From contig JAPEUD010000100.1 of NCBI GenBank assembly GCA_026026165.1, positions 1-64,000 of the forward strand: a DNA stretch of 64,000 nucleotides. Reading direction: 5' to 3'. The notes under the pieces are model-generated. The model saw only the letters and a program-made list of their open reading frames with translations. It had not been told where the DNA came from and did not search any database. This document shows positions 1-64,000 of the stretch, in pieces. The position numbers and the translations under genes were made by a program. Origin of the DNA: Sarea resinae. Its lineage: Eukaryota. Within the stretch, counting starts at the first letter, position 1, and every line of letters starts with the position of its first letter.

Positions 1-108
1 CCCCCCTCCCCCCCCCAAATTCTCTCCCTCTTCGTCCTTGTGCCCTCAAACCACACAGCACCTCCGTCTTCAAAATGGCACTGACACTTACGGCACCGGC
101 ACCCACAG

Positions 109-516
109 CTCGTAGGGATGACATTCAACTGCAAGTCGCGACCGCACGTGCAATCGATGATCCTCGCCACCGATGCCGTCGCGCTCACCCATCTCCTCGA
201 CTCGGGAACGATGGCATGCCCGCCCACCATGGCCGACGCCGTGCAGGCCGAGATGAGCATCACGCCCGTGATCCAGGCCGCCGGCTACAACGTCACCGCG
301 CTCATGACGGCCTACCATAGCGGCCTGGACTACGTCACCAGCTGCAACCACTCCGACGTCCTGTACGAGGACAGCTATTGGGATACTGATATCCATCCAT
401 ATGATACTGGGTTCATCAAGGCGAATCGCAATATCAATCCGCTGGTCATTGAGAGGCTGACCGAGTGGCATGATGGCTGGGGATATAGTAGCTATGACTT
501 TTGTGGGGGGGTTTAA
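109..516 (+). CDS. Last exon of a conserved-looking fungal hypothetical protein (5' part outside window)
   Basis: Branch site CTGAC (81) and acceptor CAG ending at 108 lead into LVGMTFNC...HVQSMILATD...DIHPYDTGFIKANR, stop at 516; GC3-rich codon usage. Confidence 0.65.
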   Translation, partial: LVGMTFNCKSRPHVQSMILATDAVALTHLLDSGTMACPPTMADAVQAEMSITPVIQAAGYNVTALMTAYHSGLDYVTSCNHSDVLYEDSYWDTDIHPYDTGFIKANRNINPLVIERLTEWHDGWGYSSYDFCGGV

Positions 517-1369
517 GACGCTTGTTTGACGCTTGTGGGGGAGGGGGGCTTAGACATCATCGAAGACGCTTGTGGGGTTTTAAACCAGCGACCACGACCT
601 TTGTAGGGAACTTTAGACAGGGCGGCTGCGTGTTAACATGTGTTTAGAGTTCTAAGAACATGCATGGATAGAAAAAATAGAATAAATGACCAAAACCGAC
701 CGTAATCCCAAAACCCCACCATAGTCTTTTCTCTCCTTTCCCTGCTCGCTTTCCCTTTCCCTTTCCCTCTCTCTCTCTTTCTCTCTCTCTCTCTCTTCTC
801 CACCCATTCCCCAACAGCCACTCCTCCATCTCATCACCTATCCCCCATCCCCGCTGAATGCAGCTTGTGCAAGAACTGATGGATGGATCGACGGACGACG
901 TGATAAGATATTCGATCATTCTATGCGATGTCATGGTCTGGTATACCTTCGGTAGGCAAGGGAGGACGTAGGACATAGGACGTTGGAAGCGGGGGTAGAT
1001 GGTAGAGGGGAAGAGAGAGGATCATGCGCCTGGGTGGAGTTGAAACGATAAGATGCCGAACACGGCATACCCCACGCCAGCCGATCAGACAATCCCGACC
1101 CATGTTCGTCTTCACATTCACAGTGCAGACACAGCAATTCCGGAGTCAATTGAGTAGATACTCTGTTCCATCATCCTAGACTAGAGATGACACCAGACCA
1201 AGAAACATAAGAACCCAGATGGATGGCCAAGAAGAGAAAAAAAAAAGGAGGCAGAGAATCTCCTTGCCCCAGCCCACGACGCAGCACAGCACAATACATC
1301 CACCCAGACGAGACTAGGCCGACAAACGGGCAGAAAAAATAAGAGAGGGCCCTTCGTTCAAACCAAAAT

Positions 1370-4300
1370 TCAGACGAAAATCCGCTCGAAGCTGTATTTG
1401 CCCACGCGCATGCTCTTCTCTCTACCGACGTCGCGCGCGCTGCGTTTGATGATCTCGCCACCAGCCCCGACTCGCGTCCTCGAGATGGCCGCCTCGGCCC
1501 GGAGGCCCAGCGGGAGGAATTTACCTGCGCCCTCTTCGTCCGTCGGAAGAGCAAGGGTGACGGGCTTGTTGTTGGCTGAGCGCACGAAGCTGGCAATAGC
1601 ATCTGGCTGTGGGCCAGCGAGAGCAGCAGCAGTAGTAGAAGATGCTGAGACGGCCTTTTTCAAACCACCCTGAGTGATGGACTTCCCGTACCGGAGGAGC
1701 CCATCGAGGAGGCCGCGCAGATACGTGGCTTCTTCGATACCCTCGAGCGCGGCCGATACCTCGGCTTTCAGAAACGTGACTAGCGCCTCGGTTTCGGGCA
1801 CGGCATCTGCCGTGTCGCCTCCAGAGAGCCAGCCGCCTGCGCCGATGGCGTCGAGGGCGCTGTTAAGGAGCGTACCGATGAGTGTGACGCTGTGGTCAGA
1901 GGCGTTGTCGCCGTCGTCATCATCGTCCTCGGCTGTGGTGAAGTCGGCGTCAAGGTATCGCGACGTCCAGCCTCCCGAAGCGAGCTCGATGCGGAGGAGA
2001 TGGATCAGGGCGATGATCTCGGGCCGGGACAGTCCACGTCGGAGGGCTTTGGTTATGGTTTTAGGAGGGAGATCGTGGAGTTTCGTAAGAGCCAGAGTGA
2101 GAGCCTGCCCCCGGATGGCGGAGCCATGGTCGAGTGTTGAGAGGGCCAGGTCGAGGTCTTCGACGGCCAGGGCGGCCTCGCGGCTGATGGCTTGGTCGAG
2201 ATCTCCGTTGGTGAGGGGCTCCTCGTCGGAATTGGTGAGTAGGAGTTGTTTGCTGCGAGGATTTTCTGCGAATTCCAGACTGCGCATTACGTGCCTGATG
2301 GCTTGGACGAGTGCTGCGGGACCAAGATAGCACGGACTCGAAAGCAGGGACACGAGGAATCCCATTTCGGGGTCGAAGCGGACGATGCTGTCGACGAACT
2401 GCTCGGGAAGTATTTCCAGTGGAGAATCAGGCTCAGCTTCATGTAAAGCTTCTGCTAGCACTGGTGGAGAGAAAAGACCAGTTCCTAGTAACCAGTGGGC
2501 GACATTTGGCGGGAAGAATACAATTGTCAGGGTTGACCCGCTCTTTGTGTTTTCGTCGCCGTCATCTTCCTGGATGTCCTGGTCTTGGCCGTTGGTACAC
2601 TCGAAGATCTTGCTTAGCGCGTAAAGAGCCCTTTGCCGGTCTACTGGTCTTTTGAGGATTGATTTCTGCCTCTTGGTAACGTCCTTGTTAAATTTCCAAT
2701 CTGGAAGAGGTTTCGAATCAGGGAGGTGCTCCGACGAGAGATCGGCTGGTGACTCGGCGCCAACTCCATTTACCATGGTCTTGTCCTTTTCCACCCCACT
2801 GGACACGCTTTTCCCGTCTTTCCACTTCTTCAATTGCGACCCATCTCTTTCTATACCTAGTTGATCTGCAAAGACCCTCTCGAAATTCCGTATATCCCCA
2901 CGTGAGGCGTAACGGTCCAAATCCGATTTTGCTTTACGCCAGGAGTCATCTTCCGCTGCATCGGCACCGGTGATGTACGCCCCTAGAAATCCCGGAAAGC
3001 TGTCATGTGAAGGCTGAATCTTCTTGGCTTCGTCTGTCTGAATCCCGCGATGAAGAGAATCGACCAGAAGACCGGTCTGTTGTTTTCTCCTGCCTCCATT
3101 GGAGCCGGACAAAGACACTTGAAAGCCTACAAGTTCATTACCTGCCAACCCCACCGCCACACCAAGCTTTGATATGTGGGTGAGTAGCTGGATCGGAGTA
3201 GATGACTCGAAGTTATCATGTTTTCTTTTCTTGTCGGCAGCAGAATCAGAGCCATCCGAAATCGAAAATGAAGCCTGCAATGACCTGTATTTGAGATCGT
3301 AAACGCCAACAGACGAAGAAGAGGCCGCTAGAATAGAAGATGGAGAAAGTCGAAGGAAAGACGTAAATTCTATTTGATGAGGTCGGAATTCCGCGGCTAA
3401 GCGAGGAAGAGTGCCAGATAGATCAATAGTATTTACTTGACCATCTAGAAGCTGGTACAATGTCCCACTGGAGGGATCCAGGGAATATTCGGGGTTTGAG
3501 AATTCGTTCTTCGTGTTCGATTGCGGTAATCTCGAACAGAGAAGTTGAAGGGGTGAGTTCGGTCGTAGCGAAAGAATGTGTAAATTATCGCCCTGGTGGG
3601 CGGCAGAGTGACTGATAAGCACCAGGATGGGGATATGGTGATGGTCCACCGCATGTCCTTCGCTGAGTACCGCCAGGACGTCTTCCCTGCCCCGCAAAAG
3701 CCCTTGGCGTGAATTTTCAGAATCTGTCAAGCAGGCGTAGTCCAACCGGAGGTTGGGATCGGTCTGGCCTGATGGCTCGAGGCTCAATATCGAGTTGGCC
3801 AGGCGACTCCATCGCTCTTGGCTCAAGTCTCCCGACAAGCACTGAATCTCGCCGCGTTCGTGTACAAGAAGCAGATCATGGGCAGCCGAATTTTCGGTCG
3901 AAGGTATTATATCCAAATGCACGACCGGACTGAACGAGTTGGGGATATTGAAGGTTGCAGTAGTGGTACTCTCGGACTCCAACGGGTCCGTTCTCGTCTC
4001 CGAGAACAACGTCACCTGGGATTTGGTGCTGTGAGTCGACACATAGGTGAAGCGTCGACCAGCCGAGGATCTGGTAGGTTTGGTACGCAAACAGCAAGGC
4101 GGACAGGTAAAGGATGACTGCGGCGGTAGCGCATATGACGTTACGAGGCGTGGCATTTGCACCTGCTCAAAAAAGTCAGAAAAGCTCATCAGGTTCAGTC
4201 TTCGCGTTTCTCACGTCATAGATGTTGACGCTCTCGCCGTCAATGGCCACGACAACCTCTGCCCTCTTCCGCTTCTTCGACCCCGAGACGCTGAAGACAT

Positions 4301-4382
4301 CCTGAACAAGGACCTTCCCTCCCGCAGCATTCAATGGATGGGGTAGACTGGCCAAGGTGTAAGGGGTGTCGAGGGTGGCCAT
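1370..4382 (-). CDS. UTP8: U3 snoRNA-associated protein Utp8-like (SSU processome tUTP)
   Basis: Exon 1 MATLDTPYTLASLP...SKKRKRAEVVVAIDGESVNIYD; GT-AG intron 4214-4163; long exon 2 VQMPRLVTSYALPPQ... ending VGKYSFERIFV. The termini resemble filamentous-fungal Utp8. Confidence 0.75.
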
Positions 4383-4822
4383 CTTGCGTCGCATTGGTGG
4401 TCGCCAGCGGTGTCGTGAAGCCGTCAGAGCGTGAACGGTCCATGATATTTATCTTCAAAATCTCAATCCTCAAATATTTTGCGGTCGCCGGTTCGCTCGG
4501 TGGTGCAAAAAGTAGAGACTATGCCCGATCGGGCAAAGATGGGATCATTCGCGTCTCCCGCCGCTCGTCTGTGGTTTGGTCGACACGATCGAGACGCGCT
4601 CGACAATTGACGGTATATCACTACTGCAGTACCCTCATTCACTGCGACTGCTCTTCTCTCCATCTTTCCTCGGTGGTCATCCGTCACCACTCACCTCAAT
4701 GAGCCCTATTTTTCACCTCAAATTCACATCATACGGCTCTTGGATTGCTCCTCTTCCTCTCCGCGCCCGCCGATCGCTTTCACGTGAAGCTGCGATGCGA
4801 GTGAAGTTATAGCGATGGGTCG

Positions 4823-7800
4823 ATGGCAGTCAGCATCGTTGCAATGGAAATGAAGCCAGATGTCGACAAGACAGTGCATCCATTCTTCGATAAGCATTGG
4901 CGTAAGTGTGATCTTGCCTGTCTGGGTCGGAGCATAATGTGAACCTGATTGACACAATTGCTCAGGTTCTCTGCGAACTCATACAGCTGACGATCAATCC
5001 TTGACAACTTCTTCGGCTCCACCTAAGGACCTCGCAGAGACAGCAAGAGCCAAAGAGAGCCTGAAATTGCATCCGGCCTTGGCAGCAAAGCATACTGAGG
5101 GGGGTGAATCTGAGGCGCAGTCAGGGCAAGAGTCCAAGATCGATGGACCTCTACGTAAACCTGATGGCGCAGTACGACCCACTGGGGATCTACTATTGCC
5201 CCGGCATATGGGAGAGGCCCGAAATGATAGGAAAGACGTATCTGCTCTAGAAGAGGACCTGAATCTGGATCGACGAAAACGCCGGAGAACCACCTCCCCG
5301 CAAGCTCTCTCTCGCTCACCTCACAATACCGACTTGCCGCCGCTTATAAGGTCTTCTTCTTGGGACGACCTGTCATGGCAACAGCAATTGGAGATGGCCA
5401 CAAAGGAAAGTGCTGCAGACCCAGTCGGAGAGCCAAGAAAGGACCTAAGCGCATCATTATATCACCAAGAAGAACAGTCTGCTACTTTTCAGGAGGAGAG
5501 TCTAGGACATTTGGAAAATCATCAAATGCTCTCAAACAAGCCCGCAGCACACATGCACACGGATTTGGCAGGTTCTCCTGCTTCAGCCCCTTCCCCTTCT
5601 ATCGCCCCCCCACTTACAAATCCATTGCCATCGCCATGGCAGTCTGGATTGGATGGAGCCTCTGACTCCCCGAAATCCGAGTTGCCGTCACCGAAGAAAC
5701 CAGCAACCCCAAAAAAGATGTTGCGGTTGAACGCTCAAGGGAAATTCAGTTCGCCAATATCAAAGGCCCCCGTGAAGAGCTCCGCTCCAAGCAAAGACGA
5801 AAAGAAGGGAAGGATTACGAGAGCTAGGTCAACACAGAAGAACCCTAGTCAACTGATTGCTGTCCTCAAGTATGGAGGCACTGATGAGGCTCGAAGTCGA
5901 ATTGGCCGTCAAATCGAAAGCATAATCAATGGCAACTCCAAAGTAGAATCGACTCCGCCGTTGACGGCCCCCCAGGACGCGAAGCCTGTCGTACCGCAAG
6001 GGCCTCCTAAGCCTACTCACCCTTTCTTCCTTGGAAAGGCTGCTCGCAATGCTGGCATGGCTAAAGCATCAGCCGATCCCCTTGCACTATCTCCGGCGGG
6101 ATCTGCTCCTTTGACTGAAAATGAGAACAAGGGGGGGGCTCGCTCCGCCGATCGTGATACGGCGACCAAACTTTCAGCTCATCTACAAAGAAGCTCCGTT
6201 TGCCCCACGTTTACCAATATTATGAACCGGTCTGCAGCCCTCAAATTCCCAGGAGCAATCCGACCTGCCTGGCCGTGGAAAGGTATCGCCCACGTCCGTG
6301 GATTGGACAGCAGCCAGAATGAGATTACATCTATGCTTGGTGATTCTTTCACCTCAGATGGTCATATCCATGGTCCAAGGAAACTAAAGGATGCGGTAAT
6401 TCAGGTTCCGAAATCAGACGACATTATCTCTAATCTTTCGAAAAGACTCAACATTGGCCGCTATCTCAAGGAATTGGAACAGGACGCTTTGCATATGCCT
6501 TCAGAGGCATTACGCCTTCCACAACGGATGCTATTAACGGGTACACAAATTCAAGAATCAGTACGCACGGAAATGCTCGCTAAGCTCCCTCCCATTTCGG
6601 ATGAATCCTCCGAGTCCAACGATGAGGATCATCTTCAAAGCTCCGAGCATCCTACCAAAATCCATCCGGCGGTGTCAAAAATGTACCACGGGATCAAATA
6701 TTCGTTCTCACCCTTCGATAAGTCGACGTGTGAGACTCAAATGTGGGTGCAGAAGTATGCGCCCAAAGCAGCAGCCGAAGTTTTGCAGTCAGGAAAGGAG
6801 GCTTTACTTCTTCGTGACTGGCTGAGCAAGTTGACCGTCACCTCTGTCGAATCCGGTACAAACGAGCATACGAAGACAAGCAACATCTCAAATAACTCGA
6901 AGCGCTCGGGCCCTGCCAAAAGCGATAGTGGCAAATCGAAAAAGAAACGCAAGAGGGCCGAGGATCTGGATGGATTTATCATATCAAGCGAAGATGAAGC
7001 AAATGAGATGAATGAAGTCTCCGATATTGAGGAAACTGCACCATTGCTAGCCTTGAATTCAACTTCGAAGAAATCCGTGATTAGAGCTGGTGACTTGGAC
7101 AGCCCTGGAAAGCAAGGGCGAATGGCTAATGCTGTGGTTCTCAGTGGACCAAGCGGGAGTGGTAAAACTGCTGCTGCATATGCTGTGGCGAACGAATTGA
7201 ATTTTGAAGTATTCGAGATAAATTCAGGAAGTCGTCGAAGTGGAAAAGACATACTCGACAAAGTTGGGGACATGACGAGAAATCATCTGGTGCATCATGC
7301 AAAGCAAGACGGAGATGCGGCTAACGATGAGGGACTACTCCAAATCACTGACGCTTTGAGGAAGGAGCTAGATTCCGGTAGACAGGGAACAATGAACACG
7401 TTTTTCAAGCCCAAGGCTCAAGCGAAAGCAAAGAGTAAGCAGAAACAATTAACGACGAAGCCGGAAGAAACCCAAAAGGCCCATATACAGCAAAAAAAGA
7501 GGCAATCAGTAATACTTCTCGAGGAGGTTGATGTCCTTTTCGAGGAAGATAGGCAATTTTGGCTCACAGTCCTGACGCTCATCGCTCAATCCAAGCGTCC
7601 GGTCATCATGACATGCAACGATGAAGCCCAGCTACCTTTTGAAGCACTTTCGCTTCATGCCATACTTCGATTCGCTTCTCCTTCTGAGGACATGGTTGCA
7701 GATTATCTCCTTTCGCTTGTGGGAAGGGAGGGACATTTGCTCCAACGTCGTGCACTCGTTGATCTCTACAAAGCCAGTCATCATGATCTTCGTGCGACTA

Positions 7801-9002
7801 TTACCGAGCTCGACTTTTGGTGTCAAATGGCGGTGGGGGATCAAAAGGGTGGACTTGAATGGATGCCGGACTACTCGAACGTCAAAAAGATGGGAGAGAA
7901 ATCGGGAGAAATCGTTCGGGTAGCTAGCAAGGACACATACCAGGCAAGTATGAGTCTTTTGAACCATGACAAAGAAACAGAATTCGAGGAGAGGCCTTTC
8001 GAACGGGAGGAAGAGCTCCTGGGAGAGATGTGGACCAGCTGGGAAATAGACGTTGGCGACTGGAATGAGCACGGCGATCTGCAGAAATGGGCCGAAAGGG
8101 TCTCTTTACCTGGAGAGGATCGAGACCGGAGCCTCAAATCACTAAAAGATTTTCAAACATTTCTTGAAAACTCTAGTGCTGCGGACATCTATTCTGGGCG
8201 GGGTCTGCGGAAGTCTGAACAGGTCAGTTCATCGGCCTAGAGAAAGAAAGCGAACTAATCATTGTAGGTTTTGATCGATGCAACGCAGCCCCCTATCTCG
8301 CAAAAGAGTCGGCATAGCTATGTTGAGGGCTATGCTTTGCTGGAAGCTAATTCACCCGTGGATTACGACAATTTCGACACACATATAGGACTCTGGTCGA
8401 AGGCGAATGCAAAGCATTGTCTCAACTTGAACAGTGTTGACAATTCAGATAATTGCGGTTCACCTTTGCGACCGTTGGCATCACGCGATGCCATTCGGAT
8501 GATCACATCACTCGACACCTTCGACACCCGAAACCAGCCTCTGACCCGTTTGGACCTTTCGAACGCTTTCGACCCAATCGCAGAAGAATCAAAAGCGAAA
8601 GCAACCCCTATGCAGTTGGGTGGCATGCAGTCCTCCGTTTTTGATCGAACTACCACGCTCATTGCTGAGGATCTCGCACCTTATGTTCGCTCAATCGTTT
8701 CGTACGACTTGCAATTGGAAGCTCAGCGTCTAAAAATGAGCAGTCTGCTCTCTGAAGGCGGCCGAAATGGCAAACGTATGCGCACCACCCGAGCCAGTCG
8801 CTCTGCTCTTGAAGGGGGAATCAGATCGAATACTCGAAGAGAACGATGGTTCACGAACGAACTGAATCCGGGGTTTGTACTGAAGACAGCAGGTCACGGT
8901 TGGAGGGAGGCAGCAGAGGAAGTGGCTAGTGCTAAAACGGATGCCGGTTCTACAATTGACGAAGAGTCTTCCTTGCCAAGTTCTTCTCCCGAGAGTGTAT
9001 AA
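4823..9002 (+). CDS. ELG1: Elg1/ATAD5-like AAA+ ATPase, large subunit of the alternative RFC PCNA unloader
   Basis: Exon 1 (4823-4901, ...VHPFF...) splices in frame over intron 4902-4965 to the 5001-8240 ORF; WVQKYAP box, Walker A GPSGSGKT, FEINSGSRRSGKD, Walker B LLEEVD; intron 8223-8267; C-terminal RMRTTRASRSALEGG. Confidence 0.85.
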
Positions 9003-9584
9003 CGACAGATGTCGGCTGCTGCATTCGGGCCATTTGGCGTTGGTTGCTTTCTGATTTGGATTTTGCATTGCATTGCGGAATCATACATCATTGGAATGGC
9101 GTTCTTGTACTTTGGCTGGCTGATGGCTTGATATCAATTCTGTTGCCGTGGCAGGGGTTCATATAGATAGTTATTTAGGGAATGTATATGTGGTCGGAAG
9201 GTAAATGATAGACCAACCGATGACAACAAGACTGCCTCAAATGGTTTGAACGTGCTCCGTATACTTCTACGCAGAATAACTCGATATATTTTGAAAGGAG
9301 ACCGTGAATGATACTGGATAGGGTGTCCGGTGTTGACGGTGGAGAAGCGGTGATTGCGCCAGGACAAGCGAGAACATGGATGTCGTCAAGCGCGCGCCGG
9401 GCCCGGCTGCACTCACAACCTGAAGCTTGGCCATCATCTCATCGTACTCGTCCCTGCTCTGCACCTCTGCACCCTTCACCCGCCATCCCTCACAGTCAGT
9501 TATGATAGTACGACTAATCGCGCCAATGGTATCATAAATAATACAGCTTCCAGTTGATTGCATTCTGTTTACAATATACCCAAA

Positions 9585-12022
9585 ATGTCTTTATTTGGTG
9601 ATGAGGCCGCCGAGTCTCCCTTGGGGCTCCCCCCATCGCGATCCCAAAAGTCACTCTTCGACGACGAACCAAGTCCTGCCGCAGCTTCACGCTCTTCACT
9701 ATTCGCCGACGATGACGTTGGTGGCGGAGAGTCCCCATGGAGTTTTCCCACCCCGAAACGGGCTGCGCGTGGCAATCTGGTGAAGACGCTTTTGCCCGCC
9801 GCAGAGGTGCCGGAGAGCTACATTGACACATACGATGCGCTACTCGATTCGGGTGATCGAGTTGGGGCCGGACTGAGCTTGACGGGAATCAAGAAGCTAC
9901 TCGCTGATAGTGGTTTGAGCGCGGAGGATCAAGGGAAGGTGCTCGATATCGTGCTACCCGATGATCACGAGGCGGAGCATGGAGTGGGCCGGGGCGAGTT
10001 CAATGTCTTGCTGGCTTTGATCGGCCTTGCGCAGGAGAAGGAAGACATCTCGCTGGATGGAGTAGATGACCGAAGGAAAAGCATGTTCTTTGCGCCATCA
10101 CATTTTCATTCTACTGACGTCTGCAGATCTACCACAGCCATCCTTGCCATCATCAGCGAAACCGAGCGAATCCGTATCGAAGCCTCAGCCGAAGGTATAC
10201 GAGCCGCAACAGAAAGGGAATCTATCATCCTCACACGCCACCCCAGCAGCCTCGCCCGCGCGGACGCGCATCGCGCACAATGGAGCAGAATTTCCCGAGA
10301 CGGACCCGTGGGCTAGCCCTGCCCCCCATAAGAGCTCTGATGCTCCGGCTAGCAATGGAAATTCAAATAGCCAGACGGCTGACATCTATAGTACCGTTCC
10401 GAATAGGACGGCGAGTTTTACGTCTCATTCGGAAGCCCCGACCTCCAATAACCAGTCCGCCCACATTGATACAGGGTCTGCTGCAGGAGGCTGGGGGTCT
10501 TATGATGGTGCAAATGCGGGTTTCGTGGGCGCCAACACGTCTGGCCTAGGGGAAGGGTTTGGGATTCCCGGTGGCGACGATGGGGATAATCTCAATTCCG
10601 GGCTAGGAGGGAGATCGCTTGGGCCTGGAAGAATAGCTGGAAGCGGTATCGAAGAAATTGTGACGGTTACAGTTTTGCCGGAGAAAGAAGGCATGTTTCT
10701 ATTCCAGCACCGCAATTACCAAATTGCTAGCTCGAGAAGAGCAAGCAATGTCATACGGCGGTATAGCGATTTTGTCTGGCTATTGGACTGTTTGCACAAG
10801 AGATATCCGTTCCGACAGTTGCCGTTATTGCCTCCAAAGAGGGTTGCTGGTGAGGGTTTGTCATCCTTTCTTACTTTTAATCTCTAACGACTGTAGTCAA
10901 TGGTAACCACCTCTCTTCAGACGCCGGTTTTATCGAGAAAAGGAGGCGCGGTCTCGCCCGATTCACAAACGCCCTGGTTCGGCATCCGGTCCTGAGTCAG
11001 GAACAATTGGTCATCATGTTTCTTACCGTTCCGACTGTAGGTATTTTCTCGCCATGATGGTTTTCAACGCTAACAATTTTCAGGAGCTCGCAGTGTGGCG
11101 TAAGCAAGCTACCATATCCGTGCAAGAAGAATTCATTGGCAAAGCTCTTCCTCCGACGCTGGAAGACTCACTCCCTCCATCCCTCAACGAAACTTTCGAT
11201 ACAGTCCGTTCCGGAGTCCGTCGTTCAGCTGAGATCTACATCAACCTCTGCAGTGTCCTCGAGCGACTATCGAAACGCAAGGAGGGTATCGCAGCAGACT
11301 ATCTCCGCTTCTCACTCGGTCTGCAATCGTTGACCGAGACATCGGAAAACACCTACGCTATTGATACAAACGATGTGCCTCTTCTCAACGAGGGACTGAA
11401 TTCAACCGCCAAGCACCTATCCGCGAGCCAAAGTCTGCTCGAGGATGAAGCGCGCGCCTGGGATGAGGGCATATTGGAGGATCTTAAGAGACAGCGAGAT
11501 GCGCTTGTCAGTATGCGCGATATGTTTGATCGACGTGATCGATTTGCCAAGGATAACATTCCAGCCTTGGAGAAGAAGATTTCGAATAATGAGAACAAAT
11601 TGGCTGGGTTGAGGGCGAGGACTGACGGTGTGAAGCCCGGCGAGGTGGAGAAGGTTGAAGATGCTATCATCAAGGTTTGTTTTCTTTTTGGTTTGATTAC
11701 TAGTGTTGCACTTTATCTCTCCTCTCCTTGCCCTCTTCTTCGCTTTACTTCATTCTCTTCTCTTTTTCTCCCTTCCTAGTCTTCTAGCAGCTAATCCCAT
11801 CTCTTTCTGCAGGACAAACAATCCATCGTCTCGCAACACGCGCGCGGCGTCTTCATCAAAGAATGTCTTCGCGACGAGGTCGTGTATTTCCAGTCATCGC
11901 AGTTCCACGTCAGCCGGATGCACCAAGATTGGAGCCAGGAGCGCGTCAAGTATGCCGAGCTACAGGCGGATAATTGGAGAGGCTTGAGCGAGGAGTTGGA
12001 GGGTATGCCGTTGGGCGAGTAG
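9585..12022 (+). CDS. MVP1: Sorting nexin Mvp1 (PX-BAR)
   Basis: MSLFGD start; PX domain EKEGMFLFQHRNY...RRYSDFVWL...KRYPFRQLPLLPPKR; BAR region ending ELEGMPLGE*; introns 10081-10126 (GC-AG), 10850-10896, 11037-11083, 11675-11812. Confidence 0.92.
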
Positions 12023-13275
12023 TAGAGTAGAGCAGAGTCGAGTAGAGTAGATCTCGGGGTGGAGGTCTTGTAATTGGGGATGGGAGGGAGGGATCGAGGG
12101 AGAGGAGTATGATGGGAGAGAGAAGAAGAGAAGTAAGAGGGAGCGCCAAGCGGGATCTTTTTGTAGTAAATTCCCTTGCCGCCTCATCTCATTTCATCTT
12201 ATTTCATCTCATCTCGTGCTGGCGCCAGTGAATGTCTCGTCTGAGGTTGTGTTCGCGTGGGCTGAGGGAAGAAAGAGCAGATGTCTCTGTGTTTGAATGT
12301 AGCATGAGTATGTGGGGATGCGCGAGCGTGGGCGGCGGCGGTTGTGAGTAGCTTAACCTAGGCATTGATATCCTGTTTCGCGTCTATTCTCTATGTTCTA
12401 CTCTCCGTCTTCCGTTTTCTGTCTTCCGTTTACATTTCCGCGTCTGCTTTTGTTTTCATTTCTCTCCTCGGGGCCTCTTCAATCTTCCGTCTTTCCCCAC
12501 TCTCTTTATTTTATCCTTCTCTTCTTTCCTCTTTTCATAGTCTCCGCCCATGTACATTGAATGCGGAGCTGTTATATCCCTGTTCCTATTCCCGTATCGT
12601 ATCCCATATCCCAGAACCCATATCCCATATCCCATTCCTTTCCTATTTCTATTCCTACTCCTATTTCTACCCCCTTTCCCGTCTATTTCTATCCCCATTT
12701 CCTCCATTTTCCTCTTAGTTTTGCTCTTATATGTGTATGTGTGTGTGTCTATCTCTCTCTCTGGCGGTTTAGGCTTTTCTTGCCTTTCGTTTTCCGTTCT
12801 CTTACGTACTTGTTACAGCGACGGCTGTTGACGGTGACGTTGATGGATGGTGCCAGTAGTAGTGCCAGTGCCAGTGGTAGTGATAGTGATAATGATAGCA
12901 ATAGCAATTATCAACCCCCCCCTCCCTTCCAACAACCTCCAGCTCACTAACCTCGTCGATCCTACCCACCTACTTGACCTACCCTGACCTCTCTACCTCT
13001 CTACCTCACTCTCTACCTCACTCTCTACCTCACTCTCTACCGTATCTACTATAGCTAGATAAACACAGTCTCCATTACCTCGATCTCTGCTATACCAGAT
13101 CAGAGGCACATGGGTCTGGTTTGGTCTGGCCAAGTTATGCCGTCATAGTAGTAACGTTGACAAAGGGGACGGGGAGAGGGCGGGGGCTACTAAAGTATGG
13201 TTGTTCGTTGTTCGGTGTGGGTTTGTTATATGGCCAAGGTCATGGTCATGGTTGTGGTCATGGCAACGGCCACGC
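12020..13275. repeat. Simple-sequence-rich intergenic region
   Basis: AGTAG-like repeats ~12020-12050, ATCCC-like repeats ~12575-12700, GCCAGT/GATAGT hexamers ~12850-12905, CTCTCTACCT(CA) repeats ~12988-13041, GGTCAT hexamers ~13238-13262. Confidence 0.7.
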
Positions 13276-13620
13276 GCGTTGTTTCACCACTTCCTCACCT
13301 CTTGCATGCATCCAAGACACATATCTGATATGATCGCATCGGATCTGCTTTGGTTTCTGCGTTTGAATAACTCATGCATTGGTTGATTGATTGATGGATT
13401 GATAGGAGCGCCCGTTTCGTTTCGTAGCTATTGTACAATGATGCCGAACGGAAGCAGAGAAGAGAGATCCCGGCCACGTTCCGTCGCCGGGCTTGGATCA
13501 TCAGGACATATATATGACACCAGTTACCTTTTCCCCACCCCTTCTTCCCTTTTCGTGCGCTCGCCGTCTACAAAGACTGGGCTCGGAAATGAACAGATGC
13601 CGTCTTCTTCGCTCTTTTGC

Positions 13621-14696
13621 TTACTCGCTCTCCGACTGGAGAAGACAAAATCATCAGGACCGGCTTTTCGCAAATAATAGTTTCGCCCCCCCCCTCCCCG
13701 CATGGGCATATTTGTAGTTGATGAAATTTGGGTTATCTCATACCTGCGGACGGTCGGGAGACACGGTTCCCTTGACCTTGGCGGTTTCGGGCACGCCCTC
13801 ACCCTTTTTGCTCTTGTTCGGGTCGTTGGTGATGTCGGTCGAGTGCTTGGTGTCGGTGGTGGTGAGGCCGGCTTGCTTGCCGGACATTTCACCCTTGACT
13901 ACGGGCTTCGAAGTGGCGGGCTGTCACGTCGCAGGCATTAGTGAGATCAGACTCGCTCCGAAAGTCATCTTACCTTGTCTTCCGAAGAGCGACCCTCGGG
14001 TTCTTGAGTCGGTTCATCAGCTCCCTGAGACTTGGCGAGGCTGCTGTTGATTCGCTTCTTGCCAACGCCCTTGGCATCGTCGAGGTGTTCCTTCGTGCCG
14101 CTCTTGTCGTCAGAGCTATCGTCGTCAGAGGTATCGGGAGTGTCTTGGCCCTCGCCCTCACTCTCGCTCTCGGAAGACTCTGGCTCTGGTGCTGATTCTG
14201 GCTCGGGCTCGGGCTCGGGCTCCGACTGCACCTCCTCAGACCCCTCCGACTCCTCAGACGGTTCTTCGTGACCGTGACCATGACCCTGTGGCTTAACCAC
14301 CTTGGCGGGCGCAATGCCGTGCGACTCGCCGCTGGAGATGAGATAGAAGACCGAAGGGAGGGTGACGACGGCAGCACCAACGGCCCTGAACGGACATGTG
14401 TCAGCTTGGGAGGGCATGAGACAGGTGGTGGAAAAGTGGAAAAAAAGTCGAGCTTTCAACGATGGCGTCATCGCACCATTGCTCTCTCACTCGACCTCGG
14501 CACGACTTTCGATTGCAATGAGATTTACTTACCATGGGAGATCGCTGGAGGCTTGCTTGGTGTGGTGTCCGCCTTCTGTGGCATAGCTTCTCCGGCCAAT
14601 CTGGCGGGTGAATTGCGAGAAGGTGGGCGTGCGCGGTGCCCGGACGGATTGGGCGCGTAGGACGGACCGGAAAGCGGCAACTCGTGGGAGAACCAT
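13621..14696 (-). CDS. Hypothetical protein with predicted mitochondrial presequence, one TM helix and an acidic/charged tail
   Basis: Manual model with exons 14696-14533, 14385-13974, 13920-13744 and 13635-13621: MVLPRVAAFRSVLRAQ...RRSYATEGGHH...SDLPW|AVGAAVVTLPSVFYLIS, then Glu/Ser-rich segment, then SGKQAGLTTTDTKHSTDI...KSKKGEGVPETAKVKGTV. Confidence 0.75.
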
Positions 14697-15158
14697 GGCG
14701 ATGGTGGGTCAATGGAGGTCAATTAAAGGAAGAAGGGGAGAATTGGGATCCGGGATGAGAATTGAAGAGGCGGAGTGGAGTGGAGAGAGGAATTGATAGT
14801 TGGACGTGAGGATCGTGTCAGGAAGTGGGAGTTGAAGACGGGGATGGAGATGAAGATGATGGGGAAGGGAAGGGAATGGAACGATGGAGCTTTCGGATAT
14901 GAGGAAGAGGACGAGAAAGAGCTCCAGTGGTGGCCTTCGTCTGCCGTAGGCCCCGGCCTTAGGGTTGCCGATTTCCGTCGAGCTTGAATCATCATTACCG
15001 CATTCCTCTCAGCCAACGTCGACATGGGACTTGGATTTCGCGGTAGACGACCACGGTGACAGAGGTTCCTGGCCGACACAGACTGAGAGAGTAATTGGGA
15101 GCAATAGGACTGAGGGGGATGCAGATGCATTTCAGGTGGAGAGATCGACCCCGTCTCC

Positions 15159-15227
15159 AGGTAAGGTACCTTCAGGTAGGTAAGGTACCTTCAGGTAGGT
15201 AAGGTACCTTAAGGTAGGTAAGGTACC
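15159..15227. repeat. 19-bp tandem repeat (~3.6 copies) AGGTAAGGTACCTT(C/A)AGGT
   Basis: Read directly; each full unit contains the palindrome AAGGTACCTT. Confidence 0.9.
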
Positions 15228-15718
15228 CATCCAACTTGATTGCTGCTCTCACCGCGTACCTGTCTGCCCGTCTGTGCTGTGCTGTGTCCCCGATCTGTCT
15301 GTGCTGCCATTGCCCCACTGGCGAGATGCCCAAATGACAAATGACGATGGAGGTGATGATGGTTTGGAAGTGGGAGATCATCACATCACATCACAACACA
15401 GCACACACGTCCTTCATCACCACTTCTCTGATTTCCATTCAAATACCCCGTTGACATCTTGATCCCCGTGACACCAAGATTGTAGGGCAGATCCTGTTGG
15501 AGGAGGTCATGCTCTGGATGGTGCTCTCCCGTTCGATCCTCGTTTGATACTGGACCCCCGCGTAAGGCACCACCGTCTTCCCACTCCCTCAGCACCTCAC
15601 TCACTGTGGGCCACTTCTGATGGCATGGCATTGATCAGTCTCCAGTCTCCAGTCTCCACGCATACAAAGGCCTCCCTCTCTCTCGTGTGGATCAGGTCCA
15701 AGACCATCATCGTCGACC

Positions 15719-18700
15719 ATGGCGACCACCGTACCCCAGAACCCCACCTCTCAAACCGTCGCCGCTCTCCTGCCCCGACTGCACGATGCCGACTCCGATT
15801 TCAGATACATGTCCTTGAATGATCTCTACACCGTCTTGATGAATGGCCATCCCGGCTTTCTCATGAACGATTACAACACCTGCGCAAGAACGGTCGATGG
15901 CCTGCTGAGGACCTTGGATGATCAGAACGGCGAGGTCCAGAATCTGGCCATCAAATGGTGCGAGAGTCGTCCTTTCCTGGTGATGACCATCTAACCCCTC
16001 TCTTCGCCCATAGCTTGACGCCGCTTGTCCTGCGCGTCCCGAGCAGCATCCTCGCACCGCTCATCGAAAAGCTGTCCAACCTCACGACGCACAATGCAGT
16101 CGACAGTTCCATTCCGGCCACGGCCCTTCAAACCGTTGTCGCCAACCTGCCGAAGCCTGTGCCGGGCGCGAAACAAGGGAAACCGACTTTGGACGCCTAT
16201 GCTGCCATAAGCAAAGTCCTCATCCCTCGTCTGGTTGGATACGTCGTCCATGCACCCGGCAGCCGCCCCGATCTGCCCCCTGGCATGCTCGAGCATCACA
16301 CCGACAAAGGCGTCGACAGCAGTGCCATTGACATCTTGACCGAGGTCGCGCGAAGTTTTGGACCGATGCTTCATGAGTCCGAGGTTCGAGCGCTACAAAA
16401 AGTCGTCTTGCAAGTTCTCGAATCAGAACGATCGGGCTCGGTTGTGAAGAAGAAGGCCGTGGTCGCCATCTCTGTTCTGGCCGTCTACTTTTCGGACGAT
16501 CTTCTCAGTTCTTTCGTATCGCAACTCATCGAGAGCTTCCGAAATCCTCATCTGACGCCTGTCAAGCGCCGGCTGCTGATCAACATTGTTGGCTCCATGG
16601 CGAGGTCGATTCCTCATCGTTTCGGTCCGTATCTGAAGACTCTGGCGCCTTTCGTCCTGAGTGCTCTCAGCGAACAGGAGCTCGAGGACCAATTGGAGGA
16701 TCTTTCGGAAGATGAAGAACGGGATCCTCAGGTCGATGACGTCCGTGAAGCTGCTCTGGTGGCTTTGGATGGTCTTTTGGCTTCTTGTGCGAACGGAATG
16801 CGAGCCTACACTGAGGATTCTATCGATGCCGCTTTGAGGTTTTTGAAGTACGACCCCAATATTGCCAACGATGACGACGAAGATATGGACGGGGAGGATT
16901 TCGATGTGGCTGGCGAGCTCGGGGAGGACGACGATTTTGAGGAGGAGGGTGGCTTCAGTGATGACGACGATCTCAGCTGGAAGGTGCGTCGATGCGCAGC
17001 CAAAGTCCTTTACACCCTGATATCCACACGCGGAAGTGGAGACCTTCTCGACGATGGCACCTTGTATGAACGCGTCGCTCCTGTTTTGCTGGACAGATTC
17101 AAAGAGAGGGAAGAGAACGTGAGATTGGAAGTTTTGGCTACGATGGGATTGCTCGTGCGGAAGACGGGCGAAGGATCCTCTTTGTCGACTACCAGCGCTA
17201 TCGAGGAAGGTTATATGATGGGCCCACCGATAAGCCGAAAACGAAGGAGAGGAGGTAGTGATGCCAGCATGTTTGACACCCAATCCGCCATATCCATCTC
17301 TACTGGTATAACTACGCCTGCGATGCCCCCTGCTCCAGCCTCTGGTCCTCGAGCTTCTTTGACAGAACTCATTCCCACCTTTGTCCGTGCGGTTTCGAAG
17401 TTGCTCTCTGGCGGCTCTATACCAACAAAACAGGCCTCGATTACTCTCTTGAAAGACCTCATCAGCGTACAGCATGGTGGTCTATCGGACTATTTGGATC
17501 AATTGATGGCCCCTCTTGTCGAGGCGCTTAGAACTCCGAGCTCCTTGACCGGAGGGACGACCACTTCCGTGACCGGAGGCGCAGCTTCAACAGGGAGCAC
17601 TCTTCGGATTGAAGCTTTGTCTTTGGTTAAGGCGTTGGCTGAGACGCATACATCCAGCGTCCTGAAACCCTATCTCGGAAGCCTGGTTCCTCCCGTTGTC
17701 AGCTCCGTCGAAGACAAATTCTCTAAGGTATCAGCCGAGGCTCTAAACACTCTAGAGGCTTTGGTCAAGGTCCTCACACCCCCCCGATCCGCCGTCCTAG
17801 GACAAGAATATCAACCTCAACTGATGCAACTTTACGATATCATGCTTTTGCAAATCACTGCTAACGATGCCGATCTCGAAGTCCGTCAACGGGCAATACA
17901 TGCGTTGGGGGTACTATTAGCCCGCACCTCCGGACCGGAAGGCTCAAAACTTGTGTCTGCATCGAAACGATCCGCTGCGCTTGATGCACTCTATGAGCGA
18001 TTGAGGAATGAAACGACAAGGCTTGCTGCCGTTAGAGCTATTGATGCTGTAGCGGCAATGGCAACAGACGAGGCTGAATTTTCCTCTTCTTGGGTGCAAG
18101 GTGTATGCCTTGAATTGGGTTCCCAGCTTCGGAAAGCGGATCGATCGTTGAGAGGAGCTAGTCTGGCAGCGTTGAAGAACCTTGTCATGAGTCGGGCAGG
18201 TCAAACGAACCTCGATGATGGTACCGTCGAAGGACTGAACAGTGTTCTTCTGCCTCTTTTGACCACCAATGACCTCCATCTGCTTGGACCAGCCTTAGTT
18301 GTCCTTTCGAGTCTCACTCAAAGAAATGCGCGGCTTGTCGTGACGCCGGACATGAATTCTGCTTTGTGTTCCATCGTTCTCGCCCCGCTGAGTGGGGCCG
18401 TTCTCGATGCTTTTCTCGGCCTTGTCAAGACAATTGGTGAGCAGAAAGTTGGAAGACCACTCATGCAAGGGATACTGAAGGACGTCGGTGTCACTGGGGA
18501 TCCTGCTGTGGTTGGCAAAGCTGTGGGGACACTGTTGGTTTATGGCGGACCTTCCGTTGGTGTCAAAGTCGATGATTTTATCAACGAGCTCCAGACTGCT
18601 CAAGATGACCAACGAAAGTGTCTTGCTCTGGCCGTTTTGGGTGAAGCAGGATTACGTCTCGGGCCGTCCTCGCCGCTCACACCAGAACTGTTCATGGCGC

Positions 18701-19874
18701 ACTTCAAGTCCAAGTCCGATCAAGTACCTTTGGCTGCTGCTGTTGCTTTGGGACGTTCAAGTGCCGGCGATCTCGCAAGATACCTCCCCGTCTTGCTTCC
18801 TGCCATTTCAAATCGAGGCGATTATCAGTACTTACTCATCCACTCTATCAAAGAGATCTTACAGCAAGCCGGCGAGACGCATACGGATATATCACAGTAC
18901 TCTCAGCAAATATGGCAAATTCTACTGGAAACTGCCCATACAGACGACAACAAAGCCGTCAGTGCAGAGTGTATAGGAAGGTTGACCGTTTTCGACCCCA
19001 AGACATACCTTCCTGTGCTTCAGGTACGTTGTTTCCGATCTGTCCGATTTTATCTAATTTGGTTAGCAACATCTCAAAGACGAAAGTCCTGCGGTTCGCG
19101 GGATGGCCAGCCAAGCCATACGATATACATTTACGGATTCCGAAGAATCATACGACGAGGTCCTCAAGCCCAATCTCATCGGCATGTTGAATACTATGCT
19201 GAATGATACGGATCTGGAAAATCGCCGACTCGCTTTGACCTCTCTTAATTCGGCGGCTCGCAACAAGCCAAGTTTGATTCTACCTCATCTGGGTCAATTG
19301 CTCCCTTGTGTCATGAAGGAGACTGTCGTCAATCCAGAGCTTGTGCACGAAGTTCAGATGGGTCCTTTTAGGCACAAGGTTGATGATGGCCTTGAAGTTC
19401 GAAAGGTTTATTTGCCCTTGGTCAGATTGTAATGACTCCGCTAATTCTCTTCAGAGCGCCTACGAAACTCTTTATGCGCTTATGGAGACGGCTTTCTCCC
19501 GCATCAATATTGTCGACTTCTACGATCGCGTCATGGCCGGTCTCGACGACGAGCACGACATTCGCGTTCTGTGCAATCTGATGCTGGCTAAACTTGTCAC
19601 CCTTGATCGGGAAGAAACGCTGCGTCGCCTTGATGCCATCGCCGAACGTTTCCGCGTCATTCTTTCGTTCAAGCCCAAGGACAATGCCGTCAAGCAAGAA
19701 CTCGAAAAGGCCGCCGAGGCATCCCGTGGGGCTTTGAAGGTCACGCTCCAGCTGCAGAAGGCTTTTGATAGGGGCAATCCAAGTCACACATGGGTCACTT
19801 ATTCCGAGTGGGTGCGAAAGGATTTTGCTTCGCAGCTCAGGTCGATTGAGGAAGAAAGCAGAGAAAAGGTTTGA
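15719..19874 (+). CDS. CAND1: Cullin-associated NEDD8-dissociated protein 1 (HEAT repeats), single full-length gene
   Basis: DADSDFRYMSLNDL...DQNGEVQNLAIKC; DDDDLSWKVRRCAAK; RFKEREENVRLE; TIP120 motif [25 protein letters not shown]; introns 15958-16013, 19024-19067, 19406-19454. Confidence 0.95.
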
Positions 19875-20275
19875 TTTATGAATGATTGATACCTGTCGTT
19901 AGGATGCATCAGCGGTGAGCGATATTATTCCTGTACGTCTGTGGCCGTGGAATCCAAATAGTGTCAGCTGCATCCAAGAGATCAAATGAAAGTGAAAATA
20001 TTTCTTGTCAGCCGCATCAAGTCCGTGAGCGTTCCATGGAGTATATGGAATCACGAGGAGTCTAAATGGTTGGTTTGGCATAAAAGAGTGAATCTGTAGA
20101 CTACTTTGCTTAAGCTACCCTCCTCGCATCCCTTCTCTTTTCAAAAAGCTGGACAGATAATGATTGTTGCTGACAAATACCGAACTGAAATCCCCAACTC
20201 AAATCCCTCGACAACGCACTCAACCTGGCTCACATCGCTGGTAGTAGGGAGGAAGCCGATGACCGTGACGGGAAT

Positions 20276-20872
20276 CTAGTAGATGCTCGGGATATTCCTG
20301 GGCGAGATATCACTGGCGCAGCCGAGTTGGATGGCTTGGAGGTAGACAAGTCAGCGGAGGGGTCGACAGCTCTCTCTCTCTCTCTCTCTATTAAGAAAAA
20401 CTCTTACCAGGACTGCCAGCACTATAGAGGCAATTGTCGGCTCCGAAATAGGCATCATCCCAAGTGTCGGGGATACTCGTTTGGAGCTCGCAGTTGGCCG
20501 TCTCGGGCGAGGCGTTTCGGTTGACGCAGGCGAGAATGTCGACGCTGCCGTCGATGATCTGACCTTCGTCGCCTTGGCAGATCTTCAGCCCGTTCGCGAG
20601 GATGCAGCCCGAGTTGGCGTACTATGTGGACATGACCTTTGAGCTTAGTGACATTTATTCTCTAGCTCAGTTGCTCGGCTCGGTTGTCTTGGCTCTCTGC
20701 TTCCTCGTCCTCCACAACTCAAAGCAGAGCGCCGCATGAGACGCGCCATTGGCAGGGTTGATAGATGATTGATCTCGTGGCGGGAATGGGTGTTTTGACT
20801 TACCAGACGGGTTGCGCTGGCGGAACCAAGAAAGGCCAATGAGGCTACAAAAGCAGAGGTGATTTGAACCAT
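20276..20872 (-). CDS. Small secreted cysteine-rich protein (113 aa, 6 Cys)
   Basis: Exons 20872-20804, 20621-20408 and 20334-20276 join in frame; signal peptide MVQITSAFVASLAFLGSASA; donors GTAAGT and GTAAGA with branch sites. Confidence 0.8.
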
Positions 20873-22373
20873 GTTGACGATTGGATCTGATGTTGAGATG
20901 CTTGTCTGGTCGACGGATTGATTGATTGAGCGAGAAAAAGATATTCGGGGATGAATTTCAATGGATGTGGTTATGGGAGGAAGGGCTTGATGGAGAGAAG
21001 AAAATGTAGGAATTTGAGGCAGGAAAGCCGTTCTTTTATATTCATTTTTCTTCTGTGTTTTTCTCTGTTCTTCTCTTTGCCCTCTTCTCTTTCTCTCGCG
21101 TTGATCTGCATCCGTCATTCTCCTTGCAAACGCGCCTTCCGATGTTTGTATACTAACATCTCGTATTTGAGCATATTTCAGGTCCTATAGCTCGAGTCTG
21201 GGGCGAATGGAAGGTCGTGCGGAGAAAGATCGACAGGCTGGATCGATGAAAGGACCCCAAAGCGAGTGGGTGCGATTGATTGATCGGGTCGCCTGAAGCT
21301 CGTCCTCCTCTAGAGGCGCGCGACCAAGCTTGGCGGCTCAACACGCGGCTTCGTATTCTGGTGATAGTTGGGGGCCTTGTTTTCGCACGAGGCGAGGGCG
21401 CAGGATTTCGGTGGATGGCGGTCACAAACGTCTGTAATTGTTGTTTCTCTGTTCGAAAACGCTACTGGTAGTGGCTAGCTGTGACTTCGTAGGCGTGTCC
21501 TAGTAGGTGTATTGGATTGTCCATTGACTTCAGGTTGTCAGTGCCGTCTTTGATGTTGATGACGATCGCCCTTGATCCCGACCCCACAGTTAGGCGGACA
21601 CTCATCATGCAAGGAACGGATGCCTCCCAAGTGAGCGAGGCAGACAGGCCACTGATGCTGGTGCAGATGCTGATGACGATGATTCAATGAGGTAACAGAA
21701 CAGGCCACAGAGGTATGATCTTCGTCGGCCCCTCGTGAGCTCGTTGGTCGGTTTTACGAGAAGATACCTGAGGTCAGAAAGTAGGGGTACAAAGTCCGCG
21801 AGGCTGGCTGACGGGATGGGTCGCATTAGGGTAAGGCCGCCTGTAGGATTTTCCACTTCTCTTGCAGTTGCCACGACATGTTCTACAACCTCAGCATTGG
21901 GATCTGCCTTGTCAGAAGCACGAGCGGTTTTGAAGGCGAGGGAATGTGCAATGTGCAGTGTGAAACCTGGGGGCGGACCAACCTAGGGTTGGGGTCAGGG
22001 TTGTCTAGGAATATAGAGGCTTTCGTAGAGACTGTGACTGCTACTCGACACAAAACGACCGTGAAGCCTGAGGAGCTTAATTAGTGGGGAGTCATCATGA
22101 AGAAGAATTGGAGATATCGTGATGTGTTGTGTTGTATGAACCACACTTCGCGGGGTTCGGCAACCCATTGGGGAACTCGCGTCACACAGCGAGCTTCCAT
22201 TCCAAGGCCTCAACCCCCCTGGAACCCTAGAATGTGTTTCCCCACTCGAAACATACAGTATCCCTCCCAGAATCCCCAACATCGTTCATCATCGTCTCTC
22301 GGAATCCCAACTAGCATCTCAGCCGCGAAAGCATCACACATCCCAAACCGCCAGCAAACGAATCGCTCATATC

Positions 22374-22798
22374 ATGGCGGCAAACATGGCAGCAAATATC
22401 GGGGCAAACATGGCCCAGCTCGCGGTCCAAGGAACAAAGATGGTTGGGGAGACGGCTCTCAACATCGGTGGAGCGGCGTGGCAGCACGCGCAAGAACACC
22501 CTTACTTGGCGGCTGGAGGGGCGGCGGCAAATTCGGGTCTTCTTTTCACAGTCGGCCCTTCAAGTCTACTTTTGATTCCCTTGAGGATTGTGGGCTTTGG
22601 TGCCGGAGGGGTCGTTGGAGGTGAGTGGTTCAACGATTCAAAAAGCTTCTACGAGTCGACAAGTCTTTCGAGCCTTGACTGATCATCGATGGGGCGTTCA
22701 AAGGGTCTCTGGCGGCGTGGTGGCAGGCGACTCAGTATGGGGGATATATTCCGATCGGCAGCATCTTTTCTATTTTGCAACACTTTGCAACTGTCTGA
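22374..22798 (+). CDS. IFI6/IFI27 (ISG12)-like small hydrophobic protein (113 aa)
   Basis: Exon 22374-22620, intron GTGAGT...AAG 22621-22703, exon 22704-22798 give VGFGAGGVVGGSLAAWWQATQYGGYIPIGSIFSILQHFA, resembling the ISG12 motif. Confidence 0.72.
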
Positions 22799-23112
22799 GT
22801 AGTAATCGATGTCAGAGGACTCAAGGCATGCAGTCGGCATTGACGGGTTGAAGGCAACAAAGGGGAGGTTGACGGATAGCTACTAGGTCATGAATGCAAT
22901 ACCATCTCCACTCTTAGTTGACAGCCCAGGCCCTAGTAGGGGTCGAGAGTCGAAGTTGGGGGCGGCCCGGACCGCGGCAGAGCGCTTGGACCACCTCCCC
23001 TTCCTTTGAAGGTTAGCTGTGAGTCTATGACGCATTCGTTCCTGAGTTTCAACGAAGATCCGTGAACTTAACACAAAGAATATCTCCAGACCATATTATT
23101 CGCTTTCGAAAA

Positions 23113-24297
23113 ATGCCCCGCTCCGTACTTATCGCAGGTGCTGGTATCGCAGGTCCTACGCTTGCTTTCTGGCTTGCGCGCGCCGGCGTTACGACAACGA
23201 TTGTTGAACGCTCCGACCGATTGCGCACCGCTGGACAACAGATAGATGTCCGAGGGGCGGCCTTGGAGGTCATCAAGCGCATGGAATTGGAAGACGCTAT
23301 TCGCTCAAAGACCACGAAAGAGCAGGGGCTGGCTTTCGTCGATAAATATGGCAAGACACGCGCGGAATTTCCGGTTGATACTACAGGCGGACGGAGTTTC
23401 GTCTCTGACATCGAGATCCTGAGGGGGCAGCTGGCTGAGATTTTCTACAATGCGACAAGAAAATCTACGAGGTACATCTTTGGGGATTACGTTACGAAAA
23501 TCCTCGAAGATGAAGATGGAATCAGCGTCAAATTTGCCAAAGGAGCCGAGGAAAGGTTTGACCTGGTGGTTGCAGCTGATGGTATGAACTCAGGCACGAG
23601 GAGAAGGATATTCCAGACAGAGACCACGCTTCGCAGCCTGAACCAGTATACCGCCTATTTCACCATTCCAGCAGTCGAACGAGACGGGACTTGGGCGAAG
23701 TGGTACAACGCTCCCGGGGGAAGGTGCATACTACTGAGACCAGATATGGCTGGCTCAATAAGGGCTTACTTGTCTATTATGGGCGACGCCCCAAAAGGCT
23801 ACGAGAAACTCGACGTCTCCGAGCAGAAGGAAATGATGGAACGGTTATTTAAAGATGCAGGATGGGAAAGCTCGCGGGTGCTTGAAGGAATGCACGGGGC
23901 TAGCGATTTCTACCTGCAAGAGATTGCCCAGGTCAAGATGCATTCCTGGTCTCAAGGCCGGGTTGCATTGCTGGGTGATGCTGGCTACTGTCCTTCTCCA
24001 ATCTCTGGTATGGGCTCTAGTGTAGCTATTGTCGGGGCTTATGTCCTCGCTGGAGAACTGGCCCGCCATCAGGATCATCGAGTGGCGTTCGCCGCTTACG
24101 AATCGACAATGCGTCCGTATATCGACAAAGCACAGAATCTCCCACCTGGAGCCCCGGCACTCGCAAATCCTCAGTCAGCCTGGGGTATTTCTATCTTGTA
24201 CGGGCTATTGAGCTTCGCTTCCAAGACCGGGCTGGCAAAATGGTTTCAGGGGGGCCCATCGGCAGAGCAAATCAATTTTCCAACATACGATCTGTAG
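23113..24297 (+). CDS. FAD-dependent monooxygenase/oxidoreductase (FAD_binding_3), intronless
   Basis: GAGIAG dinucleotide-binding motif, DLVVAADG, RVALLGDAGYCPSPISGMG. Confidence 0.9.
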   Translation: MPRSVLIAGAGIAGPTLAFWLARAGVTTTIVERSDRLRTAGQQIDVRGAALEVIKRMELEDAIRSKTTKEQGLAFVDKYGKTRAEFPVDTTGGRSFVSDIEILRGQLAEIFYNATRKSTRYIFGDYVTKILEDEDGISVKFAKGAEERFDLVVAADGMNSGTRRRIFQTETTLRSLNQYTAYFTIPAVERDGTWAKWYNAPGGRCILLRPDMAGSIRAYLSIMGDAPKGYEKLDVSEQKEMMERLFKDAGWESSRVLEGMHGASDFYLQEIAQVKMHSWSQGRVALLGDAGYCPSPISGMGSSVAIVGAYVLAGELARHQDHRVAFAAYESTMRPYIDKAQNLPPGAPALANPQSAWGISILYGLLSFASKTGLAKWFQGGPSAEQINFPTYDL

Positions 24298-24456
24298 ATG
24301 GGTTATCTCATCTGAACGGAAATTGCAGCTCTAACAGAGGAGCGGAGTAGTATTGATAATATGACAGTGACTTCTCGATCTGGGAACCGTCCACTCTGGC
24401 AGCACAACCAATAGCTCATCCTCCAGGCCGCCATTACCAGATCTGAGCGAAGCTCC

Positions 24457-25647
24457 CTACTCAATCGCTGGCTGTTCTGGCGGCAAGTCTTTGTTGAGGC
24501 CTAAGCGCTCGAGGGTGCTGGGGAACTTTCCTGACGCCAGATCTTTGCCATCCACCACTTGCGTCTTGGGAGTCTTATCAACGAGCAGACGGATCAAATC
24601 GGGCCGGGTATAATGACCACCCTGTGGCATGGTCAGCTTCAGAAATCCACTTCAACAAGGCGTTGGATCTTTGTCTCCAGGAAAATCGGACTCACCAGAT
24701 CGGCTAGCGCTTTGGGCAAATGGGCCTCGTCAAGGTCGATGTCAACAAATACCAATCCTTCATAGTCTCGATCCGGGTCTGCTACAGCTCGTGATCCATC
24801 CGGCTTGTAGATGCGCGAAAACCCACAATGAAGCCCCTCGATTGAATCACTGCGGAGGCGCTCGGGAGTATTCAACTTGGCACCTTCGGCGCTCACGGTC
24901 TGGAATGGGGCGAGGACCCAAGTACCCGTTTCGATGGCGTAGCTTGGGGATACAATGTTGGCATTGGGATCGGCAACATTCGTCCACGGATCCGGATACT
25001 TGAGAGTGGTCTCTGGTGGATATACCGGCCAAGCGGCAACGTGGACCTGTTCGCCCAGGGCAGCCGCGTGTGCCTTCAGGAAGGGGTTGAGGTTTTCCCA
25101 GCAGTTGAGATGGCCAAGCTTTCCAATTTCCGTCTCGACCACCGACGTGAGAGATTCGCCCGATCCTTCACCAAAGACGAGCTTCTCGACGTGAGTGGGC
25201 TTGATCTTGCGCCGATGGTTGATGACGGCGCCGGTGGGCGAGATGATGAGCTGAGCCATGTAGAGGCTGGACACGTCGATCTCGCTGTAGCCAAGAGAGA
25301 CGTAGATGCCATTTTTTCGCGCCGCCGCTCGGATTCGAAGCATCTCTTCCGAGTCGGGCCGGAGACTGTTTTGCCTGTAGGCTTTGAGGAGTGGCAAGGT
25401 GTCTTGGTAGGTGACGCGCCATTGCCAGTAGGGATATCCCGGGATCCCTGGCTACAGGTCAGTCTGCACTGGAAGAACAGGAGAGAGGCCAGCACATACA
25501 GACTTCCGGGAAGGCGACGAACTTGCAGCCTGCCGCTCCGGCTTCATTGATAAAATCAATGGTTTTCTGGACTGAGCGAGCAAGGTCGAACCAGCCCGGT
25601 TCCGCCTGGACGAGGGCGGCTTTGTATTGTTTGACAGAAGCAGGCAT
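24457..25647 (-). CDS. Nitrilase, cyanide hydratase-like
   Basis: [15 protein letters not shown]; catalytic E (FPEVWIPGYPYW), K ([11 protein letters not shown]) and C ([12 protein letters not shown]); C-terminal [15 protein letters not shown]; introns 25499-25448 and 24695-24622. Confidence 0.88.
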
Positions 25648-26246
25648 GATGAAGAACTATATGATTGATATCTGATATATGTGTGCTGTGAAAGGAGCAG
25701 ATGTCTGTGGCGATGGTGATGATGATGATTTGAATGAGATGTTGAGTTCCTTAAATATTCAATCTTGAGCGTCTTCATTGCGACATCATTGATAGCAACC
25801 CCGCTCGGACTTCGCCCGTACAGAATCATATCCCCTGTGCCTATTCCTTGTGCTCTGCAGATCTGCCGCCGGAGAAAGACCTTGACCTTTAACCCCTGAC
25901 TATAATCGGCACTTTTCCATCTTCCACCAACATGCCGCCTTGTGCTCCTCCTTCTCAGTGACATTAACGTCTCCGTGTCGGATATCGGCAGTCATTGCAC
26001 CCTTACACCATTGCGCCATTGAAGCATGCAGCATTCCCACCCCGTGAAGTTCCATGGACGTTGGTACGCTGATTGCATCGTCGTGGGTCTCCACCTGGCC
26101 ATGCCGACACTTGCCTAGCGAGCGGCATCAGAAGCGACAACCTCACTAGCTCCCGGACGCCTCCCACGCTTCCCGCTCCTCCCACTCCGCCCACTACCTA
26201 CGCCGGTACATCACCGCTATCTTCTCTTCTCCCCCCTCTCCTGAAT

Positions 26247-26349
26247 TTTCTCTCTCTCCTCTCTCGCTCCCTCTCTCCTCTCTCGCTCCCTCTCTCCTCT
26301 CTCGCTCCCTCTCTCCTCTCTCGCTTCCTCTCTCCCTCTCTCCTCTCTC
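26247..26349. repeat. CT-rich ~20-bp tandem repeat (polypyrimidine tract)
   Basis: About 4-5 copies of a CTCTCTCCTCTCTCGCTCCC-like unit just upstream of the Zn2Cys6 ATG. Confidence 0.8.
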
Positions 26350-26402
26350 AAGCCTCGAAGCCGCCGGCTGCCGCTTTGCCAAGCTGGAATGCGTAATGCG
26401 CA

Positions 26403-28638
26403 ATGCGCAACCCCATCGCCTGTGTTGGTTGCCGGCGGGCAAAGCACCGCTGCATCCACCGGGGGAGTCCGCCGTGTGATAGATGTGTTGCCGCCGGACG
26501 GGCGGACTCGTGCCGATTCCCGCCGCAAGGCACATCGGCCATCCATCGTCTATCGATGAAACAGCTGCTCAACAGTCAAAATGGGCAGCGACCATCACCA
26601 GAGGCCCTTTCGTCAACATCATCATCCATTGCCAATGCCGCTGCCATCACTGCCGTTTCCGGTGCCGGTGCCGAGGCCGAGGCGGACAATCCCCGACTCC
26701 GTGCATCCGTCGATGAAGCTGGGCCACAGGCGACACCGCGCAGTAATGATAATGATCGAGCTCGGCATGAGGGCTCCTCCTCTGCCCACCCGGGTTTGGA
26801 GCTGCAGATGGGAAATCCGCTGCAGCTGCTAACCGACGAAGTGAAAACCAGCTATCTCCGATGCTCGTACAAATGGTGTTTCCACCACCGGCCGACACTG
26901 CTCCAACAATTCTACAGAGGCAATCTCGACGACTGGCTGCTCTGGGCAATCCTTGCGCTTGCCACCAGGTCAGTAGTGCTGTCGGGTCCAGTCTGCTTCT
27001 ACTGATCGAATGCAGATTCAGCCGACCAGTTCCAGGACAGGCACTCTCCCCTTCCGAAATCAGCAACATCTACGCGTCACGGGCTCGAGAGACTATTCAA
27101 GCCGAGATTGGAACAGCAAGCTTGAGCAGGATCCAATCGCTCTTGTTGCTCACAGGCCACGATTGGGGAGCCGGGAACGGCCGCCGAGCATGGCTCTATC
27201 TCGGTATGGCCATTCGGATGGTTCAGATCCTAGATCTCTGGGAAGAAGACACACGGCCTGCCGATTCATGGTCCAGTCAGGAGTTCATCGTCGCCGAGGC
27301 ACGCCGGCGAACCGCATGGACGTGTTTCCTGATCGAGAGCCTCCTGAGCGGAGGAAAAGGACGAAAGCGGACCCTAACTTCGAAGGACATGCTCATCCAA
27401 CTGCCTTGTGACGATGAGTCTTTTGTCTTTGGCTCTCCCGTCGTGTGTGAGAGACTGGACGGTTCAGTTGCTGGAGCTCCCCGTTCAAAGCCGATCGGCC
27501 AGCTGGGAATCCTGGCATACTCGATCCGAGTGGCCGATATCTGGGGGGATATTGCTTCCTGGGCTTGCTCTAACACGGTCGACTGCCAGAAACCTTGGGA
27601 TGAAACGTCGGAGTTCCACCAAATCAATCGTTCGTTGGAGGCATGGAAATTTTCCCTACCAGGACGTTTACGATATAGTTCTGCTAATCTGCACGCCCAC
27701 AGCTCACTTGAGCGCGGCCAATCGTTTTGCTATATGCATTCGATATACTTCATGTCTCTAATTTTCCTGCACCGCGCATACCTACCTCCCTCCGCTCTGC
27801 CAAAGAGTCAAGGTCCTTCAACGTCAAATGTAGTTCTCTCAGCAAAGATCCAGGACTATCGAGCCAACCAGCAGTGGTACGAGAGTTCGAGTCATCAGCT
27901 ATTCACTGTTGCCGCTGCCGTCTGTGACATGATCAGAGATCTGAAGACATTTGGGCTCCAATTCCTTCGAGGTCTCGTACCGTGGATTGGATTCACGGTC
28001 TACACTGCCACCGGTGTGATGCTCTATCTGCACAAGTTCCCCTCCGCGGATGGAGACGCTGACCTGGTCAATGCGTCGCGACAAAGAGCGCTGAACGGGA
28101 GTGCTTTTCTCAAAGAAATGCACACCCAATGGCCCATGGCGCAGCAGTGGGTATGTCTCCAAGCTGGCTACCCTTACATCGGCTGATCACTTTCAGTTTG
28201 AAAATCTTCAACGAATACAGGCTTTTTACAATTCGATACGGTCCGACAATATCGTCACGCCTGCCGAGCACAGCGCCGTGAAATCAGCCATGGTCGACTA
28301 CGGCGCCCTCCAGCCATCGCCAGTGTCTCAGCGAAACGATTCACCGCTCCGGTCACTCGGAGGAGATTCGGTACGTGATGAACATTGGAACGAGATGGAT
28401 TTGATTGTGACCTGACGAAATGACAAAGGCCTCCCCACCCATATCGGCCACCCGCACGGAGGATATCGTCCTGGAGAGCATACCGCAGGCATTGACTGAT
28501 GAGATGGACACGGCGGACTCCAGTCTCTTCGACTTTGACGCCTACGATAACAATCTGGATTTCCAACAGCTTCTTGCCGACGCCACGCAGGAGTTTTGGG
28601 CCAGCTTTCCCGGCGAGGTGGATCTGGGGATCGTGTGA
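26403..28638 (+). CDS. Zn(II)2Cys6 transcription factor with fungal-specific TF domain
   Basis: ACVGCRRAKHRCIHRGSPPCDRC...SC; middle homology region AWLYLGMAIRM...EARRRTAWTCF; acidic C-terminus; introns near 26969-27016, 28151-28196 and 28371-28428. Confidence 0.9.
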
Positions 28639-28899
28639 TTTGTATACTATACGTGATACCAAAGCTTTCTTCGAAACCAACGAACTGTAAGATGTAGAGA
28701 CGCATAATCCACTCACCAAAAAAGACGAGTCCTTGGTAATTTCCCTCAGCGAATTTCCCCACGTTAGCGTGCAGACGCGCTGGCCCCCCCCCCCCTCCCC
28801 CCCCTCCTTTGAGACGGGATTCAAACACGTAGCGATCGGTCCGCATCCTCACTGCCGTTTGCACCCTGTCCTTTACGCCGCACTTTTGCACGCCGTAAG

Positions 28900-29460
28900 G
28901 TGCTCCCTATAGCCTTTGTGAATTCCTACACTGTGAAAAAGAAGAGAGTCGTTAGTACATATCTGTGGCTCTCTTTAGTACTGTCGACGTTTTACGTGTA
29001 CTGTATGGTATGGTGTAGTCCTGGTATAATCTACTAGAATTGAATTCTACTTATAGGCTTAGAGGCTTATATTATAGTCAGGCAAAGAATGTGTGTAGAG
29101 AAAATTTCTATTTTACATATATAGGTAGATCAGAAGAGGGGTTAGGTTAGGTTAGGTATTCTAGTGTGTGACAAAGAAAAATAGTTAGATAGTGGTATAC
29201 TGTATAGATACTAGGTAGGTAGGTAGGTAGGTAGGTACCTAGGTAGGTAAGGTAAGTCTTTATCTAAGGTAGCCTTTGATTTAGCTTATCTATAAGTAGA
29301 GTCTAGAGTCTATTAAAGAGGATAAGGAAAAGTAATGATTCTAGACTAAAGTGTTAGAATAAACAAGAAAGTAGAGTTTAAGAGAAGCATCTAATAAGCG
29401 CCTATAAATAAATTAGGTCGTTGCTCTTAGCTAGTTCCAAGAGATACTAAAAGCAGTAAA
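28900..29460. repeat. AT-rich, TpA-rich degenerate segment with (TTAGG)n and (TAGG)n; possible RIP-mutated relic
   Basis: Sharp GC drop, no ORF, many TA dinucleotides; GGTTAGGTTAGGTTAGG ~29139-29156; (TAGG)n ~29212-29250; poly-C ~28784-28804 just upstream. Confidence 0.5.
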
Positions 29461-29525
29461 CAAATCATCCACGCGTCTTCCACATCCTCCAAACCCTCCA
29501 GTCCATAGAGATCGATCTAGCGCCT

Positions 29526-31249
29526 TCAGATCTGATCCACACTACTCCGGTCGCCTAGGTATCGCCCCCACACGTCTTCGATATCGTTGCGATATATCCA
29601 CGGCAGCGCCTCGTCGCCCCCAAGCGATGCCAACTTGACCTGAAGGCGCGCCTCGAAGGTTTCGGTTGGAGTAGCGCCGTGTGCCTCTTGCACCTTTTGC
29701 TTCTGGCCGTCGAGGTATTGGTACCTGGATCTGTGTTAGCTGGATGGAAACTCCAATGTTTTGGTTTGCTTCAAACCGACATCCGCAGGTAATAGGGCGA
29801 CCGGATGGTGTCGAATATCTCGAGGGCGTTTGTGAGTGGTTCGCGAGAAGAGCGGGTGTGCTCGATGGCTCGAGCTAGGATCCAGCCGTCTTCTAGAGCG
29901 AAGGCGGCGCCGGAGCCGAAAGCGCCTGTGGAAGGGCACGATGAGTCAGTGGTCGTTACTTCGTGGACTTCTTTTGCGAGCGCCGTCCGTCGCGGAGACC
30001 TTGGCCTTGAACTTGGAGGACCCGCCGTGAAGCCAGTTTTGTGTTGCACGTACCTGAGAGCGGGTGGCTGGCGTCGCCTATCAACACGACCTTGTCCCAC
30101 GCCGTGAGCTTCTCCAGTCTGGGACCCGCGAACGCGGAGAACTCTCTCCATTGGCCCTCTGGGACCTGCGCTAGCGCGTCTCGGACTCTGGGGTCGTAGT
30201 CCTAGGGGGCCCGCGTCAATCGTTGTTCTTCCCACGAAACCGCTCGCCCTGACTGACCGTGAAGTGCGACTGGACTCTTTCGTTCGTGGCCGGGATTCCC
30301 CAGCTGAGTCTCTTACCGACCACTGTCTCGGGATCGACCGTGTTCCTCGCTGCAATCTCGAACAGTCTTTCTGATTCGCCGACTTCGGCTGGGTTGTCCA
30401 CTGGACAGAAGAAAACATGGCCGGCAGGACCGTGCCACCATGAGGTCGCGGAAGGGAGATCGGGGATGTGTGCAACCGCCGTGGCTGGAATCAGGACCCG
30501 CCAGACGGTTGTGCCTAAGCGCGACACCTATTCAGTTGGAGGCAGCTGGCCAACACTACTTGAGACGGACCTGTGAACTTGATACTGTGGTCGGGAAAGA
30601 TGTTTTCTCTCACGACCTTGAAAGCTGTGTTAGAGAGCAACTTTCTATGCCTAGCAGGGTAGCCACTTATGCACCGAGCGGATCCCGTCTGCTCCAACTA
30701 CCAGATCTACAATGGTCTCCGTCCCGTCCTGGAACACGAGTCGCACACCTCCCTGCTCGAGGTTTTCCAGCGACACGAGGCGTTTGTTCAGTTGGATGAT
30801 GCCGCGCGGGACCTTGGAGAGAAGCGCGGATTGAAGACGAGTCCTTCTGACCCGCTGAGGATGATATTGGATGGGCAGCGACGAAACGCCCGTGGCACCG
30901 ACCACGTGTCCGTTCAAGCCATTCCTATCGCACCACCACGTCAGCTTGATTCTGCTCCTCGTGGCAAGTGGGTGCGGGGCGCGGGAGGCCCCTACCGATG
31001 GACGACTGCATCTTTCCGGTGGCCTTTGACTCTGTCGGCCGCGCCCAGCAGCTCCAGCATCTTCCAGCAGTTGTATCCGATGCGGATGCCCGCTCCAATC
31101 TCTCGCAGCTCTTTGGCTTGCTCATACAGAGAGATCTCGACGTTTGGGAGGGCGGAGAGCGCAATTGCTGCACCAAGTCCGCCTGGACCTCCGCCGCAGA
31201 TGGCGATCCGGAGCTTTTCAGGCTGCTGTCGCAGTTGTTGGCCTACCAT
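29526..31249 (-). CDS. Salicylate hydroxylase-like FAD-dependent monooxygenase (about 7 exons)
   Basis: IAICGGGPGG; EQAKELREIGAGI; DLVVGADGIRS; spliced exon DYDPRVR...WREFSAFAGPRL...KVVLIGDASHPLS|GAFGSGAAFALEDG; stop at 29526. Confidence 0.85.
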
Positions 31250-31970
31250 TTTCGCTACCTCTGAATTGCAGCTATGCCGAGAGGATCAGATATGAGGGGC
31301 TTCGCGTTTTGCTTCTCGAGGCGGGGCTAGCGAGGACATCAAATACTTTGAACGGCGGCAGGGAATAGACAACCGATGCGGTTGATGATATGACGTGCTT
31401 TAGACAATCTATCGCGTGCATGAAGTGTATCTCGCAGATCATTAAGCCATCGCAGATCTGACATGTCCTCCGCAAAGAGCACCACGAATGCAAGCGTGAA
31501 AGGGCGGATGCCTTCATGATGAGAGAACAGGAGAATGACAGAATGACAGGATGAGACATTGAGAGACCAAAAGAACGACATATGAATCGACCAATAGTAG
31601 ATTACCGATGCTGGAGACGTTGAGAAGTGGTGATGTATGACAGGAGTAAATGGTCTGCCATAGCTAACAGAATAGGATCAAGACGCGAAGGACGGGAAGA
31701 GTCTTGGTCCTTGTAAAGATGGATCGCATTACAAAGTGGTGAAGGTCACCGCCATTTCAGTTCCTCGGGCTGCTAGGAGCGAAGATAGGGAACGCAACAA
31801 CGGTGCGACCACTGACATGACCACGCTGAGCAACGTTTAGCGGATGACAATCCACACTTCTACTACGCCCCTCAGCTTCGTGATTTGACTTGGACTTCCT
31901 TTGCGCAAGTGCCTTGGGGTGGGGAATTCAATCAGGGTTGTCATGCTCTAGGCAGTGACATGGAGCCATC

Positions 31971-32067
31971 AACCCTAACCCTGGGTCCCTGACCTTGTCT
32001 TACCTTTCGGCAACGGTTAGGGTTAGGGTTAAGAAGAAATCGAGTCTAGGGTGATACGAACCCTAGA
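31971..32067. repeat. Interstitial telomere-like TTAGGG motifs arranged as inverted repeats
   Basis: AACCCTAACCCT (31971-31982) pairs with AGGGTTAGGGTT (32019-32030); TCTAGGGT (32045-32052) pairs with ACCCTAGA (32060-32067). Confidence 0.75.
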
Positions 32068-32920
32068 TACGAGTAAATATAGAGGGCAACTACCAAATTG
32101 CTTGCTCTAAGAATGCGGCTGAGGTCGGTCCTCGGCCTTGTGTTGGGCAGCACTAACAGGTCCTGACGCCAGGCAATAATGCCACTACGTCGATGGAAGA
32201 TGCTGAGAATAGACGTCTCTAACGTGGTTTGTTGGTGATGGCAGTTGCTGACTCGAGCGGATCCAACTCGCCACCGCAACACTTGCACTTCTTCTACAAG
32301 CGAGATCGTGTCAAGGCGGTCAGTCAACAAAACGAGCTGCGCAGAGCCTGGAGGTGTCGGTACTGCTCTGCTAGGCGATTCTTACCATCAGGGCCAAGTA
32401 CCTCGACTTGGGGGCCTCACTAAACTGATGGTTCCTGACCCGCGCGTGGCTGGCTGTGCTGCGCTGTGCTCGTATCCGTTCGAGGTAACCGTCGTATTTG
32501 GCCGCACCTAAGCCAATCATCCCCGGCCTATTCCATTCCCCGACGCGATCTCGTCTTTATAGCGTCGGCCAGCCCTACAGGAGCTCGAGACTCTTGATGC
32601 GGCCGCCATCCATCGGGGCTATGTCGCTGGCCCTGTCGATCGATGGTGCGTGCAAGCACAGTCAGTCTGACATCTCGTACCCTCATCCAGTCAGATCGAA
32701 GCTGGAGTCAATTGCATTCCATAACGGTCTCTCGTAGTCTTGGCCGCTTCTTCGTTGCGCGAGAGATAAAAAGGCACGCTTCGCACGCTTCAATATCTTT
32801 CTGATTCAAAGTCACTTCACTCAGCCCAACCAAGCCAAGCCAGTGCCATATCTGTCTACCTTTCGCTCTCCTTCATAACAAAAGACACGAAATCATCCTC
32901 TCACGAAGACAACATCAATC

Positions 32921-33367
32921 ATGCACGCCTTCAGTATCCTCTTTTCCTTTGTCGCGGCGGCCACGGCTGTCAGCGCGCTCGACTACGATGTGGTTGCGGC
33001 TATATCCGACCCGCTCAAGTGAGTGATCCCCCAGACTCCCTGACAAGATCTATGGGCAGAATCCTGACTGACTGATGGGTCCACCAGCGCCGCAAACCCC
33101 ATCGCGTATCCGAATGACGACAGCCCTTGCTGCAGCAATCCCGAGTCTCTGAGCGGGAGCAGCTTCTGTGGCTCGCAGTTCACCATCGGCTCAGACAGCA
33201 ACCTGACGTTTGCTGGATGTGGAAGCGGCGCGCTTTCGCCGCCGACCCAGCTCCTCCAGGCCGATGTCGTCGTCGCAACCTGCAGCAACTACACCACGAA
33301 TTGGATGTGTAATGGCTGCTCCAGTCCCAGTTCGACCTACTACAAGGGCGTCGTTATCTGTAGTTGA
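32921..33367 (+). CDS. Small secreted cysteine-rich protein (125 aa, 8 Cys)
   Basis: Signal peptide MHAFSILFSFVAAATAVSA; intron GTGAGT...CAG 33019-33087; exon 2 is open to YYKGVVICS*. Not in the ORF track. Confidence 0.8.
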
Positions 33368-33841
33368 AGCGCACACTTGGTGGACATGGCTCGCGCAACA
33401 CGTTCATGTGATAGCGCAGGGAAGTGGTGGCATTTGGGAGCGTGTAAATTAAAACAAGAGATACGGATTAGAGATTAAGCAGCCCGGACAATGAAAGAAG
33501 CGTTAGGAGTTCGCCATAGGGAGTTTCACGACGTTGTAATTGATGTCGGCGTCAATAGTTTACTGTAGCTTGTTTCCGTAAAAGAATGATAATTCACCTG
33601 GATAATAAACTACGGCCAATGGCAATCGCGTGCAATTCAGGAATTAATTCCGCACAGCGAAAGCGGATGATGCTTGGTCAATGACGACACAGGGTCCTGT
33701 CAATCTGCCGATCGCCTGAACGGGTAAAGCGTGTGGCGCGACTTGCCGGCGACTTCATTTCATTGCGATTGCTTCGGAAGCCGACCTTTGATAGCATCGA
33801 TACGACCTACAGAACCTTATGAATACGAGTCGAAGCCGATC

Positions 33842-35439
33842 ATGGGATCCAAGACACCAGATGATCATCGTCGAGGTCCAAATGGTATGGGAAAGAATAA
33901 TTAGCTTGGCGTTGTAAGCTTCGTTGACACCTTGAGTAGACTCATCGGCACGCGATGCAATTGCTGCCGTCAATCCTCCTAAGTCAGCTGCAGCAAGTGG
34001 ACTCCTTCCTGGTGCACTCGAAGGGGAAGACGAGGATGGAGATGATGATGACGACGACAAGATGGGAGCCGATCTGAAGTCCGGTGGTCATCCCAACAAT
34101 AGTAAGCCAACTTGAAGCTCATACACACTAGAAGCTAAACCCAGAAGGCAAGAAGAAGAAAAGAAAGAGCAACAAGAAGAAGAAAAAGAAAGCGCTGGCT
34201 GGAGAGCAGACGACTCCTCCGAGGGTAGCTCTCACCAATCTCTTTCACGATCGGCCGTATCCACAGGGTGAGATTGTAAATTATGTCACCGACAATGACA
34301 ATCTTGAGCGTACCACGGCTGAAGAAATTCGTCATCTATCCGTCGTGAATAACATGGATGACGAGTTCCTGAATGACTATCGCAAAGCTGCCGAAGTCCA
34401 TCGCCAGGTCCGCCAGTATGTGCAGACGATTGCAAAGCCCGGCATTTCCATGAGCCAGCTTGCCCAAGAGATTGAGGATGGCGTTCGGGCACTGATCAAC
34501 CACCAAGGCTTTGAGACCGGCGATGCTCTCAAAGCCGGCATGGGATTTCCGACTGGGCTCTGCTTGAACAACGTAGCTGCTCACTGGACTCCCAATCCTG
34601 GGGCCAAGGAGGTCATCCTCCAGTACGACGATGTCCTGAAAGTGGATTTCGGCGTCCATGTCAGCGGCAGGATTGTCGATAGCGCCTTTACCGTGGCCTT
34701 TAATCCCGTCTACGATAATCTGCTCGCGGCTGTCAAGGCAGCTACCAATACTGGGCTCAAGGTAAGCGAAATGGCCCTGAATGGCGTCTGCAAAGCTAAA
34801 TCAACGCCCAGGAATCTGGCGTCGAGTCCCGGATAGACCACATCAGTGAAGCAATCCAAGAAGTAATGGAGAGCTACGAAGTCGAGCTCAACGGCAAGAT
34901 CATCCCTGTCAAAGCGGTCCGGAACATTACCGGCCATAACATCCTGCGCTACAAGATCCACGGCGACAAACAAGTCCCGTTTGTCAAAACTCAAACCAGC
35001 CAGCGCATGGAAGAAGGCGATGTATTCGCCATCGAAACCTTTGGCAGCACGGGCAAAGCCTATGTCAGAGATGACGTCGGCGTCTACGGTTACGGGCGCA
35101 ACGAGCATGCCAGCACCACTGGTCTTCACTACGCGTCCGCCAAGTCGCTTCTGAAGACGATCGATGAGAACTTCGGAACTCTCGTCTTCTCCCGACGGTA
35201 CCTCGAGCGTATTGGGGTGAAGAACTATCACCTCGGCATGAGGTCGCTCGTCTCTAATGGCCTCGTCGACTCTTACGGACCGCTGGTCGATGTTCCTGGC
35301 TCCTATGTCGCCCAGTTCGAGCATGTGAGTATAGTCCCCGCGTTGAAGACCGCGGAATCTGCTGACGCGATCTTCGGAATAGACCGTTCTGCTCCGGCCC
35401 AATTGCAAGGAGGTGATCTCCCGAGGCGACGACTACTAA
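33842..35439 (+). CDS. MAP2: Methionine aminopeptidase type 2 (likely a secondary paralogue)
   Basis: Acidic/poly-Lys N-terminus; [21 protein letters not shown]; metal ligands in KVDFG, IVDSAFT, TGHNI, AIETFG and AQFEH; ends [10 protein letters not shown]; four introns. Confidence 0.93.
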
Positions 35440-36087
35440 GGCAACATGGGAGATTGGGGATGTAAATTGATATGAGGGATGACTAGCTGAATTTGATTTG
35501 ATTCTCTTTGGCCCGGACTTCAACAGTCACGGAAAGCGCCTCGGTAAAGCAGTTCAACACGCCTTACTTTGTAGTAGCAGATCTTGCGCTAGTAACACTC
35601 TTTCAAACCGCGCTTTCAAAAATCAAACACTGTTGTAGTTTATTGCCTTGAGGTCCTGCGAGATATAGTTAGCCCGCGCTGTTTTTAAAAAGAGGCGCTG
35701 CTATATAGTCAGTAAACAGGTATAATCTACCTCAGACAACCCAGGGATTCTGATAGTCTTTTTAGCGTATAGAAGAACAGATTCCCTGTAAGGTCCAGTA
35801 GATACCTAGGCAAACCTGTTCCTACGTGAGCCATCCAAAAAGGCTACTTTGACCCGGCTCGTCCGGGCGATACCTATTTGCCTGCTATAGTAGTACAGTG
35901 CTCCTTACAGATAGTCTGTGATAAATGGCTTCTTTTAGACCAGAGATAGTGTGTGTTTAGCGGACATTACATACGAATCTACCTATTATATGGCTCTCTT
36001 ACTTAGAGGTCTGTGATCTATCTTAGACATGATGTAGGGATTGTATTAGAGCTCTTCCTAGGGCTAACAAGACACTATCAAGAAACC

Positions 36088-39000
36088 TTATCCGAAAACT
36101 TTCTCCACAGCTCGTAGGCAAATAGCAGCGGCCACGTACTTGAAACTCAACAATGGCGGGCTCTTCCTCGCGCCTCCTCCACGATTCTTGTCCTCGAAAC
36201 TCACCGCGAAGCAAGCTATACTACGTTCCAGCGTTTCATCCGAGTCTACGTCATCGGCATCGACGATGCAAGAGACGACAAACGCGGCATCACGCGCGTA
36301 TGCTTCTTTCACCGAGACAGAGAGGTCTCGTTGGCGTTTGGACTGGCCGCCTTGCGCGCCGAGAATGTTGCCGATGAAGGTTTCGAGCTCCGAGATTGGG
36401 CGCAGCGGATGGTCGCTGTAGTTGTTCATGATGTTGAGGACACAGTCTTCGTACCTGTAGCAAGCAGTAAGGCCGTGTTCAGCTGGAAAAGTGGCGAGAA
36501 ACGGAGATCACTCACATGTCGCGAATATCCCTTGCCCAGGCCACGTAGTGGCGCCATTGAATCAATGCGCATTTATGTTGAACGTACGCCCAGACCTGAT
36601 CCATAACGTTTAGCAGACTACGAGAGAGCTTTCGGTGCTTTTGAAGTTCGCTGAAAACCTCATGCTCGTCAATCGAGCGGTACAAAACTCCGAGAATCTT
36701 GTCGCTCTCGTAATATCTGTAGGGGGTGAAGTCTTCGTCGTCATTGTTCTCGTCTTGCGTCCTTAGAGAAGTCTGCTCAAGGAGTAGCCCTTGCTTTTCC
36801 TCGATCTTCACATTTGGTCCTGGAGCCATAAAATCTGGCCGAACGGATGCGAACTTTGGCATTCGTGACATATCAACCTGTCCTCGGTATTAGTTGAGAG
36901 GGTGGATATCGGATTTACCTTTGACTTACTGGGATACCAGTCTTCGAGAAGTCGACAGCAGTAGAGTGCATCTCTGCTAGTATTTTGCAGTCATGGTCTA
37001 AGGAGCCCAGCGGCCTCTGATCTGCAAGGATCTGGTGTGAATTCGCAATGCGGCCAAGCTGATCCGTCTCCATAAACTTGATGAAAAAGTCTGTCATGTC
37101 TTTTCGCTCCACCGTACGGCCAATGTCTTCATAGCCTCCCCTCGGGTAGTCTGCGGGCGCGTGGCAATGGCTAGGACGACATGCGGGATCCCATATGATA
37201 CTGTAAAGATCGCCATCCAAGTCCCCACCGCTGAGCTTACTGGGTAGATCGCGATCACCCATCCGGCTGAAGCAGATGCAGTTTGACAATTTCCTCAGGG
37301 GGGAGTTCTCTGGCACATTGACGGCGTTCACGAGTTGAACATCCCCAGGGTGCAACGCTGGAGCCCTTGTGATTATCACACTCCTTCGTGTGATTATGAA
37401 CTTCTTCCCATCTCGTACAAAGGTGCAAAAGATTTGTCCTTCTTCAAGGACACCAGTCTCGTCCATGATTCCGCATAGTGTTAGCCCATTAGGGACCGGG
37501 ATCCGAGCCCTATATTTCATGACACGAACCTCCATCAAGAGAGACATCTCAAGGACATCAGATAGGAATCGATCAGATCGAAAATCAAGACCCAACCAAG
37601 AGAGCTTCCTGATGAGCCAGGACAAATGGCCATGCTCACCTATCGAACGTGAGTGCAAGAATTTTGACGCACTAGCTGCACTTGCGGTGATCTTTCTAAG
37701 GCGCTCAATCTCCTGCGACTGGAGAGAGAGAAAAAAGCTGCCCTTTACGCCTATATCCTCCAGTATCTTGATCAGTTGTCGATTGAGGTACATTGGGATT
37801 GGCTTATGAAACGCCTGGCAAAGCTCAATATCCCTAGAATTTGAACCCCCAAACTTGATCATAGATGGACGTAGGATTACTTGGTCTCCCTTGAGACGGC
37901 TATCTAAAGAAATCATACCCTTTGCACCTGCAACCAGGTCAGCGAAACACGGGGCATTTTTAGAAGTTTCTTATATGGGATAATTCGTTGATCCCACTTA
38001 TCTCGAAAATCCATTACGTACCTTGATACCGGATCTGAAAGCAGGTGGGCTTGGACTTTTGCATAGATGGAAGAGATTCCCATATCTTGTGCAAAATCGA
38101 CGTTGAGACTGTTCCTACTCCATCGCTGAAAACTCGGCCGTTGCGTTCTACGTCTACCATGATCTTGACGATTCCAGGGCCAAGGCTGACCGCAGTCGGA
38201 GTCTCGGAAAAGGCTTGACCAATTCGAGCCGCACATTTTGCAGGACAGCGGATCTTGGTGAAGTCGCCAAGCTCTTGGATGAGCATTCGATCATAGAGTA
38301 GGCTGCCGTTGCAGGCGAACGGAGCCATAAACCAACAAGATTGAGCTCGTAAAGATGAATGTGAGAATCCGAGAAAATCGTATTTGCGTCCGGCAATACT
38401 GAATCCGCTTGAAAGGAGGCTTTTGAACCTGTCGTTGAAAATAAAGTCGTTTGACACACGCGGATTGAATCGTACTGGTTCCCCATCTTCATCCAAGAAC
38501 TGAACCCGAAGAAAGAATTCGTGGTGAGTGGGGTATTTTCTGAGTACTCGATTCATCGGTTCAACGTCTGGCCCGTACAGATAATTTCCTGCAGGCGTGA
38601 CTGTCAGTCGGTGGATCAGAGCCATATTCTCCGAGGCTTGTTTAGGGCTTCTGTTTATAACCGATAGTATTTCTTCTCTCTTCACTTGATCCTCATTGCA
38701 CCGTAGAAGTTGGATCAGAGCTTTGATTTGGAAATCTCCGGCGTCCGCGTCTGGCCCCGGGTATGGAATTCTGTCGCGAAATTTCTGCACTGCGGCAATA
38801 CTCAAGGCATCTCCAGACCGGAGAAGCATACTCTGAATCTCTGGCAGCAGGGACAAGGCTTGATTCGATGTTAAGTGTCCATTGGCTGTTAGACTTAAGA
38901 CCTGGAACTTCAGTTTCCATGGAAAGGTTTGAGAATTTGTTAATTCCGTCGCCAGAGCCTTTTGATCGCTGATGTAGGGCCTCACGTGTCGCTGGATGTC

Positions 39001-39888
39001 CGTCTGCTGGTGAATTATGGGCGGCATCCCCGGAGCCTTTTGGAGAGCGTCCATATGGACTCCAATTCGGTCGATGAGATTGTTATCTCGCAAGCCATCT
39101 CTTGCGAGGACAATTCGATATATCAAGCAACTTCCTGCAATTGCTTTATGCTCCTCATCCAGAGATGCGATCCTGTTCCGTTGTGGACCATTTCGCTCGG
39201 TGATGCTGAGGCGTGCCAAGCTGGCCATTACAGATTCCATAGTCTTTGGAAGCCTTCCCTCATAGAATCGTGGAGCTTCACAGAGCGTCAAAGTGAAGGC
39301 GGGATTGGGAGCATATTCTGTTGTGATCCCATAGGTGCTAGCATACAGGAAATCAATGCGTTTGCCTGATGTGAAGATCATGTTAATACTTCGAGACGCA
39401 AATTTTACATGGCCATCGCTTTCCAGCCGGTAGTAGGGCACAAAGACTAATTCGGAATCCACAAAACTCCAGACACCACAAGAGACCGAGACGCAGTTGA
39501 AAGTCGAGGTTGGAGTTGCCTTTTTCTTTTCTTCGCCAGACTTGCTCTTTAATTGCTGGTCTTTCTTTTCCTTCGCCAGGCTTCGTAACACGTATGGATT
39601 TGATGGCTTGTTGCTGACTCCACAATAGATTGGCGTCTCCAGGATTAGAATCTTTGCAGGGACTGTGGGTACCGTCCGACCGATACCAGGAGGTTTTGCT
39701 TGGCCGTACGTGCGGAGGAATCGCTGACCATCATCGGGCTCGAGGAAAGTCAGTACCGCAAACCGTTTCTGTCGTTGCTTCTGGCACCAGTACGTCTGGA
39801 TGGAAAGTTTGGCCATGTACGGTTGCAGGAATTTCCGCAGTCCGTTCTCCGTCACTTGTTCAGGCACATCTCGAACAAAGACGTCCAT
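36088..39888 (-). CDS. Cellular RNA-dependent RNA polymerase of the RNAi pathway
   Basis: FLGFSHSSLR, CPAKCAARIGQAFS, FSDGVG, FQIRYQG|AKGMI, TRAPALHPGDVQ, catalytic LSGGDLDGD, HSTAVDFSKTG; at least three introns. Confidence 0.93.
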
Positions 39889-40365
39889 GATGACCAGCAA
39901 CAACCAGAGTCATTGAGACCACGCACTGGAGCGCAAGCAACAAGTGTGTGTATCGGAATCCACCTCTTGAACCCGTGGATCTGTAGGTTTGTTGAAGGCT
40001 GGACGTGAATGGAAGAATCAAATGCTTAGAATGCATTAGGTGACCCAGTCGAAATTCATTGGCCTCCCCCACATAGAGAAACGTATTCTCTCAGCTCTTG
40101 GAGGGGAGCCTACCTACCGATGATGAGATGAGTCCAATGCAAGGACGATAGAGTGTTTGCAGAAACGGCCAGTAAGACGGATCCCTACCTCAATCGAGCT
40201 TGCGGACATGAGCAGGCGGAACAGTGACAGCAGTGACAGCAGCGACACAGTGCCGTAGCTCAATTCGGTGTGTGGACACGCACACAGCAAGTCAGTATGG
40301 GGTAGACCAAAGCATTTTGATCGTACTTCGTACATACGTAGGGACGTAGGAAGCAATCCCACCGG

Positions 40366-40628
40366 TTTGGTGGGGTCTCTCGTTGGCGACGATGAAGCAG
40401 TGAATTTGGTGGGGTCGGCTCGCGAAATCGCCCATTGTCCGGAAGCTCGACTTAAGCGTGCTTATCTTCGGCCTCGTCGCAGCTCAGCCTAACAGCTATA
40501 AAACTACCGTAGGTACCTATGCAGCGCATTCATCACTCTATTAGTATTAGAATAGATGAAGGTCTGTGGCTTGTCAGTATCTCGAGCTGTGGCAGGCCAC
40601 ATTGTCTGATCTAGGCGCTTATCTTCGG
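40366..40628. promoter_or_regulatory. Two pairs of exact 12-bp direct repeats in the RdRP/MFS divergent promoter
   Basis: TTTGGTGGGGTC at 40366 and 40405 (SYGGRG core); GCTTATCTTCGG at 40460 and 40617 (GATAAG on the minus strand next to CGG). Confidence 0.5.
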
Positions 40629-41101
40629 GCAAATCATTACGGTGTCAAGGTGAGCAATAGCAAGCCTTGTCTGAAGCAAGATGTCTGACTACTATTTGAG
40701 GTTAAAGGTACGAATTCTCGGATCGCGATCGTCTACTGGCGACCAGCACATGGCTTTTCGAGAAGCGATTTCTCTCACAGATCACGAACCTGCGGGAAGA
40801 GAGGGATGTTAAATTTCATGACCGTTCTCTAGGCGGCGCATGATGATCGGCTGCAGAGTCAGATCTCTACCTAGTAGGTGTGGGGGACCGCAGAACGGCA
40901 TGGAGATGGAGTTGATGACGTGATTTGGCTCGTTCATGGCTCATCGATTGACACACGCGGTCGCCATGTCGCCATCACCAGCTCGGAAGGCCGACACCTT
41001 CCTCAAAAGTCGAGCATTTCCAGTGGAGTCGAGTTTCTTTCGGAGATGGCAAAGTTTGGCCTATCGTCGGAGAGAGAGAAACGCGGAAAACAAAGGCGAC
41101 A

Positions 41102-42652
41102 ATGGCATCGACGGCCCAACAACCCAAGGACGAACCCGCCACCACTCAGGCGGAGGATGAGAAACAAGCCAACGTCAGAACCATACCCGTCAGCCCCCCA
41201 ACCGGAGGCGATGGAGCGCTACAGCTTCTGGCCGCCGCCAGCACAGACGGGTCTATTGATCTCGAGGCATCAAGGCGGCTGGTGCGCAAGATCGATCGAT
41301 ATGTGATGCCACTGATCTGCATCGTGTATTTCCTCCAGTATCTCGACAAGATCGCCATCAGTTATGCCAGCGTGACGGGTCTCCGCCAGTCCGCGCACCT
41401 GCATGGAAACCAGTTCAATTGGGTCTCGAGCATGTTTTTCTTCGGCCAGCTGGCCTTTGAGTTCCCCACCATGCGACTGCTTCAGGCCTTTCCCCTGGCG
41501 CGGTACGTGGCGTTCAATGTCACCGTCTGGGGCATCATACTGGCGTCCATGGCCGCATGTCATTCGTTTGCCGCGCTGATGGTCTGTCGTGCATTGCTGG
41601 GAGTTGCCGAGGCTGCCATTGTGCCCGCTTGGGTGGTCTTCACGTCGCAATGGTATCGGAAGGAGGAGCAGGCATTTCGGGTCGGCGTGTGGTTCTCCAT
41701 GTGCGGCCTGGCGCAAATGATCGGAGGATATGTCGCGTACGGCGTGGCGACCCACATTGGAGGGGATCCCAGCGCCTCTCTTCGGGGATGGCAGGTCATC
41801 TTCCTCATTTTGGGCCTGTTCACCGTCGTCATTGGAATTCTGTTCTTCTTCATCCTGCCGGACTCACCCGTCACGGCGGGCTTCCTGTCGCCGGCCGAAA
41901 AGGCCATGCACGCGGAGCGCCTTCGAGGGAACGAGCAAGGCATCGGCAGCACCGTCTTCAAGAAAGCCCAGGTCTACGAAGCCCTCCGAGACCCGCATAC
42001 ATGGCTATACTCATTCTGGGTCTTGGCGGCCAACGTGCCCAACTCAATTGCAACCAGTTTCGGCAACATCCTCGTCTCCGGCATGGGGTACTCGGGCACT
42101 CGAAGTCTGCTGCTCGTGACTCCTCTAGGCGCATATGAGCTGGTGGCATTGATCGGTCTGACCTATCTCGCGACCAAGACGGAACAACGACTGCTGTGTT
42201 GTATCGCGGGCCACATCCCCTCGTTCGTAGGCGCAATTCTCATGGCTACGACAGACGGCGCCCCCGCCCTCGTAGGCTACTACCTCTCAGGCGGGATTCC
42301 AATCGGATGGACGACAATTCTAGGCCTCACAAGCACCAACGTCGCCGGCTCGACAAAGAAAATCACCGTCTCTTGCATTCAGACGATCGCCTATACGGTG
42401 GGAAACATCATCTCTCCTCAGACGTTTCAGTCAAAAGATGCGCCAAGGTATTTGCCTGCTAAGATCTCAATCGTGATTCTGTACTTTTTTATCACACTTG
42501 ATCTGTGTCTGATCCGCTGGCTGGATATCCGGGAGAATCGGAGGAGAGACAAGGCAAGGGAGGCGGAGGGCGAGGAGTATATTATAAGACTAAACCACGA
42601 GTTTTTCGATTTGACCGATCGGGAGAATCAAGAGTTTAGATATGTGATTTAG
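41102..42652 (+). CDS. MFS transporter, Dal5/allantoate permease (ACS) family, intronless
   Basis: LVRKIDRYVMP...LQYLDK; SQWYRKEEQAFR; NVAGSTKK; C-terminal FFDLTDRENQEFRYVI; about 12 hydrophobic segments. Confidence 0.92.
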   Translation: MASTAQQPKDEPATTQAEDEKQANVRTIPVSPPTGGDGALQLLAAASTDGSIDLEASRRLVRKIDRYVMPLICIVYFLQYLDKIAISYASVTGLRQSAHLHGNQFNWVSSMFFFGQLAFEFPTMRLLQAFPLARYVAFNVTVWGIILASMAACHSFAALMVCRALLGVAEAAIVPAWVVFTSQWYRKEEQAFRVGVWFSMCGLAQMIGGYVAYGVATHIGGDPSASLRGWQVIFLILGLFTVVIGILFFFILPDSPVTAGFLSPAEKAMHAERLRGNEQGIGSTVFKKAQVYEALRDPHTWLYSFWVLAANVPNSIATSFGNILVSGMGYSGTRSLLLVTPLGAYELVALIGLTYLATKTEQRLLCCIAGHIPSFVGAILMATTDGAPALVGYYLSGGIPIGWTTILGLTSTNVAGSTKKITVSCIQTIAYTVGNIISPQTFQSKDAPRYLPAKISIVILYFFITLDLCLIRWLDIRENRRRDKAREAEGEEYIIRLNHEFFDLTDRENQEFRYVI

Positions 42653-43325
42653 GGGAATTGCCTGTATCAAGAAGGAATAGTCTTTAAATATATTGTACGA
42701 AGTTAGGTACTCTAGGATTAGATTATAACTACCTATAAATACAGTTGCGGCGGAATCCGCTCCAGTTCCAGAAGCACTCAACCCTTTTTTAGTGAGCCAG
42801 AGCCATCTTACTCCTTGCGAGTTATTGTGATATAACCCATACCTTTAAAAAGGTTGGATATCTAGTACTATATGACCTTAATGTAATGTCTGTTATCTAC
42901 GAACCTCTAAAGATCTTGCGGCACAGCGACAACCACCACCTAATGCAGAGCGTCTCTCGCGGCACGCACGACGAACTGCGATCGCCCTGTCCTCAGAGCT
43001 CGCTGTCGTCCACCCTTTGCGCACACGTGCCCCTCGGTCGCGCTGTGGACCAACTTCGAACGGGTATCACCTCGCGCACTTCAGATTCGCAGCCGCCTAG
43101 TTGAAGAACGAACAGTATGGCTCTCTCGCCCCTTGCCGGATAGTTGTTAAGCTCCTCACAGACAATATCTACGGCATTTAGGTATGGATACAAGTTCAGC
43201 TTAGTATTCTAGTCTGGCAAGTCAGACAAGGTGTTTCGTAAATTGAGTCACACATTCAACAATTACTTTCCTATCTGAAGACAAACCACTCTATTCACCA
43301 CCCTTGCATCGTCACTTTTCCGCTT

Positions 43326-44051
43326 TTACGAATCGCTCTTCCTAGCTAGAATCCACAAGAACTGCGCATTAACCGCGTCTTCCACCGTCTCCTGCACGAC
43401 CACTTCCAGCCCCGCCTCTCTCACCTTCTCCAACGTCGCTTCGCTTCCCCAGCCACTCCAAAACATCCACCCCTTTTCTTCCTGCAACCAGGTCTGCACC
43501 TCCCTGCCCGCCAACTCTTCCGCCGCGAAGTTCACCAGCACCCACCCGCCCGGCTTCAGCCACGCCACGATCTCGCGCAGCATCTCGACTTGCTCGGCGC
43601 GCGGGAGGTGGATGATCGAGTACATGCCAACGACGGCGTCGAAGGTCGCGGGCGCGAAGTCGAGCGCGAGCATGTCGCCCTCGAGCAGCGTGAGGCGGCC
43701 ATGGGCCGGGCCGGGCGGGTCGGGCAGCAGGCGGGCGCGGGCGAGCGCGAGCTGGGCGCCGGAGAGGTCGTTGGCAGTGATGGAGAAGTTGGGGTAGGAG
43801 AGCAGTTTCTGGGTGACGGGGATACCGTAGCCGCACCCGATCTCGAGCACGGAGACGGGGGTCGAGGAGGTCGTGGGCAGGCGGCTGAGCAGCTGGTCCA
43901 GGTACCGGAGGCGCGTGGTCGAGTGCGGGATCGTCCATTCGTTGTATCTCGGGGCGATTGCGTCGTAGGAGGCTTTCATGCGGGATTTGAGGTCAGCAGG
44001 GGGGTCATATAGAGGTTTGGGATCGAGCGGTGGAGCAGTTTGCTCAGCCAT
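43326..44051 (-). CDS. Class I SAM-dependent methyltransferase, intronless
   Basis: SYDAIA; motif I VLEIGCGYG; GDMLALDF..ATFDAVV; WLKPGG. Confidence 0.88.
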   Translation of the reverse strand: MAEQTAPPLDPKPLYDPPADLKSRMKASYDAIAPRYNEWTIPHSTTRLRYLDQLLSRLPTTSSTPVSVLEIGCGYGIPVTQKLLSYPNFSITANDLSGAQLALARARLLPDPPGPAHGRLTLLEGDMLALDFAPATFDAVVGMYSIIHLPRAEQVEMLREIVAWLKPGGWVLVNFAAEELAGREVQTWLQEEKGWMFWSGWGSEATLEKVREAGLEVVVQETVEDAVNAQFLWILARKSDS

Positions 44052-44474
44052 TGCGATGGGATAAGGGCTGTCTATAGGGTTGGGAACGGTGACTCTATAG
44101 CAAAAAAAGTGTGCAGCATTGTCATGAAGAATATCTCGAAAGGCATGCCAGATCCAAGTATATTCGACGTCGAGTGAGTCAGACTAATTGAACCAAAAGA
44201 AGCGCTCCTTGAGGAGCATTCGTCTGTTCGAGTACATATTGGATTTCGACAGAATGTGAGTCACTGGTACACACGATCCGAGAGCGCGGGTTGTCAACGA
44301 TGGCGACAACGACCCAGAAGAAGCGAATACGAACAGTCTTACAGATAGGTCTTTTGGTCTAAGAGTAGGAAAATTGATGCGATACTTTCTACGTACGTAT
44401 AATAGCAGTGACTGAGAAGAATAGCTGAAGAACGCTTTTTACTACTATCTATGGGAGTTAAGTACTATCTTTGT

Positions 44475-46399
44475 CTAGGTAGGGATAACTGGAAGGGTGA
44501 TATAGTTTAGATATCTAGGTCCAAAGGATATATGGTTCGTCCCTTGCAACTTCTCTTCTGACCTGTGAGGAAAGGATTGATTAGTCGCTGCTTCTGTCTC
44601 CAAATATTTTAAGGGGTTGAAGGAAAATATACCTGTCGGTCGGGTCATTGTGCTGGAAGATGCCCGAGCCTTGTGTGTCGCCCGACGCGACCTCGAAGAC
44701 GAGCTTGCCTCCCTTCTCCACCACCACGTTCGTGGGCCACACTTCAACGTCGACGGGGTACACCTCACCCGGTATGACGGGCTGGACATCCGTCGAGTAG
44801 TAGTCGCGGTGCGGGAGCCAGGGACGATGCTTTGGGTGACTGGCGTTGACGTGGCGCAGACTCACCCTCAGCCAGCCTTTGGTGAGCGGGACAGCGTCGC
44901 CGGCAGTGCCGGTATACAAGACCTCATTTCCGGCGGGCGAAAGGTGACGAAGAGTGACGAAGAGGTCAATATCTGTAGGTACTGGGCCGAGGCGGTCTGC
45001 GCTCACCGAGACGTTCAGGTGAGCGACGACGTTGCCTGTGATCTCGGTCTCTTCTGCAAACGCGGGAGTCTGGAATTGCACCAGAGAAGGATCGTCCAAG
45101 GTCCCCAGAGCTCGATAGCTCAGTTTAGATGGCGGCGTGCTTTCCGAAGGCGGTTCCGGAAGGAGTTCTCGCGCTGACGTCAGGTAGAACTTCGTATATT
45201 TGGTCCGCGCGATTGGCCATTCCCATTCCGTGCGCCGTGGGAACGACTTTTCTGCCTCGGCGTTATTGAAGCCTACGTCTCCTTTCCGCAAGACGAGATC
45301 GATCGGCGGGAGCTTCCCTTTGACTGACCAGCCGACTCTGTCGTCGCCCTTGAGAAAGGCATCGAGGAAACTTCTCTGCACTTCGACTTCTTCTTTGTAG
45401 TAAAATGGCAGGTCGTGGCGACCAGTGACGAAGCGGAGATATTTGAGGTCGGAGCCGGCGTTGACGTATCCCTCGATGTTTCCCCGGAGATGCAGAAGAA
45501 TCCCGCCCCAGTTGCCGACCGTCAGGAGAGGTACCTTGATGTCTGCCATGTCGTACTCGCGCGAGGCGTAGTAAGGATCGTCGCGGAAGTGGTTGTCGCG
45601 ATTGTCGATGTTTTGATCGCGTCGGTTTCGGGCCAGCACGTCTTCATCTAGGTCGCCTTCGAGTGTGTCGGGGCCCCAATTACGGGCTGCGCGACCGGGG
45701 CGTCCATATTGATTTGTGATGACTTGGCGCTCCCACCAGAACCGGATGAAAGCGTTCGAGAAGATGCCACCATGGCGACAACGATCGCGGTAATAGTCCG
45801 ACATGCCCTCCCACGGGATGATGGCTGCTAGTCCCTTCGGCTGGCGCGCGGCCACTCGCCACTGGGAGCCAGCGTAGTAGCTGATTCCCAGCAGGCCAAC
45901 CTTGCCGGAGCTCCATGACTGCTCGGATGCCCATTCTACCAGGTCGAAGAAACACTCGCTCGTGCCGCGCGACATGGTATCCAGGAAGCCGGGGGACTGC
46001 CCAAGACCTCGTTCGTCGGCTCGCACAATGGCATAGCCATGCCCAGTCCAGAAGCCGGGATCGGGCGTCTCCCAGGCCGAATGGGCCGAGTGATGCTCTT
46101 CGTTGACTTCGGCGAATGACTTGCCGTGGAAACTGCCCTTTGTCAGCACCTAATTGTTGCCATCGTCAACCAAGAGTAGACGAGTAGACGACTGACTCTT
46201 TGTAATGGATATCTTTTCCGTATGGGCCGTAGGTGACCAGCACTGGTACGGGACCCGATGTCTTGGGCCTGTATACGTTGCAGCGGATCTTCCCCGCTTG
46301 GCCATCGTTGAGCGGCACCGTCACATTTTGCTCATACACGTATGGGAACGACTTCTCATCAATAGAATAAATGTCCTTTACCTGGAGATGGGTGGCCAT
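44475..46399 (-). CDS. CocE/NonD family serine hydrolase (peptidase S15 / PepX_C)
   Basis: CNVYRP...PVLVTYGPYGKD; WETPDP; DERGLGQSPG; nucleophile GISYYA; C-terminal jelly-roll with KGWLRVSLR and EVWPTNVV; introns near 46198-46134 and 44632-44563. Confidence 0.9.
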
Positions 46400-46806
46400 C
46401 GTGATCTATCGAATTCTCAATCGGCTGGCTGACAGGGTATCGCGGTATTCGGGCGGATAAGATCCAAACGATAAGATGGAGGCCGGAGCAGAGGCTGAAG
46501 GTTTTGTAACCCCGCGATGTCCAGTACGCCGATAGAGGCGTCAGCTGGAGTTGCCCTCATGGCTCTCGATGTTCTCCCTTTACTAATGGAGATCCCTGGA
46601 TATCCCAGGGGCAGATGGGTCGCTGTCGGGATGTGGGGGAGAAGGGTGTCGATGTGGTCCCGAAGGATGACATCAACGGCCTGGAGTCCATCACCAACCG
46701 ACTGACTCCTCGCTGCTGGAAAGCCTCAATTCCGTGTCGTCCACTATTGCCCTTGCACCCTCCCCTGGGTTGACCTGTTCGCCCCGCTGGTGGAACCGCC
46801 CAGCTA

Positions 46807-46824
46807 TTCCCCACATTTCCCCAC
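46807..46824. promoter_or_regulatory. Tandem TTCCCCAC boxes in the hydrolase/monooxygenase divergent promoter
   Basis: TTCCCCAC at 46807 and 46817; similar tandem boxes at 49595-49611 and 54389-54410. Confidence 0.5.
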
Positions 46825-47099
46825 GTCCTCCGCACAATGCATCGCGCAAGGATCGAGTGTGACCAGGCTTCCATCCCAGTCTGGCTAGGACCAGGCGGGC
46901 TGCTGCCAGCTTGCCCCCGAGTGAGATAGTGATTGCAAAAGGGAGAGTAGAGGCCTGCGGACGGAAGGATGAATCGCGCCCGTTTCATCAACCTACCAAC
47001 AGATAGGCATCCGCTCTCTCAGAATATATTCATCTTCTGTACCTATCCTGTTGATTCTGGTATGAGTGTCAGGACAAATTCTTGCAAATTCTTAACGCC

Positions 47100-49431
47100 A
47101 TGCCCCAACGTACGCCCAATCACACTGTTCCTGCTGCCATAGGCAAGGCCAATGGCTCAATCGAAGAGAAGACTCCGCTGCGCGTCGTGATCGTGGGCGC
47201 GGGAATCGGTGGCTTGACGGCTGCCATCGCCCTTCGCCAACAGGGCCACGAAGTGGTATTACTTGAGCAGTCTCGTTTTGCCAACGAGCTCGGTGCAGCT
47301 GTCCATCTAGCGCCCAACTGCAATGGCGTTCTGCGACAGCTTGGCATCTTCCCGGAGGACTTTGGAGCCAACAAGATGGAAAGAGTAGAACCCTATGTTC
47401 TCAGTCCCGAGAAGCGCATCATAATTAACAAGTTTTTAGCTCACCGAATACACCGCCGACGGTAAACTGGTGCGATCGATATCGCTCAAGGAGGCCAATA
47501 GCATGTGGCAGCATTCGTGGCTTCTAGCTCACCGAGTGCAATTGCACAACGCGCTCAAAGTCGCAGCAACCAGTACAGAAGGTAAAGGCAAAGCCGCAGA
47601 GCTACTCACCTCTAGCAAAGTGGTCAGCGTTGATCCCGAGATGGCCACGGCAACTCTTGAGGACGGCCGGAAGTTTGAGGCAGATATCATCATTGGTGCC
47701 GACGGGGTCCACTCAAAAGCAAGGAAGATTGTGGCCGGAGAAGATGTCGAAACCTTTTCCTCCGGGAAGAGTGCATTCCGATTTCTTTTCAACAGAGACG
47801 AGGCTGCTGCTGATCCTATCACGGCCAAGTTCGTGCGTGAAGATGGCGATCTAATCATGTGGATGGGTGATGACCGCCGGATTTGCGTGTATCCCACTTC
47901 AGCCAATACACAGCTGAACTTTGTCTGCATTCATCCGGATAGAGAGAGCCATGCCTCGAGCGAAAGTATGTACAGGCCCTTTCAAGGGGTACTACAATTG
48001 GTGCTGACTTGGTGAGACTGGGAACAAAGCAGCAGCAGAAAACTGCTTCTCGATGTGTACCGAGATTTCAGTGAAGACATCCGCACCCTAATCAGTAAAG
48101 CCAATCCAGATACACTGAAGCTCTGGCAGCTTCTAGACATGCGCGTGCTGTCTAGTTGGACAAAGGGCCGGCTAGCACTATTGGGTGACGCCGCACACCC
48201 ATTCCTACCTCGTAAGTTTCCCGTGGCTAATTATTTTTGCTTTAGACACTAAACCTCTCTCTCTCTATCTCCTACAGATCAAGGCCAAGGCGCTGCTCAA
48301 GCGATAGAAGATGCCGCAGCTCTGGCGACCGTCCTGCCCCTCGGCACTCAGCCCGATGAGATCGCCGAGCGACTGAAGCTCTATGAGAGGTGCAGAATGG
48401 ATCGTGCAAACAAGATCCAGCAGTATACCCGTATGGCCGGGCGAGATGCGTCAGAAACGGCGGATGGCAAAGGCATCGATATCGTTGAATATACTACTTT
48501 CAACTTTGGCCATGACGAATTTCATCACTCGAGAAATGAATTGCGAAAATGGCTTGCAGCCAAGAATCCCCATGTCTTTCAACGCATGCCGATAGGGTTT
48601 GGGCCGATGCCTGGCCCTCGTCAGTCGCACCATGGCCTGCCCCGAATAGGCGCTGATTCCACCTTCACAACCGCATCTATCAAGTTCAAAACTTCGCGAA
48701 CTCTGCTCCAAACGCTGCTGCCTTCTGATTCGTTTTCATTTAAATCCCCGGCTACGGTATGCTACGCCAGCTTCATACAGACGACGCTTAATGGCATGGA
48801 GTGGCTCGGTGGTTCTGGCTACAATCATTTCGGCCTCTACATCCACGGTGTGCAGTACAAGAAGCGAAACGGGGAGATGCTTAATGGCGCGTACTTACCC
48901 GTCCTATTTGAGGATCTCGCCGACCCAATCCTCAGCGGCCGCGAGGAGCTGGGCTTTCCAAAAGTCTACTGCGATCTGGACGTCTTCAGGCTCCGAAATT
49001 CCTACCATCTGCACGCGGGCTGGAAAGGTACCAACTTCGCTCATCTGGCATTAGAGGATCTGGAACTTGTCGAACAAGGTGCTGCGGCAAAAGCCAGCGA
49101 TAATTCACCTGCTACAGCCAGCCATGATGAAGGCATCTTGATATACAAATACATCCCCGCAGTCGGTGCCCGAGGCGTCGCTGACGCCGAGTACCCAGTC
49201 TTTGCACCCTTTGCCGAAGATGCAAACTCCAAACCTTCTTCTTCCATTCTCAGAACATATAGAGCGAAGAAATCGTCGATTCAGATCGAGGGAAAGGACT
49301 GGGATGCGTTGCCTACCCTTCATCATATTGTTGGGGCACTGGCAGAGGTTCCGACATATGAGATTGTGGAGGCGAAGGTTGTGGAGGGGAAGGGGGTATC
49401 GGATTTAGCGACGGCGAGGAGGATTGAGTGA
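47100..49431 (+). CDS. FAD-dependent monooxygenase fused to a C-terminal acetoacetate decarboxylase-like domain
   Basis: VVIVGAGIGG, IIGADGVHS, LLGDAAHPFLP|HQGQGAAQAIED, continuing in the same exon into RMPIGFGPMPGPRQ...PVLFEDLADPILSGREELGFPK; introns ~47385-47439, 47967-48017, 48212-48277. Confidence 0.88.
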
Positions 49432-50472
49432 GGAATGGTTTCCAATTGGTTGACCTATGTAATCTATTTTACTATGGAATGAACCTATATCCTCTATTTG
49501 TGCGCCATTGTAGATGGAGTTAAAGCAATCTACCTACTGCGCAGGACGAAAAGGGTAAAACAAACAGGAACGCATTTACTGCCTGCCCGACAATTTCCCC
49601 CACTTCCCCACATCGGCAACCGGCGACTCGCCTCCGCGATATTCAAGACCCTGACAGGGACCATTAGTCTATCCACCCACCCCCCCTCTCCACCCCGTCC
49701 CGGCTCCTAATCACTTTTACTCTAATCTTTCATTTCGCATTAGTCGACCTTGACTGACTCCCCTGTATCTCCCTGCAGACAGAACGTCCCCACTTCTTCG
49801 ACCGCCCCAGTGTCTTGACAGCCGCTGAATACCCCGGACCAAGGAGGAGCCGGGCCTCCGGGGGAGTCTTGGGCCTTAGGAAGGAAGGTACAGATCGATG
49901 TGATATGATGTGGTAGAATGTGGTGGTGGTGGGGCCGGGCCGTGAGTACAGCTATCTGAGTTTCACGCCCACAGTGGGAGAGAAGGGTGTGTACGCTCTC
50001 GCTCTCTCTTTCTGTCTCTCTTTTCTCTCTTTCTCTGCTATTTTCTAGTCCGTGGCGCTCTCTATTCTCTGTCTTATTATTCCTCGCCGGGCCAACGCAC
50101 CGATAAGAGCAGCGTAAAAGGTCAGTCAGTCAAATCGGATTGGACCGGATTAGATCAAGTGTCCCCCCCTCTGCTCTCTCCTTAAAGCTCAACTCGTTCT
50201 ATCTAACACCAACTGATAACATATCTCAGATAGAAAAAACAGCGAGAGAAAGGGAGACTAGAGTGTTGTTATCCTCTTTCTCCAATACTTTCTGCGTTGC
50301 CTAGGTAGTTAATCTACAGTCGAAGATTATTGCTACCTATCTACCTACCTACCTACCTACTATTTGAATCTCGCTCGCTCCATCTTTCGCACTTATCTTT
50401 TCTCTTTGGAACACAGAAGAAAAGGATATAGAATAAGAAAGACGAGGAATTCAAAAAGGACGGAAAGTAGAC

Positions 50473-51081
50473 ATGTCGACCCCCACACCCACCACCAACG
50501 ATCTCCGCCCGTTCTCGCGACACATCACCACGCACGACCCTTCAGGGCACGCTGTCTTCTCTTCCGCCCTCCCGCCCACCGTCCCGCCCACCCACGCCGG
50601 CGGTGCCCTCTTCCACCTCGCCTACACCACCACGACCTTCCCCACCCAGCTCTCCGTGCCGGCCGCCACAGCCACAGCCGCAGGCCCAACAGAAACGGAC
50701 ATCTCAACCTACACGACGCACCTGACGCAGTCGCCGCCGGGCCTGACCATTTCCTCAGGCACCGTACTGCGCGTTGTGGATTTCCCGCCCGGCATGTCCT
50801 CGGCCATGCACCGCACGCAGAGCCTCGACTACGCGGTCGTGCTGGAAGGCGAGGTCGAGATCGCGCTGGACTCGGGCGAGAAGAGGTCGCTGCGCCGTGG
50901 CGACGTCGTCGTCCAGAGGGGCACCAATCATGTCTGGAAGAATGTCAGCGAGCCCGCAGACGGAGAGGGCGGCTGGGCCCGCATGTTGTATGTGCTGGTC
51001 GCTGCTGAGCCCGTCGAGGTGGGCGGTAGGAGGCTAGGCGAGGAGTTGGAGGGTATGCAAGGCGTGAGGGCGAGCGAGTAG
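50473..51081 (+). CDS. Cupin-domain protein
   Basis: RHITTHD; VVDFPPG...MHRTQSLDYAVVLEGE...GDVVVQRGTNHVWKN. Confidence 0.88.
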   Translation: MSTPTPTTNDLRPFSRHITTHDPSGHAVFSSALPPTVPPTHAGGALFHLAYTTTTFPTQLSVPAATATAAGPTETDISTYTTHLTQSPPGLTISSGTVLRVVDFPPGMSSAMHRTQSLDYAVVLEGEVEIALDSGEKRSLRRGDVVVQRGTNHVWKNVSEPADGEGGWARMLYVLVAAEPVEVGGRRLGEELEGMQGVRASE

Positions 51082-51730
51082 TGAGATAGTAAATGAGACA
51101 ATATGTGTGAATGATGGTGGCAATATCAAACGGCCAGCAATCTGAATCTGCCGCTCTTTCAACAATAGAGAATATTTCTGTCTGTCTTTACCACTAAGTA
51201 GTATATCAAGTGTGCTTTGATCTAGTTTCAGTAATACATGGCAGGTTGTATTTCCCACCATTTTTATGACATTACTGAAATATTCTTTTGAGGAAAGGTT
51301 TCTTGTTCGTTATAAGAAGCGGCGATGTCACGTATCTTGTTTGTGAATGTTTGGACTAAGAGAGGAGAATTTTTGTCCTTCTTTGTAGTAGTGGTGGGCT
51401 TTGCCTTCTCTTTTTGCAATACTAGAGATAGATGGATACTAGGTAGACAGGTTAGGTATATATTTCAAACCAGCAAGATATCACGCACATCAAGAAGAAC
51501 AAGAATAAGAATGCCTCCAAATAGCCCTCACTAACAGCATCAAAAAAAGACTAATTCCTATTTCCGTTTCCTCAATTCCATCCCCGATACTCCTACGCTG
51601 GCTTATTTTGTGCTCCCGACCGGAGAGAAAGAGAAATGCGCCAGCCCCCAGCACATCCCTCCCTTTCTCGTCGCGACAAGCGTCGATTCAGCTTATTCCG
51701 TTATTGTAGTTGTATTCCCGTGGCAACTTT

Positions 51731-52214
51731 CTACCACTCGCCGCCGATCTGGTACCGGAAGGCGCCGGGGAAGAGCTTGCCACCTGTGGAGCTCCATGCG
51801 CGGGACACGGTCTATGTAGATGGGAAAGGAGGGAGCATCAGCGTCAGTCTCGTCACTTCGTTTTAATATAAAACAACACCACACAATTCTAAACAAACGA
51901 AGAGCAAGAATCCAACTCACCCCATTGATCCGGACGCCGTGCAACATAATGAATATGATTCCTGTCTCAAACCGGTTGCCGCCCCATGGCCGCTCGGCCG
52001 GATTCAGAGTTGTGTTCAGCGGGCGGTAAGAGGGAATGCGTCGGTGGTCGTGCGGCCAGGAGGGAGGGTTGTCGTTCGGTGCGAGCTGGGGCGGAATTGA
52101 GCGAGCGTTGGGTGGCTGCGGGGGGTTGGCATCTCCGCTATGGTGAAGCTCATAATCGGAGAGGAGCGTCGTGAGGTGTGTGCTCGTCGGGTTGGTGGTT
52201 GTGGTTACTGACAT
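51731..52214 (-). CDS. Small hypothetical protein (124 aa)
   Basis: Exon 52214-51921, intron GTGAGT...TAG 51920-51812, exon 51811-51731: ...RRIPSYRPLN...ERPWGGNRFETGIIFIMLHGVRING|TVSRAWSSTGGKLFPGAFRYQIGGEW*. Confidence 0.72.
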
Positions 52215-52827
52215 AGTGGTTGTGGCGGTGGTGATGGTGGCCGTCGTGACAAGCTTTCAGGAACCTGAATCCTTACAACGCGAGCGCGGCAGTGCGAAGA
52301 AGGCTGGTCATCAACAGAAATGTGAGTCTTTTGTTCGTCAATATGATCAATGAGATAGAGATATGGAAGGCGTATGGTGTGTTTGGATTGGAAGGCGTGC
52401 GAATAGATTCGGAAAAAAGCAAACGAACCCCGACGCTCATCGACGGCGATAGCTACACAGCTCGAGGCAATGGCTGGCCATTCTCCGCCTGGTTCTCTAG
52501 GCGCCATCGATCACATTTCCATAGGGGAACAGGGGAGCAAGGAGGGTGGAGACACCGACGCCGGCCGTGGTGGGTAAATGCAACGGGTGGACCACATCCC
52601 GATGATCGTGATGATGACGAAGAAACAAGCAGGATGCTGGCGATCCAACTATGTATACCCACCGCTCATACACAACTGCTTATGCAGAGAGACAATCATT
52701 GTGCGATTGCCGACAATGACGAGAGGGAGATCATTTCAAGATCATTTCAATGCCATAAGCGTCAGATCTTTGTTCTTTACTTCCCTTTGACTTCCTCGTA
52801 TCACCGTGTCGTGAAATTGGACGAAAC

Positions 52828-53913
52828 ATGCCCGCCCTTACTCCAGGTAAGCAGAAATTTATCTCACTGTGCTCTGTATTTACTTTGAATCTGCCACCAT
52901 GTCTTCTCTTCGGCTGCTGACATGAACCTCCAGTCCATTTCTTCAGTCATGGCTCGACTATGATGCTGGGGGAGCAGACCGACTCGGCGGACTACTGGAA
53001 AGCATGTGGTGATGCGGCGCTGGCGAATGGCGTCAAGGGCATTGTGATCATGGTGAGTTATCCGGATTCGTTCTCGTGTCAATTTCCCAGGCTTCTTTCT
53101 ATCTCCTTCTCCAAACTGCCTCTTCTATTTCCAAACAACATCAACCAACACCAAAATCAACAGGGCGCCCACTGGGATTGCCGCGGTTCTGGCATCGAAG
53201 TGGCCACGAATCCCTCCCCTGCCAAATCCCCCGTCGCCATGGTGCACCCCTCCAAATATGCCTCCTATCCGCTCAAGCCAGACCTTCCCACCGCCGCCCG
53301 CGTCATCGACATGCTCAACGCGGCCGGTTTCTCCGCGAAGCCCAATCCGTCCTTTACCTGGATCCATGACACATATCTGATCCTGATCCGAATGTTCCCT
53401 GCCGGCAACATGCCACCAGCGACGTTGCTGTCGCTCAATGCGCGCATGGACCCGCACTTCCATATGCAAGTGGGCCTAACCCTACGTGGGCTGCGCGAAG
53501 AAGGGTACCTGCTCATCGGCACTGGCGGTGCCGTGCACAATCTGTACCGCAACGACTGGTCAACGATGGTGCGGTATCGCGACAATCTGTCGCAGACGGT
53601 GCCGCCCGAGCACTGGGCGCTGGAGTTTCGGCAGGCGTTCGAAGATGCATTGACGAAGAACTCCGGGCCTGATCTCCGCAGGGCGGTCACGCGCTTGATG
53701 AAGCATCCTGAATTCCGCGAGGCCCATGCTACCGACGACCATTTCATGGCGGCCTGTTTCGTGGCGGGGGCGGCGGGCGGCGTCGAGGATTGGGAAGTGA
53801 CGACGGGCGAGCTGGGCGCCGAGACGTGGGAGCTCAGCAACATGTGTAATAGTCAGTACACGGTGGGCCGATGGCAGAGGGCGCACCCAAAGGCGATGGT
53901 TGGTGTTGTTTGA
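52828..53913 (+). CDS. LigB/DODA-type extradiol aromatic ring-cleavage dioxygenase
   Basis: MPALTP|VHFFSHGSTMMLGE, GAHW, WIHD, GTGGAVHNL, AHATDDHF; introns 52847-52933 and 53053-53163. Confidence 0.88.
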
Positions 53914-54507
53914 ATCTCTGTTCGGTCGAAAGTTCTTTTTCTTTCCTTTTCATTTTTGGTCTATATATGTATATGCCTCCTGAGGCCCAGACGCAAGTAA
54001 ATATCGAGCAAGGACGTTACCATCATCCTCGTTGAATAGATCAAGATCGCGCAAGGGTAATATGGCAGACTAGTCTGCTCACCGACCTAAAGTCTTAGGG
54101 CTACTTGTCTTTGCGTCTGCCTCTCGCACCACCATCACCCAGCGTGACCTGACCATCATATGCTTGATGACAAGAGAACAAGAGAGCACATTAGGGGTCG
54201 ATCTCAGACAACGACCAGCCCTGGGGAACAATGTATGACCGACAGGCTGAGACGATACAGTGGAGGTAGTGTACTCTACTTGAGGAGGATCAGCGTTAAC
54301 GATTCTCCGACTCGACCCTGAAGATGCAGCTGTCAGCCATGTCGCTTGCCGAGGGACCCTCAAGTCTAGCCCTCAGGTCCCGGCGAGTGTGGGGAAGTGG
54401 GGAAGTGGAGCGCGACCGGGCGGCGGGACCTCGCATATCCCCGTGTGGTCCACCTCGGGAAGGCCTGCTAGTCCCAAGTTCAAGCTGGAGACAATCCACT
54501 TTCCAAT

Positions 54508-54556
54508 CGCCGTCCGCCGTCCGCCGTCCGCCGTCCGCTGTCCGCTGTCCGCTGTC
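54508..54556. repeat. 7-bp tandem repeat (CGCCGTC)4(CGCTGTC)3
   Basis: Read directly, upstream of the ALDH-like gene. Confidence 0.9.
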
Positions 54557-54828
54557 CACCCATGACGGGTGCCCCGTGTGCCCCGTCTCCTGGCCATGTG
54601 GTGGTAGATGAAGAAAGGATGAGAAAGATGCTCGGCGTATTGTCATTGCCGAGGGTCACGAAGGTCCTGTCCAAAACAATTGTTAGAAGGAAGCTCGCAT
54701 ACGTTATCCAGGTCATTCAGCACCGTCACTTCATATCTGCGCATCGCCATTGAATGGCCAAGACGGACCATTGTTTGCATTGAATATTTCCGGTTCTGAC
54801 AGTGATCTGGTTTGCTGGATTCGACACG

Positions 54829-56512
54829 ATGCATCCGTCATTTGCTCGTCTCCGCGCCGCAGCCATCGATGGGCGATGCGAGAATACACGCTTCAGACAG
54901 AATCAGCTCAGAAAACTGCATGACGCTCTCCTGGAGAAGGTCGATGCTCTTCGCGACGCCATCATCGACGATTCTGGGACGACGCCATCCGAGGCCGATG
55001 CTGAGTGCTACCTGACCATATCGAGCGTCAAAGAGCACTACGAGAGCTTGGACTTTGAGAAATCCATCCATGATGAATACAACATCGCAAAGGGCAGAGA
55101 CTACTTGAACAGAAAGGTTGGGTACGGAATTGTCTATATTGTTCCAGCCACACATACACTGTCCTACTCGTTAGTGTCACCGGTGTGTGCCGCCATGGCT
55201 GCGGGCAACTGCGTCTGCGTCGAGGTCGGTCCAGTCGTCTTCCTAATCTCAAAGATGAATACCTGACTCCGGCAGTTACCCAATGATCCTCGTGCCAAAG
55301 GTGTTGTGACGATACTGCGGAAGCTCTTGGTGGCAGCGCTCGATCAAGAATCATTTGCCATTCTCGAGAATGCACTCGACGAGTCGGAGCGCTCGCTGTG
55401 CCTGCAAGTCATCCAGGTCCAGGATCGGGCTAGCGGGCCCCCATCCGCACTGCAACTCGTATCTCCATCATCAGCGCTCGCAGTCGCGGTAGTCGACCGC
55501 ACGGCCGATGTCGACGCAGCTGCGAAAGCATTGGTGGCTGCTCGGTTCAGCTTCCGGGGAAGATCACCCTACGCTCCAGACTTGGTCCTCGTCAACGAAT
55601 TCGCCAAAGAAGCTTTCATCTATGCCGCCGTCCAGCACTGTGCCAAGATCCTAGCCTCGACAAACGGCTCGTCCTCCGGAGACGGCAAGGAAGTGGATAG
55701 TCGTTTCGATGGGGAAGATGACAAGAAGGACAGCGTCAGAGTCGTGCTTCAGGGGGCGAATGGCACAATCATCGACATTCGGAACAGGTATGTGGTGATA
55801 TCTTCTTTCCGTCTTTTCTGCGCTTGCTTTACCACAGTTAGGCTGATGCGTTCATATCCTAGAGGCTCGCATCTTCTTGAAAAGAAGACCAGCACAGCCG
55901 TCCTGAAGATACATAGTGTGAGCAGTCTGGACGATGCAATCGACTACACAAACAAAAGGTAGTTCCTCATCCTCTGAAGGGGTTGTTTGGCCTAGATTAA
56001 AAGTTCTCTGCTCCTCCAGTTACCGCAAATCTTCCATTGTCCCACTCGCATCCTACATTTTCGCCGCACCCGGTGCCGCGAAATACCTCTCCCAGTATCT
56101 CGCCTCCTCGATCACGCTTGTCAACAACATTCCCTCGCAACTCCTCGTCGGTCCTGCCGCCCCCGCTTATACCACTCCATCTCTCCAACCTCGGTACTCT
56201 CGCGCCCTTTTTGAGATGACACGACCAGCCATAGTCGACGGGCCACCACAAACCCACCACTACAGCGAAGTTCTCGCGCGTGTCCTGAACACCGATGATG
56301 CAGCTCTATCGTCCCGAAACGGCGGCAGTACTACGGCAGGAGCTTTGAAGAAAGAGATTTTCAAGCCACTGTCGGAAAAGAAGGTCGCGCCTGGCGGTAC
56401 GATTGGATTCTTTGATCAGGGGATTTTGACGGGGCTGGGGTTGATTTTAGTAGGTGTATCTGTGGCTGGTGTTTTCGGCGCAAGAGCTGCCTTGAGCATA
56501 TATCGAGGATGA
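54829..56512 (+). CDS. Aldehyde dehydrogenase-like protein (ALDH3-like outline, degenerate active site, C-terminal TM anchor)
   Basis: FRQNQLRKLH; AAMAAGNCV; AVVDRTADV; ARFSFRGRSPYAPDLVLVNE; SLDDAID; PLASYIF; hydrophobic C-terminus; introns near 55225-55274, 55789-55863 and 55960-56018. Confidence 0.8.
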
Positions 56513-57070
56513 TGCCCCTGGTGGTTTCTAGATGTGATTCTGGATAAGCCCCGAGATGTGGGAAACGAGGCAACCATTCTTGGTCGATCACCCTCGGTCT
56601 CCTCTATTGGCCTTGTTTTTCAGTCTTTATACATGTCGGATACAATACCGTAGAGAAAGACGACAACCTTGAGCAATTCACTTTTTCTCAATAGTATGTA
56701 TAATAGAAGCACGAGCATCCCATCTCCGATGATTACCTGTCGAAACTATCTAAACCGAAAGGAAGGGCTCCCTTGAGGAGCTTCTGTTTGTTCGGGTGCA
56801 GATTGGCTTTCGACATTACCTTAAAGTCCTACGCGGTGTCTTTTTATGTCATTTCAGATGTGGCTAGGGTCCATGTCAAGCGAAATGCACAGTGGCAGGC
56901 CAAGCCACGGTCGGCCCGACCGGCAGTCTGTCAACCCCCCGGAAAATCCCCCACAAAATCTCCCCCGCAATCACATCTCCATTTCAATCCGTTCCACCAT
57001 CTTTGACGACCAATCCATATTGACATGGCACCACCACCGGGACGTCGGATGCTCTGCTGGGTGTTGTAGT

Positions 57071-60000
57071 ATGGCCACTGACGCGTCCGCAGAGGCGGTC
57101 GGAGCTTCCCGAGCCTCGCAGCAGCAAACCCGTAGCTCGCCGTCCACCAGTGCCAAGCAGGACAGAGGGCTCTTCCAGTGCGCCGAATGCAAGCGCAGCT
57201 ATACAAGGCTGGACCATCTCGCACGACATGTCCGCTCCCGTGAGTGAGGTGCCGTCAATGGATTATCACACACTGACGACGCTTGTAGATACGCAAGAGA
57301 AGCCGTTTGTATGCCAGTTCTGCTCTAAAGGCTTCACCAGACCGTATGTATCCATCCCGAGAGACCTGATAACAACGTGCTAATCTTCAACGGCACCCAG
57401 AGATCTCCTCAAACGCCATACCGTGGGCCATGACCCGGGCAGTGACAACAAGCGGCAAAAGCGACAGCATCCATATCGCAACTATCGAGTGTCGAGGGCA
57501 TGTGAGGCTTGTGCGAGGGCGAAGATGAAATGCGAAGAGAATAGACCGTGCGGCACCTGCAGGCGAAGGGGCATCTCATGCGAGTCCGAGCCCGGGATCG
57601 ACAGCACCTCGAGGGACGACTGTCTGGCGATGCCAGCAAGCGGTGAGGATAGTTCGCGACCGAGTAGTACGGAGGTGGTACTGACACGTCGAAAAGATGA
57701 AATACCGGATTGGACTCGTACTTCACATTCCTCTTCCCAGACTCAGATGGCAGTCAATGAATACGATGACACGGACAGTCTTGAGACGATCCAATTGCAA
57801 ACTCCAGCCACATTAGTGCAAGGCAAGAGCCCTCTGCGTCCCGAGATCTGAACTCCATCTAATTCCTTGCCACTGATAGACGAAGATAGAGTTCTGATGG
57901 CGAATGGGAACTTCAGTCACCCCCCGAATAACCCCAGTGATGCGACGACGGCGCACCATTTCGATGCCAATCTCTTAAGGAGCGATCAAGGTGCCCACGA
58001 TCCGTCGTACAATCATTACGATATTGCCAATTTTGGATCGGAGATGAGTCTGGACCTCAACGATATAGATTTTGGCTTCCTGGACGCCCTCAACGGGAGC
58101 ACACCGTTCACGATCGACCCCGCGCAGGACAACGGTGAGGCATCCGAGAGACAAGGCTGTTCGAGTGCGCCCAGAGGGCTTATGCAGCGGATAGAAGCTT
58201 ACAAGAAATCTGGACTTACGCCATGGAATCCCGGCCATCAGGACAATGGGTTTTCGCACCAAAAGCATCTTTCCCTGCCGTCTCACATGGCGAACGAGCC
58301 AGGTTCCAACTTACACGAGATACATGGGCTAGGCCCTGTTGTCGAAGGACTGAAGCCGGGCTCCAGGGATAACATACTTGCAATGATCTTGAGCGGATGC
58401 AAACCTCGCGAGGCCCGTCGAATTGTGTCATCGTTCCCGTCAAACTCGCTATTGGACAGTCTCATGCAGTACTTCTTTGCAACTCAAAAGTCCCAGGTAG
58501 ACTCTTGGATTCACGTTCCCACATTTCGGCCGAACTCGACGAAGCCCGAGCTTGTCGGTGCCATCATTGCCGCTGGCGCCATTCTGACACCTATACTAAC
58601 TATACGGAAATTGGGGTTCGCGTTACAAGAAGCAGTACGGATTGGGATTTGTCAGCTAGTAAATCTTCCTCTTCAAGGCCGATGACGGTATTCTAATGCT
58701 ACGCAGTTTGAGGAGGATAATTCTTTAACCAGAGAGCTTCAGATACTTCAAGGTTATGTTCTCCAGTTAGATCTCGGCCTCTGGAGCGGATGCAAACGAA
58801 AGATGGAATTGGCAGAAAGCTTTGAACAGCCCTTGCTTACTGTATGTGTCGAAACGATTGGTCTACCGTCGCTGACTCGATCTAGATGTTACGTCGAGCG
58901 GGCCGATTCCGCCGATCCACCGAATCTTCCTTTGTGCCCTTATCCTCGGACGAGGGCGAGATCCTTGAGGCGAAGTGGCATCAGTGGGCTAAGCATGAGT
59001 CTTTCAAAAGGTAAGCAATGCCGTCAAAGTGTGTCACCTTCTAAGTTGTATATAGGCTCGTGTTCCATCTGTTCATTCACGATGCCCAGTCGTCAATATC
59101 GTTACTTGTGAACCCACTCATTTCCTATGCGGAACTGGCTCTTCAATTGCCCGACTCTCGAGACCTTTGGGACGCAGAGGACGCTACGCGATGGAAGGGC
59201 TTATATCTCTCGAAGATGCGCAACAATGATGAGAAAAGTCTATCGGCGGTTGATTGTATTCACGATTTGTCCTATCTCGGCGCATACCACGAGCGAATTG
59301 ATTTGCCCTTGTCTACTATGATCGTACTGCACAGCCTCTGGGGGTTGATATGGGAGTATCGTCAATTGAACTCCATCTTAAAAAGTCAGCCTTCGGTATG
59401 GAACGGGCTAGTACTCGATTCCCGTTATCAAGAGCTCTGTCAGGTGGTGAAGAATTCTCGCCTAAGCTACTCTGCATGGAGCGAACACCATCAACGTCCG
59501 GAGATTGACATGTTTCTTGAGCTATTGCTCATGCATCTCGACATGTCCTTTGACGACATCCAGCTCTTTGCCGGAAAAGAAGATCGTGAAGAGGCTTGGA
59601 GAGTGATCCCGTCGTTGCGGCAATGGGTGTCGAGTCCCCGATCTCTTCGGGCAATATGGCATGCTGGCCAGCTTGTGCGAGCCGCCAATCTGTTCCCGGC
59701 AAAGGCCCTACGGGACTTTTATTCAATCTGTGTCTATCAGGCTAGCTTGGCGTTCTGGGCATATTGTGTCTTATCTCGCAGCACGAAAGAGAAAAGCGGC
59801 GATGAAGGTGATGGAAACGGTTGTCGCATGACTGCGACCGATTCTCCATATATCTATCTCGACGGCCCAGATTCGCCCGATGTCCAACGATTCATCGCAC
59901 AGCAGCACGGGACACCCAGTCTTTCAGGTCTGCCATGTGATGAGAGGGTCACGGACGGTGCAAGACTCCCTTCTGTACCTTTGGACGATTCACCCAAAGT

Positions 60001-60124
60001 GATAGAGATGCTCTGCACAATCCTGCGGCGTAATTGTGGCGACGAGCCTGTTCCACCACTGGTTGGAAACTTGATAGATCTGATGCAGGATCTCGGTGCA
60101 GCGGCCACCGAGTCTTACTCGTGA
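57071..60124 (+). CDS. Transcription factor with two C2H2 fingers, a Zn2Cys6 cluster and a fungal TF domain
   Basis: [66 protein letters not shown]...C; SWIHVPTF; multiple short introns. Confidence 0.9.
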
Positions 60125-60747
60125 GAGTGTCTGGCGTTGATTATAGATGGCGCATGGGAAATGAGATGGGATGTATTGTTTGGCACGCGACTCAGGCTCG
60201 GGCAATGGAAATCTTAGCAGAACAGCGCGCGCTTGATCGCTGTTTATCTAAATTCAAGTCATCAAATCCACGAACCTGCAATCTGACCCGCGAACTCGCC
60301 AACCATGTGACTCCCCTCGAACGGTAATGCTACTATAAGAATACTTCGTTCGTTGTAATCTTACTTATATTAAAATAGTCAATAATTTCTCAATGACTGA
60401 ATCAACAACAAGAACACAACTAGGTATAGTCCAACATTACTCAAAACAAAAAACAAAACCAAATTTATCCTCGTGGGACTTTTAACGGAATGTACTTATC
60501 AAGACTGTATTTTCTAATCTGTACGCAAGTTACTAGGGTGCGTGTAAGTTACTAGAGACTAAGAATATTTATCGCACATTGTCTAATTAATTTAAATTTA
60601 GAAGCTAAGAAGGTGCCAATTAATCTGCCCACCCAATAAAGACAATCACTGCGCATAAATTTAAGCCTATTTGCCGTTGTTTGCTTTCCTTTCTTCCTTA
60701 AGCAGCAAATTAGCACGAAACTCCAACGCTCGAGTGCTACACGTACT

Positions 60748-62131
60748 CTAACTATCTAACTCTCTCCACAATGCTCTGAAACGAGCCACTAAGCCCACGT
60801 CAGACACAAACCCCGTTTCGAGAATTTCCAGTGGCCGGACCCATCCTCGAGACCGTAATGCTAGCACCGCCCCCTTCAGCGTAGCCATGAACCACGCCCT
60901 ATCCTGTGAGCCTTCACCTGCCGCAACGGCCCCCAACATCAGTTGACATGAAGTCAGAGTCATGAACAAGCATGGTCTGACTGGGAGCTGGCACCATGCT
61001 TCCCTGAGCTCGCCAGCGAGGAGTGTGAGATTTGCCTCTGGCTGCGGACACCAGGATAGATGGAGAATCAACTCGATCGCTCGTGAAGTTGCTTGGACAA
61101 ACGGATTATCATCGAATCGAAGGGCTCGAGCCTGGCATAATAAGCTGTTCCACCACTTCTCGATTTCTTTGGCCTGAATGTCCGAGCCCGATGAATATTT
61201 GCGATGCCTATCTATCGACTTTCGCAACTGGACGAGGTTGTCGGAGATGTTCGCCACAATACAGATTGGCTGGCTGCCATAAGGACGTATCTTGTCGATG
61301 ATTTTCCTGTGATATGCCAAAGGAAAGTTAAAAACATCGTTTGTAGAATCCCTGGCAAGTTCGTTTAGCTTTGCCTCGATGCAGCAAAGGATATACAGAC
61401 AAAAGGAGGAAATTACATAGCACTGGCGGCACATCAAATTCGCCCTGAGAGCGTCTCTCTGTGATGAGATTGGCAAGGCCATCAACATGAATGTTCCAAA
61501 GAAGGTCATTATGCATCAAGCGCTCTCCGATGGCCATGCTGAGCACTGCCCCAAGAACAGCACCAGTGTGAGCTGTTTCAGATGTGATGTGCTGGACAAT
61601 GAGATTGGCAGCCTTGCACGAGTGGGCCACGGCTTTCTCTTGACATGACGCATCTGGCGACCAGTGCCGGATGCCTATGGCCATGGACACCTCGGCAAGG
61701 GCTGCTTCCGAGACCAGCAGCTGGATCCAGGCTTCTTCATCGGGACTGCTGGGATAATTACCACCGTCCAGAAAAACCAGCGACCAGAATCTCGCAACTA
61801 CAGAAGATTAGCGGCGTATGTGGCCGACCGAGCTCGACCTCGAGGAATCCTTACGGAACTGGGCGTAGCGATACGGATCTTTTGGGGGTGTTGCGAGCGG
61901 CAAGTCTGTTAGCAGAGCATCGGCGGCTCCGTCCTGTGCCAGTTGCCTCTGCCCAATCCGCGCAAGTACACCCCTCTTCGCTTTTTCTTTTGCGGCTTCA
62001 TTTCCGATGATCCGCTGGCGTCTGTTCGCAAAATTCGTCTTGGTGATGTGCGCCCGCATCAGCTTCGCGTCGGATCGAGATAGCGCCGGCGTACCGGTTG
62101 CATTGAGGAATGTGAAGCTCGTTGTGCTCAT
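60748..62131 (-). CDS. Fungal TF-domain-like protein lacking a visible Zn cluster
   Basis: MSTTSFTFLNATG...MRAHITKTNFANRRQR N-terminus, WNIHVDGL; three exons join in frame (introns ~61854-61798 and 61399-61352). Confidence 0.6.
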
Positions 62132-62581
62132 TCTCACTGCCTGCTTTAGGAAAATCAACTTCAGGGTGGTTTATTCCACGGAGTGATGTGGAGCTGTTGA
62201 TATGCCATGTCTGGATGAGGACAATCAATTGATAAGCTCTAGGCGATTAGTGATCGGCAGTGCCCTACAAACGCGGACTCGGATACAGTCGCGTTTGACC
62301 CGGTTAGGAAAATCAGATTCAGACACGCGAGTGGATAGCTTCAACCTAGCGGTAGGCCCGTTGACGGCGACATGTACATACAATACCCACCTTGAACATG
62401 GGCTCGACTGACACAAGTCGCCGACATTTCATCGCTTTGGCGGATGGCCACGATAATAATATATCCCACATGGACATGTATTTATACCTCGGGACACCCG
62501 TGGAGATGTGACTCTCCTGGTCAGGCTATTTGCAGACTTCTAATCGCAAGACTACATTACAATCAACTACAAGTCAATATC

Positions 62582-63718
62582 ATGTCTAGACAATGGATCC
62601 TTGCGAGCCAGGAAGGCTTTGAGGCTTCTCTGCAATATCAGGAGAATGTCAGAATACCATCTCAAGATGAGCTTGGCTCCAATGGGGTCCTCGTGAAAAT
62701 CCATGCCGCCAGCCTCAATTATCGCGAGCTCTCAATCGCAGATCCAAAGGCTAGTAGACTACCATGCTCAGAGTACTTAAGTGCGTGCTGACTCTCTCAC
62801 CGTAACCAGGGTGTCAACGGACCAATCCAGCCCCCTATCATACCGGCATGCGACGGTGCAGGAGTCGTTCTAGTAATCGGATCATCTGTCCAGGAGTTCC
62901 AGCCCGGAGACCGAGTCGTCACACATTCAGCACCGAAGCTTGTGGAATCTAGCGGAGACAATGCGTCCGCAACTCTCGCAGATGCTCCTTTTATGCTGGG
63001 TCAAGGAACAGATGGAACATTGCGTTCCATTGGTATCTTTGCAGAAAAAGCTCTCGTCCACGCCCCTGCATCTTTGAGTTGGCTGCCGGCGGCGACGCTA
63101 TCGTGCACATGGGCGACGGCGTGGAACGCACTCTTTGGAGTAGAAGGCAGAAAGGCCGGGCCGGGTATGTGGGTTCTTGTTCAGGGATCAGGCGGCGTGA
63201 GTGTCGCCACGCTTCAGCTCGCAGCAGCGGCTGGGGCTACGGTAGTGGCCACCACGTCGACCGGGGAAAAAGAAGCCCGTCTGAGGGCGCTTGGAGCGAC
63301 GCACACGGTCAACTATCGCTCAATTCCCGATAGCTGGAGCCAAAAGGCTCGAAGCCTGACACCAGGCGGCATAGGGTTCGATATCGTCGTCGATATTGGT
63401 GGCAACCAGACACTGTCCCAGTCTTTGGCGGCCGTGCGTGTTGATGGGCTTGTGATATTGGTTGGAGCTGTGGGCGAAGACACGGCACCAGTTCCTCTGT
63501 CCGCGGCCTTCATGCATACTTGCATGGTGCGTGGCCTGCTTTGTGGGAGTCGGGCTCAGTTGAAGCAACTTGTGCGCTACATTGACGAGAAGGATATCCA
63601 GCCCGCTGTGGATGACGTCGTTTTCGAGCTTGCAGAGGCTAAGGATGCTTATAGACGCTTGAAGGAGAAGAAGCATTTCTCCAAGGTCGTTATACGGATT
63701 GAGCATCCAGACGCATGA
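62582..63718 (+). CDS. MDR-family (zinc-type alcohol dehydrogenase-like) NAD(P)H oxidoreductase
   Basis: VLVKIHAASLNYRE; PACDGAGVV; AATLSCTWATAWNAL; VLVQGSGGVS; HFSKVVI; intron 62750-62809. Confidence 0.88.
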
Positions 63719-64000
63719 CGGTCAAAGGTCTAGCGTAATAGCAAACAACGTATGTCAATTGATCAGATTGCTAGTCTTACACCGAAACAGGTGTGCTCTC
63801 TTTCCTGCGCGTCTCCTCTTTCAGCCACTCAGCTAAAGTTTAGCACAAACGCATTGATTGGGTCTCGCAGCTTGAGATCGGGCTGGTGATTAGCTGACTG
63901 AGGCGGTGTGCTTGTAGGGCATCGCGATGTGGCGATGATATAAGGCCGTGTGCGATGTAGAAGTCGACGACCTGATGTTGAAATCGTTGGAGATGACGGT

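Follow-up and report, generated by a model that had tools for sequence, protein, structure and literature searches.

A conserved seven-gene cluster of Pezizomycotina, probably for degradation of a phenolic by extradiol ring cleavage

Seven adjacent genes of Sarea resinae, spanning positions 44475-60124 of the 64,000-nucleotide stretch analyzed here (the window), belong to one conserved, order-shuffled unit of Pezizomycotina, and this unit is probably an ancient self-regulated catabolic cluster, serving carbon use or detoxification, through which a phenolic compound is degraded by extradiol ring cleavage. Extradiol cleavage is poorly known in fungi, and a 2025 survey (PMC12420386) has the only fungal LigB-type clade as uncharacterised for catabolism. 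A delimited cluster that includes its own activator, along with a candidate regulatory motif, and is present in tractable fungi including Aspergillus and Aureobasidium, makes this gap testable. The features of the region are as follows.

40952-42652, plus strand: MFS permease, a neighbor outside the cluster
43326-44051, minus strand: SAM methyltransferase, a neighbor outside the cluster
44475-46399, minus strand: CocE/NonD (S15) serine hydrolase, 596 aa; exons 46399-46197, 46132-44633, 44562-44475
46400-47099: promoter region between the divergent CocE and FMO-ADC genes, with three GTGGRG sites and a CGG-N3-GTGGRG site at 46627-46638
47100-49431, plus strand: fusion of an FAD monooxygenase and an acetoacetate-decarboxylase-like domain (FMO-ADC), 719 aa; exons 47100-47384, 47440-47965, 48017-48211, 48278-49431
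49432-50472: region upstream of the cupin gene; five GTGGRG sites
50473-51081, plus strand: cupin, 202 aa, one exon; nearest solved relatives 3es1 and 8x0u
51731-52214, minus strand: small conserved protein, 124 aa; exons 52214-51921, 51811-51731
52215-52827: promoter region between the divergent small gene and LigB, with a single GTGGRG site
52828-53913, plus strand: LigB extradiol dioxygenase of the YgiD/DOPA-dioxygenase type, 295 aa; exons 52828-52846, 52934-53052, 53164-53913
53914-54828: region upstream of the pseudo-ALDH gene; GTGGRG four times, including a tandem run of three at 54389-54410
54829-56512, plus strand: ALDH3-like pseudoenzyme (pseudo-ALDH), 498 aa; exons 54829-55224, 55276-55787, 55863-55958, 56020-56512
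57071-60124, plus strand: transcription factor of about 917 aa that combines two C2H2 fingers, a Zn2Cys6 domain and a fungal-specific domain; the gene has six introns

All seven spliced models translate without internal stops, the families named in a preliminary description of this DNA agree with ours, and both of its divergent pairs, CocE with FMO-ADC and the small gene with LigB, are real. Two models have exact counterparts: FMO-ADC in database protein P0001, with every letter in agreement, and the small protein in P0467. One intron of the transcription factor gene, skipping a TGA at 57849, is a prediction; the frame is kept by either of two donors (GT at 57643, GC at 57823).

Related loci were collected by a search anchored on the LigB dioxygenase, with the best 80 of 171 confirmed stretches kept. 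Dereplicated at 95% only, the loci number 64, 20 of them at least 14 kb long, and are called independent here although phylogenetic kinship remains among them. Unlinked orthologues had been named beforehand as a refuting outcome; instead, the complete seven-gene set was found together in 10 of these 20 long loci, in one of which (L061) the transcription factor is present as its DNA-binding part only. Individually, CocE occurs in 17 of the 20, FMO-ADC and the transcription factor in 16 each, the cupin in 15, and the pseudo-ALDH and small protein in 13 each; three long loci hold just one or two of the seven genes. Gene order is shuffled between loci, the flanking genes are mostly unrelated, and neighboring accessions in named genomes support the linkage in four classes of Pezizomycotina. 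Pairwise distances correlate across loci for 18 of 21 gene pairs (permutation p<0.05). Cluster-linked FMO-ADC sequences are scattered throughout the family tree (46 rows), and the LigB and FMO-ADC matches seen in A. fumigatus and A. fischeri sit on different contigs. The neighboring methyltransferase and permease, once considered possible members, can be excluded, since none of the 64 independent loci carries either. In 82 bacterial CocE loci (27-39% identical), LigB, cupin and ALDH went unmatched and FMO was matched once, weakly, so the gene set appears to have been assembled in fungi. A fumarylacetoacetase recurs at the cluster (8 of 20 long loci, 14 of all 64), as does a DHA1-type exporter (13 of 64); in the S. 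resinae genome no cluster-type fumarylacetoacetase was found, only a 40% match elsewhere.

The shared promoter boxes of the preliminary description are borne out by their enrichment: the five upstream regions, 3.8 kb in all, hold 14 GTGGRG sites (3.7 per kb), whereas the whole 64 kb holds 81 (1.3 per kb), and the CGG-N3-GTGGRG site between CocE and FMO-ADC is the only one in the window. Across loci, GTGGRG is present in 100 of 114 promoters versus 28 of 110 intergenic-like controls, and CGG-N3-GTGGRG in 21 of 114 versus 1 of 110. These candidate sites would fit the two DNA-binding domains of the transcription factor, a bipartite protein that may bind GTGGRG, accompanied in places by a CGG three bases upstream.

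The monooxygenase domain has the group A FAD monooxygenase fold and motifs (predicted model pLDDT 86; best matches 8x38, 8gsm and 8r2t, TM-score by target 0.80-0.87), and among solved structures it is closest to hydroxybenzoate 1-hydroxylases (E 5e-49 to 8e-41). Arg242 aligns with the His of the MNX1/VhyA-type decarboxylating 1-hydroxylases 8x38, 8r2t and 8rqh, a residue on the strand before Tyr that we take to be catalytic; among 80 homologues this column holds Arg in 75 and His in none. The ADC domain matches 3cmb (E 9e-17), and Lys564 and Glu547, presumably the Schiff-base Lys and its neighboring Glu, are each kept in 80 of 80 homologues. This widespread hydroxylase-lyase fusion carries only the annotation 'salicylate hydroxylase'. 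A point against the catabolic reading is the very low expression of A. nidulans AN3392 on salicylate (RPKM 2.3). In LigB the residues that we assume to bind metal and catalyze are conserved across 46 rows, His12 in 37 (8 gaps, 1 Arg), His49 in 45 (1 gap), and His171 and His239 in all, and three of the LigB His align with His of 2pw6. The best solved relatives of LigB are YgiD and the plant 4,5-DOPA extradiol dioxygenases (E 5e-14 to 4e-8); it scores under the curated cut-off of the 4,5-DOPA-extradiol-dioxygenase equivalog NF007914 (76 versus 233 bits), and the cluster enzymes form a separate fungal clade with 58-72% internal identity. The metal-site His motifs of the cupin are conserved. CocE lies above the TIGR00976 cut-off (150 versus 66 bits; best solved relative 3ib3), with its nucleophile Ser150 motif in 23 of the 26 rows shown, the other three being interrupted by introns, and its His motif in 28 of 28. 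At the place expected for the cocaine-esterase acid (Asp), set by a known motif in a stretch that the alignments to cocaine esterase do not span, all 28 rows have Gly. With an FMO lacking the His of its closest solved relatives and a CocE apparently lacking the usual acid, the chemistry of the two may differ from the family norm.

From these families and residues we infer a set of reactions and their order. CocE would hydrolyze an aryl ester or lactone, either at entry or, on a pyrone or methyl ester, after cleavage; hydroxylation by the FAD domain would turn a phenol into a catechol or hydroxyquinol, whose ring LigB, of the DOPA-dioxygenase type, would open; the cupin would isomerize the cleavage product; the ADC domain would form a Schiff base at Lys564 with a 2-oxo acid and then cleave it as a hydratase-aldolase, or act as a decarboxylase; and the fumarylacetoacetase, within the cluster in many species, would perform the last step. 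Our best guess for the substrate class is a substituted salicylate or resorcylate, or else a small bicyclic phenol, for example a coumarin or naphthol.

Two of the seven genes were left unexplained in the preliminary description. The ALDH3-like protein matches class-3 ALDHs over positions 2-353 (profile, E 1e-33 to 4e-28), and its sequence marks it as a conserved pseudoenzyme, one that is routinely mis-annotated as 'aldehyde dehydrogenase PutA': in 71 homologues the catalytic Cys column holds Pro 67 times, Ala twice, Val once, Arg once and Cys never, and the alignments lack the motifs of the general-base Glu (ELGGK) and the oxyanion Asn. The seven-gene core is without a redox-active dehydrogenase, which counts against the catabolic reading. 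The 124-aa protein, predicted to have one long C-terminal helix and otherwise little structure, matches no Pfam family and has at least 435 representatives at E<=0.001. No two genes of the cluster are linked more tightly than these, which stand head-to-head in 17 of 17 loci with both, and they most likely encode a coupled non-catalytic pair with a regulatory role, perhaps a sensor of a novel type that serves the cluster's own transcription factor. That the pair are instead not regulators, and serve a non-redox step, the binding of a toxic aldehyde intermediate or the membrane anchoring of enzymes, is only slightly the less probable view of their role, and it overlaps with our preferred explanation. 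The substituted site of the pseudo-ALDH is itself kept (Ser in 70, Pro in 67 and Tyr in 70 of 71), and could be a new active site; a hydrophobic C-terminal segment from residue 470 is also kept, and in the tetrahydroxybenzene pathway a short domainless protein is reportedly needed for one step. Against this, the pseudo-ALDH (median pairwise identity 33%) and the small protein (about 40%) diverge like the transcription factor (36%), unlike LigB, CocE and the cupin (56-71%); the pseudo-ALDH and the Zn2Cys6 factor, both present in 13 independent loci, are the best-correlated pair (rho 0.62, n=10); and pseudoenzyme repressors clustered with activators have precedent (PMC10512348). On the regulatory reading a fuller model can be put forward tentatively, namely that this is the first LigB-type meta-cleavage pathway of fungi, its hydroxylase fused to an ADC-fold aldolase, and that control lies with a new switch: a membrane-anchored dead ALDH would bind the inducing aldehyde or phenol and, together with its 124-aa partner, would retain the bipartite C2H2-Zn2Cys6 activator or let it go.

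It is unlikely that the cluster is instead a backbone-less biosynthetic or tailoring cluster, which would convert an endogenous or plant catechol to a seco or pyrone product or tailor a polyketide made elsewhere. Plants do form such products from catechols, as in betalamic-acid and arabidopyrone formation, and related fungal cupins occur in biosynthetic clusters. The kinship of LigB with YgiD and the plant DOPA dioxygenases and the recurrent exporter point the same way, DOPA-type dioxygenases are known mainly from biosynthesis, where a role has been described (PMC12420386), and a 2017 survey cautions that a catabolic cluster is not easily told from a biosynthetic one (bioRxiv 10.1101/184242). 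The absence of a backbone gene, as first described, nevertheless holds: the contig has no match to ketosynthase (15 genome-wide) or condensation domains (24 genome-wide), the scanned ORFs of the window include no backbone family, and neither the core nor 89 other flanking ORFs of related loci include a ligase, transferase or PKS/NRPS backbone gene. The recurrent accessory fumarylacetoacetase and the combination of a hydrolase with a Schiff-base lyase suit breakdown.

About as improbable is the breakdown of an N-heteroaromatic or methoxylated ring, be it a hydroxypyridine, an indole-type ring or one derived from syringate; CocE would then take off an amide or methyl ester once the ring is open. 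One point in its favor is that the catabolism of syringyl compounds in A. niger is described as unknown (PMC12388069). Urate and hydroxypyridine oxygenases rank below hydroxybenzoate hydroxylases as relatives of the FMO, and no amidase or deaminase recurs among related loci, which argue against this substrate; the prevalent Arg of the FMO favors it, being, we presume, the pattern of those oxygenases.

The degradation or detoxification of a plant phenolic proposed initially stands as regards a conserved cluster with its own transcription factor, meta-cleavage logic and no backbone gene, but not as regards a flavonoid or pterocarpan phytoalexin. Such a substrate is the least probable, for although bacterial flavanone A-ring degradation employs an FAD hydroxylase, extradiol dioxygenase, cupin and FAH-family enzyme, and many carriers are plant-associated by label, black yeasts, lichen-forming and thermophilic fungi are also among them, the best structural relatives of the FMO act on monocyclic hydroxybenzoates with a MAK1-like entry far lower (E 2e-28), and the pterocarpan hydroxylase (PAH) cluster models have P450s, transporters and an isoflavone reductase, none of which is in the seven-gene core.

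The bacterial LigB-family extradiol pathways (lig protocatechuate 4,5-cleavage, mhp) and the naphthalene nahC-D-E segment combine a hydroxylase, extradiol dioxygenase, hydrolase, isomerase, Schiff-base lyase and FAH-family enzyme; the step logic proposed here is the same, with other families in CocE, the cupin, ADC and the DOPA-type LigB. Among the 408 curated fungal aromatic-metabolism proteins of FAMeDB (2026) there are no LigB, extradiol, CocE or acetoacetate entries. No functional study of the cluster was found in the literature searched; the 2017 computational survey of Gluck-Thaler and Slot (bioRxiv 10.1101/184242) may list it. In the available text of that survey the ARD class, with at least five models, is proposed for phenylpropanoid degradation and, like the present cluster, consists of computationally found, dioxygenase-anchored clusters in Pezizomycotina; that text, unlike this analysis, gives no pathway, pseudoenzyme or motif, and the present cluster may or may not be one of the models. 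The 1,2,3,5-tetrahydroxybenzene (gallate) cluster (PMC10832562) and those for gentisate and homogentisate likewise group an FAD monooxygenase with an FAH-like gene around a central ring-cleavage route, but with other ring-cleavage enzymes. The closest parallels for regulation are QutA/QutR, GaaR/GaaX and TanR/TanX (PMC10512348), in which a Zn2Cys6 activator is likewise clustered, in a catabolic context, with a protein that derives from an enzyme and is presumably non-catalytic. QutR is similar to the C-terminal half of AROM, whereas the candidate repressor described here is ALDH3-derived and, compared with QutR, GaaX and TanX, has a hydrophobic C-terminal segment and a 124-aa partner, while its activator adds two C2H2 fingers.

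The seven genes at 44475-60124 form a real, widely conserved and functionally uncharacterised cluster, probably a fungal aromatic catabolic cluster, whose most unusual trait is a conserved pseudoenzyme-microprotein pair. All seven are intact and modelled as spliced, intron-containing genes; they encode a CocE hydrolase, an FAD monooxygenase fused to an acetoacetate-decarboxylase-like domain (FMO-ADC), a cupin, a small protein, the extradiol dioxygenase LigB, an ALDH-like protein and a C2H2+Zn2Cys6 transcription factor (the factor), and Pfam matches agree with the families named in the preliminary description. The 719-aa FMO-ADC and 124-aa small-protein models agree with independent gene calls, being identical to database proteins P0001 (labelled Sarea resinae) and P0467, respectively. 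The factor model requires an intron spanning the TGA at 57849, predicted from splice signals: there is a branch site with an acceptor, and either of two donors preserves the reading frame. A short tandem repeat with a 7-base unit lies at 54508-54556, inside the pseudo-ALDH upstream region, and no RNA holder is listed for 44475-60124. Genome search placed LigB (this clade), CocE, the ALDH-like gene and the small gene at one locus each. A single paralogue of FMO-ADC lies on contig C55 at ~337600-339700 (L004:1607-3706) and groups on a long branch with the cluster FMO-ADC (98/94); none of the other six cluster genes was found within about 10 kb on its upstream side or 16 kb on its downstream side. 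Genes near it encode an alcohol dehydrogenase, a P450, a CoA-transferase III and an AtuA-like protein.

Conservation of the group as a unit is evident from public metagenome contigs, on which an alignment of 46 LigB sequences was run; of 171 confirmed stretches, the 80 best were retained and dereplicated at 95% to 64 loci. Because loci were trimmed to 10 kb on each side of LigB, co-occurrence counts are lower bounds: among the 20 loci of at least 14 kb, CocE is present in 17, FMO-ADC and the factor in 16 each, the cupin in 15, and the ALDH-like and small genes in 13 each. All seven genes occur together in ten of these loci (counting L061, where the factor is represented by its DNA-binding part only), six in three, five in one, four in three, two in two and LigB only in one. 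Gene order is shuffled and the flanks are mostly unrelated housekeeping genes. The ALDH-like and small genes are head-to-head wherever both occur (17/17 loci), whereas for LigB and the factor this arrangement holds in 30/37 such loci and for CocE and FMO-ADC in 9/18; the window departs from the first of these patterns, with LigB placed between small and ALDH-like. Linkage is also seen in named genomes.

Linkage of cluster genes in named genomes, by neighbouring tags or accessions
Elasticomyces: tags 5524/5522/5517
Chaetothyriales: g78/g77/g76
Malbranchea: 5955/5957
Rhinocladiella: 10882/10883
Aspergillus flavus: LigB and small, two accessions apart
Lasiodiplodia: ALDH g3637 and small g3638, neighbouring tags
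Alternaria: 769/770

Gene calls fuse FMO-ADC with the cupin in Grosmannia, Zopfia and Saccharata, and with the factor in Cudoniella. Together with the tabulated genomes, these cover Eurotio-, Dothideo-, Sordario- and Leotiomycetes. As a counter-case, the LigB and FMO-ADC matches seen in A. fumigatus and A. fischeri lie on different contigs; seven tags separate the two in A. hiratsukae. Locus L052 is 98.5% identical to L054 and L055 over 11 kb and then diverges completely just beyond LigB (from 11139), where L052 and L053 carry ALDH-small-cupin-CocE-FMO and L054, L055 and L048 do not, which is block presence/absence or rearrangement between close strains; no factor match was found in these five loci. 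A complete seven-gene cluster with a histidinol-dehydrogenase-like (hisD-like) gene occupies L058:4759-19339, and its FMO-ADC is nearly identical to a protein of Aureobasidium pullulans, a tractable host for tests of the cluster. At L174:500-4290, a contig end ~13 kb beyond the cluster, the DNA is AT-rich (GC 21-34%) and lacks long ORFs, possibly a repeat-rich or subtelomeric border.

The adjacent methyltransferase and Dal5-type MFS permease, left by the preliminary description as possible members, are each present in 0/64 loci and can be set aside, as can the zinc dehydrogenase (0/64). Recurrent accessories are fumarylacetoacetase (FAH; 14/64), a DHA1-type MFS (13/64), an SDR (4/64) and the stand-alone hisD-like gene (4/64: L027, L031, L058 and L069; P0122), which adjoins FMO-ADC in Aspergillus section Fumigati. 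The Sarea genome holds no close match to the cluster-type FAH or to the hisD-like gene (40% and 37% matches elsewhere, respectively). The hisD-like gene shares 54% identity with a bacterial protein from L087 and is possibly a bacterial acquisition providing a dehydrogenase step. A bacterial origin of the whole module, suggested by one bacterial locus with CocE beside hisD-like and SDR genes, was rejected, the hisD-like link being present in only 1/82 bacterial CocE loci on wider survey. In two independent loci (L007 and L011, ~13800-14700) a YWTD/LDL-receptor-repeat gene lies between small and FMO-ADC. Other features of the window include a second small group at 23023-28186 that may be another catabolic mini-cluster.

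Other features of the window
23023-24297, plus strand: FAD monooxygenase, second small group
24639-25451, minus strand: carbon-nitrogen hydrolase, second small group
26771-28186, plus strand: fungal transcription factor, second small group
36915-39909, minus strand: cellular RNA-dependent RNA polymerase with fungal PH-like domain
60748-62170, minus strand: Fungal_trans_2 factor, adjoining the cluster and divergent from the zinc-binding dehydrogenase
62581-63718, plus strand: zinc-binding dehydrogenase, missing from 64/64 related loci

LigB, whose nearest relatives are YgiD and plant DOPA dioxygenases, keeps its four His and falls below the equivalog cut-off for 4,5-DOPA-extradiol-dioxygenase. 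The FAD domain is nearest, by sequence and by fold, to decarboxylating hydroxybenzoate 1-hydroxylases, with which it should not be classed because identity is only 24-28% and Arg242 (Arg in 75/80 homologues) replaces their His. In the ADC domain Lys564 and Glu547 are each present in 80/80 homologues; ADC-like enzymes can act on 2-oxo-enoic acids as hydratase-aldolases. CocE, whose nearest solved relative is the uncharacterised 3ib3, keeps its Ser and His and has Gly at the putative catalytic-acid position, and the cupin keeps its His motifs. The most economical reading, and a probable one, is catabolism via extradiol cleavage. From family chemistry, hydrolysis would come first, followed by hydroxylation to give a catechol or hydroxyquinol, extradiol opening of the ring, isomerisation, Schiff-base cleavage and, finally, an FAH step. 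A substituted salicylate/resorcylate or small bicyclic phenol fits best as substrate; the flavonoid-like compound first proposed fits less well, as does a methoxylated or N-heteroaromatic ring. A backbone-less biosynthetic role is improbable. No ketosynthase or condensation match was found on the window's contig C3, and none of the 89 further long ORFs in related loci belongs to a backbone family.

Within this putative catabolic cluster, the ALDH-like protein descends, by profile comparison, from class-3 ALDHs, and has Cys in the catalytic column in 0/71 homologues, a conserved Ser-Pro-Tyr standing there instead; its C-terminal segment is hydrophobic. The small-protein family, which has a conserved intron position and gave no Pfam match, numbers 435 representatives at E<=0.001; a single long helix with little other structure is predicted, and the low-confidence model (pLDDT 65, pTM 0.29) matched no solved structure. 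A LigA-like subunit was rejected (head-to-head with LigB in only 1/19 related loci); resemblance to TOM13/Mim2 is no more than a lead (score <=0.80; modest peak hydropathy, 1.07). Median pairwise identities across loci fall into two groups: LigB 67-71%, CocE 69-71%, cupin 56-60% and FMO-ADC 46-49%; and small 39-42%, factor 35-37% and ALDH-like 33-34%. Distances correlate best between ALDH-like and factor (rho 0.62, n=10), all such correlations being inflated by shared ancestry. For the pseudo-ALDH and the small protein, a regulatory role is marginally favoured over a part in a non-redox step, aldehyde binding or anchoring.

GTGGRG occurs in 100/114 upstream regions from 37 loci (3.8 per kb) against 28/110 intergenic-like control pieces (0.75 per kb), and the composite CGG-N3-GTGGRG in 21/114 against 1/110, from 13/37 loci. 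CGG, the usual Zn2Cys6 half-site, stands at gap 3 of 20/216 versus 2/169 GTGGRG sites (p 3.5e-4, with 44 spacings tested in all), and CCG directly downstream is enriched too (26 versus 3). Across its five upstream regions the window has 14 GTGGRG sites; its single composite site belongs to the CocE/FMO-ADC promoter and by itself is at chance level (1 found, 1.19 expected). The finger-1 recognition helix of the factor gave 36 matches across loci, all from a pattern requiring R-x-[DE]-H-L-x-R, and under the zinc-finger code its two fingers would presumably read G(Y)G-GRG. GTGGRG is also a CreA site, and CreA is possible as sole cause of these boxes, although the CreA-site variants CTGGRG and CCGGRG are not enriched in upstream regions.

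Literature searches by gene combinations or locus tags, with subscription journals largely uncovered, found no functional study of the cluster, and passages of PMC10512309, PMC3689640 and PMC6320622 do not describe it; the literature covered in part also includes PMC13094099, PMC12388069, PMC7842363 and PMC10832562. Fungal extradiol dioxygenases are called insufficiently characterised in PMC12420386. An activator-repressor precedent appears in PMC10512348, where deletion of 17 ring-cleavage genes also left gallate use intact. Dioxygenase-anchored cluster models are reported in 10.1101/184242, with model contents in its supplements, and earlier computational detection of the present cluster is likely.
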